In this document: in pieces, positions 1-64,000 of the stretch
Layout: every line of letters begins with the position of its first letter
Position numbering within the stretch: the stretch's first letter is position 1
Assembly (NCBI RefSeq): GCF_902713615.1
Contig: NC_052173.1
Coordinates: 12,410,152 to 12,474,151 of the forward strand
Origin: Scyliorhinus canicula
Lineage: Eukaryota
Length of the DNA: 64,000 bases
Direction: 5' to 3'
Program-made: the position numbers and the translations under genes
Notes under the pieces: generated by a model
The model's database searches: none
What the model was told of the DNA's origin: nothing
The model's input: only the letters and a program-made list of their open reading frames with translations

Positions 1-229
1 TAGTTAAAAACTCATAGCTGTGGCTGCTGTACCTTCTTCAGAGCCACAACCACATTTCCCCAACCTTCTCATCTATATGAAGCTGTCCTGTGGAGCATGT
101 CTGAATGCAGTCAGAGCATAAAAGCAATAGATGAATCAAGCAGCAGATAGTGTTAGGAGGAGCCAAACAAAAGGACATAGAGCAATCACATTAAGCTAAA
201 CTGTACATGGAGCCAAGCAACTTTAAGTT

Positions 230-745
230 AAGGAAGTTGGGTTAAACTCATATAGAACACTGGTTCGGCCTCAACTAAGTATTGCGCCCAGTTTTATGCG
301 CCTTTAGGAGGGATGTGAAGGCATTAGTGAAGGTGCAGAAAAGACTCATGAGAATTGTTCCAGAGATGGGGAAGTTTGGTGATGTAGATAAATTGGAGAA
401 ATTGGGCCTGTTTTCCTTGGAGAAGATTGAAACGAGATTTGATAAAGGTATGTAAAATCATGAGGGGTCTGATAGGAGTAGATAGGGAAAAGGATGTTCC
501 CATTAGTAGAAAAATCAAGAAGAGGGCAGAAATTTAACGTAATTGGTAAAGTGAGAAATGGTGATATGAGGGAAAGCTTTTTCACACAGTGAGTGATTAT
601 GATCTAGAATTCACTGTCTGGGACCATGGTCTGGGCAGGTTCAATTGAGACATTCAAGAGGGAATTGGATTGTTATTTGAAAGGAAGAATGGCAGGATGA
701 TAGGGAGAAGGCAATGAAGCGGCAGTAAGTAAATTGCTTCATTAA
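230..745 (+). mobile_element. Degenerate CR1-group LINE 3' fragment
   Basis: Eroded LYRTLVRPQL.YC.QF, LGLFSLEK and F.QRV motifs, similar to other CR1 copies in the window. Confidence 0.7.
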
Positions 746-2870
746 CAAGCCGAACGTAACAATTCTGTAAAATTGTCTCAAGAAGAACCAGTATAAGTTA
801 TTAGAAACCAGTAGATTTCAGATGCAGAAGTTTAAATCCAAACTAAATCCAGCAACTTTACTGAAAGATTTAGCTCATTGAATAGAATTATATTTTTTAA
901 TAAATTGTACCAATTCAATGAAAACACGATCAGAAAAAAAACTAAAACACAAGAATTTGAGAAACTTTAATTTCATTGCACCACACACATTAGCGTTCAA
1001 CAGAAATACAATGTTTTTTTCCCCCCTTTGTTCAGAAGAGGCTCGTCTTTCTACAACAAAAGGTCGTCTTGCTTCATACACTGCCCGCAGAAAAATAAAG
1101 TGGGTATCCTTCACCCAGCCTTTGCTTATACTGCTCTGAAGCCAGCCACTGTTACACACGCAAGAACAGCTCAGGTGCTGCACAAATCCATCTGCTATTG
1201 TCCCATCCTTTCAATGTGGGGAAACAGTTAGTTAGCCCCTGTTTGGCAGCTTTGCTCAGTATCATAGCTGAATTTTAAGTCCACACTTATGTCCTCTCCT
1301 TGAAACATCAGTGTCCATCTTTAGAAAGCAGAACAAGACAGAATGCTAATTTAATCTGCCAGGAGGTGGTACACATTTCCGTAGGAGGGCACTCTGCCTT
1401 CCAATCTCCCAATTCCATCCCCATCCTCATCCAAATCAAATAGTACAGCTTAGTAATGGTGAATTAGAATCATTTAATAAGTGAGTGATGGCCAAGGGTG
1501 GGGCTTGCTCAAGACAGATACCAAAAGCAATGGGTACTTGGCAAGCTGACAAGAGCTAGTATGAATGCTTCGATCACTAGATTGCCCTTCTAAAGAATCT
1601 AACCATTTTAAAATGAATAATTCATATTTCACACTCTAAAATGATTAGATATATCAACATTTAAAAAAATGAACTGATAGCAAACAATCAATTAGGTAAG
1701 ATACAAAAGTAACCTGGAAATCTAGGCTATTCTGGATGCTACCAGTGGGAAGGATTAACTTTGGAGAATGGTATTACATATACCCCAAAGGAAAAACATC
1801 TAAAGACAAAATCTTCCTAGTCCAGTCGACTCTGTTCAAAAACAGTACTAATTCACCCATTCTAGTCCTGCATCGGTTTTAATCCTAACAATGTGACAAC
1901 ACTGTTGTACATTCATAGTCATATATAGTCGGTAATATTTATATATATGTCATTTTCAGATTCTCAATAAAATTGTAACTCTTTTCATCCAGAATTTTGT
2001 TAAAATTGAGCCGGTTATCTATGTTTGCAAGTATAAAATGTGCTTAAAGGGCCTTTTTCAAAAGCTGTGCCTAGGAAACCAATTTTGAACTTCTGTGGAT
2101 TTGGGATTTTCTGGCTGCAGTTAGACGATCCTGACATTCCACTATATGTTGAAAATCTCAGGGACGCTCAGAACAATAAAGTGTCTGCTGTATTTTGAGA
2201 CCAAAATTTTACGGTCCGTATTTCCCATGTTGCAGACCCAAACACCTCACTGTTTGTTTTGGCCCTTTAATCCTCCCCAACAATACATTTTCCACACGCA
2301 TCCCTGATTGAGAATAATGCCACTATTACATAAATAGAAACTCCCATGTGCAATTTTAACAAGTTAGAAATCTGTAATTCAGGTAAATATGGAGTATAAC
2401 TATAAACAAAGAACTTGCAAAAGGTTAAAACCATCTTGAAACTAATAACTGTACAGATGATTTGGGAAACTTAATCCCCCCTTAAACAAATTGAATGCAG
2501 GCACAGGTTCATTTTCCGAATTCCCCTCTGTCCATTTGGAAGTACCTTGTTTCTTTTTGCACCTCCCTCAGATGCCCATCCTATTATGCAGTAGAACAAG
2601 TCACTAACATACCTGTCATTTGTTTGAGCCAGGGTCAATCAAATGGGCACAATTATGTACTACATATACAAATTACAGTAGATAAAACTGAACTGCCAAA
2701 CAACTACATGACACATTATATTTTACATTACAGCAGTTCACTTTTATATCCTATGTATAATTACAAGCCTTCCCCTCTCTCTTTTGTATTCTCATCCTCC
2801 TCACCCAAAGGCCCTGATACCATGATGAAGTATAGTTCAACCAGATGTCCCACTGGTACCTCACCCACGT

Positions 2871-3050
2871 AATAATAATAATCATCGCTTATTGTCACAA
2901 GTAGGCTTCAATGAAGTTACTGTGAAAAGCCCCTAGTCGCCACATTCTGGCGCCTGTTCGGGGAGGCCGGTACGGGAATTGAACCCGCGCTGCTGGCATT
3001 GTTCTGCATTACAAGCCAGCTGTTTAGCCCACTGTGCTAAACCAGCCCCC
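2871..3050 (-). mobile_element. Short tRNA SINE: different head fused to tail type B
   Basis: gggctggtttagcacagtgg...gggttcaattccc head, then cgaacaggcgcc.gaatgtggcgactaggggcttttcacagtaacttcattg tail and (TTA)n. Confidence 0.75.
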
Positions 3051-4266
3051 AGTCATCTTTCATTTGAGCTTAGGCGGAGCAGGATAGTCGACCGAGGTGG
3101 GGAAGAAATATTACACTAAGCCAGATTCTGTTCTCGCTCAACATTACATATACATTTATACTACGGATGACTAAAAATATATTTTAGTCATATCATATAC
3201 ATATCTACTTTTTATATAGTACTTTGTGTATGTATGTTTTTTATTTGCTCTGGTTTGCTTTGCGATTTTGCCGCTGAATCAAAAACAGAAAGCAGCCATA
3301 CTTATGCCACATACATTGGTAAGGCATCCCTGAAAGCCTCTCTGACGGTGGCATCAGGTGAGCATCCTGGCCAAACGTGGGAATGGCACAGCAATATCGG
3401 AGTGTCGAGCCTCGACCTTTCAACAATGTCATGACAAAAGATGAGCAACCAGCAATTCTTTCTCCACATCTTCTGCTGCAATGCTGCTCTCATCTACTAG
3501 TTACTGACCACCAAATCTCCACGCTCCAGGCACTAAATCAAATACATATTTATTACACACACATTTTAGTCTGATTCACAAACATTGCAATATTGTAGCA
3601 TTCTACAATAATTTTGATAATCTCGGGGGTTACAGTTGATATGTTTGTGGTGAGAACGTACTCATTTCATTTCTGAAAACACCTTTTGTAGTCCAATCTT
3701 CAGAGGGCTTATACAGGTTTGAAAAGAAAAGACAGTAAATACAAACCAACAAATGCTTTGGTCAGGAATTCTTATTTGTACAAAAACATAAACGAAATAT
3801 GTAAATTTGATGACCTGAGGCAAACAAAATCAGCCACAATGTATGTTTAATTAAAATCTCAAGCACATGAATCACTGAAAATTAACCCTCCATATGCATA
3901 TCTGCTTTGAGATGGGACGGATACAATGATTGTATGCATAAATCTAACAAAGTAAGCAATACTTTGTTTCAGGTAACTCCGATTCTAATCTTGGAATAAA
4001 GAAATGGAAACAAAACATTTATGGTATAAGATTACTGTTTTAAAAAACTGCGAAAAGTACATCGGTAAATAACTAAAAAAGTGACAATTTCATAAAAGGA
4101 GAATAAGTAGTCTGAAATTTATATAGTATCCTACTGAATCATTTGTTTTGATAGACTGTCAGTCCAGTACTGATCTTGCATTTTTGTTGTTTAATTTATG
4201 CAGAGGAAGTCTTGCCATCAGTATTCCTTAAAAAAAACCAATTTTGTTGTTTAACATATAGCTCAT

Positions 4267-4472
4267 GGGGCAACACTGTGGCGCAGTGATTAGCACTGCT
4301 GCCTCACGGCGCTGAGGACCTGGGTTCGATCCTGGCCAGTTTGCACATTCTCCCTGTGTCTGTGTGGGTCTCACCCCCACAACACAAAGATGTGCAGGTT
4401 AGGTGAATTGGCCACGCTAAATTCCCCTTAATTGGAAAACAAAAGAATTGGGTACTTGGAATTTTTAAAAAA
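4267..4472 (+). mobile_element. tRNA-derived SINE (tail type A)
   Basis: Matches the recurrent ~215-bp consensus gggcagcacggtggcgcagtggttagcactgctgcctcacggcg...taattggaaaa..gggtactctaaattt. Confidence 0.85.
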
Positions 4473-5453
4473 CCATAAAGCTCATTAATACAATTAGAAC
4501 TTTGAGCGCACAAAGTTGATGAATTATGAACAAGACAGCTTAAGAGAACTTGATGACCATCAGTAGTTGGGAGTCATTACCCAAGGTGCTTCAGCGAACT
4601 TATTTCAAATGTACGCATGTTAAATTAGTCCCCTGTTCCTGCATTTATAGGAAGACAGACATGTTTGTAGATCCCACCTCCAAAATCTGTGGACGAAACT
4701 GTCCCATCTGTACTACAGGACAGTTCTCCAACAGAAGGGAAAAGAGATATGTGATGCCACCTTCGACATATCCTCCAATTACTGCCCTGACCACAATCAA
4801 AGCAGTAGTGTATCTTTTGGGGGAAGGGGATAAAGATTGATTTACTTTTACTTCTGTAAAAGTATCCTGGTTTAAAAACATGTCAACTGCTGAACAGGCA
4901 CAAAGCTTTTTAGCGCATGCGGTTTTTCTTTAAAAAAGCAATTGTTTTGTTGTTGAATGAAACCAATTTTACATGAGCGGACACGGCAGCCATAGTGCAG
5001 GCAAAACTATTCTGACTGCAGCAGCAGGAGAGCTTACGTTGATCTGGGCATCGCAATGTGCTGTCAAAAACATTGCTTTCACAAGCATCTGAGTTTACAT
5101 TGTGAGCAAAACAAAATCAAGACCTCTGCTGACACCAAGTTTTCAAAGCATTTAAAAACATGGCTTCTGTTTAATCTGTTCTTTTCCAAAGCATTTACAA
5201 CTTATAGTAGCAAACTGAAACATGGCTTAACTTCAGTTTGCTACTACTGATGAGGTACATTTCTGCATTGGCAGTTCATCAACACTCGGCATTTGACACA
5301 GGAATAAAAAGCATCCTCATAGTTTCATTGTTTTTCCAAAAGGGTTGCTGATGGCGAGACTCCCTCTTTGAGAATCATATTTAACCCAGTTTTCACAATT
5401 ATCCTGGGAAGCAACAACAGGAAAACATAAATCTTTTGTAATGTCTTCCAACC

Positions 5454-7100
5454 TCAACTCTCTTCTGCACGACAGAGGAACCTCATACTCTGTGAAGCAT
5501 TTGGATAACTGACCATTTGAGTGGTGGTATAACTCATGGCAATCCCTGGCAGTGATTGTGTAACTGCCACCGGTGTAGAGATGGCAAGTGGTGCCATTGA
5601 GACTGGGGATGCCATCGCCTGGGCATAGGGTGCAGAGAGAGAAGCGCTAAGACGGGGCGGACTTTGGGCTAAAGCTTCAGAACACAAAGCATTGTGAGCT
5701 CTAGCTTGCGCTATCAATTCTTGATGAGAAATGGGCTGTGACCTCAGTGTCTGGTTGCTCAGGGTGGTGTGAGTCTCCACTATGCTATGGTTATAGTTGG
5801 TAACAGTGTGCATGGTTGGTTGTTGCGTTGGGTCAGCCCCGGTTTTCAGGATCCCCAACTTCACCTGCTTGCGCAAATCTGCATTCTGTTCCAGAAGGAC
5901 CTCATTGGTCAGCATTAGGCTTGACACCTGCTTTTTGAGTTCTTCATTGCGCTTTCTGAGCATATGATTTTCCTCCTCCAAAAAATTCAGTTCACGCGGG
6001 CGCAGACTAGGAGTGCTATAATCAAACACTTCAAACCGCAGGCCCTCGACCTTTCTCCTTTTCGGATGTTGTTCATAATCACATCTCTCAGTCTCATAGA
6101 GGTCATCCAAACGATCATATCTACAAGTCTCAGGAGAGAGTTCCCTATCTTGTGCTGACACACATTCTACACTTTTTTTATCATTGTCATCACGTTTCAA
6201 ATGCTGGAATTTACATTTGGAACCTCTTCGACACTTGCCCTTTAGAAAGTCCCGGCAGAATGGGATTTCCTTTGTAATAAGAGGAAGGTTAGAGGGCGAG
6301 AGACCAAAAGTCACAGCCACTGTCTGTTGCAAGTGAGCAGGAAGTTTCCCCGTTTTATTGTAGTAATTTTCATCCCCCTTTGTCCCATGAATGAACGTAC
6401 AGTTCTCCCGGGTACATTTACTATTCTGAAAGTACTGACAAAAGATTGATTCATGCCGCATGTCACCCACATTGTACGCCTCAACGTTGTCCGGGTGGAA
6501 GTACCTGCAATTCTTACCACGGTTGCAGACGTTGCGCAGAAAGTCGCGGCAAACATTCAGTTTGCTCTTGCTAGCCTCATATTTGCTATTATTGACTAAA
6601 TTATCAGCATCATCATTTAGATCAACATGGTTGGAGGCCTCAGTATCATCTGGGTGGAAGAACCTGCAATTCTTACCACGATTGCAGAGATTGCGCAGAA
6701 AGTCTCGGCAAATGTTCAGTTTGCTCTTGCCAGCCTCATCAGTGCCAATGTTCACTAAATTATCAGTGTTGTTCCTTATGTCAGTGAGGTCAGAAGCCTC
6801 AATATCATCTGGGTGAAAATACCTGCAATTCTTACCACGATTGCAGAGATTGCGCAGAAAGTCTCGGCAAATGTTCTGTTTGCTTTTACCAGCCTCATCA
6901 GTGCCCATGTTCACTAAATTATCAGTGTTGTTCCTTATGTCGGCGAGGTCGGAGGCCTCAGTATCATCTGGGTGGAAGTACCTGCAATTCTTACCACGGT
7001 TGCAGACATTGCGCAGAAAGTCTCGGCAAACATTCTGTTTGCTCTTGCCAGCCTCATATTTGCCGCTGTTGACTAAATTATCAGTGTCGTTCTCGGACAT
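5454..7100 (-). CDS. ZC3H10: ZC3H10-like paralog, zinc finger CCCH protein with expanded finger 1 (6 CCCH fingers), single coding exon, 548 aa
   Basis: Uninterrupted ATG-TGA ORF. Four copies of CRDFLRN(V/L)CNRGKNCR(Y/F)FH, then CQYFQNSKCTRENCTFIH and CRDFLKGKCRRGSKCKFQH, coiled coil LEEENHMLRKRNEELKKQV and TNYNH..THTTLS motif. Colinear with the ORF at 23219-24421. Polypyrimidine-CAG acceptor ends at 7149, just upstream. Confidence 0.9.
   Translation of the reverse strand: MSENDTDNLVNSGKYEAGKSKQNVCRDFLRNVCNRGKNCRYFHPDDTEASDLADIRNNTDNLVNMGTDEAGKSKQNICRDFLRNLCNRGKNCRYFHPDDIEASDLTDIRNNTDNLVNIGTDEAGKSKLNICRDFLRNLCNRGKNCRFFHPDDTEASNHVDLNDDADNLVNNSKYEASKSKLNVCRDFLRNVCNRGKNCRYFHPDNVEAYNVGDMRHESIFCQYFQNSKCTRENCTFIHGTKGDENYYNKTGKLPAHLQQTVAVTFGLSPSNLPLITKEIPFCRDFLKGKCRRGSKCKFQHLKRDDNDKKSVECVSAQDRELSPETCRYDRLDDLYETERCDYEQHPKRRKVEGLRFEVFDYSTPSLRPRELNFLEEENHMLRKRNEELKKQVSSLMLTNEVLLEQNADLRKQVKLGILKTGADPTQQPTMHTVTNYNHSIVETHTTLSNQTLRSQPISHQELIAQARAHNALCSEALAQSPPRLSASLSAPYAQAMASPVSMAPLAISTPVAVTQSLPGIAMSYTTTQMVSYPNASQSMRFLCRAEES
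6480..7086 (-). repeat. Coding tandem repeat, 4 x 159 bp (53 aa), each unit carrying one CCCH finger
   Basis: cctgcaattcttaccacg recurs at 6504, 6663, 6822 and 6981, an exact 159-bp period. Confidence 0.95.
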
Positions 7101-8917
7101 GTTTCCAGATTATTTCTGCGCTACTCAGCCAAGGCTCTCAATAAACCACTGCAAAAGAAAAAGAAGCCAGGTCTTTTACAATGAACAAGAGATTAATCTA
7201 CAAAGTAACTGTGGTTAATCCCTTTCTCACAAAAACATTGCAGATGCACTAACATCATGGATTCAATTAAAAAACTTATTTAGAGAGTGGCAGAAATTTT
7301 GTTTGAAAAACGCAAGGGAGAAGAAACATTACTTTGACCTGGATCTTGCTACAGTAACGACGATGAAATTATCAGCATTTGCCATCATTACTCCTCTGCA
7401 ACTGAAAGCAACTTCTAGAATCCGCACATGCGCAGAATAACGTGGGAATCAAGAAGTTGATGTCAGTGATTTTACTCTCCTCCTCTGGATCAAGCAAGAG
7501 TTTGTATTTTTATATGGAATATATTAATGCATTACAGGAGTTTTTAAAAAAAACACTGGCAAAACAAAACAATTGCCTTCTCAATCATTCTTGCTTTCGA
7601 AAAAAAGGGATTCTTGTGATATTTGTAGGAATTTATAAATAAAGAGACTTGCAATCAGCAGTGGAAACAAACTACTGAAGTATGCTGAGGAACAAATTAA
7701 AGAAATAGTGCTGATTTAGCTCACAAGAGCCTAGAGTTCAGTCTTCCAACAATTAAATCTTATTGCAACAAATACTATGTAAATAACTGAAAAGTCAACC
7801 GTGGACTTATCACGTGGAATTTCACAACAGAATCTATGCGCCAACTTTACCGCAGAAAATTCTTACAGCAAATAATTTCAGAATTGGTCCCTCAAATTCT
7901 AGTATTTTAAAAGAAATGTTTTAAAAGTTTGATGTCACACTTGAACGCTGTTAATGCCAAAATAGTCAAGGCAGGTATTTGATAGCTACTTGATATGACA
8001 GGTATATTTCAAACTACTAAATGCATTCCCAAATTACAAATTTGCAATATTACACACAAACACAACCATGACATGCTTATGGATTAATTTATACCATGTT
8101 ACAACTTTTATCCATACAGACTATTTATGGAAAACATAGGTATTAAATACAAACAGCATCAAGTTAACTTTTGCAATTTAACAGTGATTTAGAAATTAAA
8201 CACAAGTCACCCAATTTTCTTCGGCATCTTCAACATATATTGTCAACTTCATTGTAAGCTTTGTTATTGGAAATAAATGCTGTGGACTCTATTGCTACAA
8301 TTCACATTCCTCTTACACTACAATGTTTGACTCACATCGCTATTCCTTCACACCCTTTAATGAGGCAATGAAATACCATTTCTTCAAATTTCTCAAGGTA
8401 CTCCTGCCTCACTCTCTCGAATCTAACTAACAGTTACCACTTATTCCGATTGCTCTACCCAGAGTTCTCCTTTGTCATTTTACATCATCTCCTCTATTGC
8501 TAAAATTGTTCCCAAGAAGCTGTGCTTCTTTCATAACAAAAATCTTTCCATCCCCATTAATCCCCTGCCTCCATCCCCTCAACATGTCTTAACTCTAAAG
8601 TATGTCTATCAGAAATGATAACACTGTTCCCATATTTCAAGGGGTAGGAAAGAGGTTGACTCTTCTGGTATCGCTCATATTTCTGGATATGAAGTAAGAA
8701 AAGTAAGTCTGTTCGCCAATTTTCACCCCCTTTTTCTATTAACAACCGTTACATTTTAATTTCTAATAATAAAGTGCTTCTCCGAATTTTCTTCTTTAGT
8801 GCCCCCCAAGCTCCAAATATTGCTCTTCCTACATCCTCACAGTGATTAAGAAACAGTGTAATAAGTTTTGATTTAATCTAACTCATCTTTTCTCAGGACT
8901 TAAAAATAGTTGATTTT

Positions 8918-9440
8918 TTTCTTTTTTATAAATTTAGCGTACCCAATTATTTTTTTCCAATTAAGGAACAATTTAGCGTGGCCAATCCACCTACCCTGCA
9001 CATCTTTTGGGGTGTAGGGGTGAGACTTATGCAAACATGGGGATAATGTGCAAACTCCACACAGACAGTGACCTGAGGCCAGGATCGAACCTGGGACTTC
9101 AGTGCCGTGATGCAGCAGTTCTAACCACTGTGTCGCCCCAAATAGTTGACTTTTTACCTCTCTTTCTCCAACCTAATTATTACATCCCTCTTTACCTTAT
9201 CTTTTCATTTTCTTTTTTTTTTTAAATTTAGAGTACCCAATTATTTTTTCCAATTAAGGGGCAATTTAGCGTGGCCAATCCACCTACTCTGCACATTTCT
9301 GGGTTGTGGGGGCGAAACCCACGCAGACACGGGGAGAATGTGCAAACTCCACACAGGCAGTGACCCAGAGCCGGGATCGAACCTGGGACCTCAGCGCCGT
9401 GAGGCTGTTGTGCTAACCACTAGGCCACCGTGCTGCCCAT
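8918..9440 (-). mobile_element. Two adjacent type A SINEs (about 8918-9140 and 9213-9438)
   Basis: Consensus match. Flanking direct repeats aaatagttga.tttt and atcttttcattttct. Confidence 0.88.
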
Positions 9441-10904
9441 CTTTTCATTTTCTGTAGTGCCTCATAGAACAGCCTTAGTGCCTACGTTTTTTAATTTTAG
9501 AAAATCATCTTGATCAGCATTTTGCATCCAAGAGTATGGGTTTGATAGCAGCACATCACCAGAGAGGAGGAAAGGACCTGTTGCATTTTATTTTCTGCTA
9601 CCAGAGGCCTATTACTGACAGTAATCTAAAACATGTAAATGAGATTCAGTTGCATAGAAAGTGTAAATTGTTGGTCTAATTCCTTATAGTTCCATGTGAG
9701 AATGTCACAACTATCTGACAAATTGCTCCAAGTTCAGTACATCAAACTTAAAAAAGTTGATTCCAAGAGCAGCATAATGTCGACAAGTGATATCGTGCAA
9801 TTTGAAGTTGTTTTGCATCCTTGAGAGATTTGAACTTTACAGTGCGGCTCCAAATTCACAGAATATAACGTTTTGGTAAATAATTCCAACCAATTTCTGC
9901 TCCAATTTTTGATTACTGAACTCACTTTAATGTTACTATGCGGGGCAGGAAGGGCATTCCTTAACTATTTTTTCACCCAAGAAATAAAGATGGGACAGAG
10001 TACCCAATGACTATTGTTTTTTTGAAAAACTATATAGCAATCCAATCCAGTCAAAAAGCACATCAATGCATTCTGCCTCTCATCATCACCAACTCAGTAG
10101 GTAAATTAAACTTATAGTGTCGTACTGAGTAGCCATATAGGACAGCATGGTGCCAGGTTCACCCAGCTTACACTAAATTATCTCAACCAAGACAGCTGTG
10201 GAAGAATAAAATAGACATTAACTTCCCTTGATTATTAAAATCAAACAAAAAGCTCTAGCTTGAACACCATTAAAAAGTACACATATGGACAGCAGTGGGC
10301 ATAATATGGACATAATTAAGCTTGCCAGTGTGTCTCCATGGTTGAGTAGTTATCAATATTTATACGGGTTAATAATGACCACTTAGACAAAGCACTAAAG
10401 GAATCTGTCACCTGTGGGCACATACCTCACAGAGTGAGGTACGAGCTTTAGGACGGACTGGGAAAAAAGCTAGGCAGGACAGAGTGAGAGGGGGGGGGGG
10501 GAAGAGATCAGGATCTTCAAGATCATCTCTGATGCATTTCACAATGTACGATCCCAATAATAGCTGCAAATGAAAGGAGAAATCTGCTCCTTCCAGACAG
10601 GATGACAGAGAAAAATAATTTACCCTCCCTCATACCTTTTAAGTGATTGATCAAAGATCGCTGCTTAACTCCTCCTCTGCTGCTTGAATGGCAAAAGGTG
10701 CAGTGACCTAAAGTGGAAGATGGGGATTAAGAAACATTGTATAACTAAATATTCAAGATAATTTTAATCCAGTTGTCAAGATGTTTTTTAAAAAATCAAC
10801 TTATTTACTTAGAATCACAATGGTAACACAGTGGTTAGCACTGTTGCTTCACAGCGTCAGGGTCCCAGGTTCGATTCCCGGTTCGGGTTACTGTCTGTGT
10901 GGTG

Positions 10905-12731
10905 GACCTTTTATATGGTCACACTACTCTTATCTTTATGTGTTTTTGGTTTTCCTTTTTATTATTTTTGTTTTTCTTGTGTGTTTTTTGTTGTGGATTT
11001 TATGACCTGCATGTTTATTTACACGTGCAGGATTAGACCAGCATCCGCCACTGACACTGGGGTGGTGCTGGGCGTGATAACCAAGTAAAAGAACATAAAG
11101 TACCTGATGAATAAAACAAGAGGGGAGTGCCCCAAAACAGCGAGTGAAACACAGCCCAAAAAGAACGGGAAAGGGAACAAAAACTTAACAAAAACCCGTC
11201 AAAGTAAAGTGTGAAAATCGGTATTGATAAGGCAATCCAACCCCTGCGGTGCCCACCGAGCACGGAATGCTTCGAGTGTGCCCGTGGACACCGCATGCTC
11301 CCTCTCCAGGGACATCCGGCCGCGAACGTGGCTGTGAAAGATGGGCAGACAGTCAGGCTGGACAATCCCCTCGGTCGCCCGCTGCCTGGACCTATAAGTA
11401 GCAAGTTTGGCCCGGCCCAGGAGCAGGTTCACGAGGATGTCCTCCGCCTTCCCCACCCCCCTCCGCACCGGATGTCCGTAGATCAGGAGCGTGGGGCTGA
11501 AGTGCAAACAAAACCTCAACAACAACGTCGTCAAGAAATCAAAGAGGGAGTGCAGCCTAGGACAGACAAGATAAATGTGCTCCACGGTCTCCACCAGGCC
11601 GCAAAAGAGGCAGGTCTCTGGCAGAGCCGTGAAGTGGTAACACTGCCACGTTCAGCACCCTCCACCCTCCGCAGGTCACCGGGGTGAGTGAACATGAGGA
11701 GCACGTCATCAGCGTAAGCTGAGAGGACCACTCCCACGTCCGGCTCGCGCAGAACCAGCCCCGTTAACCTCCTCCGCAGGAGGCACAGGAAAGGCTCCAC
11801 GCATAGGGAATAAAGTTGACCGGACAGGGGGCAGCCCTGACGCACTCCTCTCCCAATGCGAAGGGGCGCCGTCAGGGATCCGTTAACCTTAATCAGACAC
11901 TCCGGGCGACAAAATGCGACCCGAACCCAAAGGCTTGCAGAGTCCCGAGCAAATACTCGTGCCCCACCCTGTCGAACGCCTTCTCCTGGTCAAGAGACAG
12001 GAAGGCGCTCGACATACCACGGGCAGCACGGTAGCATGGTGGTTAGCATAAATGCTTCACAGCTCCAGGGTCCCAGGTTCGATTCCCGGCTGGGTCACTG
12101 TCTGTGCGGAGTCTGCACGTCCTCCCCATGTCTGCGTGGGATTCCTCCGGGTGCTCCGGTTTCCTCCCACAGTCCAAAGATGTGCGGGTTAGGTGGATTG
12201 GCCACGCTAAATTGCCCGTAGTGTCCTAAAAATGTAAGGTTAAGGGGGGGGGGGTTGTTGGGTTACGGGTATAGGGTGGATACGTGGGTTTGAGTAGGGT
12301 GATCATTGCTCGGCACAACATCGAGGGCCGAAGGGCCTGTTCTGTGCTGTACTGTTCTATGTTCTACACCAGTCCTCTGGGAAAAATGAATAATGTCCCG
12401 GACCAGGTGGATGTCATAGATTGTGCGGTCCGGGACTGTGTAGGACTGGTCAGGGTGGATCATGTGGTCCAGTACCAGGCCAAGGCGTAAAGACAGCACC
12501 TTGGCAAAGATTTTATAGTTCGTGCTGAGGAGGGAGTTCTTAAGTTGGCGGACATCCTCCTTCTTGGGCAGCAGGGCAATGCTCCACGAAAGGGGCATCT
12601 CCACGGTCGCAATGCATTCCCCCAGGACTCCCGCATAGTCGCTCCCCAGGACGTCCCAGAACACCCTTAAGAACTCCACGGTCAGCCCGTCCAGCCCAGG
12701 GAATTTGCCCCGTGACAGGATGTTCAGGACT
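10905..12731 (-). mobile_element. 5'-truncated, internally deleted Tx1-like (L1 group) non-LTR retrotransposon
   Basis: GKFPGLDGLTVEF...FWDVLG, IHPDQSY, DQEKAFDRV, RQGCPLSGQLY, SAYADDV and C-terminal C..ETVEH...CPRL motifs. GC-rich body, A-rich 3' UTR. Splits a SINE and contains another SINE. Confidence 0.85.
12021..12366 (+). mobile_element. HE1-like tRNA SINE (tail type C, CR1-like LINE tail)
   Basis: A/B box head, V-core gtctgcgtggg..cctccgggtgctccggtttcctcccac, tail gggccgaagggcctgttctgtgctgta..ttctatgttcta shared with the LINE ends at 17297 and 37025. Confidence 0.85.
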
Positions 12732-13499
12732 GACTGCGGAGTCTGCACGTTCTCCCGGTGTCTGCATAGATTTGCTCCGGGTGCTCCGGTTTCCTCCCAC
12801 AAGTCCCGAAAGACGTGCTGTTAGGTGAATTGGACATTCTGAATTCTCCCTCTGTGACCCGAACAGGCGCCGGAATGTGGCGACTAGGGGCTTTTCACAG
12901 TCACTTCATTGCAGTGTTAATGTAAGCCTACTTGTGACAATAAAGATTATTATAAAGTGTGCACTTGGTGTGGCAACACTGATCGATCAGGAAGGTTTCT
13001 GATTCAATCGTTGTTGCATTACCTGATCTAGTTAATTCAGAGCACAGTGGAGAATCCATGGCAGTGAACCACAGAAGGGCACGGGGCCATGTAAAGTCCA
13101 TATTCTAGGTTCAGATTTTAAAGGAAGATTGGTGTACGTACTGGAATAAAGCACCAGAGGTTGGGCAGAAGCCATGGTCTGTACTGCCGTGCTACCAACA
13201 GTAAACCCGCTCCTGCATGCAATAAATGGGACGAAGTGACTTCAAATAATGTTGAAATGAGAAACTTAAAATCAAAATTCCCGTTATTGAAAATGATACT
13301 TTCGATATGGGAGCTCTTTAAAAAGTTCCTTATTTAGATTTTCATTTACACATTATCCTTGTTATATAAATAATCTCCAATTCTGTTTTTTTCCTCCCAA
13401 GCCAGTTATATCTTTTCAAATTGACAGTAGACACTCATTCCCTCCTTTCCTCAGAATAATAATCGTTCTTCGGCCTACCGGCATTCAGTCAGAAACCCT

Positions 13500-13830
13500 G
13501 CTCGAGAATCGTGCTGTTGACAGCTCTGGTGGCGGAAACTTCTCGAACTTGCTGCGAGGCTTCAATTGCGCTTCTAGGCCTCAACGGGCTTTACGCAAAT
13601 TGCTACAACTGCTCGCGCACAAATGGGGAAAAAAATCATTTTTTTTTTAAAGCTACAGAAACAAAAAAAATGTACTCGACCGATCCTGGAATAAAACCGA
13701 TGTAGAAAGCACAAACAAACACAACTACATTTACCTACGCGGTTCAAGCCTTTTTCCTCAGTCCTCCCAAGTACAACGAACATGGACTCAGGTCCTCCCA
13801 GACAAGAGCAACTGGGGAAGACGCTTTCGG
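13500..13830 (-). promoter_or_regulatory. Putative promoter / first non-coding exon of the ZC3H10-like paralog
   Basis: CpG-enriched. Reverse complement aligns with 18925-19180. Candidate donor GTAGGT/GTAAAT near 13729-13738. Confidence 0.55.
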
Positions 13831-13869
13831 TACCTCTCTGCAGTCATTGTTCAACGAACAGCAACTCGT

Positions 13870-14070
13870 TTACCAACTGCCTTCCATCCTATCACTGTCC
13901 CTTCCCCCTCCTCTGGGACTTCCTCAAACCTCACATCTCGCTCTTTTTCCAGTTCTGAAGACAAGTCCCTGACCTGGGATGTTCACTCGGTTTCATTCCC
14001 CACAGATGCTGGCAGACCTGCTGAATTTTCCTTTTAGTCTCCAATTTCCAGCATCAGCAGTATTTTATTA
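13870..14070 (+). mobile_element. Penelope-like element terminal (pLTR) remnant with degenerate hammerhead motif
   Basis: agttctgaaga..gtc...gacctg..atgtt...cacagatgctggcagacctgctga, the same family as 18490-18755 and 52815-52945. Confidence 0.6.
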
Positions 14071-14105
14071 GTATTAGTTTTTAATTCACTGCTACTTTTC
14101 TTCCA

Positions 14106-14290
14106 TGATGTGGAGTGGGGTGAGCACAGTAAGAGGTCTTACAACACCAGGTTAAAGTCCAACAGGTTTGTTTCGAATCACTAGCTTTCCGAGCGCAGCT
14201 CCATTCACCTGAGGAAGGAGCTGTGCTCCGAAAGATAGTGATTCGAAACAAACCTGTTGGACTTTAACCTAGTGTTGTAAGACTTCTTAC
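14106..14290. mobile_element. Foldback (about 75-bp arms) Penelope-type terminal element with minimal hammerhead ribozyme motif
   Basis: 14128-14202 is the reverse complement of 14217-14291. TCAC-CTGAGGA-A-GGAGC-tgt-GCTCC-GAAA-gata-GTGA at 14205-14241. Flanking direct repeat tacttttcttcca. Confidence 0.75.
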
Positions 14291-14312
14291 TTTTCTTCCA
14301 ATAATGACCCAA

Positions 14313-15805
14313 AGAACAAAGAAAAGTACAGCACAGGGTCAGGCCCTTTGGCCCTCCAAGCCTATGCCAATCATGATGCCCTAATTTTAAAAAAAAACTT
14401 CTGTCCTTCCTCGGTCTGTATCCCTCCCTATTCATCTACCCATCCAGATGCCACCTTAAATGTTGCCAATGTGCCTGCTTCCACCACATGCTCTGGCAGC
14501 ACATTCCAGGCACCCACCACTCTGCATGAAAGACTTACCCCCTCTCACCTTGAGCCTGTGCCCCCTTGTAATCAACATTTCCACCCTTGGAAGAAGCCTC
14601 GGACTATCTGCCCTGTCTATGCCTCTCATAATTTTGTAGACCTCTATCAGATATCCCCTCAGCCTCCGTCTTTCCAGTGAAAACAATCCCAGTTTATTCA
14701 ACCTCTGCTCATAGCCAACATCCTCAAGACCAGGCAACATCCTGGTGAACCTTTGAACTCTCTCCAAAGCTTCCACGTACTTCTGATAATGTGGTGACCA
14801 GAACTGCACTCAATACTCCAAATGCAGCCTAACCATGGTTTTATGTAGCTGCAACATGATTTCCCAACTCCTGTACTCAATGCCTTCTTAATCACCTTGG
14901 CCACTTGTGTTGCCACTTTTGGGGAACCTGCACACCTAGATGCCTCTGTATTTTAATATTCCTCAGGGTTCTGCCATTTACAGTATAATTCATACCTAGA
15001 TTTGATCCTCCAAAATGCATCACCTCCCATTTGTCCAGACTAAACTCCATCTGCCATTTCAAGTCTCCAATCTATCTATATCCTGTTGTATCCTCTGACA
15101 ATCCTCAGCACTATCAGCAACTCTGCCAATCTTCGTGTCATCTGTAAACTTAATCAGACCACCCGCATTTTCCTCCAGATCATTTATATTACTACAATGA
15201 ACAGAGGTCCCAGCACTGATCCCTGCGGAACACCACTAGCTACACATCTCCATTCTGAAAAACACCCTTCTGCCGCTACTCCCTGTCTTCTATAACCAAG
15301 CCAGTTCTGTATCCATCTAGCCAGTCCACTCCGAATCCCATGTGATTTTAGTTTTTGTACCAGTCTGCTATGTGGGACCTTGTCAAATGCCTTACTCAAG
15401 TCCATATAAACAACATCCACAGCCCTTCCCTCATCAATTTACTTGTCACCTCTTCAAAAAACTCAATCAATTTGGTGAGACATGACCTTCCCTGTACAAA
15501 ACCATGCTGCCTGTCACTAACTCGTCCATTTTCCTCCAAATGTGCATATATCCTGTCTCTCAGTATCTTTTCCAAAAGCTTCCCCACCACTGATGTCAGG
15601 CTGTCCTGCCTATGATTGGCTGGATTGTCCGTGCTTCCTTTCTTAAACAAGGGAACACTATTGGCTATTGTCCAGTCCTCTGGAACCTCACCTGTGGTCA
15701 AAGAGGATGTGAAGATATCTGTTAAGGCCCCAGCTATTTCTCCCTTGCCTCCCGCAGTAACCTGGGATAGATCCCATCCAGCCCCGAGGACTTGTCTACC
15801 TTAAT
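14313..15805 (-). mobile_element. CR1-group (HER1-like) LINE, 3' part with degenerate RT
   Basis: [70 protein letters not shown] motifs in the ORF track. Confidence 0.9.
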
Positions 15806-16125
15806 GCAAGAATGTCCTGCTCTTGTCTCCCACAGAATTTCCATTGGTCTCTTCTACCTTGATAACCTTCATTGTTTTCTGTTTCCATTCTGGTATTTGA
15901 TTAGGTACTGAACAAAACTCAGATGGAATTCTCCCATCCTGGGACCAAGTGCCATAGTGGTGGCGGGAACATAGAGTGTTTCCCTCTGCAGCAGCCAGAT
16001 CTTCTGGCCCCAACCTCATTAATAATGCATCCGGGTGCTTTACACCATATTCAGTGGCAGGGCAGGCCTGGATGGTGTGTAGTCTGCCACCATGTCTGGG
16101 GACCATACTAAAAAGGCCCCCAATT

Positions 16126-16322
16126 ACTGCCTCACGGCACCGAGGTCCCAGGTCTGATCCCGGCCCTGGGTCACTGTCCGTGTGGAGATTGCACATTCTC
16201 CCCGTGTCTGCGTGGGTCTCACCCCCACAATCCAAAAGATGTGCAGGGTAGGTGAATTGGCCACTCTAAATTGCTCCTTAATTGGAGAAAAAAATTGGAT
16301 ACTCTAAATTTATTTTTAAAAA
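16126..16322 (+). mobile_element. Type A SINE (5'-truncated)
   Basis: Consensus match. Confidence 0.8.
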
Positions 16323-17296
16323 GGCGCCGAACATCACTGACCCCACCATTGAAGAAAGAAGGTGGACCACCTGAAAATGAAGGTAGATCTCCAGGAGCAC
16401 TCTTGAGACTGGAAGATGGACTCCTGAGAATGAAGATGGATCTCCAGGTACATTCTGAGGCTGTAAGATGGACCCCTCCAGGACACTTAATCTGGAAGAT
16501 TCACCTACCAATGCCCCCCCCCCCCCCCCCCCCCCCCCCGGCCCACTACTGTTGTGTTCCAGGATTGCGGGTGGCCTCCATCCTGAACTTTGGAGACAGC
16601 CCCCAGGCATTGTTCAGATGTCCTGACATCTGCACGCCACGTTGTACGAACATGTCATGCTGGCATGTTCTCCTGCCGACATTGTGGAGAATCTGAGGTG
16701 GGGGGTGTGGGCCTTCATCTGTATCCCATTAGCGGGATGCAAATTAGATTCACCCTGTCCTCTGGCAGGTTTTCTGGCTGCTCTGGCAGGCACCAGCAGA
16801 AGATTCGACTGTAAATTCACGGCGGCACAAAACCGATTTCTGACATGTCTTACCCCTCCCCTCCCCTGAGCATTCCAAAGGGACCATTCCCTCTGTGACA
16901 CCCTGGTCCACTCCTCAATCACCCCCAACAACCTCTTCCCTACCAATGAAAGCTTCTGCAAGTGCCAGAGATGAAACACTTGCCTCCTCCCTTCTCATTG
17001 TCCAAGGCCCAAACACTCTTCCCAAGTGATAAAGTGATCTTACATACTTCTCTCAATTTAGTACACTGTATTTACTACTCCTGATGCAATATCCTCTATA
17101 TTGGGGAGACCAAACCAAGATTGGGTGACTGCTTTGTGGAACACCTCCATTCAGTCCACAAATGTGACCCCACACCTCCAGCCTGTAAATTCCATTCTCT
17201 ACTCTCTGTCCTTACCCTACTGCAATGTTGCAATGAAGCTCAACACAAGCTTGAGGAACAACATGTCAGCTTTCAATTGGCCACTTTATAGCCTTA

Positions 17297-18092
17297 GAAC
17301 ATAGAACATAGAAAAATACAGCACAGAACAGGCCCTTCGGCCCACAATGTTGTGTCGAACTTTTGTCCTAGATTGAGAACAAATAAATCTACACCTCATC
17401 ATTTACCGTAATCCATGTACCTATCCAATAGCCGCTTGAAGGTCCCTAACGTTTCCGATTCAACTACTTCCACAGGCAGTGCATTCCATGCCCCCACTAC
17501 TCTCTGGGTAAAGAACCTACCTCTGACATCCCCTCTATATCTTCCACCATCCACCTTAAATTTATGTCCCCTTGTAATGGTTTGTTCCACCCGGGGAAAA
17601 AGTCTCTGACTGTCTATCTATTCCCTTGATCATCTTATAAACCTCTATCAAGTCGCCCCTCATCCTTCTCCGTTCTAATGAGAAAAGGCCTAGCACCCTC
17701 AACCTTTCCTCGTAAGACCTACTCTCCATTCCAGGCAACATCCTGGTAAATCTCCTTTGCACCTTTTCCAAAGCGACCAGAACAGCACACAGTACTCCAA
17801 ATGTGGCCTTACCAAAGTTTTGTACAGCTGCATCATTACCTCATGGCTCTTAAATTCAATCCCTCTGCTAATGAACGCTAGCACACCATAGGCCTTCTTC
17901 ACAGCTCTATCCACTTGAGTGGCAACTTTCAAAGATCTATGAACATAAACCCCAAGATCTCTCTGCTGCTCCATATTTCCAAGAACCCTACCATTAACCC
18001 TGTATTCCGCATTCATATTTGTCCTTCCAAAATGGACACCCTCACACTTTTCAGGGTTAAACTCCGTCTGCCACTTCTCAGCCCAGCTCTGC
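17297..18092 (-). mobile_element. Young CR1-group LINE 3' fragment
   Basis: [44 protein letters not shown] and (ttctatg)n tail. Near-identical to 37025-37667. Confidence 0.9.
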
Positions 18093-18185
18093 GGCCTTCT
18101 GGACTCAACATTGAGCTGAGCAACAAATTGTAACCACCATTCCCATTTGTTCAGATGTTGATGATGATTCTACTTTCCCATTCAG

Positions 18186-18482
18186 TGCTGCACAGTAGTT
18201 AGCACTGTTGCTTCACAGTGTCAGGGTCCCAGGTTCGATTCCCGGCTTGGGTCACTGTCTGTGCGGAGTCTGCACGTTCTCCCCATGTCTGCGTGGGTTT
18301 CCTCCGGGTGCTCCGGTTTCCTCCCACAAGTCCCGAAAGACGTGCTGTTAGGTGAATTGGACATTCTGAATTCTCCCTCTGTGACCCGAACAGGCGCCGG
18401 AATGTGGCGACTAGGGGCTTTTCACAGTAACCTCATTGCAGTGTTAATGTAAGCCTACTTGTGACTACGAAGATTATTAAAT
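18186..18482 (+). mobile_element. tRNA/V-SINE, tail type B
   Basis: Near-identical to 62459-62772. Confidence 0.88.
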
Positions 18483-18899
18483 TACAGACTCACACCTCCA
18501 ACCTTCTGTTTGTTCCTCCACCCGCTCCATTACCATCTCCTTTTCCCCTGCACCATCAACCTTTTTGTCATCTTCCACACAGACTTTCCTTTTGACCTTT
18601 CTCCCCGCCTTTGTACTCAGTTCAAACCCCGTCCCCGGTTCTGATGAAAGGTCACTGACCTGAAACGTTTGTGTGTGAAATGCGTTTTTTTTTCTCTCTC
18701 GGAGATGTTGCCTGACCTGCTGAGTATTCCCAGTATCTTCCGTTTTTAATTCCAGCTGTGCCCGTGTCGTTGGCGACTGTTTAACGTTACAGACATTTCA
18801 TTTGAAAAATTATCTCGGAGGGAGTGGAGTTCAGTTTAAATACGTTTTCATTTAAAATAGTGAATGAAATTGGTAATATGACTGAAAGAAATTAGGCAG

Positions 18900-19200
18900 A
18901 CAAATTGCCGCTGTTTGGTGCTGAGCCGCTCTTGTCTGGGAGGACTTGTTTGATGCTCGTTGTGTTTGGAGGAGTGAAGGCGCTGAACCGTGTATGTAAA
19001 TACATTCCTTTTTTCTGCCCATTTTGTAACCGTTCTGATCCTCTCTGATATTTATTTCGACAGTTTAAACATGCCGGATTGATCTGAGTGAGGGTATAAT
19101 TTTGTTTGCGTGTCTCTGCTATTGTTTTATGCAGCAGGAAGTTAAGGCCTAGAAATCCCATGACAGCCTTCGAATCCTCGACCAGCTTGTTACTGTTAGA
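18900..19200 (+). promoter_or_regulatory. Putative promoter / first non-coding exon and donor region of ZC3H10
   Basis: Locally CpG-enriched unique sequence. Homologous in inverted orientation to 13500-13820 (shared gctcttgtctgggaggac, tgaaccg.gta.gtaaat, aggcctagaa). Candidate donor GTATGT/GTAAAT near 18992-19001. Confidence 0.55.
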
Positions 19201-19999
19201 CGATGTGATTTGCAGTAAATAGCTCTGAAAATCAGACGTTTATTAGCATTGTTTTGAGAATTCGTGGGTCACCTCTACATTTGAAACACTAAGGAATCAA
19301 TATTTGCTATTAATGAGACTCTTGTTTCCCAGTGAAATGTTTTCTTTGGTACAATAGTTCATATTTGGATCATGCCTTCAATGTGCCAAAAAGATCCAAG
19401 GGATTTCAAGAGGAGGGGATTGAGCCCTCAGTGAGAGTTGGGTGAGGTGACCCAAAGTGCAGTTGACGAGAGATTTTGAGGGCGGAAAAAGATGTAGTAC
19501 GGTGGGAAAAATCTAGCAAGAGAATTCAAGGATATGGATGTTGATGACGAAAGGCTTATTAAAGAGAGGCTAAAGAGGTTGCGATGTACAAGGAGGATGG
19601 GGTTGAAGAATGAAAATATTCTAGAAGTAAATTGAGGGCGAGGCCATTGCGAGATTTTTCCTGAGAATTTTGGAAAGTGTGGAAGTCAATGTAGACCTAA
19701 GCAACTGGGACTGAATATAGAGTAGGATTCTGGTTTGAGTGAGATATTTCTTGGGTCCAACAAGGATAGGATTGAAGTCCAGCTTGGAGGTGATGAATGT
19801 AATTTGAAGTTTGAAATTCAATTTGTGGTTTGACAGGGTACATGAGGTTACACACTGTCAAACTCCAGACCTACAGCAATGTAGTTGACTTTTAAATAAC
19901 CTCCGAAATGTCTTTGCAAGCCACTCAAATCAAGGGAAATTAGGGATGGGCAACAAATGCTGGCCTTGCCAGCGACACCCACTTCCCATGAAAGAATTG

Positions 20000-20232
20000 T
20001 TATTTTTATTTTTTTAAATTTAGAGTACCCAATTCATTTTTTCCAATTAAGGTGCAATATAGCGTGGCCAATCCACCTACCCTGCACATCTTTGGGTTGT
20101 GGGGGTGAGACTCGCGCAGACACGGGGAGAATGTGCAAACTCCACACGGACAGTGACCCGGGGCCGGGATTGAACCCGGGTCCTCGGTGCCGTGCGACAG
20201 CAGTGCTAACCACTGCACCACCGTGCTGCCCT
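20000..20232 (-). mobile_element. Type A SINE with 15-bp TSD, inserted at the tail of an older repeat (about 19820-19998)
   Basis: TSD tcccatgaaagaatt on both sides. Confidence 0.88.
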
Positions 20233-22202
20233 CCCATGAAAGAATTTAAAAAAGAAAAAATGGTGGGGATGAAAATGACCCTGAATATTTGTTTCTCAGA
20301 CACTACTGTACAATTTTGAAAATGTGGTATAACATAGAGGTTACAATTCCTTTTATATAGCTGAGCTATTTGACATGCACTAACTGATGTCAGTAGTGGG
20401 GCTTCTCTGATGCAAATGAGAAATTAAAGAAAAAGGTGACTCGTTAATTGACATCCTGAAATTTGATAACTGAAAAAAATTACAATTGCATAACCAGGAC
20501 TTTTAAAGGACTTTATTTTTCTCCCTTATGCCAATTCTTTTCTGCAAATAGTGACTCATCTAGACGTATAGTTCCACTGCTGCTGATATGTCTCCAGTAT
20601 CTCACCCAAGTTGACATTCCTCATTTGTGAACCTGAACAGTGAGTGCCAATAGGCTATTTGACCATGAAGAGTATTGCAACCTATCTGATCCTATTTGCA
20701 CCTCGTGTCCACATGGGTACATTTCCAGCAGTTTGTAGAATTAGCCACACAATGTCATCATCAGATGCTGATGGTGACTATTGCATCAGGCTCTCTGAAA
20801 CGAGGAACAAAATGCAGGGAGCATTTTTCTCCTGAGCTGCTGAGAGTGGAAAATTAAAATATTTTTTGGAAAGTTGCAGTTTCTACTCTCGTCACTGTCT
20901 TCTCTGCTCCTCGCTCCTAAAGTGGTGGCTTGCTGTTTGCTAGGAGCCTGGTGGAAAACTATAGAGATCAGCAGTGAAAATGCACAATCCAAATCTTTCT
21001 GAAATTAGGTAGTTGTAAACAGCAGTGTTATAGGCACACAGGCTTCTGCTAATGCTATGATGTAACTGTTTGCTAGGAGGTTTGTGACAGTTCGCTTTCC
21101 AGTTCCTTTTTTCTTGATTCCTCCTCTGGACAAGCCATGGATTTTGCTTGATGATGTGATTGAATTCAAAAAGCTGGAGCAGCTGCAGAAGTGAGCCTTT
21201 ATTCTAGCATTCCATAGCACAATATATTGCAGGTTAGTATACCAATCTGTAGTTAATTTGAGGGTCACAAAGGTCAGTTGTAGAATCCTTATTGCTAGAA
21301 GCGGCTAACTCAGCAAAGTACTGGGGCCAAACTTGAGTCTCTGGTCTGAATAGCTCTGGTAGTACTCAGGATTAAAATCCTTAAGCATTGGAGCCTTAAT
21401 CCTTAAGCATTGGAGCCTTAATCTTTCCAATAATTATTTTTTTTCCAGAATTCCACACAAGTTTATTCTGGTGCAATGATTTATTTGTTTACATGGCATT
21501 TTAGGATCATATCTTGATACAAGATTATGTTTTTAAAAATCGTGGTTATTGTCGGGTGCAGTTGCTTCTGATTTTTATCCTTTATACTAAAACATGACTG
21601 GCCTAAATTTAATGAGATTATTCAAAATGCAGGTTATTATGGGTTTTGTGCATTAATATCTCTTATGCGCATGAAGGCTACTTTCACTGATTGTGAATCT
21701 CACGGCTTGGTGTTTAACTCCTAGATTCCGCACAAGGCGCTAAACATCAATATAACTTGTCTTCCTCACCTTCCCGACCCCATTTCTCACCAAATCCGCA
21801 TGCCGAATGTGGCTTAATTCATGAGCACCCAATCGATTTCACTTGTTAAACAAGTGCTGCCAGTGAAACTCGTCTTTGTGAACCTAGAATGACATCTTTT
21901 TATTAATTTGTGGGGATTACAGTTCATCATATTGAAAGCAGATATCCTATACATTTGATATAATGGGGATGGGGGGGGGGGAATGGGTTGGAGGCCAGTC
22001 AGATAAAAGATATATTGCAAAAGATTTTTGGTAAGCTTTCATACTAGTTGATATGCTACAAGGAATAGAGTGTTTGCCTTGTACGCCACTCAGAAGGAGG
22101 AGGATCCATTCTCTGTTCTGCTGTAGGTGTGTATTCCACTATTGGTTTATAGGTTGTAGTCGGAACAGACTAGAAATGAGCAGCAGTCATGTTATGTTTC
22201 AC

Positions 22203-22428
22203 GGGGCAGCACGGTGGCGCAGTGGTTACACAGTTTCCTCAAGGCGCCGAGGTCCCAGGTTTGATCCCGGCTCTGGGTCACTGTCCGTGTGGAGTTTGCA
22301 CATTTTCTCCCTGTGTTTGCGTGGGTTTCACCCCCACAACCCAAAGATGTGCAGGTTAGGTGGATTGGCCACGCTAAATTGCCCCCTAATTAGAAAAAAT
22401 GAATTGGATACACTAAATTTTAAAAAAA
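22203..22428 (+). mobile_element. Type A SINE
   Basis: Consensus match. TSD gtta(t/c)gtttcac. Confidence 0.88.
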
Positions 22429-22717
22429 GTTACGTTTCACAAATTTTGGATATTATGTTGTCTAAACAGCTGCTTCCAATTGTCATTTAACTTTTTGCTG
22501 GCTCTGATTTATTTTGAAAAAATTGAATATGGAGGCTCTGCAGACACTCTAGTCAGTCATTTCTGAAAAGAAATGCAGAATTAATTACGTTGCTATATAC
22601 TTCGTTGAATTCATAATGGCTGGTCTATATCAGGATCAGACTTGGGTTGACTTGTTTTGATTACAATCCGAGATGGGAGAGCAACAACAGCTCCCTATTA
22701 TGGAAGAATACTCATGC

Positions 22718-22835
22718 GGGGCAGCACGATGATGCAGTAGTTAGCCCTGCTGCCTCATGGCGCCGAGGGCCCGGGTCCAATCCTGGCCCTGGGTCACTTG
22801 TCTGTGTGGAGTTTGCACATTCTCCCCGTGTCGTC
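22718..22835 (+). mobile_element. Type A SINE, 3'-truncated
   Basis: Head and start of core only. Confidence 0.7.
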
Positions 22836-23218
22836 TCCCCCCCCCCCACACCCCTGAGTACAAATTAATACTCCTCATTCCCCAACTCGGACCAAGGATC
22901 AATGATTAGGGAAATGAAAGTGTGACTCTGATACAGTGGGAGATAGTTTTCTTGTTGATGTAGTGAAGACAAATTGTGGGGGACTGTGTGATGCAACTAA
23001 CCTGATAATGTTTGTTGCTGCCACTGCACGCACAGATTTGGAAACCGTTTTCATTCCCACCACAATTATCGCTTAGCTTGCTGAGCACAAAATGCAGTGG
23101 TTCAAGTAACACTTAGGTTGTAGACGAATTCCTCCTTCTCTGTAAAGATGTGCCTTGATTTTCTTTTTCAGATGTTTTTGTGTACAGTGGCTGAGAAGCA
23201 CAGAAATAGTCTGTGAAG

Positions 23219-24421
23219 ATGCCGGATAAAGATAATTTATTTAACAGTGGTAATGATGAGGCTGGCCACAGCTCAGATGATATTTGCCGAGACTTCCTGC
23301 GCAATGTCTGCAAACGTGGTAAGCGCTGCAAGTTCTACCACCCTGACATTAATGAGGTGTCCGACTTGGGCGTAAAAAAGAATGAATTTGTCTTTTGTCA
23401 TGACTATCAGAACAAGGAGTGCACCCGCATTAACTGCAAGTTTATTCATGGAACAAAAGAGGACGAGGATCATTACAAAAAGTCAGGAGAGCTTCCCCCA
23501 CGCCTGCGTCTTACAGTGGCCATGGGTCTTGGCCTTTCACCTTCTGACCTCTCTTTTAAAAAAGGTGAGGTCCCAATCTGCCGAGACTACCTGAAAGGTG
23601 ACTGTCAAAGAGGATCTAAGTGCAAATTCCGACATTTGAAACGTGATGAATACGAGTATGAAAACAGAACTTTGGAGAGGTTGTCAAGAGACCAAGTGCT
23701 TTCACCTGTAGTGCGTCGATATGACCCATTCGATGACCTCTATGACACCGATCGCTATACTGATTACGACCATGTCCTAAAGCGACGAAGAGTCGATGGC
23801 TTGCGATTTGAAACTTATGATTTTAATATCCCTAATTCACGTCCAGTTGACTATCGGTTTCTGGAGGAGGAGAATCTGATGCTCCGAAAGCGTGTTGAAG
23901 AACTCAAGAAGCAGATCTCAAATTTGATGGCAACTAATGAGGTACTTTTGGAGCAAAACGCACACTTCCGCAACCAAACTAAGGTGGTCACGTTGACTTC
24001 CACTCCCACTGCGACAGAGCAAACACTGGCAGCACCAACTGTGGGCGCAATCACCAATTACAACCATGGTATAGCGCAGACTCACACCACGTTGAGCAGC
24101 CAAGCACTTCAACCACGACCTGTCACCCAGCAAGATTTAGTGGCAACTGCTGGAGCTTCAGCTGTGCCACCTACCAATGCTGCACCAACAGCACAGCATC
24201 TTAATCCTGAGATTGCTTCTCTGCCTGCAGCACTTGCCCAGACCATTGCCCAGGGAATGGCACCTCCAGTTTCCATGGCCCCAGTGGCTGTCTCTGTTGC
24301 ACCAGTGGCAGTATCAATTGCACAAGCACTGCCAGGAATTACCATTAGCCATGCCACCACTCCAATGGTTACTTATCCAATTGCATCGCAGAGTATGAGG
24401 ATAACAGCAATTCCTCACTGA
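23219..24421 (+). CDS. ZC3H10: Zinc finger CCCH domain-containing protein 10, single coding exon, 400 aa
   Basis: MPDKD...ICRDFLRNVCKRGKRC...FCHDYQNKEC...GLSP...VPICRDYLKGDCQRGSKCKFRH...LEEENLMLRKRVEELKKQ...SQSMRITAIPH matches vertebrate ZC3H10 as I recall it. True ATG is at 23219; the ORF track starts at a GTG. Acceptor ttctttttcAG at 23170-23171. Confidence 0.96.
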   Translation: MPDKDNLFNSGNDEAGHSSDDICRDFLRNVCKRGKRCKFYHPDINEVSDLGVKKNEFVFCHDYQNKECTRINCKFIHGTKEDEDHYKKSGELPPRLRLTVAMGLGLSPSDLSFKKGEVPICRDYLKGDCQRGSKCKFRHLKRDEYEYENRTLERLSRDQVLSPVVRRYDPFDDLYDTDRYTDYDHVLKRRRVDGLRFETYDFNIPNSRPVDYRFLEEENLMLRKRVEELKKQISNLMATNEVLLEQNAHFRNQTKVVTLTSTPTATEQTLAAPTVGAITNYNHGIAQTHTTLSSQALQPRPVTQQDLVATAGASAVPPTNAAPTAQHLNPEIASLPAALAQTIAQGMAPPVSMAPVAVSVAPVAVSIAQALPGITISHATTPMVTYPIASQSMRITAIPH

Positions 24422-25549
24422 GGATCTTTGAAGTAAGGGTTCCACAAAGGCTTTTGAAAAGGTTCTGTATTCCTATGTTGCTTCTCATGACGTGTGCGAC
24501 GTAAATATGCACACCAAAAGTCAAATAGAATCTGATCCAGCATTTAGTTCTATTTGTGCCTCAACTATTCCTCTTCAGTCCATTTACATGTCATTTCTGA
24601 ATACTTGTTTACCACCCTCCTGTTTTAGTGTTCAGCTTGCCAGCTTCATAAATCCGTCGCCTACCATAACATAAAAACAACTGCACGTGGCACAGGAGCA
24701 TTTTCTTCCAACACGCTTTGTATTTAACATAAACAAACCACTGGGCTGTGGTTCCTGCGCAAAATATTCAAACCAACTGTCTCCCAAGCTTGACCATCTG
24801 CATTCTTGACGCAAAAAAAATAACATTTCATAACATATGAAATTGTAAATTTTCCTGATCTTAATGAGCAAAAGAAAATTATTTTAAAACTTTTTATTGT
24901 GTTGCTGGCGCTGAATGATTGCTGCATTTGACCAGATCACTGCATAACGAGAAGTAATTTTCTGGGTAAATCTTTTTGGTGTGTTTTGATGATGCGATGG
25001 GGTGCTATAAAGTACATTTTAAATCGTATAAACCGTCCAATGTAACCCACACAATTTTGGCTTATGACGTTGCTCTACCAAAGTGTCTAATTAACATGGA
25101 AGCAATTACAATAATTTTATTTATGAATTCACCTGGTGCACTTTCAACTTAGTCATTCTTGGAGCATTGAATGCCCAGTGTGTGAAAGTCGTCATAGTCC
25201 ATGAGGACCATAGGCTGCTCTCTCCTTTGAGAGATCACCACACCTCAGGCAAGGGTCATGGTTGCGAAGGACCTTGATGGATAACCTCAGCCGGTACAGA
25301 AATTGAACCCGCACTGTTGGCGTCGCTCCGCATCACGAACCAGCTGTCCAGCCAACTGAGTTAACCAACTCCCGCCCCAGTGTGTAACATTAGTCTGTTC
25401 AAATTCTGCCACATTGATGGGATTAAAATCTTTGTTCTTTGCCAGCTGCAAGGGTGATACATAAATGGATTTGAAGAATCTGAATTCAATTTCTACTGGG
25501 CCTTTTCCAGATCACAAAACTGCCCATAACTTGGCAGTCTTACTCTGGC

Positions 25550-25755
25550 TTAGGAAGAAGTCTTACAACACCAGGTTAAAGTCCAACAGGTTTGTTTGGA
25601 ATCACGAGGTTCTGCAGCATAGCTCCTTCATCAGGTGAGTGAAGCTACGCTCTGAAAGCTAGTGATTCCAACCAAACCTGTTGGACTTTAACCTGATGTT
25701 GTAAGACTTCTTACTGTGCTCACCCCAGTCCAACGCCAGGATCTCCACATCATGG
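25550..25755. mobile_element. Foldback Penelope-type terminal element (second copy)
   Basis: Same inverted arms as 14106-14290. CTGATGAAGGAGC on the minus strand. TSD ttactctggc at 25540-25549 and 25756-25765. Confidence 0.75.
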
Positions 25756-25944
25756 TTACTCTGGCCTATTTGCTGGAAGGAAGGCGGGTGATGATACAGA
25801 TTCAGTAGGGAAAGCTCTTCTAAGCTTGAAGTCCAGCTCTGGTGGGGAAAACATTACTCTGCACCTAGCCTGTCACTGTTTGATGCCCTGATGCCACTTA
25901 TCCTCAGACTGTGAATTTAGCAAAAGAAGACAAAATCATTTTCT

Positions 25945-26057
25945 TTTTTTAAAACGCATTTTATTCAAACTTGTATCAAAGTAGGTTACAGCAAATAAAC
26001 ACCCCGGGAAACATTCTTCCCAACAATCAACTATACAGTTTGTACAGATTTTTCTTC

Positions 26058-26124
<67 letters not shown>

Positions 26125-29100
26125 CCGCGATGCCGACCGCCACTCCAGCAAAATTCCCCGCCGTGCAATCAGAGAGGCGAAGGCCAAGACATCGACCTTC
26201 CTCCTCTCCATGAGCTCCGGCTTCTCTGAAACCCCAAATATCGCCACCAAAGGGTCCGGGTCCACTCCCTCCTCCACTATCCTGGCTAAGACCGTGAACA
26301 CTCGCGTCCAGAATCTTCCCAATTTTTCACAACCCCAAAAATGTGCGCATGATTGGCTGGCCCCCGCCCACGCCTCTCACACTCATCTGCTACCCCCTGA
26401 AAGAACCCACTCATTCTCGCCCGAGTCATATGCACCCTGTTCACCACCTTAAACTGTATCAGGCTCATCCTCGCACAAGAGGATGTCCCATTTACCCTTC
26501 GCAGTGCCTCACTTCATACTCCTCAATTGATCTCTATTCCCAACTCTGCATCCCATTTCTCCTTGACCTTCACCACCCGCTCGCCTCCCTGCTCCCCCAG
26601 CCACTTATATATATCCCCAATTCTTCCCTCCCCTTCCACATCCGGAAGCAGCAGTCACTCCAGCAGGGTGTATCCCAGCAATCTAGGGAACCCCTTCCAG
26701 ACCTTTCGTGCAAAGTCCCTAACCTGCAGGTACCTGAACTCACTACCCCTCAGCAGCTCTACCCTCTCCCTTAGCTCCTCCAGACTGGCGAACCCTTCCT
26801 CCAAATACAGATTCCTCACCTTGACCAGCCCCACTTCTCTCCACCTCCTGTATACACTATCCATCCCCCCCAGCTCAAACCCATGATTCTCACACAGCGG
26901 CGTTAGCATCGACATCCCTTCCACCCTAAAATGCCTCCTCAGCTGATTCCATATCTTCACCGTGGACGGCACCACTGGGCTCCCTGAATACCTACGCGGA
27001 GCCATTGGCAATGCTGCCGTCACCATAGCCCTCAAACTAGACCCCTTACAAGATTCCTCCTCCATCCTAACCCACTCTACCCCTTCTCCTTCCCACCTTT
27101 CTCCTTCCCACCATCACTGCCGCACCTTGTCCACATTCGCTGCCCAATAATAATGAAGCAAGTTTGGCAACGCCAACCTCCCCTGCTGCCTCTGCCTCTG
27201 TAGCAGGGTCCTCCCCACCCTTGGCACCTTGCACATCCATACAAAGTCGGAGATGATTGTGTCCGAAAAAAGACTTTTGGTATAAAGATCGGGAGAGCCT
27301 GAAAGATAAACAAGAACCTCGGCAGAATATTCATTTTCACCACTTGGCCCCTCCCCGCCAACGTTAAGTGCAGTGTATCCCACCTCTTAAGATCCTCCCT
27401 GGCCTCCTCCACCAGCTTTGTTAAGTTCCCGAATCCCCAAGTATGTAAACCTATCCCTCGCTACCGTAAATGGCATCCCCCATAAATTAGCCCGCTGTGC
27501 CAGCTCATTCACCGGGAATACCTTGCTTTTCTCTATATTCAGCTTGTATCCCGAGAACCCTCCAACCTCCCCAATAATCCTTCCCATGCTCTCCAACGGA
27601 TCCGAAACATACAGCAAGAGGTAATCGGCATAGAGCAACACTCGATGCTCCCTCTGTCCCCTCATTATCCCCTGCCACTCTGCCGACCCCCTGAGAGCCA
27701 TCGCCAATGGCTCTATGGCCAGCACAAACAGCAGCGGCGATAGCGGGTACCCCTGCCTCGTAACCCTGTGTAAGTCAAAGCTTCATGAGCTCATATCATT
27801 CGTCCTCACCCTCGCTGCGCCACATACAGCAACCACACCCATGCCACAAATCTCGGCCCAAACCCAAAAATTCGAACAAGTACCGCCAATCCACCCAATC
27901 AAATGCTTTCTCCGCGTCCATGGACACCACAACCTCCGGTACCAGAACTCTCGACGGATTCATCACCACATTCAACAGCCGTCTTATATTACTCACGAGC
28001 TGCCTGCCCTTTACAAAGCCTGTTTGATCTTCTGCAACCACCCCTGGGACACAATCCTCCATCGTCCCCGCCACCAACTTAGCCAATACTTTCACATCCG
28101 TGTGCAATAGCGATATGGGTCTATACGACCCACGTTCCACCGGATCCTTCCCTGTTTTGGGGATTAGTGTGATTACTGCTTGCTTCATCGTCACCGGCAA
28201 CTCCCCCTTCTCCAGTGCTTCATTAAACGCCCCCAACAGATGTGGTGCCAGGTCCGCCGCAAATTCCTTATAAAATTCTGCCGGTACCCATCCGGCCCAG
28301 GGGCCTTCCCCGACTTCATATCCCTGATACTATCAAGCACCTTCCTCAGCCCCAGGGGCTCCTCCAACGCCTGCCTCTTTGCTTCCTCCACCTGGGGAAA
28401 TTTCAACTCGTCCAGAAACCACCCCATGTCCCCCTTCTCTCCTCCTGGGTCTGCCTCATAAAGTCCCTGGTAATACTCTCTAAATGCCTCATTTATCTTC
28501 CCTGGCTCTGACACCACATCCCCAGCCCCAGTCTGGATCTTCAATATTTCCCTGGACGCAGCCTGCCTCCGCAGCTGGTGCACCAGCATGCGGCTCGCCT
28601 TCTCCCCATACTCGTATTGCACCCCTCTTGCCCTACCCAGTTGCCCTACTGCCCTCCCCATTGTCAGCCTGTCAAATTGCCCCTGCAAGTTTTTCCTCCT
28701 CGCCAATCCCTCCACGGTGGGCACCCTCGAATATTCCCTGTCCACCTCCACTATCTCGCTAACTAGACGGTCATGTTCCGCCCTCCTTTCCTTATTCGCA
28801 CGAATCGTAAATGAGAATTTCTCCCCGGACCACTGCCTTCAGTGCTTCCCAAGAAATGCCCGGCCACACCTCCCCATTCTGATTGAACTCCACATAATCC
28901 CTAATCGCCAACCGCACCTTATCACAAAAACCTCCATCCGCCAACAACCCCGAGTCAAACCTCCACCCCGGCCTCTGCTCTCGTCCCGTACTGAACCGAA
29001 TATCCAGCCAGTGGGGTGCATGGTCCGAGATAACTATCCCCGTATACTCTGCCCCCTCCACCCCACCCAAAAACCCCGACCCACTACAAAGTAATCAGTC

Positions 29101-31321
29101 CTCGAATACGCCTTATAGACGTGTGAAAAGAAGGAATACTCCCCCTTCCCCCTGGGTTCTGAAAGCGACATGGATCCACCATACCCTTCCCCTCCATAAA
29201 CCCACCCAGCTCCCTTGTCATTCGTACCCTACCCATCGGCCTGGGGCTCGATCTATCCACCCTCGGCTCCAGGACACAGTTAAAATCTCCTCCCATGATC
29301 AACTGGTACGTGGCCAAATCCGGGATTGCTGCCAGCAACCCCCTCATAAAACCCACATCATTCCAATTTGGGGCATACACATTTACCAACACTACCGGTG
29401 CCCCTTCCAATACCCCACTCACAATCACATATCTCCCACCTGGACCCCTCACCACCTTCGCACTCTCAAATCCCATTTTTTTGCTAATTAAAATTGCCAC
29501 ACCCCTCAATTTCAAATCAAACCCCGAGTGAAAAACCTGCCCGACCCACCCCTTCCTTAACCTAACCTGGTCCTTCACACGGATGTGTGTCTCCTGCAAA
29601 AAGACATCCCCTGCTTTCAAGCTCCTGAGGTGCGTGAACACACGCGACCTTTTAACCGGCCCATTCAGTCCCCGGATGTTCCACGTTACCAACCTTACTG
29701 TCGTGCGCCTCTAATCCCCTCTACCGTCCATCATCTTCCCCACTTAACTCCTGCCCCTTTAATTCCACTCTGTACCTAGCCCATCCAAGAGGGCCCCTTT
29801 CTTCGCCCTTGACCATGTCATCTCTCACCCCCTGCCACGTCGCTTTTCTTCTTCCCCCCCCCCCCCCCCCGGCCACCCCTCTTGGCCACCGCCGCACTTC
29901 CATTCACGAGCATAACCTGCTAGCGCGGCTGCCCCTGCCCCAAAGGCACATCCTAATGAACCCCCCCCCCCCACTCCTCAGCTCAAAGAAAAAGGCCTCC
30001 TGCTGGCCTTACCCTCCCCGGCCCAAACAAGGACTTCTCCTGAACTCCAAAAGCAAACAAACGGATGTTAAACACAAACAGTCCCATAAAATAGGAGGGG
30101 GGATGGGAACATCCATCCCACATAAACTTTTCACCCCTACAACTCCTTACACTCTCAACATTGAACAGAACCCCCCCCCCCCCCCCCAAAAAAACGAAAA
30201 TCCCCCAAATCTCCACCCACTTCAGACATGCTCCCGACCATTACATAGCGCCAGCACCCCGGTTCCCAAGCATTGTCCACTCAGTTCTCCCCCAGTTTAT
30301 GCTCCTTCATGAAGTATTTGGCGCTTCTGGGATCTCAAAATAATACTCCCGGCCTCCGAACGTCACCCATAATTTCGCCGGGTAGAGTACCCCAAACCTG
30401 ATCTGCCGCCGGTACAGCACCGCCTTGGCCTTGTTGAAACCTGCCCGCCGTTTTGCCAACTCGGCTCCGATGTCCTGATAAATCCAGATGTTATTTCCCT
30501 CCCAGTCGCAGCTACGCTTCTCCATGGCCCACCGTAGAATTTTCTCTTTCTCCACAAATTTATGGAGTCTCACGATCACCGCCCGTGGCGGCTCCCCAGC
30601 TCTAGGCTTTTGCCTCCGAGACCTATGAGCTCGGTCCACTTCAGGTGCCTTATCTAGCACCCCTTCTGCCACCAGTCCCGCCAGCATCCTCGAGACGTGC
30701 CTCGTGGCACTCACACCTTCCACTCCTTTGGGCAGGCCCACTATTCACAGGTTCTGCCTTCTTGAGGCATTCTCCTGCTCCTCCACCTTTGCCCTCTGTT
30801 TTACAGAGGTCTCCTAGGAGCCCCACCTCTGCCTCCAGAGCCACCACACAATCGCTGTGGTCCGAGGTCACTCCTTCAATCTCTCGAATCTATGGCCCCT
30901 GCACCTCCAAACACCTCTCCATCCGCTCCAAAGTACTCTTCAGAGGTGCCACAGCTTCTGCAATGGCCTTTGCATGATCCTCATGCATTTCTTTCCTCTG
31001 TTTATTGAATTCCTCCTTGATAAAAGTCATCAGTTCCTGTATCTGGGGCCTTACAGCTTGCCCCTCCCCCGCCTGCATGCTGGAAGAGAATGTGTGAAGC
31101 ACAAGACTGTTCCAACTTTCCAGCCAAACCTCTCACTGTTTTCTGCCGGGTCCAGTGATCAGAAGACATACCATTCCAGGGCTAAACTACTCCTTTAACA
31201 TTCGCCTACGCCTTTTCATCAAAATTCCACCCGGATCTGGGTAAAAAGAGCCCTTTTCTGTGACTCTGAACAGGAACAGCCCTTTATGTGACCAATCACT
31301 CCATGGTCACAAGCGGAAGTC
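25945..31321 (-). mobile_element. Full-length L1-clade LINE (ORF1 + APE/RT ORF2, multiply frameshifted)
   Basis: ORF1 motifs AHRS...PRAVIVRLH...IYQD...LYPAKL (30307-31100). APE motifs TWNIRGLN, LQETH, NVYAPN, GGDFN, SDH. RT motifs KAPGPDG, YRPISLL, DAEKAFD, LYAD. 3' AATAAA + short polyA. 15-bp TSD acaaaatcattttct at 25930-25944 and 31322-31336. Confidence 0.95.
26059..26121. repeat. Poly-C tract (63 nt) near the L1 3' end
   Basis: Directly visible homopolymer. Length may be unreliable. Confidence 0.85.
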
Positions 31322-33054
31322 ACAAAATCATTTTCTGTTTACTTGGCATTAGTGGCAAGAGTGGAGTTGGTAAAAGTGGTTAAAGAACAAAAGCCAATGA
31401 TGGTTGCTCCTGCAAGTAGATTGGGTCAGCAGCACAGGAAATGCAAACCTTTTGCAAATCCTTGTTGGAATGCATATATATTTTCACACCAAATATTGTA
31501 ATTTGTATACAAATACAATCAATGTATAACTTTGATAACATTTATGGAATTACATCTAAGGCAGCTTAACTGCTGACTTTTTTGGGACCAGAATGGAAGT
31601 GTTTGCATGCAGCCTTTGAAGTATGGTGAGCCAAGCTGCAACAAATTTGAGCACGTGAACGTGAATGTTCATGATCTTTTCCCTTTTCTTTAAAAGTGAC
31701 CTATAACTAACTCCAGCTGTCTGAAAAGATCTTTTAACAGCATTTTGAATACAGTGTATTTTGCTAAATGCATGTTTTGATTAACTCCTGGAAGTCCATA
31801 ACCAGGATCAGTGGAAAACTGCAGAAAATTGAAGTAAAATCTATTGGGATTTTGTGCCCAATGTCCTCATTCATTTTGAAAACTTTGCTAAATCCACATA
31901 TCACTGATTGATTTATCTGCATTTTCTTCAAGCTTGCCAAAATGATCTTGCAACGCAATTGAGTGTTAAAGGTGAAATAGGCTTTTTGTATTCGCTGTTA
32001 AAACCCTGTGGTTATTTTGTTTCATTGATTCTGGTGCTCATTTTTAAAAAAAGGGCTGGTGGTGATATGGAACCCGAAGGTTGGTTACACTTGTGCGATT
32101 TAATCAACTAGTTATTGAGGACATTCAGTCTCAATTGTTGTTTTTCTGTTAACCATGTCTACAACTTGTATATAGTAGCTGTTTTAGTCTTTTAAAATCT
32201 GCTGTGATGTTTGTCAAGTTCTTGTGGGATCTGGGATTCAGCACCAATGATCTAATCTTGTGCAATTGAAACAAGGTTAATTAAGGAAATGTGTTCTTGT
32301 ACTTTCAACGTCACCCACAATGGAAATTCTACTCAATACTTGTACGAGCTCTTTGACTGTGCCACAGTATTTATATTTTGCGAATGGGAAGGGGAATTTT
32401 CATATCATCGGATAGCCTTTCCCCTGCAATTCTTTCTTCATGCTATAGTTTTGAACTTCCAGGATTCCCTGTGATTGAAAGTTTACCTAATTAAAATACA
32501 GTGTCTATCATTCATACTTGCCAAACCATGAATATTCAGGAACCCTTCCAAACCAAAGGGAATCCCTTTCAGAGTTTGATCTAATAATGCAAACTGCTTC
32601 TTCACAAAGAACTCTGGGGACATGACAGTATTGTAATATATCACCAACAAATACCACCATGCAATGGTGAGGTCAACAGTTAAAACAGTGCACTATCGTT
32701 AAGGAATGTTCAAACTAGTCTGTTTTTTTAGTAAAGGATTGATATAGATGATTGAAAATAAGCAATATTAAATGTGCATTGTATTCCTGTCGTATGTAAT
32801 GAGTCAAAATATAACAAAACCTGCATAAAACTGGAATTACCAAATTGGTACTGGCTGAGTCAGGATCAAATTGAAATTTCTAGTGGTTTGCTTATACAGC
32901 ATCATATTTTCAGATTTGACTTTCTGATTCCTAGTCGACTATTTTCACATTGAATGTAATATCACTGTCATTATTAATGACATTTTTACAATATTCTGTT
33001 TATTGGAAAACTGTTTTATAAAAAATTTGACTCCAGTGTCAGCTAACATGGATC

Positions 33055-34030
33055 AGAACATAAGAAAAAGGAGCAGGAGTAGGCCATCAGCCCCTACGCC
33101 TGCTCTGCCAGTCATGTCTGATCTGATTGTGGCCTTAACTCCACCTTCTTGCCTGCCCCTCATAACATTTGACTTCCTTGTCAATCAAAAATCTGTCCAA
33201 CTCAGCTGTGAATATATTTAATGGCTCAGCTTCCACTGCTTGCTGGGGAAGAGAATTCCAAAGACTAACGACCCTCTGGGAAGGAATTCCTCCTCATCTC
33301 AGTCTTAAACAGGAGATCCATTTAGTTTTAAATTGTGCGCCCTAGTTCTCGATTCCCTCAAAAGAGGAAAGATCCTCTTGCCATCCACCTTGTCAAGCCT
33401 CCTCCCCCCTTCAAACCTTATGTTTCAGTAAGATCATCTCGTTCTTCTAAATTCCAATGGGTATAGAGTGAACCTTCTCTGAACTGCTTCCAATGCAAGT
33501 ATGTCCCTCCTGAAGTAAGGTCACCAAAACTGTAATGTGAAGATGCCGGCGTTGGACTGGGGTGAGCACAGTAAGAAGTCTTACAACACCAGGTTAAAGT
33601 CCAACAGGTTTGTTTCGAATCACTAGCTTTCGGCTGGCAGCTCCTTCATCAGGTGACTGCACAGTACTCTGGGTGCAATTAAACCAACACCCTGTACAGT
33701 TATAACAAGCCGTCTCTACTTTTCTACTCTATCTCCTTTGTAAGAAAGGCCAACATTCCGTTTGCCTTCCTAATTAATTAAAATGCTGTACCTGCATGCT
33801 GATTATTTTGTGATTCATGTGCAAGGACTGCAACATGCTGTAGTCTCTCCCCATTTAAATAAAGTGCTTTTCTATTCCTGCCAAAGTGGACAACCTTACA
33901 TTTTCTCACACTACACTCCATCTGCCAAATTTCTGCTCTCGCTCTTAACCTATCTACTTTGCAAACTTTTTGTATTCTCCTCACCACTTGCTTTCCTACT
34001 TATCTTCGTATCGTCAGCAAATTTGGCTAC
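33055..34030 (-). mobile_element. Degenerate CR1-group LINE fragment, containing a single-arm Penelope-type terminal element at about 33535-33656
   Basis: KFADDTKI, WQME..V.KCKVVHFGR motifs. The insert matches one arm of the 14106/25550 element including cacctgatgaaggagc. Confidence 0.75.
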
Positions 34031-34699
34031 AGTGCATTTGGTCCCTTATTGATTGAGATTGTCGGCAGTTTAGGCCAGATCTAGGCAATCTAGGCTCGTG
34101 AGTGGGCTGCATGAGTGGTTTTCCTTCATATCAGAGGGCCATAGGAATAAAATTGAGCATGAGCACTAGTTATGACCCCATGAATAGGATTAAAAACATG
34201 TTAATATGTGCTGAATATTTCATAATTCATTATAGGAACTACTTAATCATTCATATATTAATAGAACTGGCTTCAACTTCACATGGCATAAACAAAATAA
34301 ATATTTACACTTTAAAGTGCAAAAGTAGCATAAAAAAAGCTCAATCTCCCACTTCCACTGGTCTCCTGGGCTAGGGTAATTTTGCTAACTGCACTTGCAT
34401 GTCCACAATTTGTGGGGTGTGCCTGTTGAACTGTAGGGGGCTATGTTTGGACGGCTCTTGCAGTCATTGTTCAATCACTATGCACCTTTCTTCACTTGCC
34501 CGTGCTTTATGTGTGTATCACTTTAGTAATAACGGTAGGAAAGCAAAACTACGTGGACGGAAACCAGAAGAGTGTGGCAACCCTACACCTGGGCAATGGT
34601 CAATAAAATGTCTCATGGGCTGCGGGGTGCCCAGCACTGGCTTAGGCCCTAGCACTGTTCCCTATTGCACTGCACTAATTACAGTAACCGGAAAATTGG

Positions 34700-35027
34700 G
34701 GGGGCACGGTAGCACAGTGGTTAGCACAGTTGCTTCACAGCGCCAGGGTCCCATGTTCGATTCCCGGCTTGGGTCACTGCCTGTGCGGAGTCTGCACGTT
34801 CTCCCCGTGTCTGCGTGGGATTCCTCCGGGTGCTCCGGTTTCCTCCCACAGTCCCAAGATGTGCAGGTGAGGTGGATTGACCATGCTAAATTGCCCTTGG
34901 TGTCTAAAAAGGTTGGGTGGGGTTACGGGGATAGAGTAGGGGTGTGAGCTTTGGTAGGATGCTCTTTCCAGGGGCTGGTGCAGACTCGATGGGCCGAATG
35001 GCCTCCTTCTGCACTGTAAATTCTATG
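34700..35027 (+). mobile_element. HE1-like SINE (tail type C)
   Basis: Head + V core + gggccgaatggcctccttctgcactgta..ttctatg tail. Confidence 0.85.
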
Positions 35028-35575
35028 ACCCATTTTCCCAACTCTGTTTCCTATTTAGCTAGCCAGTTAATTATCTGAAACCATGAGGTTTTATTTTGTG
35101 TGGCTCCGTTATCAAATGCCTATTGAAAATCCAAATGCACTACATCTATTTTGTTTTGCCCATTGTGTAAAGTAAGAACATTATTTAACTAATGTTATTA
35201 TAAACGAGTTAAGTTTTTACAGATATTCAGAATCACATTGTCACTTGCTAACCATAGACAACTTTGGAATGTGAAGACCAACAGTCCAAATATGGAGATG
35301 GAATACTCAGTAAAATATCCTGACATTACAAAAATACCAGACTTTGCTCAATAATGTACAAGCGAAGGATCAGCCAGAATCTGGCAAAACATACATATAT
35401 GTATACTAAGCCTGTAATTATACTGATGCTTATTATTATTTTTTCCTATGTGGCACTTGACTACTCTTCAATTATAACAAAACCTTTTTGCAAAAGATTT
35501 TTGGTTGTTTTATTAAATCTCTGGGAGAAGGTGGTTTAACATCCCAGTAAAAATCAATTTAAAATTTCAAACTAG

Positions 35576-35797
35576 GGGGCAGCACAGTGGCGCAGTGGTT
35601 AGCACTGCTGCCTCATGGTGTTGAGGACCCGGGTTCGATCCCGACCCTTTGTCACTGTCCGTGTGGAGTTTGCACATTCTCCCTGTGTTTGCGTGGGTTT
35701 CACCCCCACAACCCAATGTTGTGCAGATTAGGTGGATTGGCCACGCTAAATTGCCCCTTAATTGGAAAAAAAATAATTGGATACTCTAAATTTTTTT
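35576..35797 (+). mobile_element. Type A SINE
   Basis: Consensus match. TSD aaaatttcaaacta. Confidence 0.88.
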
Positions 35798-35959
35798 AAA
35801 ATTTCAAACTAATTTCATTTTCATAATGTGTTTTGTATCATGAATTTCTGAGTAATCCGGTATGTTGCAGTATGGAGAGCTGTGCCACAGAACGTTGAGA
35901 CCTGTAATCTATCACCCTTTAACGTTACTCATCTCAAAGAGACCCACACCAAGATGGCT

Positions 35960-36085
35960 GGGGGAGGTAACGTATGCCGCCCTCCAATCTGCCAAGACTG
36001 CTCCAGAATCGACAGAATTTTGGAAGATGCCGACCAATGCATCCACTATTTCCATGGCCACCTCCTTTAGTAACTCCTCATAAAC
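35960..36085 (-). mobile_element. Small CR1 RT fragment
   Basis: Minus-strand translation LKEVAMEIVDALVGIFQNSVDSGAVLADWR. Confidence 0.6.
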
Positions 36086-37024
36086 AGGCAAGTTGTCGCA
36101 TTAACACTGTTCCATAATCTGAATTGCATTTGCGTACTTTCCATTTTCAATTTCCAGTACTTTAAATGCTCATTTAGCCAATTATTTGCTTGCTGTTCCT
36201 AAATCAATTGATCTGGGAGTGGTAAGAACCAAAGCACAGACCATTTTGACATTCTTACACTTGGCTCTATATTTTGAAGAGTACTAGCAAAATAGAAACC
36301 AGTGTGACAAACAGCATTCTGTTGTAAATTGAATGGGTTATATATATTGTACATATTGTTTGCTCTGCTGTGATGGACATTTTAAAAATGTGATTTCCCC
36401 TTAGAATATTCTTCCAAGCAGTAGGTTAATGTTCAACTGATACAGGTCTCCAGAACAGTAGAACTTGCACAGTGCAAGTGTATACTTTGTTTAAAATGGG
36501 ATAAAAGAGTCTGCATTGATTTGTATGGAATCCTGTCAAATGTAGAACAATAAAGAGCGCTTTAATTTAAGAGTAAAGCTTCCTGCCTAGCCCTTCTTTA
36601 TTTTTGAAGCACACATTTAGGATAGTTGGTTAAAAATATATTTTTTATACAGTTGTATTTCTGAACAAGTATTGTCCCTGTTGAAGGGTTAGTTAACTGT
36701 GTTTCTTGTGTCTGAACACAGGTAAGTCTGACTTTTTGTTGCGCATGCAGATTTGACTTGAATAAAATTTTCTTTCATAACTCCCATAAAGAACGTTGGG
36801 ATACTTTACTATGGTAAAGGTGATGTATAAATTGAAGTTATTGTTGAGAAGGTGCTAAGTATGCTATTTTATGGGAAGCAGCTAAGTGTGCTATTGGAAG
36901 ATCTTTTCTACTATCCACCTGCTTGATGAAAATAAACCTTTGTGACAAGGACAGGCATTTTTAAAAAAACATTTTAATAAGTGGCATTTCTATAGGTTCT
37001 ATAAGTATGTATAGCATGCAATAT

Positions 37025-37667
37025 AGAACATAGAAATATACAGCACAGAACAGGCCCTTCGACCCACAATGTTGTGCCGAACTTTTGTCCTAGATTAAGA
37101 ACAAATTAATCTACACCTCATCATTCTACCATAATCCATGTACCTGTCCAATAGCCGCTTGAAGGTCCCTAATGTTTTTGACTCAACTACCTCCACAGGC
37201 AGTGCATTCCATGCCCCCACTACTCTCTGGGTAAAGAACCTCCCTCTGACATCCCCCCCCTATATCTTCCACCATTCACCTTAAATTTATGTCCCCTTGT
37301 AATGGTTTGTTCCACCCGAGGAAAAAGTCTCTGACTGTCTTATCTATTCCCCTGATCATCTTATAAACCTCTATCAAGTCGCCCCTCATCCTTCTCCGTT
37401 CTAATGAGAAAAGGCTGAGCACCCTCAACCTTTCCTCGTAAGACCTACTCTCCATTCCAGGGAACATCCTGGTAAATCTCCTTTGCACCTTTTCCACAGC
37501 TTCCACATCCTTCCTAAAATGAGGCGACCAGAACCCACAGTACTCCAAATGTGGCCTTAACAAGGTTTTGTACAGCTGCATCATCACCTCACGGCTCTTA
37601 AATTCAATCCCTCTGCTAATGAACGCTAGCACACCATAGGCCTTCTGCACAGCTTTATCCACTTGCA
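37025..37667 (-). mobile_element. Young CR1-group LINE 3' fragment
   Basis: ORF 37276-37668 RT C-terminal motifs. Near-identical to 17297-17930. Confidence 0.9.
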
Positions 37668-40600
37668 CAAATATACTGCATTGTTCCCAGTTTTATCTGT
37701 GCCAGTAGTTACTGGAAGGCAGCTGCCTCCCTACAAGGAAGAACCATGCAATAGAGTGTCCTGCACTTGCTGGTAGCTGGTTTCAGGGTGGCAGTACATT
37801 GGCTGAGTTGTTATCTTGACTATTTACATTCCAGTAGGGCATAGGCTAGATGCAGGGGAATTACCCCTCCATTCTCTACACCAACAATGTGCCTCCATTC
37901 CCCATCTCATGAACACAGACTCTACTGGCCAGGTTTGTTTCACTTAGGGTTGTTTCCCTCCATCCTAAACTAGAAAATAAATCTAAATCTCTTCACAATA
38001 GATTTAAATCAAGATACTAGAGATAACAGGACCACTAAATTATTTTTTAGCAATGAGTGGAACCATAGGTTAGCAAAGTTCCTCAGTGAATTATAGTGGC
38101 AAGAGATTGGATCTTGATTGTACTTTCTTGAAGAATGCTTTGACAGAGAGAGAAATCTGAGAAGTTACTCCAGATTCTAGCACTTGGTTGCAAGGTAAGA
38201 TGCACAGATCGCAGCAGGCCACCTGCTTGCTGACCCTGTAAGCTGGGAAATTGTATAGCGTGGGGGAAGAGGGAAAGGCAGCGCCTAACCAGGAATAAAA
38301 ATAAATCAGTTGATCTTGTGGATTTGATGCAAATCTTTTTTTCCCTTTTTGTTTCTTGGCAAAAACCATTGTAGACTTTGGACTTCCTAAATCTAATTGA
38401 GGGTTGGCTTCTGAAGTGGATCAGATATAAGTCACTTCACTGGTTCACTTGGCTGAAAAGGAGAAATGCCACAATTCAAGTTGTGTAGGATTTATTTTTT
38501 TTCCTTTTTCGCTGATGTCTACAAGTTACAAACACTGGTAAACATGAAGGCGGTTTTAACCTTTACATTTCTATAGTAACAACTAAAAATATACACAAAG
38601 TAATATAGATTGTAAAGCCTTGTACATACATAATTGTGTGGTGCTTCGAGTTGGTATTGTGTTTCTGTAACTTGTAGAAAGGAATCTAATTCGGTCATTT
38701 TAGCAATAATGGGTAAGAGCAAGTGTCTGTGAGCAGGTTTTTTTTTAAAGCAGACAATAAAAGAGTAAAATAAGACTCAAAAATCCCATACTATAAATTT
38801 AACTTGGGCTTGAATTTAATAATGCTCCACATTCACTACAGGCAACACAATCGGATTAACAGCCAAATTCTTTTCCAAGTGCTGGGTTGGATGAGGAAGT
38901 TCTATAGCAGCATCTCATTAACCACCTTTCGTACATAGCTCATGAGAATTTCAGCAAATCTGTATAGTCTATTTAATATTTTTCATAGACTTCTCGCTCC
39001 TTTGACACCTTATTCGAGAAGACAAGAAAACGAATGATTGTAGTGGGATACTTGAACAGCTTAAGTCATAATTGATCTACATTTGATTTGTTTTTTAATG
39101 GACAGGCTATTTTGAAGGGTTAAAACTGCAGGTTTTTAATAATTGTGCCATATTGAAACACCTGCAGAGATGGTGCCTTTGAACAAGATACATTCCTTTC
39201 TAAAGCAATCTGCAAAAGACTGGAAAAGGAAGTTTAAGCATTGAGCAATTTAAGGAAATTCAAATGAATGACTCACTTAGATGGTTAAAGCATTGCCAAT
39301 TCAGTGCAAATTGAGGTTTGGAGGCATCCTGCATCCCTAATTACATCTCGAGTACTTTGAGAATGAGCAAAGAGTTTTATTTCACTTGCCATTTTAAATA
39401 TACTTCCGTTTGATCTGCTATGACTTCAACAAATTTAATTAGAATTCATGTAAACTTTCATTAGAATAACACTGTGCCACTTTTCAAAATGTATTCATTC
39501 AAAAGATATTGTCTTAAAGATGATACCACAAAAATGCACTGTTAACAACTGTAGCATCACTCCCAATTCAAAATAGTTAGGTTGAAAAGACCAAAGTGTT
39601 TACACGCAAGGAGTTGCTCTCAAAAGAGGCAAGAAAAGTCTAAACCGTTTGCCCATGAATACAAGAACTGATCCTCGTAACATTGGCAGTGTTAAATTGT
39701 TGTTTTATTTCAAATGGGTGGGGTGAGTGGTGCAGGGGAAGAAATATTTGTTCTAAAATGAATGAGGGTAGTATTTGTCCTTCTAAAAGCAACTTCCTAT
39801 AGCCTCACCACAAAGCACAAATCTCACACAGCTTGTAAGAAATCCACATGTAGAAACCCAGAGGTATGCTCCAGATAAAACCGTTTATAGTAATGCTAAC
39901 CAACTTTAGCTCTAAATTTTGTTTAAATATTCCTCTGATCACTTTTGTTTCCCAGTTAGCATTCACTCTAGCTCAAGGAATTCATAATAGGGAACAAAAT
40001 GGCATAGATTTATAAGTGGAATTTACTCTATTAATATAGTACAAAGTAATGTGGAGTGTAAATTTAGACACTAATCAGAGCTATTTTAATATATTGGTTT
40101 CTTTCCTCTCCCTCCTTCTGTTGCTGCTTTTTACTTCACCCAAGAGGTTAGAATGGTCTGGGCGACTTCATGGGTGCCAATAGTGCTGTCCCAGTGATTG
40201 GCTAACGGGAGGTGCACTTTGTGAGGTAGATGTATTCATCCCTTCCTCCACCATGCAATATATTTGCACATCCTTCAAGGGTCTCAACTAGCAGCTTCAG
40301 CAAGAAGTGACAGAACTTACCCAATGAGGACAGATGAGTTTGTATGTTAAAGTGGAATTTCGAGTTGTGACTCTTGGGATTGGGTGTCCTAAAAACCCTG
40401 CACTCCCAATAATACTGGCATTGTGATTACTCAATTTTCAAAATGTGTTGGGTTTTAGTCAGGGGCTTAAATAGAGTCAACAGAAACAACAAACAATTGG
40501 TGAACAGATCTCTGTTTACTTTTTTCCAGTATTGTTCACTTGTATGGGCTTGAATACACAGAAAATGCTGAGGTTAGTTGTTGCTGCTGTCCCTCACCCC

Positions 40601-41077
40601 AATGGACGACAGTTACATCTGTTTCCTGGTGTACCAAGCATAAAATTGACTTCAAACAAGACTACAAATAACTAGCAAAGGATTCGTTGGCAGATTTGGT
40701 GAAACTTTGTTTAAAATAAGTTTTTTTCCCGATGGATCGTGTGGCATTATTAACTAATATACTTCAGAGTTTTATAAATGATTCTGACCATTCAGAACTT
40801 GCCCTGAACTTGTGAAACTCCGGTTTCTGAATCATTCTAAAACCGTCAGAAATTGGCTTCAACCCTTCGAATCTAAAGGTGTAAATGCTCATTCATCCCT
40901 AGCTATAAATATTCAAAATTGTGCTTTGTTCAAAATGAAGGGACTGTAAAATTTGCTTCCTTTCGTCTCTATTTTTTTCATCTGATTATGTCGAAGTTTG
41001 CTAATTTTCTAAGAGCTGTGAGGGTTTTGAACGTGATGAGTCTTGTCAGTGCTTATTTTATTTATTTTACTTAAATA

Positions 41078-41292
41078 TTTTTTTTTAGCGTACCCAATTC
41101 TTTTGTTTCCAATTAAGGGGCAATTTAGCGTGGCCAGTCCACCTACCCTGCACATCTTTGGGTTGTGTTGGTGAGACCCACGCAGACACGGGGAGAATGT
41201 GTAAACCACACGGACAGTGACCCAGGGCCGGGATCGAACCCGGGTCCTCGGCAGAGTGAGGCAGAAGTGCTAAACACCGCCACCGTGCTGCC
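41078..41292 (-). mobile_element. Type A SINE
   Basis: Consensus match. Confidence 0.85.
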
Positions 41293-42594
41293 TGTCCGTG
41301 CCAAATTTAGATCAGTTCAGACAACAATTGACCCATTTTCAGGTGAGTGCAGCAACAAGCATAGCGGGAATAAAAGCCCTGGCACTTATGCCATAAAAAT
41401 TATTTTCTGTGGTTGAGAAATCCACATTCAAATTTGAGATCCTCACGACTCAAGCCTAATGGGGATGTGATACCAAAAACAAGGGAACGCGTCCAAAATT
41501 AGCTAGACAAAATAATTAGCAAATCCAATCTGAATTTTAAAAATAAATGACTGAAGTTCTTAGTGGTGCATTTTTTGTTTTTCAAAAATCACAATAGAAT
41601 GATAATGTCAGACTGTTGTATATACACCTTTTTCATCGACTAAAAAATTATTGTCCGAATTGCACAGTAATTTTGCTGCCTTTTTATAATAGTAAATGAG
41701 TTATGTTGCTGTAATCTGTAAAGATGTTGTGAGGGTGCCATTATATGTTGGGCTGAGAATATTTGATAAAATATTTCAGGTTATAGAATTATTTATTTGC
41801 CGTGGTAGGGAAGGGGCTGAAATTGCACTGCAAGTGACAAAATACCGGCTGTAATGTGATCTATTTGCCAGGAAGAATTTATTTTTCAAGAAACAGGTTT
41901 ATTAGTAAAATTCCCCAACATGGTGACTTTGCGCTTTTGCAGTTTTCTTGAATAATTTTTTGAAGTAAGTATTCTGTTCATGTTGGGGAATGGGGGGAGG
42001 GTGCATTTTAGAAAAGCAAGTTAAAAGAATGTTCATAAAAATCCATTCTACTTCAAGATGGTAGATTTAACCAGCTATATCTGTCATTACTGCTGGTCTT
42101 CACTAATATTAAACTTGCTTACATTTTTCATGAACTTAAAGGCTTAAAAAAAAATACCAATGTTCTTTTTCAATCAAAACAACCTATTAGATGATATTTA
42201 AAGCACAAGGTTGTATAATTAACAAACAATTTTAAAAAGCAGGTTATAAATTTAATGTAACTGTTATAAAGCATAGTCAAATAAGCTCATGATGAGAACC
42301 CATTTCTAAATAGGATTTTTTTTTGCCAATTAATGAGTGGATTATTACATTCAAACCCCTGAATTTGAAGAATCCTAGGAACAAATTTGAGGAATCGATC
42401 TTCTTTTTTTCCAGATACGTTCCTGTCTGTACAGCAATTGTAGATATAGCCTCTGATCTATAATTCACTGCTCAGGGACATTAGCAGCATTCATATTCTT
42501 TCAAGCACACCTTCAGTAACAACCGAGTAAATTTCACAATGTCACTTGGTGATAGGATAGTTCTTGTGTTGTAAACCCCTTTCTTAAAAACTAT

Positions 42595-42780
42595 TTATAA
42601 GGCTTGTGTTTTGAGTTCGATGGGATCGCTCCTAGGTTCTTGTTGTCCTTCAGCTTCTGGGGGGTGCGCTCCTTTAAGAATAGCCAGTCTCTCTGAGAGA
42701 CCTCTCATCCTGGGGAAGAGGATAAAATCGTACAGCAGTGCTGCTATAGCACCTCCTATCAGAGGACCTACCCAGAACAC
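42595..42780 (-). CDS. MIP: Aquaporin-0 exon 4 (aa 203-263, stop)
   Basis: ttgcAG|[37 protein letters not shown]...IELKTQAL*. Confidence 0.96.
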   Translation of the reverse strand: MFWVGPLIGGAIAALLYDFILFPRMRGLSERLAILKGAHPPEAEGQQEPRSDPIELKTQAL

Positions 42781-45700
42781 CTGCAACAAATAAAGAAATT
42801 AAGAACAACACTGAGAAATAATATTATCTCATTTGAATGAAGCCCTTTCCCTCCATCTTTTACTTTCATTTTTGTTTTCTTTTTTTTATAAGTTTAGAGT
42901 ACCCAATTACTTTTTTCCCAATTAAGGGGCAATTTAGCGTGGCCAATCCACCTACCCTGCACATCTTTGGGCTGTGGGGGCGAAACCCACGCAGACACGG
43001 GGAGAATGTGCAAACTCCACACGGACAGTGACCCAGGGCCGGGATTCGACCCCGCGTCCTCAGCGCCGTAGTCCCAGTGCTAACCACTGTGCCACCATGC
43101 TGCCCCTATCATCTTTTACTTTCATAAAGCTTATAACTGAGTTACGATATTGTTCACAAGTGCTGACATCCCAAGTACTTCTCCCAAGTGGCGATTTTTG
43201 TGTGCAAACCTAGACAATGGTACCAGGCTATTGTACTATGGAAGCATTTATAGACAAGTCCGATCCTGCGCACATGTACGCTTCTCGTGATTCGCAGAAA
43301 TTCTGCTTTACGTGCTTTCATCATAGTTTGGAGATACTTGACATTCTGGCTGCAATCAGCTAACTTGGCTTAAACCATAAGAACACAATGATCTGATGGT
43401 TCAGTAGCTATGCTGCGTTGAGCATTTAAAATATATTTTATACAGGTTTCACACAGTACAACACTGGCATGTAACTGTGTAACTGCATCAATTTGGTAGA
43501 GCATTGAAAAGAATGCCAGTCCTCTGTCCCTTCCCTCACCCAGCCAAAGTAAGATTTTCAGATTTCCCCCCCCCCCCCACCCCCTTTCTGCTTGCTTCAG
43601 GATTTCAGTTTCTACAATAACAGCCATCCTTTTCACTGCTTTAGAATTTATTTCAATATTTCTGACAGTAAAAAAAAAAGTAAGGAGGTTGCCTTCTACC
43701 AGACCCCTGAGCGGTCCAGTGAGATTTTTCTCACTTCTCACGATAGGCTTTATTATGAATTCTCCAAATGAGATTGCTAACTTAAATGACAATTTGTGCT
43801 GAATTATGGAGAATTTTTAGTTTTTAATTAAAACATAAATCCTTCTTTAGATGTTTAAAACCCAGGAGACCATTTAGCGAATTAAATTAATCTTTCAGGC
43901 AACTTGGGAATCGAGAGTATACTTAAAAAGTAGACTTTATTTAGATGGATAACAGCTTGCTTACTAGTAAATTGAGACTTGTAGAACTTTTGACATATCT
44001 GAACGGATGCATTCTCTAAACTGCAGCAGTTACACAAGTGACTTTTAAAAGAGCTGCACAATTGAGTACAAGATCGGTTGCAAAAAATAAGTACCCTCGT
44101 CCTCATTGTAGTAAATTGAAATCCTTGAGCTGTATTTCAGGAACCCTACGTCATAGGTTACAGTGATGGGTAATTTACACCTCAAAAGCTCTTGGGATAC
44201 AAAATCCCATGGTTCCTAACTTGGCGTATTCTGGTTAACTGCTTGGTGATTCGAACAGTTTTGTTGCATTTTCTAACAATCTCTCGTCACTTTTTTTAAG
44301 CACATATTCTTTGTTCAGCTGCCTACTGTATGTATGTTAGCTAAATTCACTTTATTCTTACCCAGTGATTTCCAAAGTTTCTAGTAAGCACGGCTGGTGC
44401 AAAGGATCGGGCTGGATTCATTCCACATCCTGTGTAATACAACTGAAGAAAACAGAGAATAGACTGGCATTATTACAGTCAGACATAATTTTTAAAAAAA
44501 ATAGTTGTTAATCAATCCATAAGTGGTTACATGAGTCATTGAAGATGGCAGGGTATGTTGAGAGAGCAGCGAGTAAAACTTATAGTATCTTAGGATTTAT
44601 TAATAGGGGCATTGAGAGGGCGGCGCAGTGCTTAGCACCGAGGACCTGGGTTCGATCCCGGCCCCGGGTCACTGTCTGTGTGGAGTTTGCACATTCTGCC
44701 CGTGTTTGCGTGGGTCTCACCCCCACAACCCAAAGATGTGCAGGATAGGTGGATTAGCCACGCTAAATTGCCTCTTAATTGGAAAAAAAAATTGGTTACT
44801 CTTTTTTAAAAAAAAACAAATTTTTTTTTTTAAATTAGGGGCATTGAGTATAAGAGTAGGGAGGTCATGTTGAACGTATAAGACACTAGTTAGGCCTCAT
44901 CTGGAGGCTGCATCCAGTTCTGGGTGCCATACTTGAGGAAGGATGTGAAAGCATTGGAGAGTACAGAGAAGATTCATAAGAATTATTCCAGGGATAAAGA
45001 GCTGTAGCTATGATTGGAGAGGTTGGGACTGTTATCCTTAGAGAAAATAAGGCTGAGAGGAGAATTAAAAGAGGGCCATGGACATGGCAAAGAGAGCATT
45101 AAGAACTAGACGGCATAGATTCAAAATAATGGGCAAAAGGAATAAAAAGTGATGAGGAAAATATTTTTCACCCAGAGGGTGGTTGAAATCTGGACCAAAC
45201 TTCCTGAGGAGGCAGGTTCGATCAAGGTATTCAAAAGGGAATTGGGGGCAGCACGGTGGCGCAGTGGGTTAGCCAGGTCCCAGGTTCTATCCTGGCTCTG
45301 GGTCACTGTCCATGTGGAGTCTCCCCGTGTCTGCGTGGGTTTCACCCCCACAACCCAAAGATGTGCAGGATAGGTGGATTGGCCACGCTAAATTGCCTCT
45401 TAATTGGAAAAAATTAATTAGGTACTCTAAATTTATTTTTTTAAAAGGGAATTGGATTTCTATCTGAAAAAAAATAATGTGCAAGGTTAGGGGGATAAGG
45501 CAGGGGATTGGGACTAGGTACAATGCTCTTTCAGAGAGCAAGTGCAGACTCGATGGGCTGAATGACACTTGGATTCGGTGGTGCTAATTACAGCTCAGTT
45601 CCACTTGACCAGGTTTAATTCCCTGTTTTGATTTCAACAGTCATTGCTGAGCAAGTGTGAAAGGAGAAAAGTCCATCTGCCAATCAACCCTAACTCTTTC

Positions 45701-48700
45701 AGTAGACCACAGAGTCTGATTGACTTTTGCGGCAGTTGGCCATTCTGTCATAACTTCTCCCAAATTTATGTATCAGTCTGGTGTACAATCATGGTAAAAC
45801 TTGCAGAATCAGGAATTGGAGTGATACAGTAAAAATCAGTTAAATTTGCCCTAAAGAGCCTGACACAAGTATAATGGCCAACTGGGTCCGATACCTGTCT
45901 TTGTTTGTTCATACTTATGTACTTTACAGCATGAGCTGCTGAATAATGATCAAGAGCATTAAGTCCTGGGTAATTGATTTCCCCTTCCTAGCTCAGAGTT
46001 GAGTGGGTGTTCTGATGGCCAATTTTAGCACCTCAGTTGTGCCCTGGCTTAGATGGGCTAACTCAGTACACACTGGGTATCCTTTTGGTCTGTTTGGCTT
46101 GGTACCAAACCAAGCATGATGTTAGGAGACTGCTCATTACCTTTTAGTCCAGCGTTGACTCTGCACATTACCAAAAGGACCAGATTTAAAAATAATGTTG
46201 AGGTAGAAATTTGCAGACTTACCCCAAAGAAGTGACCCACAGTGAGAGAAAAACCAATGATGATAGCTGCTGACCCCATGAATCCATTTCTGCGAATGTC
46301 TGTTGTGGCAAAAATACAGAGAACGAACTGAAGAGTAAGGAATATCTCCACAGCTGTACCCTGGCCAAGACCCACTCCAGCATGCAGCTAAAGAATAAAG
46401 AGAAATGGAAAATCAGAGCAGACCAGAAATAAATTTAAAGGAAAATAGTTATGCCTGTCTTAGAATACTTTTGCCCGCTGACAAAATCAATGAACCACAT
46501 GGGCCCATAAATTTCTACAGCCCCCTCCTCCCTTTTGTACCTAGTGTGAGCTGATTCTAGAGTTTGAAACCCATCTTAAGGCATTTTAAAATTTAATGGA
46601 TGCCACATGATAGAAAGGAATGCAAACTTTAGAAAACTGGCTTGGTGAGCAACCATTACTAGTTCAAACAGTCATTCCTTCAAGAGCCAAACAATCAATA
46701 TACTGCAGGAACTAACCAAGGCTCCTTCGCCAGCACCTTACAAACCCGTGACCCCTACCACCTAGAAGCACAAGGGCATCAGGCGCATGGACCACCCTCC
46801 AAGTCACACCCCATCTCTACTTGAAGCTATATTGCCATTCCTTCACTGTTTCTGGGTCCTGGAATTCCCTTCCTAACAGCACTGTGGGTGTACCTACCCC
46901 ATATGAACTGCAGCGGTTCAAGAAGGCAGCTCACCACCACCTTCTGAAGGGCAAATAGGGATGGGCAATAAATGCTGGTCTAGCCAGTGACACCCACATC
47001 CTGTGAACGAAAAAAAAAACTAAGAGAAATTGAGTATATTCTGACCACTGGGATTGAGCTCACTTATTTTTTCCCAACCTCCATTACATATTATTCCCAA
47101 CCTGCCTTTGTGAATCAAACAGCTACTAAACAAGCAAGCAACCTGTCTATTGGGATGAGAATTTACTTTGAACTTAAATGTATATCAAGTTGAGGGATGT
47201 GCTGGATAGAGAATGGAACTGTTTCACTTTTAAAACTAGTGTTAGCATCAAACACCTGGATAAAACCAAATATCTCTCTACTTTGCCCCAATAGTATGCT
47301 TTAACCTTCAAGCTCAGAAGTGCACTATGTAATACACCAATGAATTAAAAAAAAAATTAATACACTACCTTTGCACAGCCTCGGAGTGAGAATGGCAACC
47401 TGTGCTAAACTAGATGAACTCGATTGAGACTGCCCCAAACTTCTTGCTTATATTGCAATGAGTCTGATTTCAGGGAGAAGAACGCCTTATTTTGGGTGGG
47501 AAAAGTTAAATAATTAAAAGGTAAGCTTTAACCTACCTCCCATCATGAAGAGTTGAATTATGATCTCCTTCCACAACTGCCAAGAAAAATCTATGCCTGT
47601 GAACTCAACACTGGAATAATGTATCACATAAAAAACTAGGGTTTTCTTCAGCATGACTTACAACATCCTAGAATTAAATCACAATCACAATGAGATTTGG
47701 CCAAATATCTAAGAATTTTTATGCTTATTATTTTTGATGCCTGTCCTCTGTGAAATCCTAGTCCGTTCCTAAATTCCATTTACCCACATAGTCCAGCAAA
47801 ATATTTGAGGAAAGGTTACAATGTTTTTGAATCATATGCTTAAAAACGCACATTTTTTCTTTCAACTGATGTCAAAGGTCCACTTATGACTAATTATTCT
47901 TCATTACAATCTACCCACTCCTTATTCTCTTGTGTTTTCTACAGCATATAACATTTTAAGAATAGGAAATTGAACCAAAAGCACTCATTGTTTGCATATG
48001 CACCCTAAGTTGCAGCGTATAAACAGTAACATTTATGCCTATCATAAACTTACTGTGCATGTATTATACAGCAATGTTATGCCATTTTTATCGGAGACCC
48101 ACCCTATTTTTATACATGCTGTTTTCTTGGCTGAGGGATACGTCTGAGATGCCAGATATTTTGCGACCCCCCCCTCATCAAGATGCTTTATCCTAACAAA
48201 TGTATTGCTTTGCTATAGCAAGACGTTCAAGGCAGGAATCAGTGGCAAATTGAATTGCGAATCCAGTGATACAAATAGATATGAAAATAAAGCCTCACAC
48301 TTTCCTAGTGCTTTATTATATCTCAAAAGGCACCTCAAATTGTTTCACATACAATGAACTTATCTTGATGTTCAGTGGCCTAATATGCAAGCAAATAGAT
48401 ACAGCAAGATCCCACAAACAACAATGCGATGAATGATCAGTTAACCTTTTTAGGGTGGAGTTGGTCAAGTGAGAATTTGGGTAGGAGACGGGGAACTCCC
48501 TGCTCATTGAATATTACCATGGAATCTTTAGCATTCACTTGAACAACCAGAACAGGTAGATGGAATACTTCAGACTCAGTAGTAAATATTTAGATTTGCT
48601 ATATTTTAAATGATATTAGTCTGAATCCAAGGGTGGCACGGTGGCCCAGTGGTTAGCACTGCTGCCTACGGCGCTGAGGACCTGGGTTCGATCCAGGCCC

Positions 48701-51700
48701 TGGGTCACTGTCTGTGTGGAGTTTGCACATTCTCCCTGTGTTTGTGTGGGTCTCACCCCCACAATCCAAAGATGTTCAGGGTAGGTGAATTGGCCACGCT
48801 ACATTTGGCCCTTAATTGGAAAAAAAATTAGTCTGAATCTATCTTGATGATGCGTTGCTGCTTGCTTGGCCTGCGCACTGCTTGGCCTGCGCACTATTTT
48901 CCATGTTTTACCAGAGCTGTTAATTGGTCTGTAGAGAAAGGCAAAAAAAATCACTTGAAGTAAAAACTAAATAGTTTTTAATGTGTTATTGTTATTTCGT
49001 TTTATCTTTTCAAATTTGGAGGTCTTTTGGAGAATTGTCCTGTTTATGGTCATTAAATCTGGTAGGGATCCTACCAGTTTGTTGCTGAACTATGTGTTTG
49101 ATCCTTGAAAAAAAAATAGATTTCAATTAATTTTCAGTGATCCTGTGGATGTCCAAGTCCTAGTGATGGATTATGCCTTGGTTCCTCTCCAGCCTAGTGG
49201 TAAAATATGCAATCAAGGCCTGGCGATGGATTTTGCAGCCAGTCTTTGGTGGTCTAGTGGCTATCTGTACAATGAATCCATGCCAGGCTAGTGCCAGCTC
49301 TGCCTAGCTGTTTTGGATTATGTCTTGACTGTTAACACACTAGACTATTGGTGAATTATGCAGCCAGTTGTTGGAAGATTAATAGTGGCCTGTGTCCTTG
49401 CTACCTGAAGGAACGGTAGTGGATATCCTGGGAAGTGGGGGAGGCGAGAAGGTCCACCTGTTTTTTCTGGTAGCCAAAAAAACAACACTATATATAGTTT
49501 ACAGTTTCAATCCCCAAATATTCAAAGCTCAGGGTACCAACATGAAAACACCTTGAATACTTGTTACTGAAAGATAACAACGAAATACCTGAAAGATAAC
49601 ACCAAAATACCTGATGTACGTGGACTGCTTTTAAAAGAGACCCTTGCACCTGTATCTTGCACCTGTATCTTGCGGATACATCACAAAGTATTTCATATAC
49701 AATGAAGTATTTTGAAGCCAACTGACTTAGCAAGGAGGCAAATGCAGCAGCAATTTTGTACAAATCAAAATCCTAAGACACAATACATCACTGACCAATG
49801 CATTTCTATTTGGCGATGATCCCACAGACAGCAATGAGACCAAGGAGCAGCTCGTCTACTTTGGTTGTGATTGGCGCACAATTGGATCCCACAACCAGAA
49901 CCCAGAGCCATGATCAGTTCATCTGTTTTGGCGGCGGTTTACGCAGCGCAAGATCCCAACATGAACAACGTGGCCAACCACCAGCTGGATGGCATTGGTC
50001 TTTTTGCGCACAGCAGGATCCCATAAAGAGTTGTGAGATCTCTGATCACCTGGTCAGCTTTAATGGCATTTTGCGCACAGCAATGGGATGAGTAACCAGG
50101 GGAGCTGCTCTGGTGGTTGGTGTATGGAGTACTGCCCAGAAACACAAATCAGATCAGTGCCCATCTGGTCTTTCAGGGGTGGCTTGCGCACAGCAAGATC
50201 CCATGAGCACCAATGAGATCAGTGGCTAGTTGGTCTGCTCTGTTGTTAGGCGCACAGCAGGATCCCATAGTCAGGAGATCTCTGATCACGGGTCTATTTT
50301 AGTGATGTTTGCGCGCAGCAAGATCCCACGCACGCAGTCAGATCAACGAGCGCTCCAGTCTTTATTGGTTGGGTGCACAGCAAGATCCCACACACAGCAA
50401 TGCGGCCAGTCCACTGCTTTGGTGTTTCGCGCACAGCAACATCGCAGACATAGGCCCTTTGATTTAATTTTTTGGCGCCAGTTCGCATACAACAAGATTG
50501 CAGTGGCGCCAATGAGATTAGTGAGCCGCCCTTCCTCCCTGAATATTGGGCACTGTTTGCCATGAATTAAATGTTGCCCAGATCAGAAGGAGAACTCTAA
50601 TCTTCAAATGGCCGCATGGGATCTGTCTATACTGTACACAGATCTATACACATACATCTCCTGTACACACAGACATCTGTACACACATCTATATGCAGAC
50701 ATCTGTACACAAACATCTACTGTACACAAACATCTGTACACACACATCTACTGTACTCAGACATCTGTACATAGACATCTGTACACATCTATACAGACAT
50801 TTTCTGTACACATCTATAGACATTTACTGTACACACATCTACTGTACACAGACATCTACTGTACACATCTATACAGACATTTTCTGTACACATCTATAGA
50901 AATTTACTGTACACACATCTACTGTACACAGACATCTACTGTACACATCTGTACACATCTACTGTAAACACCTGTACACAGGCATTTACTGTAAATACCA
51001 GTACACAGACATTTACTGTACACACCTGTACACAGACATCTACTGTACACACCTGTACACAGACATCTACTGTACACATCTGTACACCCATCTGTACACA
51101 GACATTTACTGTAAACACCTGTACACAGACATCTACTGTACACACATCTATACACTGACATCCATTGTACACTGACATATACACCAGCATTCGCAGGGGA
51201 GTTTGTTTTTATTACCGATTGCGTCCATAATCTGAATCGACTGACTTTAGTTACACACATTGCGCAGTGTTAGAGACCCAGCTGTTTGCAACTTTATTCT
51301 GGGATAAATCAACTACAGATGCTGAAGGTGGGGGATCAGTTTCTAACTAGTACATATTTTTCTGGAGAAAGCGGTTGACATGCGAGTTTGCAATGCCTGT
51401 ACATTTGCTGTGTAATACTGCAAAGGGTGGACAAAACGTGGTTCCACTTGAGGCGACATGAGCACAGCTGACCGAACCATAACATTCACGCTGCAAACCG
51501 TGGCTGTATATCTAACATCTGTCTGTTTTAGACTTGACACCAGACTGGGAGATTGGAGTCTTCCCTCTCAACGGATACTGGCGGTGTTCAGAGGTCCTGC
51601 TGACCGATAAGGTTTCATATCTGTCTACATTAGGAGGGAAGGGATAGGGGGGGAGGGTCGGTTTTCTCCTCCAGGCACCAAACTTTACCTGTGACTACCG

Positions 51701-54157
51701 GCATCTGTTCATCACGACCATGTCACTGAACTTTAAAGGTCCTACAGTAACCCATCCCGATCCCAGAACCACAATCACTTCAAAAGCAATGCGAACACTA
51801 TATGGGGAACTTTTACCTCAATCAGCGGGATCGCCAGAACTGACCCCAACTCACAGCTTTGCTTTTGCCTCTTGTTTTTTTTTAAACTTTTATTTCCCAG
51901 CAATTTGCAAAGATAACAAACGTGTACAACGCAGAAAGCACCCGTGCTGCATGTCACACTTTCCAACATCTCCAGCAAACCCGAGGGGGTCACAAACCAT
52001 TGGATAGAGTTCTAAAGACCCTGAAAATACCCGGCTTGTAAAAGTGGTACATTTCACCCATATTTATTTAAAATAAAGTTCCGCGCCTGACAAAAGTAAC
52101 ACTCCAAATAAAGTCGCAAAACAAATTCAAATATGTTGCAGACGAACTGAAGCAGAAACTAAGACTTCCCCTGAAAATGATCAATCGTTTTGACATTAAA
52201 CCGGTGGGGTATTCTCAGGCTATCGAATAAATATTCATCTCAGAAGCACTCACACCAGCTGTCAGAAATTCAGCTTACAACTAAAGCAATAATCACCAAA
52301 GACTCCTTTGTTGTTTACAGTACCTGATCTTTGGCATTTTCATCGTTCAATAAACTCCACTGAATTAAACGGGATCGACCAGTCATGGAGCTGGACCCAG
52401 AGAAATCCTGGACTCTTGTTCCACATTAGATTTTTTAATTAACCTTAAATAATGGTTGAATTGAGTACTGCACATAGCTCCAGAGAGCAAAAGCATTGAG
52501 AAATATTGCTACATTTCAAACGTGAGGAATTACTTCGAATTGATTTGTCAAAGGCATCAGACGAGACAGCCAGGCAATTATTGCAATGTTTTACAGGTTT
52601 TCAGGAAATGGGGAACTTTTAGCATTGGAATTATTTATTCACGTTGAACAAAACCTCATTTCATTTCGTTTAATTCTCGGTGGCGGGTAGGCTCCCTAAT
52701 TTTCCTGCCTCCCTCTAGATTCTAACTTTGGGCGAATGTTTAAATCCTAAAATTCAGACGGGCTCAGAATTGGGAAGCTTCTTGAATCTGTTCTCGAGAG
52801 CAGCAATTCTCTGCGGAGAAAGAAACAGGGTTAACAGTTCGAGTCAGGGTAACTCTTCTCCACAGCTCCGAGGAAGAGTCATTGCAGACCTGAAACTTTA
52901 ACTCTGTTTCTCAGACCTGCTGAGTTTATCCAGCATTTTCGGATTTCCATTTTGCTTTTATCCCAGTTTCCCCCTAAACCCCTTTAAAAATAAAAGTTCA
53001 CCACCTTCAAAAATGCAGTATTTACTAGCTGGTTGTGTACATTAATTGTTTTGACTCGCAGTAGACTAAACAAATGTATATTTAAAGTGTAACAATCCTG
53101 TTTCAATGACCAGTGTTTTGAAAAGTAAACGGGAGCAACTCTTCAACACCTTCCACCCCCACACGTAACATTATTTTTTGAAAGATTTTGAAGTGCCACT
53201 TTACTGAGCTTGTTCACTGTTATATTTCCCTGTCACTAATTACATTAATTCCCACGTCCTCCTTATTATACAGACGGGAATATTACTCTCGGGTACTTTA
53301 TTTTCCTATTCAAATCAAATATTTTTCCTATTCAAATCAAATATTTTTCCTATTCAAGTCAAATATTTTTCCTATTCAAGTCAAATATTTTTAGAATTTA
53401 TGCATTTATTACTTCAAAAAGCATTTTAACAGAGTTCCAGATATACTTTCTTTTACTCATTGAGTTGCTAATTAGATAACGTTTAATTTTTACACCAATT
53501 TAATTGTATAGATTTTGGATTAATGGGTCTCACACCCTTAACACTTTTGCAACATGTGTTAATGTTGCCTCAATTCATTCTCAAAGATATTTCAGATCTC
53601 AAGCCCATTGTCTCAATAAAGGAAAGGTTAAATTTTGGTCTTTACCCCCATTATCTCTTCATTCTTTGCTTTTTCCAGGACATTTATCGTTTTGCTTACC
53701 ACTTTAATATTTGCTTTCAAAGTAAGGTTTTAGTTTGCACAGATTCATATTTTAACTTTCTTTTTCTTCACAAGTGCACGTTTGCCAACATATTTACCGT
53801 GTTGAGCCCCAGGTTGCCCCGCACAGAGGGAGGGGTGACCCCATACAGCACCGCTGCCCCCGCCACTGCCCCCAGCAGCTGAGCTACCATGTACATGACA
53901 CAGCGGAATATGCTCAGCTGCGCCCCCAGCAGGTAGGCGAAGGTAACGGCCGGGTTGAGATGTGCCCCGCTGACATGTCCAACCGCCTGTACCAGGGCAG
54001 CCAGGACAAAGCCAAACCCCAAAGAAACCAGCAGCACGTTCACGGGGCCCGGAGACCATCGCATGGTAAAGCCCAGTCCAAAAAACACGAAGAGCATGGT
54101 GGCAAAAAACTCTGCAAAGACTGCCCTCCAAAAGGAGATAGATTTCAGCTCCCACAT
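42595..54157 (-). CDS. MIP: Lens fibre major intrinsic protein / aquaporin-0, 4 exons, 263 aa (gene span; join 54157-53798, 46387-46223, 44442-44362, 42780-42595)
   Basis: Exon sizes 360+165+81+186 = 792 nt, all GT-AG, phase 0. [15 protein letters not shown] start, two NPA motifs, ...[10 protein letters not shown]...ELKTQAL* end. Same length and exon layout as mammalian MIP. Confidence 0.97.
42872..43107 (-). mobile_element. Type A SINE in MIP intron 3
   Basis: Consensus match. TSD catcttttactttcat. Confidence 0.88.
44362..44442 (-). CDS. MIP: Aquaporin-0 exon 3 (aa 176-202, second NPA); not in the ORF track
   Basis: ttcttcAG|[27 protein letters not shown]|GTAAGA, 81 bp, translated by hand. 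Confidence 0.96.
44525..45565 (+). mobile_element. CR1-group LINE 3' fragment with two nested type A SINEs (44617-44835, 45246-45443) in MIP intron 2
   Basis: [20 protein letters not shown] and FFTQRVV.IW..LP motifs. SINE TSDs taggggcattgag and aaaagggaattgg. Confidence 0.8.
46223..46387 (-). CDS. MIP: Aquaporin-0 exon 2 (aa 121-175)
   Basis: ttctttAG|[55 protein letters not shown]|GTAAGT. Confidence 0.96.
46690..47020 (+). mobile_element. LINE 3' end (CR1/L2 group); second copy at about 57945-58195
   Basis: Shared WNSLP..ctgcagcggttcaagaaggcagctcacca.caccttct.aagg..caa.tagggatgggc tail. Confidence 0.7.
48300..48560 (-). mobile_element. Degenerate Deu-domain SINE
   Basis: cagcaagatcccacaaacaacaatg..at and gggaactccctgctc..ccatgg.atct are the reverse complement of the element at 56385-56790. 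Confidence 0.6.
48631..48828 (+). mobile_element. Type A SINE in MIP intron 1
   Basis: Consensus match. TSD attagtctgaatc. Confidence 0.85.
49670..50630 (-). repeat. Deu-SINE whose ~60-65-bp core segment is tandemly amplified about 11 times
   Basis: gcgcacagca(a/g)gatccca-like motif near 49815, 49874, 49942, 50006, 50073, 50186, 50250, 50311, 50373, 50428, 50485. Both flanks continue the Deu-SINE consensus seen at 48300 and 56385. Confidence 0.7.
50625..51185. repeat. CA-rich minisatellite (acatctactgtacacag variants, 10-17-bp units, local 80-bp higher-order repeat)
   Basis: Directly visible. atacagacattttctgtacacatctataga at 50791 and 50871. Confidence 0.9.
52815..52945. mobile_element. 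Foldback Penelope-type pLTR remnant
   Basis: gaaacagggttaac..ttcgagtc..actcttc / gaggaagagtc..gacctgaaactttaactctgtttc inverted arms, then gacctgctgagttt.tccagca. Confidence 0.6.
53298..53392. repeat. 23-bp tandem repeat x4 (tttttcctattcaaatcaaatat)
   Basis: Directly visible. Confidence 0.9.
53798..54157 (-). CDS. MIP: Aquaporin-0 exon 1 (aa 1-120, first NPA)
   Basis: [21 protein letters not shown]...[11 protein letters not shown]...RGNLGLNT, then donor GTAAAT at 53797. Confidence 0.97.
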
Positions 54158-54276
54158 CGTTCCCGATCTTCCAAAGAGCAGACTATTAAAACAAAACAGA
54201 AAATAAAAAAAAGTGATGAAGTCGTCTCCTGGCTCCTCAAACGTTTCCCCCAAAATTTAATTGCACAGAATGAAGT

Positions 54277-54283
54277 ATTTATA
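54277..54283 (-). promoter_or_regulatory. Putative TATA box of MIP
   Basis: cccc-TATAAAT on the minus strand, about 120 nt upstream of the ATG. Confidence 0.65.
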
Positions 54284-54559
54284 GGGGACTCTGAATCTGA
54301 CAACATTATCTGGGGGAGGGACCTGTCCAGTTTGTCACTGCATTTAACTGTTTCATCTCAGAACACTGGGCATATTCCAATGATTTGGAAGTCAAGGAGG
54401 GGTCACAAAATGAAACAATCAAATGTGAAAATAAATAGTCCACAGAAACACAAATAGCAAAATGACAACTAATACAGAGAGAGAGACGAGGTCGCTATGC
54501 ACAAGATAAACTCACAGATCATGACAATAGTAAACACATTTAAGATAGAAAGGAAGAAA

Positions 54560-56340
54560 ATAGTTAATACACTAGACAAAATTAAAAAAGGATAAAATCC
54601 CTGTATTGCATCCAATCACACTAAAATAAATCAGGGAAGAGCAGGAGGTACAATATATATAATAGAATAGTGCCAGAGGACTGGTGGACAGTTAATGTTA
54701 CTTCCATATTTAAAAAGTGAGATGGAACAAATCCTGGATATTGCACACCAGTTAGCTTGGTGGTAGGAAATATATTGCCACCTTTACTCAAAGGGGTAAT
54801 AGAAAAACTTCTAGAAAATGAAAATGCAACAAGGGAATAGAGTTCAAAAGGGCAGGTCATGCTTGGCCAACCTTATTGAATTATTTGAAGAAGTACAAAC
54901 AGCAGTAAAGGGTAATGTAGTGGAGGTAATCTAAATGGACTTTCAAAATGTCGTCAATAAGGAACAGCATGGTAGACTCATGAGTAGAGCACATGGAGTT
55001 AGAGGACAAATAGCGGAATGGATAGCAAACTGGCTACAAAAACGAGAGCAGATAGAAAGATAGTTACTCAGATTGGCAAAAAGGTGAGAAGTGGTATTTT
55101 TTAGGGATGTGCAGGGCCCACTGGTGTTCACCATTGATATCAACGATTTAGACTCTGGAACCAGAAGAACTATATTAAAATTTGCAAATGACACCAAATT
55201 GGGTGGTGTAGCTGATGTTGAGGAAGACTGCAACAAGATATAAGAAGACATTAACAAACTTGCAGAATGGGTGCCTAAATGGAAAATCAATTTATTTCCT
55301 TTGTTAAAAATGTAATTAAATTTTTTAAAAAAAATTTAGATTACCGAATTATTTTAATTCCAATTAAGGGGCAATTTCTTGTGGCCAATCCACCTACCCT
55401 GCACATCTTTGGGTTGTGGGGGTGAGAGCCATGCAGACACGGGGAAAATGTGCAAACTCCTTACGGATGTGACCCGGGGCCGGGATCGAACCCGAGTCCT
55501 CGGCGCCGTGAGGCAGCAGTGCTAACCACTGCACCACTGTGCCACCCTGGAAAATCTATTTGAATATAGAGAAATGTAAGGTGGTACATTTTCATAGGAG
55601 AAATAAGTAGGTCAAATAATCGTTGAAAGAAGGGTGGCACAGTGGTTAGCACTGCTGCCTACGGCGCTGAGGACCCGGGTTCGAATCCCGGCTCCAGGTC
55701 ACTGTCCGTGTGGATTTTGCACATTCTCCCCGTGTCTGTGTGGGTTTCACCCCCACAACCCAAAGATGTGCAGGGTAGGTGGATTGGCCATGCTAAATTG
55801 CCCCTTACTTGGAAAAAAATAATAATTGAGTACTCTAAATTTATTTTTAAAAATATGCGTTGAACAATAACTCTAAATAGGGTAGAAGGTCAAAGGGGTC
55901 AAGGAGTAGAGATTCACATTAAATGTAGCATCAGAGCTCAACAAAGCCATAAAATTGCTAACATAGCACTGGAATAGAATTCAAAGGCAGAAAAGTTATA
56001 TATCAAACTTACATGAAACCTCAATATGACCACACATAATAATATGCACAGTTTTAGCCTCCATTTTGCAAAAAAAAGAAACATTGAAGAAGATGCAAAA
56101 ACGATTTAAAAATAAGATATGAGAGCTAAGAGTTTAGAGCTGTCATGAAAAATTGAACAGGATGGGGCCTCTTTTCTCTAGAAGACTGCAGGCTGACCTG
56201 GTAGAGGTCATAAAAATCATGCAGGGATTTAATAGGATAGCCATAGAGATGATCTTTCCAGATCTGGGGGGGCGGGGGGTGCAATGAATATAAAAAAAGT
56301 CACTAATGAATCCAACAAGAAATTGAGGAGAAAGTAATTG
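54560..56340 (+). mobile_element. Old CR1-group LINE RT fragment with two nested, oppositely oriented type A SINEs (55318-55548 minus, 55631-55852 plus)
   Basis: VPEDW..NVT.IFKK, GRSCL.NLIE.FEE, INDLDSG and LKFA.DTKLGG motifs. SINE consensus matches. Confidence 0.8.
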
Positions 56341-56384
56341 GGTGAAATTCAATCTCTGCGTTTTCTCCACTCTGAATTTATGTC

Positions 56385-56790
56385 AGCTATGGTTCTGTGG
56401 GCAGCACTCTCATCTCTGAGTCAGAAGATTGTGGGTTCAAGTGCCATTCCCGAGCTTGAGTACAAACATGAAGGCTAACGTTCCAGTGGAGCACTAAAGG
56501 ACTGTCTTTCAGATGAGATGTTACAGTGAGGCCCTGTCTACCCTCTCAGGCGGGCATCAAATATCCCATGGCACTATTTTAAAGAAGAGCAGGGGGAGTT
56601 ATCCCTGGCCCCCAAGCCAATCAACATCACAGAAACAGATTATGTGATCATTGTCACATTGCGTTTTGTGGGATATTGCTATGTACAAATTAGCCATATT
56701 TCCTACATTACAACAATAGCTACAATTCATCGATACTTCATTGGCTGTGAAACGCTTGGTGGTCATGAAGCATATAAATGCACGTCTTTC
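56385..56790 (+). mobile_element. Deu-domain SINE (SacSINE1/AmnSINE1-like)
   Basis: tRNA-like head (tctgagtcagaag..gtgggttcaagt), ctgtctttcagatgaga, atcccatggcactatttt.aagaagagcagggg, acagattat..cattg..tttgtggga..ttgct and tacttcattggctgtgaa.cgctt segments. Confidence 0.65.
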
Positions 56791-57500
56791 AAGTCTAATC
56801 TGGATTTGGTCAATGATCTCTACACACTCTATGATGAACTGTTCAATAATCTTCACATATAATCCAATCTGAACTCTGTTAAACAATCCATATAGAGGTG
56901 TGAACAAGGGGACATTTATGGACATAATTTCTCTTCTTTTAATGACTAATATTCTCACCTATAGGTTGATCATAAACACCAAATAACACAAACTTTCAGC
57001 ATTAAATAATTTAAATAAACAACACTGCATACTAATGATCGATGCTAGTAAGGGATAGGTAGGGATTATCCAGTGTGCCTTTATTTGCAGGGTTAATACT
57101 GTGATGTGTTGTGGGAGGCGGGGATTTGCTCACATACACGGTCACACAACAATTGGAAACCTTTCTGGTTAATACTGCCATTGTCCGGGAGGATTTAGTA
57201 GGATTTGATACATTAGCCCAGAAAAAGTAATTTCATTTTCTGGAGTTCCAACTGAACACACGTTGAACCATGGATTCAAATATGCCATTGTATACTTGGG
57301 AGATGGTGAATGCAAAGTAGTGAAAACCTAACGTGAATATAGCTTTGCATACTGGGCAGAAGCCTTGAAAGAGTATGTATGTCGAGGCAGGAGGCTTTGG
57401 AAGTGCAAAATGCAGTATCGTTGCACACATTACATTGAGAGGAGGATGTTGTGCTCTCTCTTCAGGTGTTCTTCCTCTCTCCTTTAAATCTACCGTAATC

Positions 57501-57725
57501 GGGCAGCACGGTGGCGCAGTGAGTTAGCCCTGCTGCCTCACGGCGCCGAGGTCCCAGGTTCTATCCCAGCTCTGGGTCACTGTCTGTGTGGAGTTTGCAC
57601 ATTCTCCCTGTGCCTGCGTGGGTTTCGTCCCCACAACCCAAAGATGTGCAGGCTAGGTGGATTGGTCACACTAAATTGCCCCTTAATTGGAAAAAATGAA
57701 TTGGGTACTCTAAATTTAAAAAAAA
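57501..57725 (+). mobile_element. Type A SINE
   Basis: Consensus match. TSD aaatctac(c/a)gtaatc. Confidence 0.88.
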
Positions 57726-57729
57726 ATCT

Positions 57730-58705
57730 ACAGTAATCACCCTCTGCTCAAAAAAACCCCCTTAATCCCATTATCCTTGCAAATTGCCACCACATCTCCA
57801 ACCTCTCCCAATTTCTTTAATGTGTTGCCTCCCGAATCCTTTCCCACCTTTTCCAGAACTCCATGTTCAAATCAGATTTCTTCCCCGACCCCATTGCCAA
57901 AATGACTCTTGTCAAAGTCACAAATGATATACTATGTAACTGTGACAAGGGCAGCAGATGCATCGGAACATAACTTGCAGGTTTTCCTCCGAGTCACCTA
58001 CGATCCTTACTTGGAAATATATCGGCCGCTCCTTCACTGTCCTGGGTCAAAATCCTGGAACTCCCTCCCTAACAACACAATGGGTGTACCTACACCACAG
58101 GGACTGCAGCGGTTCAAGAAGGCAGCTCACCATCACCTTCTCAAGGGGCAATTAGGGATGGGCCAGCAATACCAATATCCCATGAATGAATATAAATGAA
58201 AATGCAGTACTGCTGGCTTCTCACGTTCTATCTTCCATGACGTTCAAGTTCTCTAAAATTCTGCTGCCCATATCTTAACTTGCACCAAGTTCCATTACCC
58301 TAAAACATCTGTGCATGCTGACTTACGCTGGCTGCTGGTTAAGCAACAGCTTGATTTTAAAATTCACATCCTTTTCAAATTCCTTCATGGCCTCATCCCT
58401 CCCTATCTCTGGAATCTCTTGCAACTCTACAACACTCTCAAGATATCAAGATATCCATGCTCTGAGCAGCCCCAATTTTAATTGCTACACCATTGGCAAC
58501 CATTGCCCAGTTCCTAAGCTCTGGAATTCTCACTTCTCCACCTCTCTGCTTCTCTTTCCTCATTTAAGATGCACCTCAACACCTACCTCTTTGACAAAGC
58601 TTTTGATTATCTGCTCTAATACCATCTTGGTGTCAAATTATTTTATAATGCTCTTATGAAGCACCATGGGTGTTTTATAGTGCCACAGGCGTGAGATAAA
58701 TATAA
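57730..58705 (+). mobile_element. Degenerate L2-type LINE fragments with a nested LINE tail
   Basis: Eroded ITPLLKKP.L.P..LAN..ISNL, QNSAA.IL and PKLWNS motifs. Confidence 0.55.
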
Positions 58706-58749
58706 GTGTTGGACTCCTGAAATAACAGCAGGAGCCATTCAGATACATG

Positions 58750-60127
58750 AAATGACAGTGCACGTTACATAGAGGATAGACCTGAAATAACAGTGCATGT
58801 TACATAGAGGATAGACCTGAAATAACAGAGCATGTTACATAGAGAATAGACCTGAAATAACAGTGCATGTTACATAGAGAATAGACCTGAAATAACAGAG
58901 CACGTTACATAGAGAATAGACCTGAAATAACAGAGCACGTTACATAGAGGATAGACCTGAAATAACAGTGCACGTTACACAGAGGATAGACCTGAAATAA
59001 GAGGACATATTATATAGAGGATAGACCTGAAATAACAGTGCACATTACATAGAGGATAGACCTGAAATAACAGAGCACGTTACATAGAGAATAGACCTGA
59101 AATAACAATGCATGTTACATAGAGGATAGACCTGAAATAACAGTGCATGTTACATAGAGGATAGACCTGAAATAACAGTGCACATTACATTCAGGATAGA
59201 CCTGAAATAACAGTGCATGTTACATAGAGGATAGACCTGAAATAACAGTGCACATTACATTCAGGATAGACCTGAAATAACAGAGCACGTTACATAGAGG
59301 ATAGACCTGAAATAACAGTGCATGTTACATAGAGGATACACCTGAAATAAGAGGACACGTTATATAGAGGATAGACCTGAAATAACAGTGCACATTACAT
59401 TCAGGATAGACCTGAAATAACAATGCACATTACATTCAGGATAGACCTGAAATAACAATGCACATTACATAGAGGATAGACCTGAAATAACAGTGCATAT
59501 TACATAGAGGATAGACCTGAAATAACAGTGCACATTACACAGAGGATAGACCTGAAATAACAGTTCACGTTACATAGAGGATAGACCTGAATGACAGTGC
59601 ACATTACATTTAGGACAGACCGGAAATAACTGTATCCATTACATTCAGGACAGACCTGAAATAACTGTATACATTACATTCAGGACAGACCTGAAATAAC
59701 TGTATACATTACATTCAGGACAGACCTGAAATAACTGTATACATTACATTTAGGACAGACCTGAAATAAATGTATACATTACATTCAGGACAGACCTGAA
59801 ATAACTGTATACATTACAGTCAGGACAGACCTGAAATAACAGTGCACATTACAGTCAGGATAGATCTGAAATAACTGTATACATTACATTCAGATAGACC
59901 TGAAACAACAATGCACTTTACATTCAGGATAAACCTGAATTAACAGTGTACGTTACATTTAGGATAGACCTGAAATAACAATTCAGACTACATTCACGGG
60001 TTTTCTGAAATAACAGTGCACATTACATTCACATAGACCTGAAATAACTGTGCACGTTACGCTCATGATAGTGCTGAAATGACAGTGCACATTACATTCA
60101 GGATAGTCCCAAAATAACAGTGCACAT
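58750..60127. repeat. 35-bp minisatellite, about 39 copies (gaaataacagtgcacattacatagaggatagacct)
   Basis: Head-to-tail units with no unique spacers. Variant gradient along the array. Confidence 0.95.
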
Positions 60128-60365
60128 TGTTAATATTAAATGTCAGTATATGATGGAGGAATAATACAACAAATTGCATTTTACCTTCAGCAAGCTTATT
60201 CTGCATCCAACTCAGCAGCAATACAAACCCCATAGAGTTACAGTACATCAGCTGTGTCCACTTGTACTCTTTTTGAGGCTGAGTCAATGACCATTACCTT
60301 ACTTTAATAAGGCAATTAGTTTAATAATGTAATTGTCACATCATGCACTTGCTGATACATTGACA
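60128..60365 (-). repeat. 3' LTR of the copia relic (238 bp)
   Basis: TG...CA ends with imperfect inverted termini, immediately after the polypurine tract (about 60369-60384). Confidence 0.7.
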
Positions 60366-61299
60366 GATTCCCCTCCCTTTCTTTACAGCTTCAGAAAAGA
60401 AATCAAGAGCACCTTATTTCATCTAAACAAATGGAAACAAAGTTATGTGTTTCAACATTATAGATCCCACATTCCCTCAACCATATTTATATACACATAA
60501 TTACAAAGCAAAGATTAGTTTTCCATTTTGTTATTATAGTACAAGCTGCCGCTCCTCCAATACATTCAGCAATTCCCCGGAGCAGACATTTCGTTTTGTA
60601 AAGCAGTCTGATAAGTGGTAACTTGTATAAATCTATCGTATCTTAGAAATCTCCCTTCTTTCAAACATTTAAGCTAGCTAGGTCTATTCTTAGCCTGTTT
60701 TCAGTGACTGTTTCATTGAATGGACATTGTCCCACAGGAATCGGTTACCAAAATAGCACTCGAGATGCAGACTTTCCACATCTTGTCCCATGTACAATAT
60801 TTCTGTCAGTATATTAGACAAGGAAACCTCCATATCTATGGCTTCAACCAATGCCAGAGTTTTTGCAGTTAAAGTGTTTTTCTTTACCCTTTAAATTTTC
60901 TTGACCTCCCAAGCCAAAGCGAACATTTGTTGTTTTTTTCGACCAAAGATATACTGAACCCTGCAGTGCTTGAGTACCCATCTGGAAAAAAGCTTCACTA
61001 AAGATTACCAATCTCATATCATCTGGCCCACCGGGGGCTGGGAACTTGAGTGTGCATTTCTCCAAGTTAAGTTTCTTTAATATTTTGTTTGCTTTCAAAA
61101 CTTCCTCTACCATGGCATGCTTTATCATAATACTCTGCTCCAACACGTCATAACTGGTATCAGGTCTAATCTGAGTACTTAACCAGTTCAACTGCCCAAT
61201 TAAACAATTGATGGGTTTCTTCCTTGGACTGCTGACTCCCCCTTTTGTGAAGATCTGATCTGATTTATTGGGATGCAACTAACATTTTCCAGATAGGAT

Positions 61300-61568
61300 T
61301 GTTGGTTCAATTCCCCACTGGGTCACTGTCTGTGCGGAGTCTGCATGTTCTCCCCGTGTCTGCGTGGGTTTCCTCCAGGTGCTCCGGTTTCCTCCCACAG
61401 TCCAAAGACGTGCAGGTTAGGTGGATTGGCCATGATAAATTGCCCTTAGTGACCAAAAAGGTTAGGAGGGGTTATTGGGCTACGGGGATGGGGTGGAAGT
61501 GAGGGCTTAAGTGGGTCGGTGCAGACTCGATGGGCCGAATGGCCTCCTTCTGCACTGTATGTTCTATG
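61300..61568 (+). mobile_element. HE1-like SINE (type C, 5'-truncated) inside copia RT
   Basis: Consensus match with 34700-35027. Confidence 0.85.
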
Positions 61569-62458
61569 TCACTCCTGACTTGCTTTCCTTAATATTCAAA
61601 CCTATGTATTTAAAAGCTCCTGAAGCCTTGAACTCCTTGATTTTATTAATCACCCATTGTTCAAATTCTACCGAACTTCCCCACAAAAAACATCATCCAC
61701 ATGCATAATGAAGATTCCTGCTAGTCTCTCCTCGTTATACCAATAGAACATCGCAAGGTCTGTTTTTAACTGGAAACAACCCAATTTCAACAAGACCAAC
61801 CTCATGGAAAAATACCAGACTCTTGATGCACTGTTTAATCCATAAATACACTTGTGTAATTTCCACAGATTTCCTTCTATATTAGAGGCTTCTTGAGGTG
61901 GTTTCAAAACTATTTCAGTCAAAAACGCTGTCTTGATATCTATCAATCTACACTTCCAGGAGTAGGATGCCAAAATGGCCAAAAGAATCTTCCAGCTTAC
62001 TTCCCCACACAGTAAGGGAGTCCACTCTGATAGCTTGATCCCCAAGTCTTTCCTGAAAACCTCAAGCTGCCAGTCTAGCTTTAGGCTTTTTTGTGCCGGC
62101 AGGGAGCAATTTAAGTATCTACTCCAAATTCTTTGCAACTTTCTAGCTCTTTTTGTTTGACCTCTTATCAGCTTATCATCCAACTTATTGGCAGCTCCTA
62201 AAACGTCTCTATCGTGGGGGCTCCTACTTCTAGTAACATTTCTAGTTTGTTCTATAGTCTTCTTTCTGGTCAAGCTACGAGCCCCCCTTCTCCTTTCCTG
62301 GTCTGCTGCTACACGATCTTTCCCGTATGTGACCAGAGTCCTGTCTGCAAGTCCGAAATCTTTCTCTGGTGTCACCACCCTTCTGGGTCACTGTCACAAC
62401 TTATACTGCACTTTCTGCCCTTCCACTTTTTTACCTCTTTAATTTCCTGATCTTCATT

Positions 62459-62772
62459 GGGCGGCACGGTAGCACAGTGGTTAGCACTGTTGCTTCACAG
62501 CTCCAGGGTCCCAGGTTCGATTCCAGGCTTGGGTCACTGTCTGTGTGGAGTCTGCATGTTCTCCCCGTGTCTGCGTGGGTTTCCTCCGGGTGCTCCGGTT
62601 TCCTCCCACAAGTCCCGAAAGACGTGCTGTTAGGTGAATTGGACATTCTGAATTCTCCCTCTGTGACCCGAACAGGCGCTGGAATGTGGCGACTAGGGGA
62701 TTTTCACAGTAACTTCATTGCAGTGTTAATGTAAGCCCACTTGTGACAATAATAAAGATTATTATTATTATT
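62459..62772 (+). mobile_element. V-SINE type B inside the copia relic
   Basis: Full head, core and tail, ending aataaagattattattatta. Confidence 0.88.
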
Positions 62773-62811
62773 CTGCATGTTTAACCAATGTTTCTATTTA
62801 CTAGTGGCCTT

Positions 62812-63644
62812 TGTTATGGGCCAGGGTTTAGAGAACCGCAACGTGTATCATGGAGTTCACATGACTCACAACGTTTGATAGATTGTGGTTATGGAGAGCA
62901 CACGGGCCTACTTTACAGGTGTGATGCAACAGAGAGCTAAAGTACTTTTAAATTAAAGCAATGTTTATTTATGAAACCAGTTAACACTTTATAAACCCAA
63001 TCATCCCCACAGATACAATATTCTATAAGTAACCCTTAATCTTTCCTTGCAACATCCATACGACAAATACCCTCTTCAACACAGACATCAGGTTTAAATT
63101 CTCTACTGAGAACAGTTATCACTTTTAAATTAGTAAGTGATTTGAAGACATTCCTTTCATGCAGAAAGAAATCAGAATAACACCTGGTTTTGCTGGATGC
63201 AGCTCCCAATCTGCAAAACTAAACTAAACACAATGTAGCTGCCAGCTCAAAACCAAAATTAAAGCAGATAGCCAGCCCAGCTCCACCCACACTCTGACAT
63301 CACTGCAGCTATTTGGCAAACACCAATTTCTTAAAGACACACTCACTACAGCTATTTGATAAACACCCATTTCTTTTTTTTATATATATTTTAAATTTAG
63401 AGTACCCAATTATTTTTTCCAATTAAGGGGCAATTTAACGTGGCCAATCCACCTAGCCTGCACATCTTTTGGGTCGTGGGGGTGAAACTCACGCAAACAC
63501 GGGGAGAATGTGCAAACTCCACATGGACAGTGACACAGAGCCAGGATTCGAACCCGGGTCCTCAGCGCCGTAGGCAACAATGGTAACCACTGTGCCACCG
63601 TGCTGCCCCAAACACTCATTTCTTAAAGGTACTCGCACATGACA
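62812..63644. mobile_element. Solo LTR (TGTTAT...ATGACA) inserted in the copia relic, containing a type A SINE (63376-63609, minus)
   Basis: TG..CA termini with imperfect 4-bp TSD cctt/catt. Removing it restores the copia frame GRAGKAT. SINE TSD aaacac(c/t)catttctt. Confidence 0.7.
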
Positions 63645-64000
63645 CATTTCCTGCTCTTCCTATGATGGCTGCATCCCTCCACACTTGGGTAGTTGTTCTT
63701 TTGAATAAATAGCCTTATCCTGCACTTCAGTGTTATTTTGTTCATCAATCAATTCTTTATTTGCCGTAGTCAGTGCCTCATAATTGCCCATTATGTGCAT
63801 ATGTGAAGTGAACAGGGCCTCTTCATTCTCTACATCTTGTTCAGAATTTGTAAAGGTACAGTTAGTGCCAGTCAACTTTGAATTATGACCCTAGTTCCTC
63901 AGGGTAGTGCTCTAGGCCTAACGATCTTCATCAATGATCTTCCTTCCATCATAAGGTCAGAAGTGGGGATGTTTGCTGATGACTGCGCAATGTGCAGCAC

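Follow-up and report, generated by a model that had tools for sequence, protein, structure and literature searches.

Scyliorhinus canicula carries two copies of ZC3H10, very probably the product of an ancient inverted duplication of the entire gene; the minus-strand copy is a transcribed, correctly spliced coding gene of sharks and rays. These two are the only ZC3H10 copies in the stretch of DNA analysed (64 kb, hereafter the window), and they lie in divergent orientation (Table 1). The preliminary description had reported two colinear, divergent ZC3H10 open reading frames, and both are present at the same coordinates. Mammalian ZC3H10 is a single-copy gene whose dual roles through RNA and DNA binding are disputed; they concern mitochondria, thermogenesis, pri-miRNA processing and the repression of interferon-stimulated genes.

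Table 1. Features of the ZC3H10 pair, numbered from the first letter of the window.
Feature	Position	Strand	Details and basis
Paralogue CDS	5454..7100	-	548 aa, single coding exon; stop 5454-5456; ORF call, orthologues, contig coverage
Four tandem 159-bp (53-aa) units, one finger-1-type CCCH finger each	6453..7088	-	
Paralogue fingers 5 and 6 (homologues of ZC3H10 ZF2 and ZF3), SP site between them	6201..6440	-	
Paralogue KRRK basic cluster (NLS equivalent) and coiled coil/bZIP-like zipper	5859..6062	-	~aa 347-414
Paralogue coding exon, 5'UTR portion	7101..7148	-	acceptor AG 7149-7150; transcript contigs (4 runs, 4 studies)
Paralogue 3'UTR	4600..5453, continuing below 4600	-	single contigs cover 4600-6522 plus ~170-200 nt beyond
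Paralogue non-coding exon 2	10636..10707	-	72 nt; AG precedes, GT follows; transcript contigs
Paralogue non-coding exon 1 according to transcripts	13479..13671	-	contigs of X1, X10 and X13; donor GT 13478-13477; 13671 is where contigs halt at a T/A run, not a mapped 5' end
Paralogue upstream conserved block	13729..13809	-	GTAAAT donor-like end; match to 19001-18928
Spacer between upstream blocks	13810..18927	.	5.1 kb, mostly dispersed repeats
Canonical upstream conserved block	18928..19001	+	match to paralogue block; cross-species conservation
Canonical coding exon, 5'UTR portion	23172..23218	+	acceptor AG 23170-23171; by homology alone (paralogue's mapped acceptor, orthologues)
Canonical ZC3H10 CDS	23219..24421	+	400 aa, three CCCH fingers; homology

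The plus-strand copy is, judging from sequence identity and synteny, the ZC3H10 orthologue. Its open reading frame spans 23213..24421, with the orthologous start at the ATG at 23219. The protein is 98% identical to that of Chiloscyllium, 92% to Rhinoraja, 77% to Callorhinchus and ~75% to birds and reptiles, and MIP lies downstream, as it does in Callorhinchus.

The minus-strand paralogue has the traits of the ZC3H10 family: overall similarity, finger order, the NLS, zipper, SP site and R89 equivalent, and a conserved 5'UTR intron acceptor ahead of the single coding exon. It is colinear with the canonical protein (51% identity over 394 aa, E = 2e-132; 66% nucleotide identity in the CDS). Its best, near-full-length similarity is to ZC3H10, and all matches other than to paralogues are to ZC3H10 (E = 1e-134 to 1e-84); the Pfam matches are zf-CCCH and zf-CCCH_10. 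Four ZF1-type fingers are followed by one of ZF2 type (C-x7-C-x4-C-x3-H) and one of ZF3 type. The tandem units have their Cys positions at aa 25, 78, 131 and 184, and TRF reports a period of 159 with 3.8 copies and 86% matches at 6493-7092. All six fingers keep their C-C-C-H ligands; the 1.6-kb frame with every zinc ligand, noted from the window initially, is intact in the orthologues too. Alignment with primate ZC3H10 shows retention of the R89 equivalent, the LSPS site, KRRK/KRRR and the zipper; the mammalian roles of R89, the SP site, the NLS and the zipper have been described (PMC6911170, PMC13375009). One-to-one orthology with mammalian ZC3H10 fails for the minus-strand copy, the paralogues forming a clade of their own with 100/100 support.

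Homology between the two copies extends beyond the coding sequence. Positions 6948-7212 match 23365-23109 at 73%, a stretch that spans the intron end, acceptor and 5'UTR, and a seven-sequence alignment shows a common polypyrimidine tract, AG and 48-nt leader, in agreement with the preliminary description. A second match pairs 13729-13809 with 19001-18928 (75.6%, E = 9e-7). The same segment had been proposed as a candidate first exon; the homologous block is real, and the first exon of the transcripts lies elsewhere (Table 1). Homology of the proximal 3'UTRs, also proposed, is weak: BLAST found no match between the copies there, and forced alignment gives a core of only ~22 nt. Since both copies have a homologous 5'UTR intron acceptor and upstream block, the earlier conclusion that the duplication was an inverted one at the DNA level, rather than a retroposition, is supported. 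Promoter, 5' non-coding exon(s), coding exon and 3'UTR would all have been copied head to head. The plus copy would then have remained the conservative orthologue, while the minus copy would have diverged rapidly early on, expanded its 53-aa finger-1 module in frame to four copies, and afterwards been frozen by purifying selection.

The upstream block is present in both paralogues of every species examined (9 of 9 sequences from five species) and has an invariant GT.AAT donor-like end. The block at 13729..13809 may be an alternative or extended first exon, or a core promoter. The spacer has repeat matches elsewhere in the window and a very high contig depth, as for repeats, and we attribute the 5.1-kb separation of the blocks to inserted repeats. 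In Heptranchias and Rhinoraja the copies form nested inverted repeats whose inner arms are 243 nt and 212 nt apart, respectively (inverted-repeat arms in L001 and L006). This close spacing of the homology blocks suggests that both genes may ancestrally have been served by a bidirectional promoter.

The paralogue is expressed and correctly spliced. Its transcript contigs, from five studies, show GT-AG splicing at 13479|10707 and 10636|7148. One contig of 448 nt maps to 13671-13477, 10705-10636 and 7150-6978; in four runs from four studies contigs part from the genome at 7150 and run on into the sequence of 10638-10667, and intron depth is zero in three of those four runs. Paralogue and canonical gene were both found in eight shared runs of probable RNA; with coded run metadata, their identity as RNA is a guess based on the spliced contigs and empty introns. 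The preliminary description had predicted a junction from about 13735 to 7148. The acceptor was right, the joins seen are the two given above, and the 72-nt middle exon had been missed.

RefSeq already contains the paralogue gene model as 'ZC3H10-like', with entries for 17 or more species of shark and ray, so the gene is uncharacterised rather than unknown. A paper describing a six-finger paralogue was not found in the literature searched, nor was any previously described ancient vertebrate paralogue with which it might group. The orthologues are 545-557 aa long and 84-98% identical among sharks and rays; six CCCH fingers are present in 16 of 17 (Pristis has five), and the ligands are intact in all 17. 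The preliminary description had called the paralogue lineage-specific. The lineage comprises all Elasmobranchii (at least 17 species), and is possibly older still, rather than being this species. Finger units group by position rather than by species: across species, units 3 and 4 each form a clade (100/99), and all 20 units together stand apart from canonical finger 1 (100/100). By this tree, the four-fold amplification of finger 1 is older than the shark/ray split and has proceeded without concerted evolution.

The duplication itself could date to the elasmobranch stem, to the chondrichthyan stem or to an earlier time. In the best tree the paralogue groups with the chondrichthyan canonical genes (84/90), outside Callorhinchus and elasmobranch ZC3H10. 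This position would be a long-branch artefact if the duplication occurred on the elasmobranch stem, after the holocephalan split, to which we give slightly less than an even chance. Such a history is the most parsimonious (one gain, no losses), and the paralogue stem is ~10 times the length of the canonical stem. One ZC3H10 protein was recovered for Callorhinchus, which lacks a second copy in the 10 kb upstream despite the MIP synteny; however, the holocephalan evidence consists of this one species and its 10-kb flank, and a tree joining the paralogue to the elasmobranch canonical gene without Callorhinchus is weakly rejected by the AU test (p = 0.031, delta lnL 8.1).

What the paralogue does can be approached through its modules. 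Mammalian ZC3H10 binds RNA with ZF1 together with ZF2, and in mouse its bZIP-like basic-zipper region binds DNA. A protein with ZC3H10 function would be expected to bind RNA through ZF1/ZF2, to recognise TYCCNG/TTTC in DNA through the basic-zipper region and to be nuclear; for the paralogue, the evidence bearing on these activities is residue conservation. The AlphaFold2 monomer model of the paralogue was unusable (mean pLDDT 33), helix 368-414 being the sole better-scoring part. A model of the paralogue with canonical ZC3H10 forms a parallel in-register coiled coil, with residue 229 exactly opposite 388. Its ipSAE of 0.62 (best control, 0.00) passes a mark that 51 of 78 solved complexes attain, as do 2 of 108 mismatched pairs; at least 66% of contacts agree between runs, and partner pLDDT is at least 69. 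The model supports heterodimer formation as a predicted binding. Any close relative would be expected to pass, and the model shows neither heterodimers in the cell nor a preference over homodimers.

We consider the following picture evenly balanced between right and wrong. The paralogue would be a regulator of the ZC3H10 type that acts in the nucleus and binds nucleic acids, and its ZF1 RNA-binding module would have become a longer, higher-avidity array; the bZIP-like basic and zipper region would serve homodimers as well as heterodimers with canonical ZC3H10; and the two genes would ancestrally have been co-regulated from a bidirectional promoter. Somewhat unlikely, in our estimate, is that the paralogue instead acts mainly on canonical ZC3H10, through the shared zipper, as a modulator, decoy or dominant-negative. 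In favour of this, the two copies resemble each other strongly in the zipper and basic cluster, the in-register model passes its controls, a promoter core is common to both genes in some species, and both were found in the same runs. However, six intact fingers would be superfluous in a pure decoy, and it is the fingers that are most constrained (ZF5-6) or most elaborated (ZF1, four-fold), which argues that the paralogue binds nucleic acids in its own right. The boldest reading seems unlikely on present evidence: an elasmobranch two-subunit ZC3H10, kept since before the shark/ray split, in which the six-finger paralogue would be co-transcribed from a bidirectional promoter shared ancestrally, would heterodimerise through the zipper and, by lending the complex a four-fold expanded RNA-binding arm, would redirect or widen its RNA and DNA targets.

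The two copies have evolved at unequal rates, as had been expected from the window. Across 10 species pairs, dN/dS is 0.12-0.16 for the paralogue and 0.02-0.10 for the canonical copy, with dS similar in the two genes, and the paralogue evolves 2-3 times faster. All regions of the paralogue lie between 0.03 and 0.21 (finger-1 units 0.21, fingers 5-6 0.03, basic cluster/zipper 0.07). Its stem branch measures 0.87 changes per site, compared with 0.03-0.06 for the canonical lineage; dS on this branch is saturated, and its dN/dS is not computable. We infer that the paralogue may have undergone neofunctionalisation. The very long stem of 0.87 could also reflect an older tandem duplicate, of stem-gnathostome or earlier age, lost in bony vertebrates and holocephalans. 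A position outside all canonical gnathostome ZC3H10 genes is not rejected by the AU test (delta lnL 3.2, p = 0.258), and the elasmobranch-only origin is weakly rejected (p = 0.031). We nevertheless think so early a date improbable: the best tree favours the chondrichthyan canonical grouping (84/90), at least two independent losses would be required, no such copy turned up in hagfish, in amphioxus or among hundreds of bony-vertebrate matches, the copies are still recognisably homologous outside the coding sequence, and fast-evolving branches are expected to drift towards the base of a tree.

We consider it very improbable that the minus copy is decaying or functionless, a pseudogene whose frame is open by chance. 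Its 2-3 times faster evolution and the loss of one repeat unit in a ray, Pristis, would fit decay, but the frame is intact in 17 species whose divergence covers hundreds of millions of years, dN/dS is far below 1 both overall (0.12-0.16) and in fingers 5-6 (0.03), every zinc ligand is retained, and spliced transcripts come from five studies. Inverted duplications are a known product of mis-assembly (for example a haplotype joined wrongly, or a scaffold that was collapsed or inverted), but the chance of such an artefact here is close to nil: we found no support for it, the copies share just 66% of their DNA sequence and are transcribed as distinct sequences, and the head-to-head pair recurs in all five independent assemblies from five species (the window, Heptranchias, Narcine, Rhinoraja and Chiloscyllium), with 13-27 kb from ATG to ATG.

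If it exists, a two-subunit ZC3H10 would be a lineage-specific rewiring of a regulator that controls mitochondrial genes and interferon-stimulated ones. Sharks and rays offer a natural experiment, with a long-conserved copy in which only RNA-binding finger 1 has been multiplied and the DNA-binding zipper retained; a comparison of what each copy targets could tell finger-dependent activities of the ZC3H10 family from zipper-dependent ones. The pair is also a clean example of an inverted whole-gene duplication with its symmetry axis still visible, of an intragenic repeat escaping concerted evolution, and of a compact, putatively bidirectional promoter core whose halves transposons have driven apart in some lineages by inserting between them.

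The paralogue pair is not a novel kind of system. Pairs with a bidirectional promoter have divergent TSSs less than ~1 kb apart. The ZC3H10 pair resembles those arising by inverted duplication in being divergent, with mirror-image blocks 212-243 nt apart in Heptranchias and Rhinoraja; it differs in the window, where 5.1 kb separates the blocks. Another divergent extra vertebrate copy is the 'ZC3H10-like' protein of Ambystoma mexicanum (P0178), 56% identical to the shark canonical protein. It has three fingers and 382 aa and groups with amphibian ZC3H10, and by these features is an independent duplication rather than an orthologue of the elasmobranch paralogue. The nearest solved structures (E = 1e-7 to 2e-3) are those of MBNL1/2 (3d2q, 5u6l) and of CPSF30/CPSF4 and Yth1 (6fuw, 6urg, 7zgp), which also have C-x8-C-x5-C-x3-H fingers in series, reading short RNA motifs additively. 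Outside the fingers they are not homologous to the paralogue, which has a 53-aa period, ~34-aa linkers of near-identical repeats, a zipper and putative RNA binding. The closest likeness is to vertebrate ZC3H10 itself. Both have the module order ZF1-type, ZF2, ZF3, SP site, basic NLS cluster and coiled coil/bZIP-like zipper, an Ala/Pro/Val-rich C-terminus, and a single coding exon with a 5'UTR intron ending just upstream of the ATG. The paralogue differs in its four-fold finger 1, which brings it to six fingers and 548 aa, in its 2-3 times faster evolution and long stem, and in its presence only in sharks and rays among the taxa seen.

The window contains two long open reading frames on opposite strands, both where the preliminary description had placed them (see Table). 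The minus-strand frame encodes a protein of 548 residues, in which all of the zinc ligands (24/24) are present, as had been claimed for it. Judged by its orthologs, the plus copy begins translation at the ATG at 23219, and the canonical protein has 400 residues. The paralog is colinear with the canonical protein, with 51% identity over 394 residues (E = 2e-132), and the two coding sequences are 66% identical at the DNA level. Pfam recognises zf-CCCH/zf-CCCH_10 stretches in both copies, five in the minus and two in the plus one; with both proteins as queries, tblastn over the 64 kb turned up no third ZC3H10. The finding is real, and its earlier interpretation is correct in the parts that could be tested. 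The window also carries a poly-C run and a degraded L1-type LINE, whose ORF fragments translate into ORF1-like, AP-endonuclease-like and reverse-transcriptase-like sequences and which coincides with a GC content of 0.55 and a GC skew of -0.46.

Table. Features of the window, with strand and supporting evidence
Feature	Coordinates	Strand	Evidence
Paralog ORF	5454..7100	-	ORF scan
Canonical ORF	23213..24421	+	ORF scan
Paralog tandem repeat, 159 bp, 3.8 copies	6493-7092	-	86% matches
Paralog exon 1	at least 13671 down to 13479	-	spliced contigs
Paralog exon 2 (72 nt)	10707..10636	-	spliced contigs
Paralog coding exon	from 7148 downward	-	spliced contigs
Match upstream of both ATGs	6948-7212 vs 23365-23109		BLASTN, 73%
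Separate upstream block	13729-13809 vs 19001-18928		BLASTN, 75.6%, E 9e-7
Reverse-transcriptase-like ORF fragment, 179 aa	12263-12802	-	
Spacer element	17614-17863		
Poly-C run (68 nt)	26059-26126		
L1-type LINE, degraded	26300-30750	-	
MIP/aquaporin-0 exons	42200-44460	-	

Homology between the two copies extends upstream of the coding sequences. BLASTN aligned a stretch reaching upstream of both start codons and, separately, a more distant block; whatever else aligned between the two halves belongs to dispersed repeats. When seven sequences were aligned, the copies proved to share a 48-nt leader, the AG and polypyrimidine tract before it, and the final ~70 nt of the intron, in agreement with the acceptor and 5' UTR homology recognised earlier. 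Given that intron position and upstream non-coding sequence are common to the copies, the duplication involved the whole gene at the DNA level and was not a retroposition, as had been proposed. The suggested homology of the proximal 3' UTRs is too weak to count: it gives no BLAST hit, and forced alignment yields only a ~22-nt core. In both genes, the intron end and 5' UTR preceding the ATG are conserved between sharks and rays far above synonymous sites. Positions 7101-7258 of the paralog are 91% identical to Narcine over 158 nt, and positions 23101-23218 of the canonical gene are 85% identical over 118 nt, whereas dS is ~0.5. Both coding sequences also have a reduced dS at their 5' ends (0.26-0.30 vs 0.35-0.68 elsewhere). 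These observations point to a nucleotide-level element, possibly one involved in splicing control, translational control or autoregulation.

The plus copy is the ortholog of vertebrate ZC3H10. It is 98% identical to a cluster of many sharks and rays, 92% to Rhinoraja, 77% to Callorhinchus and ~75% to bird and reptile ZC3H10. MIP lies downstream of it on the opposite strand, matching Callorhinchus in order and orientation. RefSeq lists canonical-gene isoforms of 358 residues in several sharks. The Rhinoraja longicauda contig CM130204.1 (locus L007) encodes two canonical proteins of 397 residues (P0011 and P0014; sisters in the tree, 100/99) beside the six-finger paralog, and the second may be either a further recent duplication or an assembly haplotype duplicate. 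The axolotl (Ambystoma mexicanum) has a divergent ZC3H10-like protein (P0178; 382 residues, three fingers, 56% identity to the shark canonical copy), and ZC3H10 is therefore not single-copy in all tetrapods. This protein groups with amphibians (Xenopus) on a long branch and represents an event independent of the elasmobranch paralog.

The minus copy is a second intact gene, as the preliminary description had it, but its lineage is wider than this one genome. Many elasmobranchs have orthologs of 545-557 residues and 84-98% identity, for each of which RefSeq uses the name 'zinc finger CCCH domain-containing protein 10-like'. They were found in sharks (Chiloscyllium plagiosum, C. punctatum, Scyliorhinus torazame, Stegostoma, Hemiscyllium, Heterodontus, Mustelus, Cetorhinus, Heptranchias and Pristiophorus) and in rays (two species of Mobula, Hemitrygon, Hypanus, Pristis, Narcine and Rhinoraja), the closest being that of S. 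torazame (98%), which indicates that the window comes from a catshark, probably Scyliorhinus canicula. The protein collection searched also contains both proteins of the window itself. Short isoforms of 335 and 180 residues are annotated for Hemiscyllium (group of P0150, P0156 and P0158, which includes a Pristis protein). Our searches of the PMC and bioRxiv literature turned up neither a paper on cartilaginous-fish ZC3H10 nor one on any ZC3H10 paralog, an absence that is not proof; the paralog is lineage-wide and annotated in RefSeq, with no describing paper in the literature searched.

The tandem repeat of the paralog encodes four copies of the first CCCH finger (first Cys at residues 25, 78, 131 and 184), followed by one ZF2-type and one ZF3-type finger. 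Exactly four units at identical positions are present in 16 of 17 orthologs; the exception is Pristis, with three units (495 residues in P. pectinata). We built a DNA tree from the 20 units of five species, with canonical finger 1 added. In it, unit 3 and unit 4 each form a clade that spans sharks and rays (100/99); units 1 and 2 come out as grades, without any grouping by species, and canonical finger 1 stands apart from the full set of 20 (100/100). It follows that the finger was amplified after the gene had duplicated but before sharks and rays diverged, and that the units have escaped homogenisation since then.

Selective constraint was assessed using coding sequences of both genes from Heptranchias, Narcine, Rhinoraja and Chiloscyllium, together with Callorhinchus. 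Pairwise NG86 dN/dS is 0.12-0.16 for the paralog, rather than near 1, the value that had been named beforehand as counting against it; the canonical gene gives 0.02-0.10, and for a given species pair the two genes have similar dS. By region, the paralog values are 0.21 (four repeat units), 0.03 (fingers 5-6), 0.15 (acidic linker), 0.07 (coiled coil) and 0.15 (C-terminus). The paralog is clearly under purifying selection in every region, while evolving 2-3 times faster than ZC3H10. Relative to Callorhinchus, dS of either shark copy is saturated (NG86 undefined).

The paralog is present in 18 sequencing runs of the same organism from seven studies, and the canonical gene in eight of these runs. 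Contigs were placed for five paralog runs, one from each of five studies. The run records carry no RNA label; we take the runs to be RNA because the contigs are spliced and the introns empty. Contigs from four runs (X1, X6, X10 and X15) cover the coding sequence and 3' UTR, and all depart from the genome at 7150 with the same continuation, which occurs once in the window (10638-10667). Depth in the intron beyond 7218 is zero in three runs and 3.7 vs 44 in the fourth. One 448-nt contig maps to 13671-13477, 10705-10636 and 7150-6978, contigs from X10 and X13 agree with it, and the junctions read as canonical GT-AG introns. The exon 1 contigs end at a T/A run at 13671. The acceptor predicted at 7148 matches the spliced contigs; a direct splice from 13735 to 7148 was not seen, the middle exon having been overlooked. 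The block proposed as a first exon does exist as homologous sequence, but the observed exon 1 lies ~60 nt downstream, and the block could be either exon or promoter. Paralog intron 1 contains a reverse-transcriptase-like fragment, around which (11.9-13.0 kb) the RNA contigs have repeat-like depth.

In each of the five genomes compared, a single contig carries the two genes head to head, with ATG-to-ATG distances of 16.1 kb in the window, 15.8 kb in Heptranchias, 22.3 kb in Narcine, 13.1 kb in Rhinoraja and 27.2 kb in C. punctatum. An 80-bp upstream block ending in an invariant GT.AAT donor-like motif is kept in 9/9 aligned sequences (five paralog, four canonical). Heptranchias has three nested inverted repeats about a centre, with inner arms 243 nt apart, and the arms in Rhinoraja are 212 nt apart. 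The upstream blocks of the window are 5.1 kb apart, and most of the sequence in between recurs elsewhere in the window and has repeat-like depth. The simplest reading of these sequences is that the inverted duplication originally had its axis of symmetry immediately 5' to the first exon, which would have created a compact bidirectional promoter, and that transposon insertions later stretched this core in some lineages. A spacer element in the window has counterparts (L005 1808-2545, L004 264-1124 and L007 8703-8833) upstream of ZC3H10 in Callorhinchus, Narcine, Rhinoraja and Heptranchias, with two at some loci; the element is probably an old dispersed repeat family common to cartilaginous fishes.

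The age of the duplication was addressed with a tree of 48 proteins (LG+C20+F+G4, 402 columns). All paralogs fall into one clade (100/100), whose stem measures 0.87 changes per site and which adjoins Callorhinchus plus elasmobranch canonical ZC3H10 (84/90). Hagfish ZC3H10 is misplaced beside the chondrichthyan clade (88/74; branch length, 1.15), and forcing it out costs just 0.74 lnL; the rooting is therefore weak. Our leading, though tentative, placement is the elasmobranch stem. Protein searches recovered a single ZC3H10 from Callorhinchus, and there is no second copy within 10 kb upstream of that gene; against this placement, the AU test weakly rejects the paralog with elasmobranch canonical genes, excluding Callorhinchus (p = 0.031, delta lnL 8.1). 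Duplication on the chondrichthyan stem, followed by loss in holocephalans, is a possibility of lower probability, and grouping the paralog with all chondrichthyan canonical genes gave p = 0.054 (delta lnL 0.74). An origin before the chondrichthyan stem is unlikely, although a position outside all gnathostome canonical genes is not rejected (p = 0.258, delta lnL 3.2); attraction toward the base of the tree is to be expected from the long paralog stem.

DNA binding by mouse ZC3H10 (TYCCNG) depends on a bZIP-like region rather than on the fingers, the protein's RNA-binding motifs are ZF1 and ZF2, and S126 is a p38 site (PMC6911170). In human cells, repression of interferon-stimulated promoters at TTTC motifs requires the three fingers, the NLS, the coiled coil and R89 (PMC13375009). 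According to our alignment, the paralog retains the R89-equivalent arginine, the LSPS site, the KRRK/KRRR cluster and a nearly unaltered zipper. AlphaFold2 prediction of the full paralog from a 15-sequence alignment was unusable (mean pLDDT 33, pTM 0.19). We modelled the basic-zipper segments as two chains (canonical 182-261 and paralog 341-420; three runs, three controls). The ipSAE was 0.62 in three runs vs 0.00 for the best control; the pass mark was reached by 51/78 solved complexes and 2/108 mismatched pairs. Contacts keep exact register (229 with 388), agreement between runs covers at least 66% of them, and the partner pLDDT is at least 69. The model supports a zipper dimer rather than demonstrating one, and does not distinguish homo- from heterodimer. 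In our working model, to which we give an even chance as a whole, the paralog would be a nuclear ZC3H10-type regulator with a longer RNA-binding arm of higher avidity, able to pair with canonical ZC3H10 and ancestrally co-expressed with it. The nearest solved structures by sequence are the tandem CCCH RNA binders MBNL1/2, CPSF30 and Yth1. Unlike canonical ZC3H10, the paralog has a multiplied ZF1; it is a structural variant of a known family and not a new kind of system.

Follow-up and report, generated by a model that had tools for sequence, protein, structure and literature searches.

In other vertebrates, ZC3H10 is present as a single copy and is a highly conserved regulator that has roles in mitochondria and thermogenesis, in microRNA processing and in interferon-stimulated genes. 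A 64,000-nucleotide stretch of the genome of the shark Scyliorhinus canicula (contig NC_052173.1, positions 12,410,152 to 12,474,151; hereafter the window) holds a second ZC3H10 gene, which encodes six CCCH fingers instead of three. This raises the question of whether the additional fingers belong to a working protein of fixed architecture or are the momentary state of a copy-number-variable coding minisatellite, as an earlier note on this DNA had suggested. We consider it likely that the gene is an intact, elasmobranch-wide ZC3H10 paralog, in which the finger-1 module was quadruplicated a single time, prior to the divergence of sharks and rays, and has since remained fixed under purifying selection, and that its product is a putative multivalent nuclear binder.

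The following parts of the locus were identified:

5454..7100, minus strand, coding sequence of the six-finger ZC3H10 paralog (548-aa open reading frame; exact match to protein P0121 of a public collection)
7101..7148, minus strand, 5' leader (48 nt) of the coding exon; a pyrimidine tract and an AG splice acceptor come before it
10650..10800 (approximate), minus strand, non-coding 5'-UTR exon or promoter-proximal region, with weak homology to a skate 5'-UTR exon
23219..24421, plus strand, three-finger ZC3H10 (the parent), in head-to-head orientation to the paralog, with 16.1 kb between the start codons

The reading frame of the paralog is uninterrupted, with 548 codons and a stop in a single coding exon, and P0121 shares a 90% cluster with RefSeq 'ZC3H10-like' proteins of many elasmobranchs. 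The paralog is a genuine, intact and transcribed gene, for which the expression evidence comes from a skate. In skate transcripts L004-L008 the splice to an upstream exon falls precisely on the homologous AG, where the genomes read ...TTTT(G/A)CAG, and the contigs that reach far enough upstream, from four sequencing runs, have an identical splice junction. Alignment of two skate contigs to the Rhinoraja genome separates a 5'-UTR exon from the coding exon, with an intron of ~4.5 kb removed; as in vertebrate ZC3H10, the coding sequence is confined to one exon, which follows a 5'-UTR intron. In the window, the match to the skate 5'-UTR exon is weak (10683-10723, E 6e-6) and the exon boundaries are approximate; the region is colinear with upstream DNA of Heptranchias that holds a homolog of the exon. 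The same skate transcripts contain a 1-nt deletion that frameshifts the conserved C-terminal ~50 residues, and the RefSeq models of Hemiscyllium ocellatum are split into 335 and 180 aa, given which the gene may be dispensable in places.

The N-terminal part of the protein is built from four copies of one module:

6927..7085, minus strand, unit 1, aa 6-58, with the KYE / NVC / RNV signature
6768..6926, minus strand, unit 2, aa 59-111, with the NIC / RNL signature
6609..6767, minus strand, unit 3, aa 112-164, with the tail ...SNH.DL.DD
6450..6608, minus strand, unit 4, aa 165-217, adjoining finger 2 and colinear with finger 1 of the parent

Translation confirmed that these are in-frame units of 159 bp (53 aa) and that every one contains an intact C-x7-C-x5-C-x3-H finger together with an acidic linker. 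The four-unit array described in the earlier note thus stands, but the interval assigned to it, 6480-7086, starts above 6450 and so leaves out the final 30 bp of unit 4; the array covers 6450-7085 (636 bp). Tandem Repeats Finder reported a single array at 6493-7092 with a period of 159, 3.8 copies, 86% matches, 0% indels and a score of 843. A finger scan, Pfam and the alignment to the parent agree with the proposed in-frame amplification, which multiplied the complete N-terminal module of finger 1 four-fold and brings the CCCH fingers to six; Pfam scored five CCCH stretches in the 548-aa protein (zf-CCCH_10, E 2.7e-33). The residue signatures ascribed to the units were also found in the translation, with KYE, NVC and RNV shared by units 1 and 4, and GTDE, NIC and RNL by units 2 and 3. 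Antisense open reading frames overlie the array on the plus strand (6460-6816 and 6841-7218) and were taken as by-products of the repeat.

All four units of the window read NRGKN at the place where the adjoining three-finger gene encodes KRGKR. It had been claimed that both basic residues were lost before the amplification, and the comparison of 17 proteins bears this out: none of their 68 units has K or R before RGKN, the residue being N, T, S or H, and the second replaced position is encoded by AAT in 20 of 20 units from five genomes and by CGC in the parent. This shows that two basic residues of the K-R-G-K-R segment were replaced first, and that the 53-aa module was quadruplicated afterwards. 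The exact form NRGKN is characteristic of galeomorph sharks alone. Each finger-1 core of the paralog carries a charge of +4, compared to +6 in the parent, which corresponds to the two fewer basic residues; the four cores sum to +16 over 76 aa. The linkers are acidic and N/D-rich, as had been noted (30 D+E, 13 K+R and 21 N in 136 aa; net charge -17). The zinc-ligand cysteines and histidines are all invariant across 17 species. The earlier inference that the individual fingers are weaker does not necessarily follow, because the NRGKN segment resembles, and in a HMMER alignment is matched to, the sequence CNRGEN of the functional ZnF3 of MBNL1.

Besides that of the window, four-unit proteins of 545-557 aa were found in 16 named elasmobranch species and in skate transcripts; sawfish is the 17th named species, at the genome level. 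The groups covered are galeomorph and squalomorph sharks, electric ray, stingrays, mantas and skate. Among 1.84 billion representative proteins, the paralog is restricted to elasmobranchs, where it forms one 50%-identity cluster. The protein is homologous over its full length to ZC3H10 of birds, reptiles, amphibians, coelacanth and ray-finned fishes (E 1e-118 to 1e-84, about 45-52% identity). Vertebrate ZC3H10 consists of three CCCH fingers, a signal for nuclear localization (NLS), a bZIP/coiled coil and a Pro-rich tail. The paralog shares its finger spacings, the order F1-F2-F3, the Ser-Pro site, the basic cluster, the zipper and the C-terminal motif: a regular-expression search and Pfam identified the three finger types in ZC3H10 order, the first of them four times, and an NLS-like cluster is followed by a zipper helix and a conserved C-terminal region. 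It differs in the four-fold finger-1 module, in having (N/T/S/H)-R-G-K-N for K-R-G-K-R, in its C-terminus …RFLCRAEES, and in a dN about three-fold higher than that of the parent. The paralog is distinct from the ZC3H10 orthologs, as it forms a separate clade (support 100/100) on a long branch; the true ortholog at the locus is the gene at 23219-24421.

Each of the 17 proteins and five genomes compared, which span sharks and rays, has exactly four units. The DNA of same-position units agrees to 89.9% across species, and that of different-position units to 80.2% within species and 80.1% between species; unit 2 of the window is 95% identical to unit 2 of Heptranchias. The unit tree contains a unit-3 clade of shark, ray and skate (support 99/99) and a unit-4 clade across species (100/100), and the four position labels require three changes, which is the minimum. 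Units 2 and 3 group together, which fits the stepwise unequal exchange proposed for their affinity; when the tree is rooted with the parent, unit 1 is nearest to it and has the shortest branches. The units match by position and not by species, so there has been neither concerted evolution nor genomic copy-number change. These data show that the array had a single origin, older than the split of sharks and rays, and that it has been fixed at four units across species ever since. Published timetrees date this split to roughly 250-300 million years ago.

The proposal of a copy-number-variable minisatellite, turning over rapidly like the fast-evolving zinc-finger arrays, is therefore very improbable. 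Head-to-tail 159-bp units of 86% identity could in principle misalign, the RefSeq model of the sawfish Pristis pectinata (495 aa) is exactly one unit short, and Pristiophorus has a small additional tandem duplication within the unit-4 linker, which extends its protein to 557 aa. However, the Pristis genome contains an uninterrupted four-unit reading frame of 548 aa, so that the sawfish was rejected as a copy-number variant and its model must be a gene-model artefact or reflect an isoform or other RNA-level feature. In addition, unit number did not vary across the species compared, the units correspond by position, they are not homogenised within species, and the ratio of non-synonymous to synonymous substitution (omega, NG86) of the array is 0.10-0.28.

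Omega is well below one throughout the gene, which contradicts the likeness to rapidly evolving zinc-finger arrays: it is 0.10-0.19 in the finger cores, 0.21-0.28 in the linkers, 0.09-0.15 in the rest of the gene and 0.01-0.04 in the F2-F3 region. That fingers are more constrained than linkers, as had been observed, is seen in their dN of 0.017-0.039 and 0.067-0.121, respectively. The units evolve independently, with purifying selection stronger on the finger cores than on the linkers. We attach virtually no probability to an assembly artefact or a decaying pseudogene. Recent tandem repeats are sometimes mis-assembled, and the raised dN of the paralog could be that of a gene in decay, but independently assembled genomes of many species share the architecture, as do contigs derived from RNA, and the position-specific substitutions of the four units recur in the genomes of four further elasmobranchs as well as in the skate transcripts. 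The reading frame is intact in every genome examined, with omega about 0.1 outside the array and lower still in the F2-F3 region. Both ideas are refuted by this cross-species conservation.

The finger cores are also conserved at synonymous sites. Synonymous differences are about three-fold rarer in the array cores than in the F2/F3 cores (6.7% and 23% of identical-residue codons), and within the window species the synonymous divergence of the cores from finger 1 of the parent is low as well, with F2 and F3 saturated. There is a slight chance that the finger-1 cores are under a second, nucleotide-level constraint and that finger number is tuned at the RNA level. Alternatively, short-tract gene conversion, including the parent gene, may keep the cores alike. 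Concerted evolution was rejected as the cause of their similarity, as no species-specific shared variants were found. A specific form of RNA-level tuning would be in-frame 'exitron' splicing of 159 nt between units, which could generate 5-, 4- or 3-finger isoforms, and selection on its signals could add to the synonymous conservation; we regard this as quite improbable. An AG|GT junction (codons TGC-AGG-TAC) is present in 18 of the 20 units examined, each with the AGG codon. The Pristis model, which would be one such isoform, is short of precisely 159 nt between unit 1 and unit 2, and within the ambiguous interval this AG|GT is the only place compatible with a GT-AG intron. The scarcity of synonymous differences in the array cores favours such splicing, but the conservation extends over the whole core beyond the junction. 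Moreover, neither the donor GTACTT nor the acceptor context is strong, the codon AGA abolishes the GT in two units, the skate contigs from seven sequencing runs all contain four units, and the two other 512-aa variants in the cluster are full length. Template switching of reverse transcriptase on direct repeats and the behaviour of aligners are well-known sources of such gaps.

The paralog was shown to stem from an inverted tandem duplication of ZC3H10, and the head-to-head order is kept in shark and skate, the Rhinoraja pair being 13.1 kb apart. In the gene tree, which has no outgroup, the paralog clade lies on a long branch between the ZC3H10 groups of cartilaginous fishes and bony vertebrates. 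The AU test (p = 0.0875) did not reject an origin within elasmobranchs only, and the duplication may also be older. No paralog was found within 10 kb upstream of ZC3H10 in the chimaera Callorhinchus or among its annotated proteins.

Downstream of the array, the protein retains the elements of ZC3H10:

6387..6440, minus strand, finger 2, C-x7-C-x4-C-x3-H, aa 221-238
6282..6305, minus strand, GLSPSNLP, putative counterpart of the mammalian Zc3h10 S126 site, aligned with GLSPSDL of the parent
6201..6257, minus strand, finger 3, C-x7-C-x5-C-x3-H, aa 282-300
6036..6062, minus strand, basic cluster KRRKVEGLR, putative counterpart of the ZC3H10 NLS, aligned to the parent
5844..5999, minus strand, long helix (AlphaFold) of the leucine-zipper / coiled-coil region, aa 368-419

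The paralog and the neighbouring ZC3H10 are 51% identical over 394 aa, and the NLS, the Ser-Pro site and the zipper are all aligned. S126 of mammalian Zc3h10 is a Ser-Pro site targeted by p38 MAPK (PMC6911170), and the alignment suggests that GLSPSNLP is equivalent to it. Likewise, KRRKVEGLR is probably equivalent to the NLS that human ZC3H10 carries at aa 205-213 (PMC13375009). AlphaFold2 predictions gave a mean pLDDT of 39 both for the full-length protein (41-row alignment) and for the pair of units 3 and 4 (34-row alignment). In the full-length model only finger 2 (about 70) and helix 368-419 (about 80-93) are confident, the helix being the sole long element of this kind. Independent folding of each finger and disorder of the linkers are therefore predicted from sequence conservation.

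In mammalian ZC3H10, ZF1 and ZF2 bind RNA and the bZIP binds DNA, besides which there are an NLS and a coiled coil (PMC6911170, PMC13375009); its RNA motif is GCAGCG/AGUGCAG (PMC11612968). Having retained the Ser-Pro site, the zipper, fingers 2 and 3 and the cluster that resembles an NLS, the paralog is probably a nuclear nucleic-acid-binding factor. The protein probably dimerises with itself or with ZC3H10. As ZF1 and ZF2 constitute the mammalian RNA-binding unit, four copies of ZF1 on flexible acidic linkers would provide an extended multivalent RNA platform, with up to eight ZF1 per dimer, and may alter the avidity or the spacing preference for short GC-containing motifs. Multivalent RNA binding by the array is thus plausible. 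It is possible, although in our view rather unlikely, that the paralog mainly modulates ZC3H10, by forming zipper heterodimers in which the low-charge additional fingers and acidic linkers alter or dampen binding without a new specificity. The zipper, highly similar to that of the parent, and also the basic cluster belong to the best-kept regions between the two proteins, the coiled coil is needed for the function of human ZC3H10 (PMC13375009), the divergent gene pair allows co-regulation, and the cores have less positive charge than those of the parent and alternate with linkers of negative charge; yet the strong purifying selection on four finger cores is hard to explain if they are mere spacers. 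Modulation of ZC3H10 is compatible with multivalent binding, which we prefer as the main activity. A second ZC3H10 copy with a quadruplicated finger 1 represents a natural experiment on CCCH valency and nucleic-acid recognition.

The array is a clear case of a minisatellite-like tandem coding repeat frozen in number and order. Hypervariable or fast-evolving zinc-finger arrays of the PRDM9 and KRAB-ZNF type are composed of C2H2 fingers. They resemble the paralog in their tandem, in-frame, zinc-finger-encoding repeats, whereas the paralog has CCCH fingers and lacks copy-number turnover, concerted evolution and elevated omega. Nothing was found in the literature that links ZC3H10 with sharks in a relevant way or describes this six-finger protein. 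In principle the protein is no surprise, since domain amplification recurs in CCCH proteins and automatic gene models of it pre-exist, annotated as "ZC3H10-like" in 16 named elasmobranch species. The nearest solved structures by sequence are MBNL1 ZnF3/4 (PDB 3D2Q/3D2S) and the CPSF30/Yth1 arrays (E 1.2e-7 and 1.4e-5), multi-finger RNA binders whose implied shared descent with the paralog is that of the CCCH superfamily only. The core CR-D/E-F/Y-x-R-x-x-C-N-R-G-x-N-C-R-F-x-H-P aligns with them, including N-R-G-x-N. The linkers of the paralog are acidic and 34 aa long, in contrast to about 15 aa in the compact tandem fingers of the MBNL type, which appears as a gap in the alignment. The next-best matches to the array, other eukaryotic proteins such as P0139 and P0142, also have near-identical tandem CCCH fingers, with periods of 40-55 aa, but they are only 27-31% identical to it, are unrelated outside the fingers and represent independent amplifications, which shows that the amplification of a finger together with its linker is a recurrent theme in CCCH proteins.

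The six-finger paralog of ZC3H10 is encoded by an unbroken 548-codon open reading frame on the minus strand (5454–7100). Tandem Repeats Finder detected one array within the frame, at 6493–7092, with a period of 159 bp, 3.8 copies, 86% matches and no indels. In register, the four units of the array form residues 6–217 of the protein.

Repeat units and fingers of the paralog
6927–7085, minus strand: unit 1, 53 aa, intact C-x7-C-x5-C-x3-H
6768–6926, minus strand: unit 2, 53 aa, intact C-x7-C-x5-C-x3-H
6609–6767, minus strand: unit 3, 53 aa, intact C-x7-C-x5-C-x3-H
6450–6608, minus strand: unit 4, 53 aa, intact C-x7-C-x5-C-x3-H
residues 221–238 of the protein: finger 2, C-x7-C-x4-C-x3-H, after unit 4
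residues 282–300 of the protein: finger 3, C-x7-C-x5-C-x3-H

Translation of the reading frame and a charge count confirmed the earlier note's description of four intact 53-residue finger units with acidic linkers. The Asn/Asp-rich linkers carry a net charge of −17 over 136 residues, and the finger cores are basic, with a net charge of +16 over 76 residues. As the earlier note listed, units 1 and 4 carry KYE, NVC and RNV, units 2 and 3 carry GTDE, NIC and RNL, and every unit carries NRGKN. The coordinates alone need correcting: the interval 6480–7086 omits the final 30 bp of unit 4, and the true array spans 6450–7085. Pfam recognises five CCCH stretches in the paralog (zf-CCCH_10, E 2.7e-33). 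Two antisense open reading frames of 118 and 125 aa cross the array on the plus strand (6460–6816 and 6841–7218); the simplest view is that they are by-products of the repeat, whose unit by chance contains no stops in that frame. The repeated unit corresponds approximately to the entire N-terminal segment of ZC3H10 (residues about 4–56), comprising finger 1 and its flanks up to finger 2. From unit 4 through the C-terminal region, the paralog and its three-finger parent share 51% identity over 394 colinear residues, in an alignment that brings together a Ser-Pro site, a KRR(K/R)V-GLR cluster and the leucine zipper.

Full-length relatives of the paralog, 545–557 aa long and 84–93% identical, came up among 5.8 billion proteins searched; RefSeq names them "zinc finger CCCH domain-containing protein 10-like". 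The public collection also contains the protein of the window itself (P0121). The cluster includes the galeomorph sharks Chiloscyllium plagiosum, C. punctatum, Scyliorhinus torazame (97% identical to the window protein), Stegostoma, Cetorhinus, Mustelus and Heterodontus, the squalomorph sharks Heptranchias and Pristiophorus, and the batoids Narcine, Hemitrygon, Hypanus, two Mobula species and the skate Rhinoraja. Among 1.84 billion 50%-identity representatives, the array matched one cluster strongly (E 2e-133), and only that one. The next matches were unrelated multi-CCCH proteins with 27–31% identity, some of which have amplified finger arrays of their own.

Exactly four finger-1-type units are present in each of 17 proteins compared. 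The best Heptranchias match of each unit occupies the same position, with one exception: in the two Scyliorhinus proteins, unit 1 is most similar at the protein level to Heptranchias unit 2. At the DNA level, Heptranchias unit 1 is still the best match of the window's unit 1 (93% versus 90%). Coding DNA was compared among the window, Heptranchias, Narcine and transcripts of a skate: the mean identity across species is 89.9% for units in equivalent positions, as opposed to 80.2% within and 80.1% between species for units at different positions. A maximum-likelihood tree of 16 units, rooted with the unit of the parent, contains a unit 3 clade (99/99) and a unit 4 clade (100/100), each covering shark, ray and skate. 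Units 2 and 3 group together (81/74), and unit 1 lies closest to the root on very short branches. Position labels change three times on the tree, the minimum possible for four labels. The four-unit array therefore predates the split between sharks and rays, and from then on its units have diverged independently. The tree and the common motifs make it plausible that a first duplication gave rise to units 1 and 4, and that a middle unit then diverged and was duplicated into units 2 and 3. The anatomy and order of events proposed in the earlier note were borne out. Its suggestion of an unstable, copy-number-variable coding minisatellite is contradicted by the constant number of units, their position-wise orthology and purifying selection, and no genomic copy-number variant was found in the species compared. 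The array is ancient, frozen and selectively maintained at four units.

The RefSeq protein of Pristis pectinata, 495 aa long, is exactly one unit short. It was rejected as a genomic copy-number variant, since the corresponding 1647-bp genomic interval (L010:10001-11647) encodes an unbroken protein of 548 aa with four units. The model leaves out 159 nt between units 1 and 2, and the sole GT-AG-compatible position in the ambiguous interval is the AG|GT of codons TGC-AGG-TAC. This site occurs in most units (AGG in 18 of 20, AGA in the other two). The omission could reflect in-frame splicing of an exitron, template switching by reverse transcriptase, aligner behaviour or a three-unit donor allele. 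The sole genomic length change observed inside the array is a small additional tandem duplication in the unit 4 linker of Pristiophorus japonicus (P0003, 557 aa), where KYEA-S/T occurs three times. RefSeq models of Hemiscyllium ocellatum (P0132 and P0134) are split over about 5 kb into products of 180 aa, containing only the array, and 335 aa, beginning after it, which suggests an insertion, gap or disruption within unit 4 of that assembly.

An unrooted gene tree was calculated from finger 2 onward with eight paralogs and no cyclostome outgroup. The paralogs group in one clade (100/100), whose long branch attaches between the cartilaginous-fish and bony-vertebrate groups of ZC3H10. A constraint that unites them with elasmobranch ZC3H10 lowers the log-likelihood by 4.2 (AU p = 0.0875), and therefore this grouping is not rejected. 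No paralog was found among the annotated proteins of Callorhinchus or within 10 kb upstream of its ZC3H10. The gene duplication occurred no later than the origin of crown elasmobranchs.

Selection was estimated by pairwise Nei-Gojobori comparisons of four species.

Divergence of paralog regions
four finger cores: dN 0.017–0.039, omega 0.10–0.19
array linkers: dN 0.067–0.121, omega 0.21–0.28
finger 2–finger 3 region: omega 0.01–0.04
non-array part of the paralog, overall: omega 0.09–0.15

The finger-versus-linker comparison upheld the claim that the fingers are under tighter constraint, and the omega values of the linkers show that these are constrained as well. The dN of the paralog is about three times that of the parent, 0.086 (window versus Narcine) versus 0.028 (window versus Rhinoraja), as measured with different batoid partners at comparable shark–batoid distances. 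Lys or Arg does not precede RGKN in any unit of any species examined; the residue is N, T, S or H. Galeomorph sharks typically have NRGKN proper, and T or S predominates in units 1 and 4 of batoids. The second basic position is encoded by AAT in all 20 units from five genomes and by CGC in the parent, a difference at every position of the codon. One change preceding the amplification is by far the most parsimonious explanation, which supports the proposal that basic residues were lost before the units multiplied. The closest solved structure in HMMER alignment is MBNL1 ZnF3/4 (E 1.2e-7), in which a functional finger reads C-N-R-G-E-N where the paralog has its NRGKN segment; the lost basic residues need not, therefore, have made the fingers weaker, as the earlier note proposed.

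Across elasmobranchs, synonymous sites are conserved about three-fold more strongly in the finger-1 cores than in finger 2 and finger 3. Among identical-residue codons of orthologous units, pooled over pairs of five genomes, the array cores show synonymous differences in 6.7%, the linkers in 14.8% and the finger 2 and finger 3 cores in 23%. In single shark–ray pairs, Fisher tests of array cores against the finger 2–finger 3 region gave p = 0.005–0.018, and ten of the 19 core codons are invariant across all 20 units. Finger 1 of the parent (23285–23341) differs from the unit cores by a dS of 0.2–0.48 in the window species, which is unexpectedly low, and 0.74–2.1 in the skate; in the window species, fingers 2 and 3 of both genes are saturated. 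Chimaera finger 1 differs at many synonymous sites. Three explanations are candidates: gene conversion in short tracts confined to the cores (perhaps with the parent as a further partner), selection acting on signals in the RNA, for example the AG|GT sites, and local constraints on mutation or codon use. Species-specific variants common to the units, the mark of ordinary concerted evolution, were not seen. Because the numbers of sites are small, the synonymous conservation stays an observation.

The gene is transcribed in a skate. A four-unit protein (P0005, 84% identical) was derived from short contigs of seven sequencing runs, and its cluster holds two more variants, of 512 aa. The contig DNA is 94% identical to the Rhinoraja genome, and the source is therefore another skate. 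Four RNA contigs (L004–L006 and L008) have one common upstream junction. L004 and L008, mapped on the Rhinoraja genome, join an upstream non-coding exon (L011:5284-5431) to the coding exon 48–49 nt before the ATG, which shows that these contigs are spliced mRNAs with a 5'-UTR intron of about 4.5 kb. The join lies at an AG, behind a pyrimidine tract that all genomes have conserved. This holds for the window as well, with the coding exon starting at 7148; the upstream exon has a weak homolog near 10650–10800. A fifth contig, L003, runs colinearly with the genome, as unspliced RNA or DNA would. It lacks 1 nt of the Rhinoraja genome at about nt 1506 of the coding sequence, a deletion that shifts the frame of the last ~50 residues and results in a 512-aa product; the conserved C-terminal motif is readable in another frame. 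The same product is encoded by seven contigs (L003–L009), and the deletion itself was located in L003.

According to PMC6911170, which cites Treiber et al. 2017, fingers 1 and 2 of mammalian ZC3H10 bind RNA, and mutation of either abolishes binding of pri-miRNA targets. The bZIP region is required for DNA binding, and S126 is a p38 MAPK site (PMC6911170). The RNA motif is GCAGCG or AGUGCAG (PMC11612968), and repression of interferon-stimulated genes requires the NLS, all three fingers and the coiled coil (PMC13375009). The paralog is under purifying selection and retains a counterpart of each functional element, and differs in the multiplication of finger 1. The evidence best supports a protein that is nuclear, dimerises and binds nucleic acids, in which three additional finger-1 modules on flexible acidic linkers would extend the RNA-binding surface. 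We infer that the protein localises to the nucleus, forms dimers, perhaps also heterodimers with ZC3H10, and binds multivalently. AlphaFold predicted a confident 52-residue helix for the zipper; for the array it gave no usable model, with a mean pLDDT of 39 both for the full-length protein and for a pair of units 3 and 4. We found no paper on this gene, and RefSeq models already exist in many species. The paralog is a new architecture within a known family, and amplification of CCCH fingers recurs elsewhere.

The parent lies at 23219–24421 on the plus strand, head-to-head with the paralog, and the start codons are 16.1 kb apart. Since the two genes are also head-to-head in Rhinoraja (13.1 kb apart), the inverted tandem arrangement is ancestral. 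The first exon of an aquaporin gene (MIP/AQP0-like, NPA motif) is located downstream of ZC3H10 (53768–54253, minus strand), and a MIP gene adjoins ZC3H10 in Callorhinchus (L013:18698-21221); the ZC3H10–MIP synteny is therefore conserved. Retrotransposon fragments (reverse transcriptase, endonuclease-like) and G+C-rich repeats occur between the two ZC3H10 genes (11000–12800) and downstream of the three-finger gene (26000–30800). A SINE-like fragment, …GSTVVSTVASQ.QGP.FDSRLG…, recurs at several places around the locus. Rhinoraja longicauda has two nearly identical 397-aa three-finger ZC3H10 proteins, P0011 (L012:10001-11194) and P0014, which could represent a further recent duplication or a haplotype duplicate.
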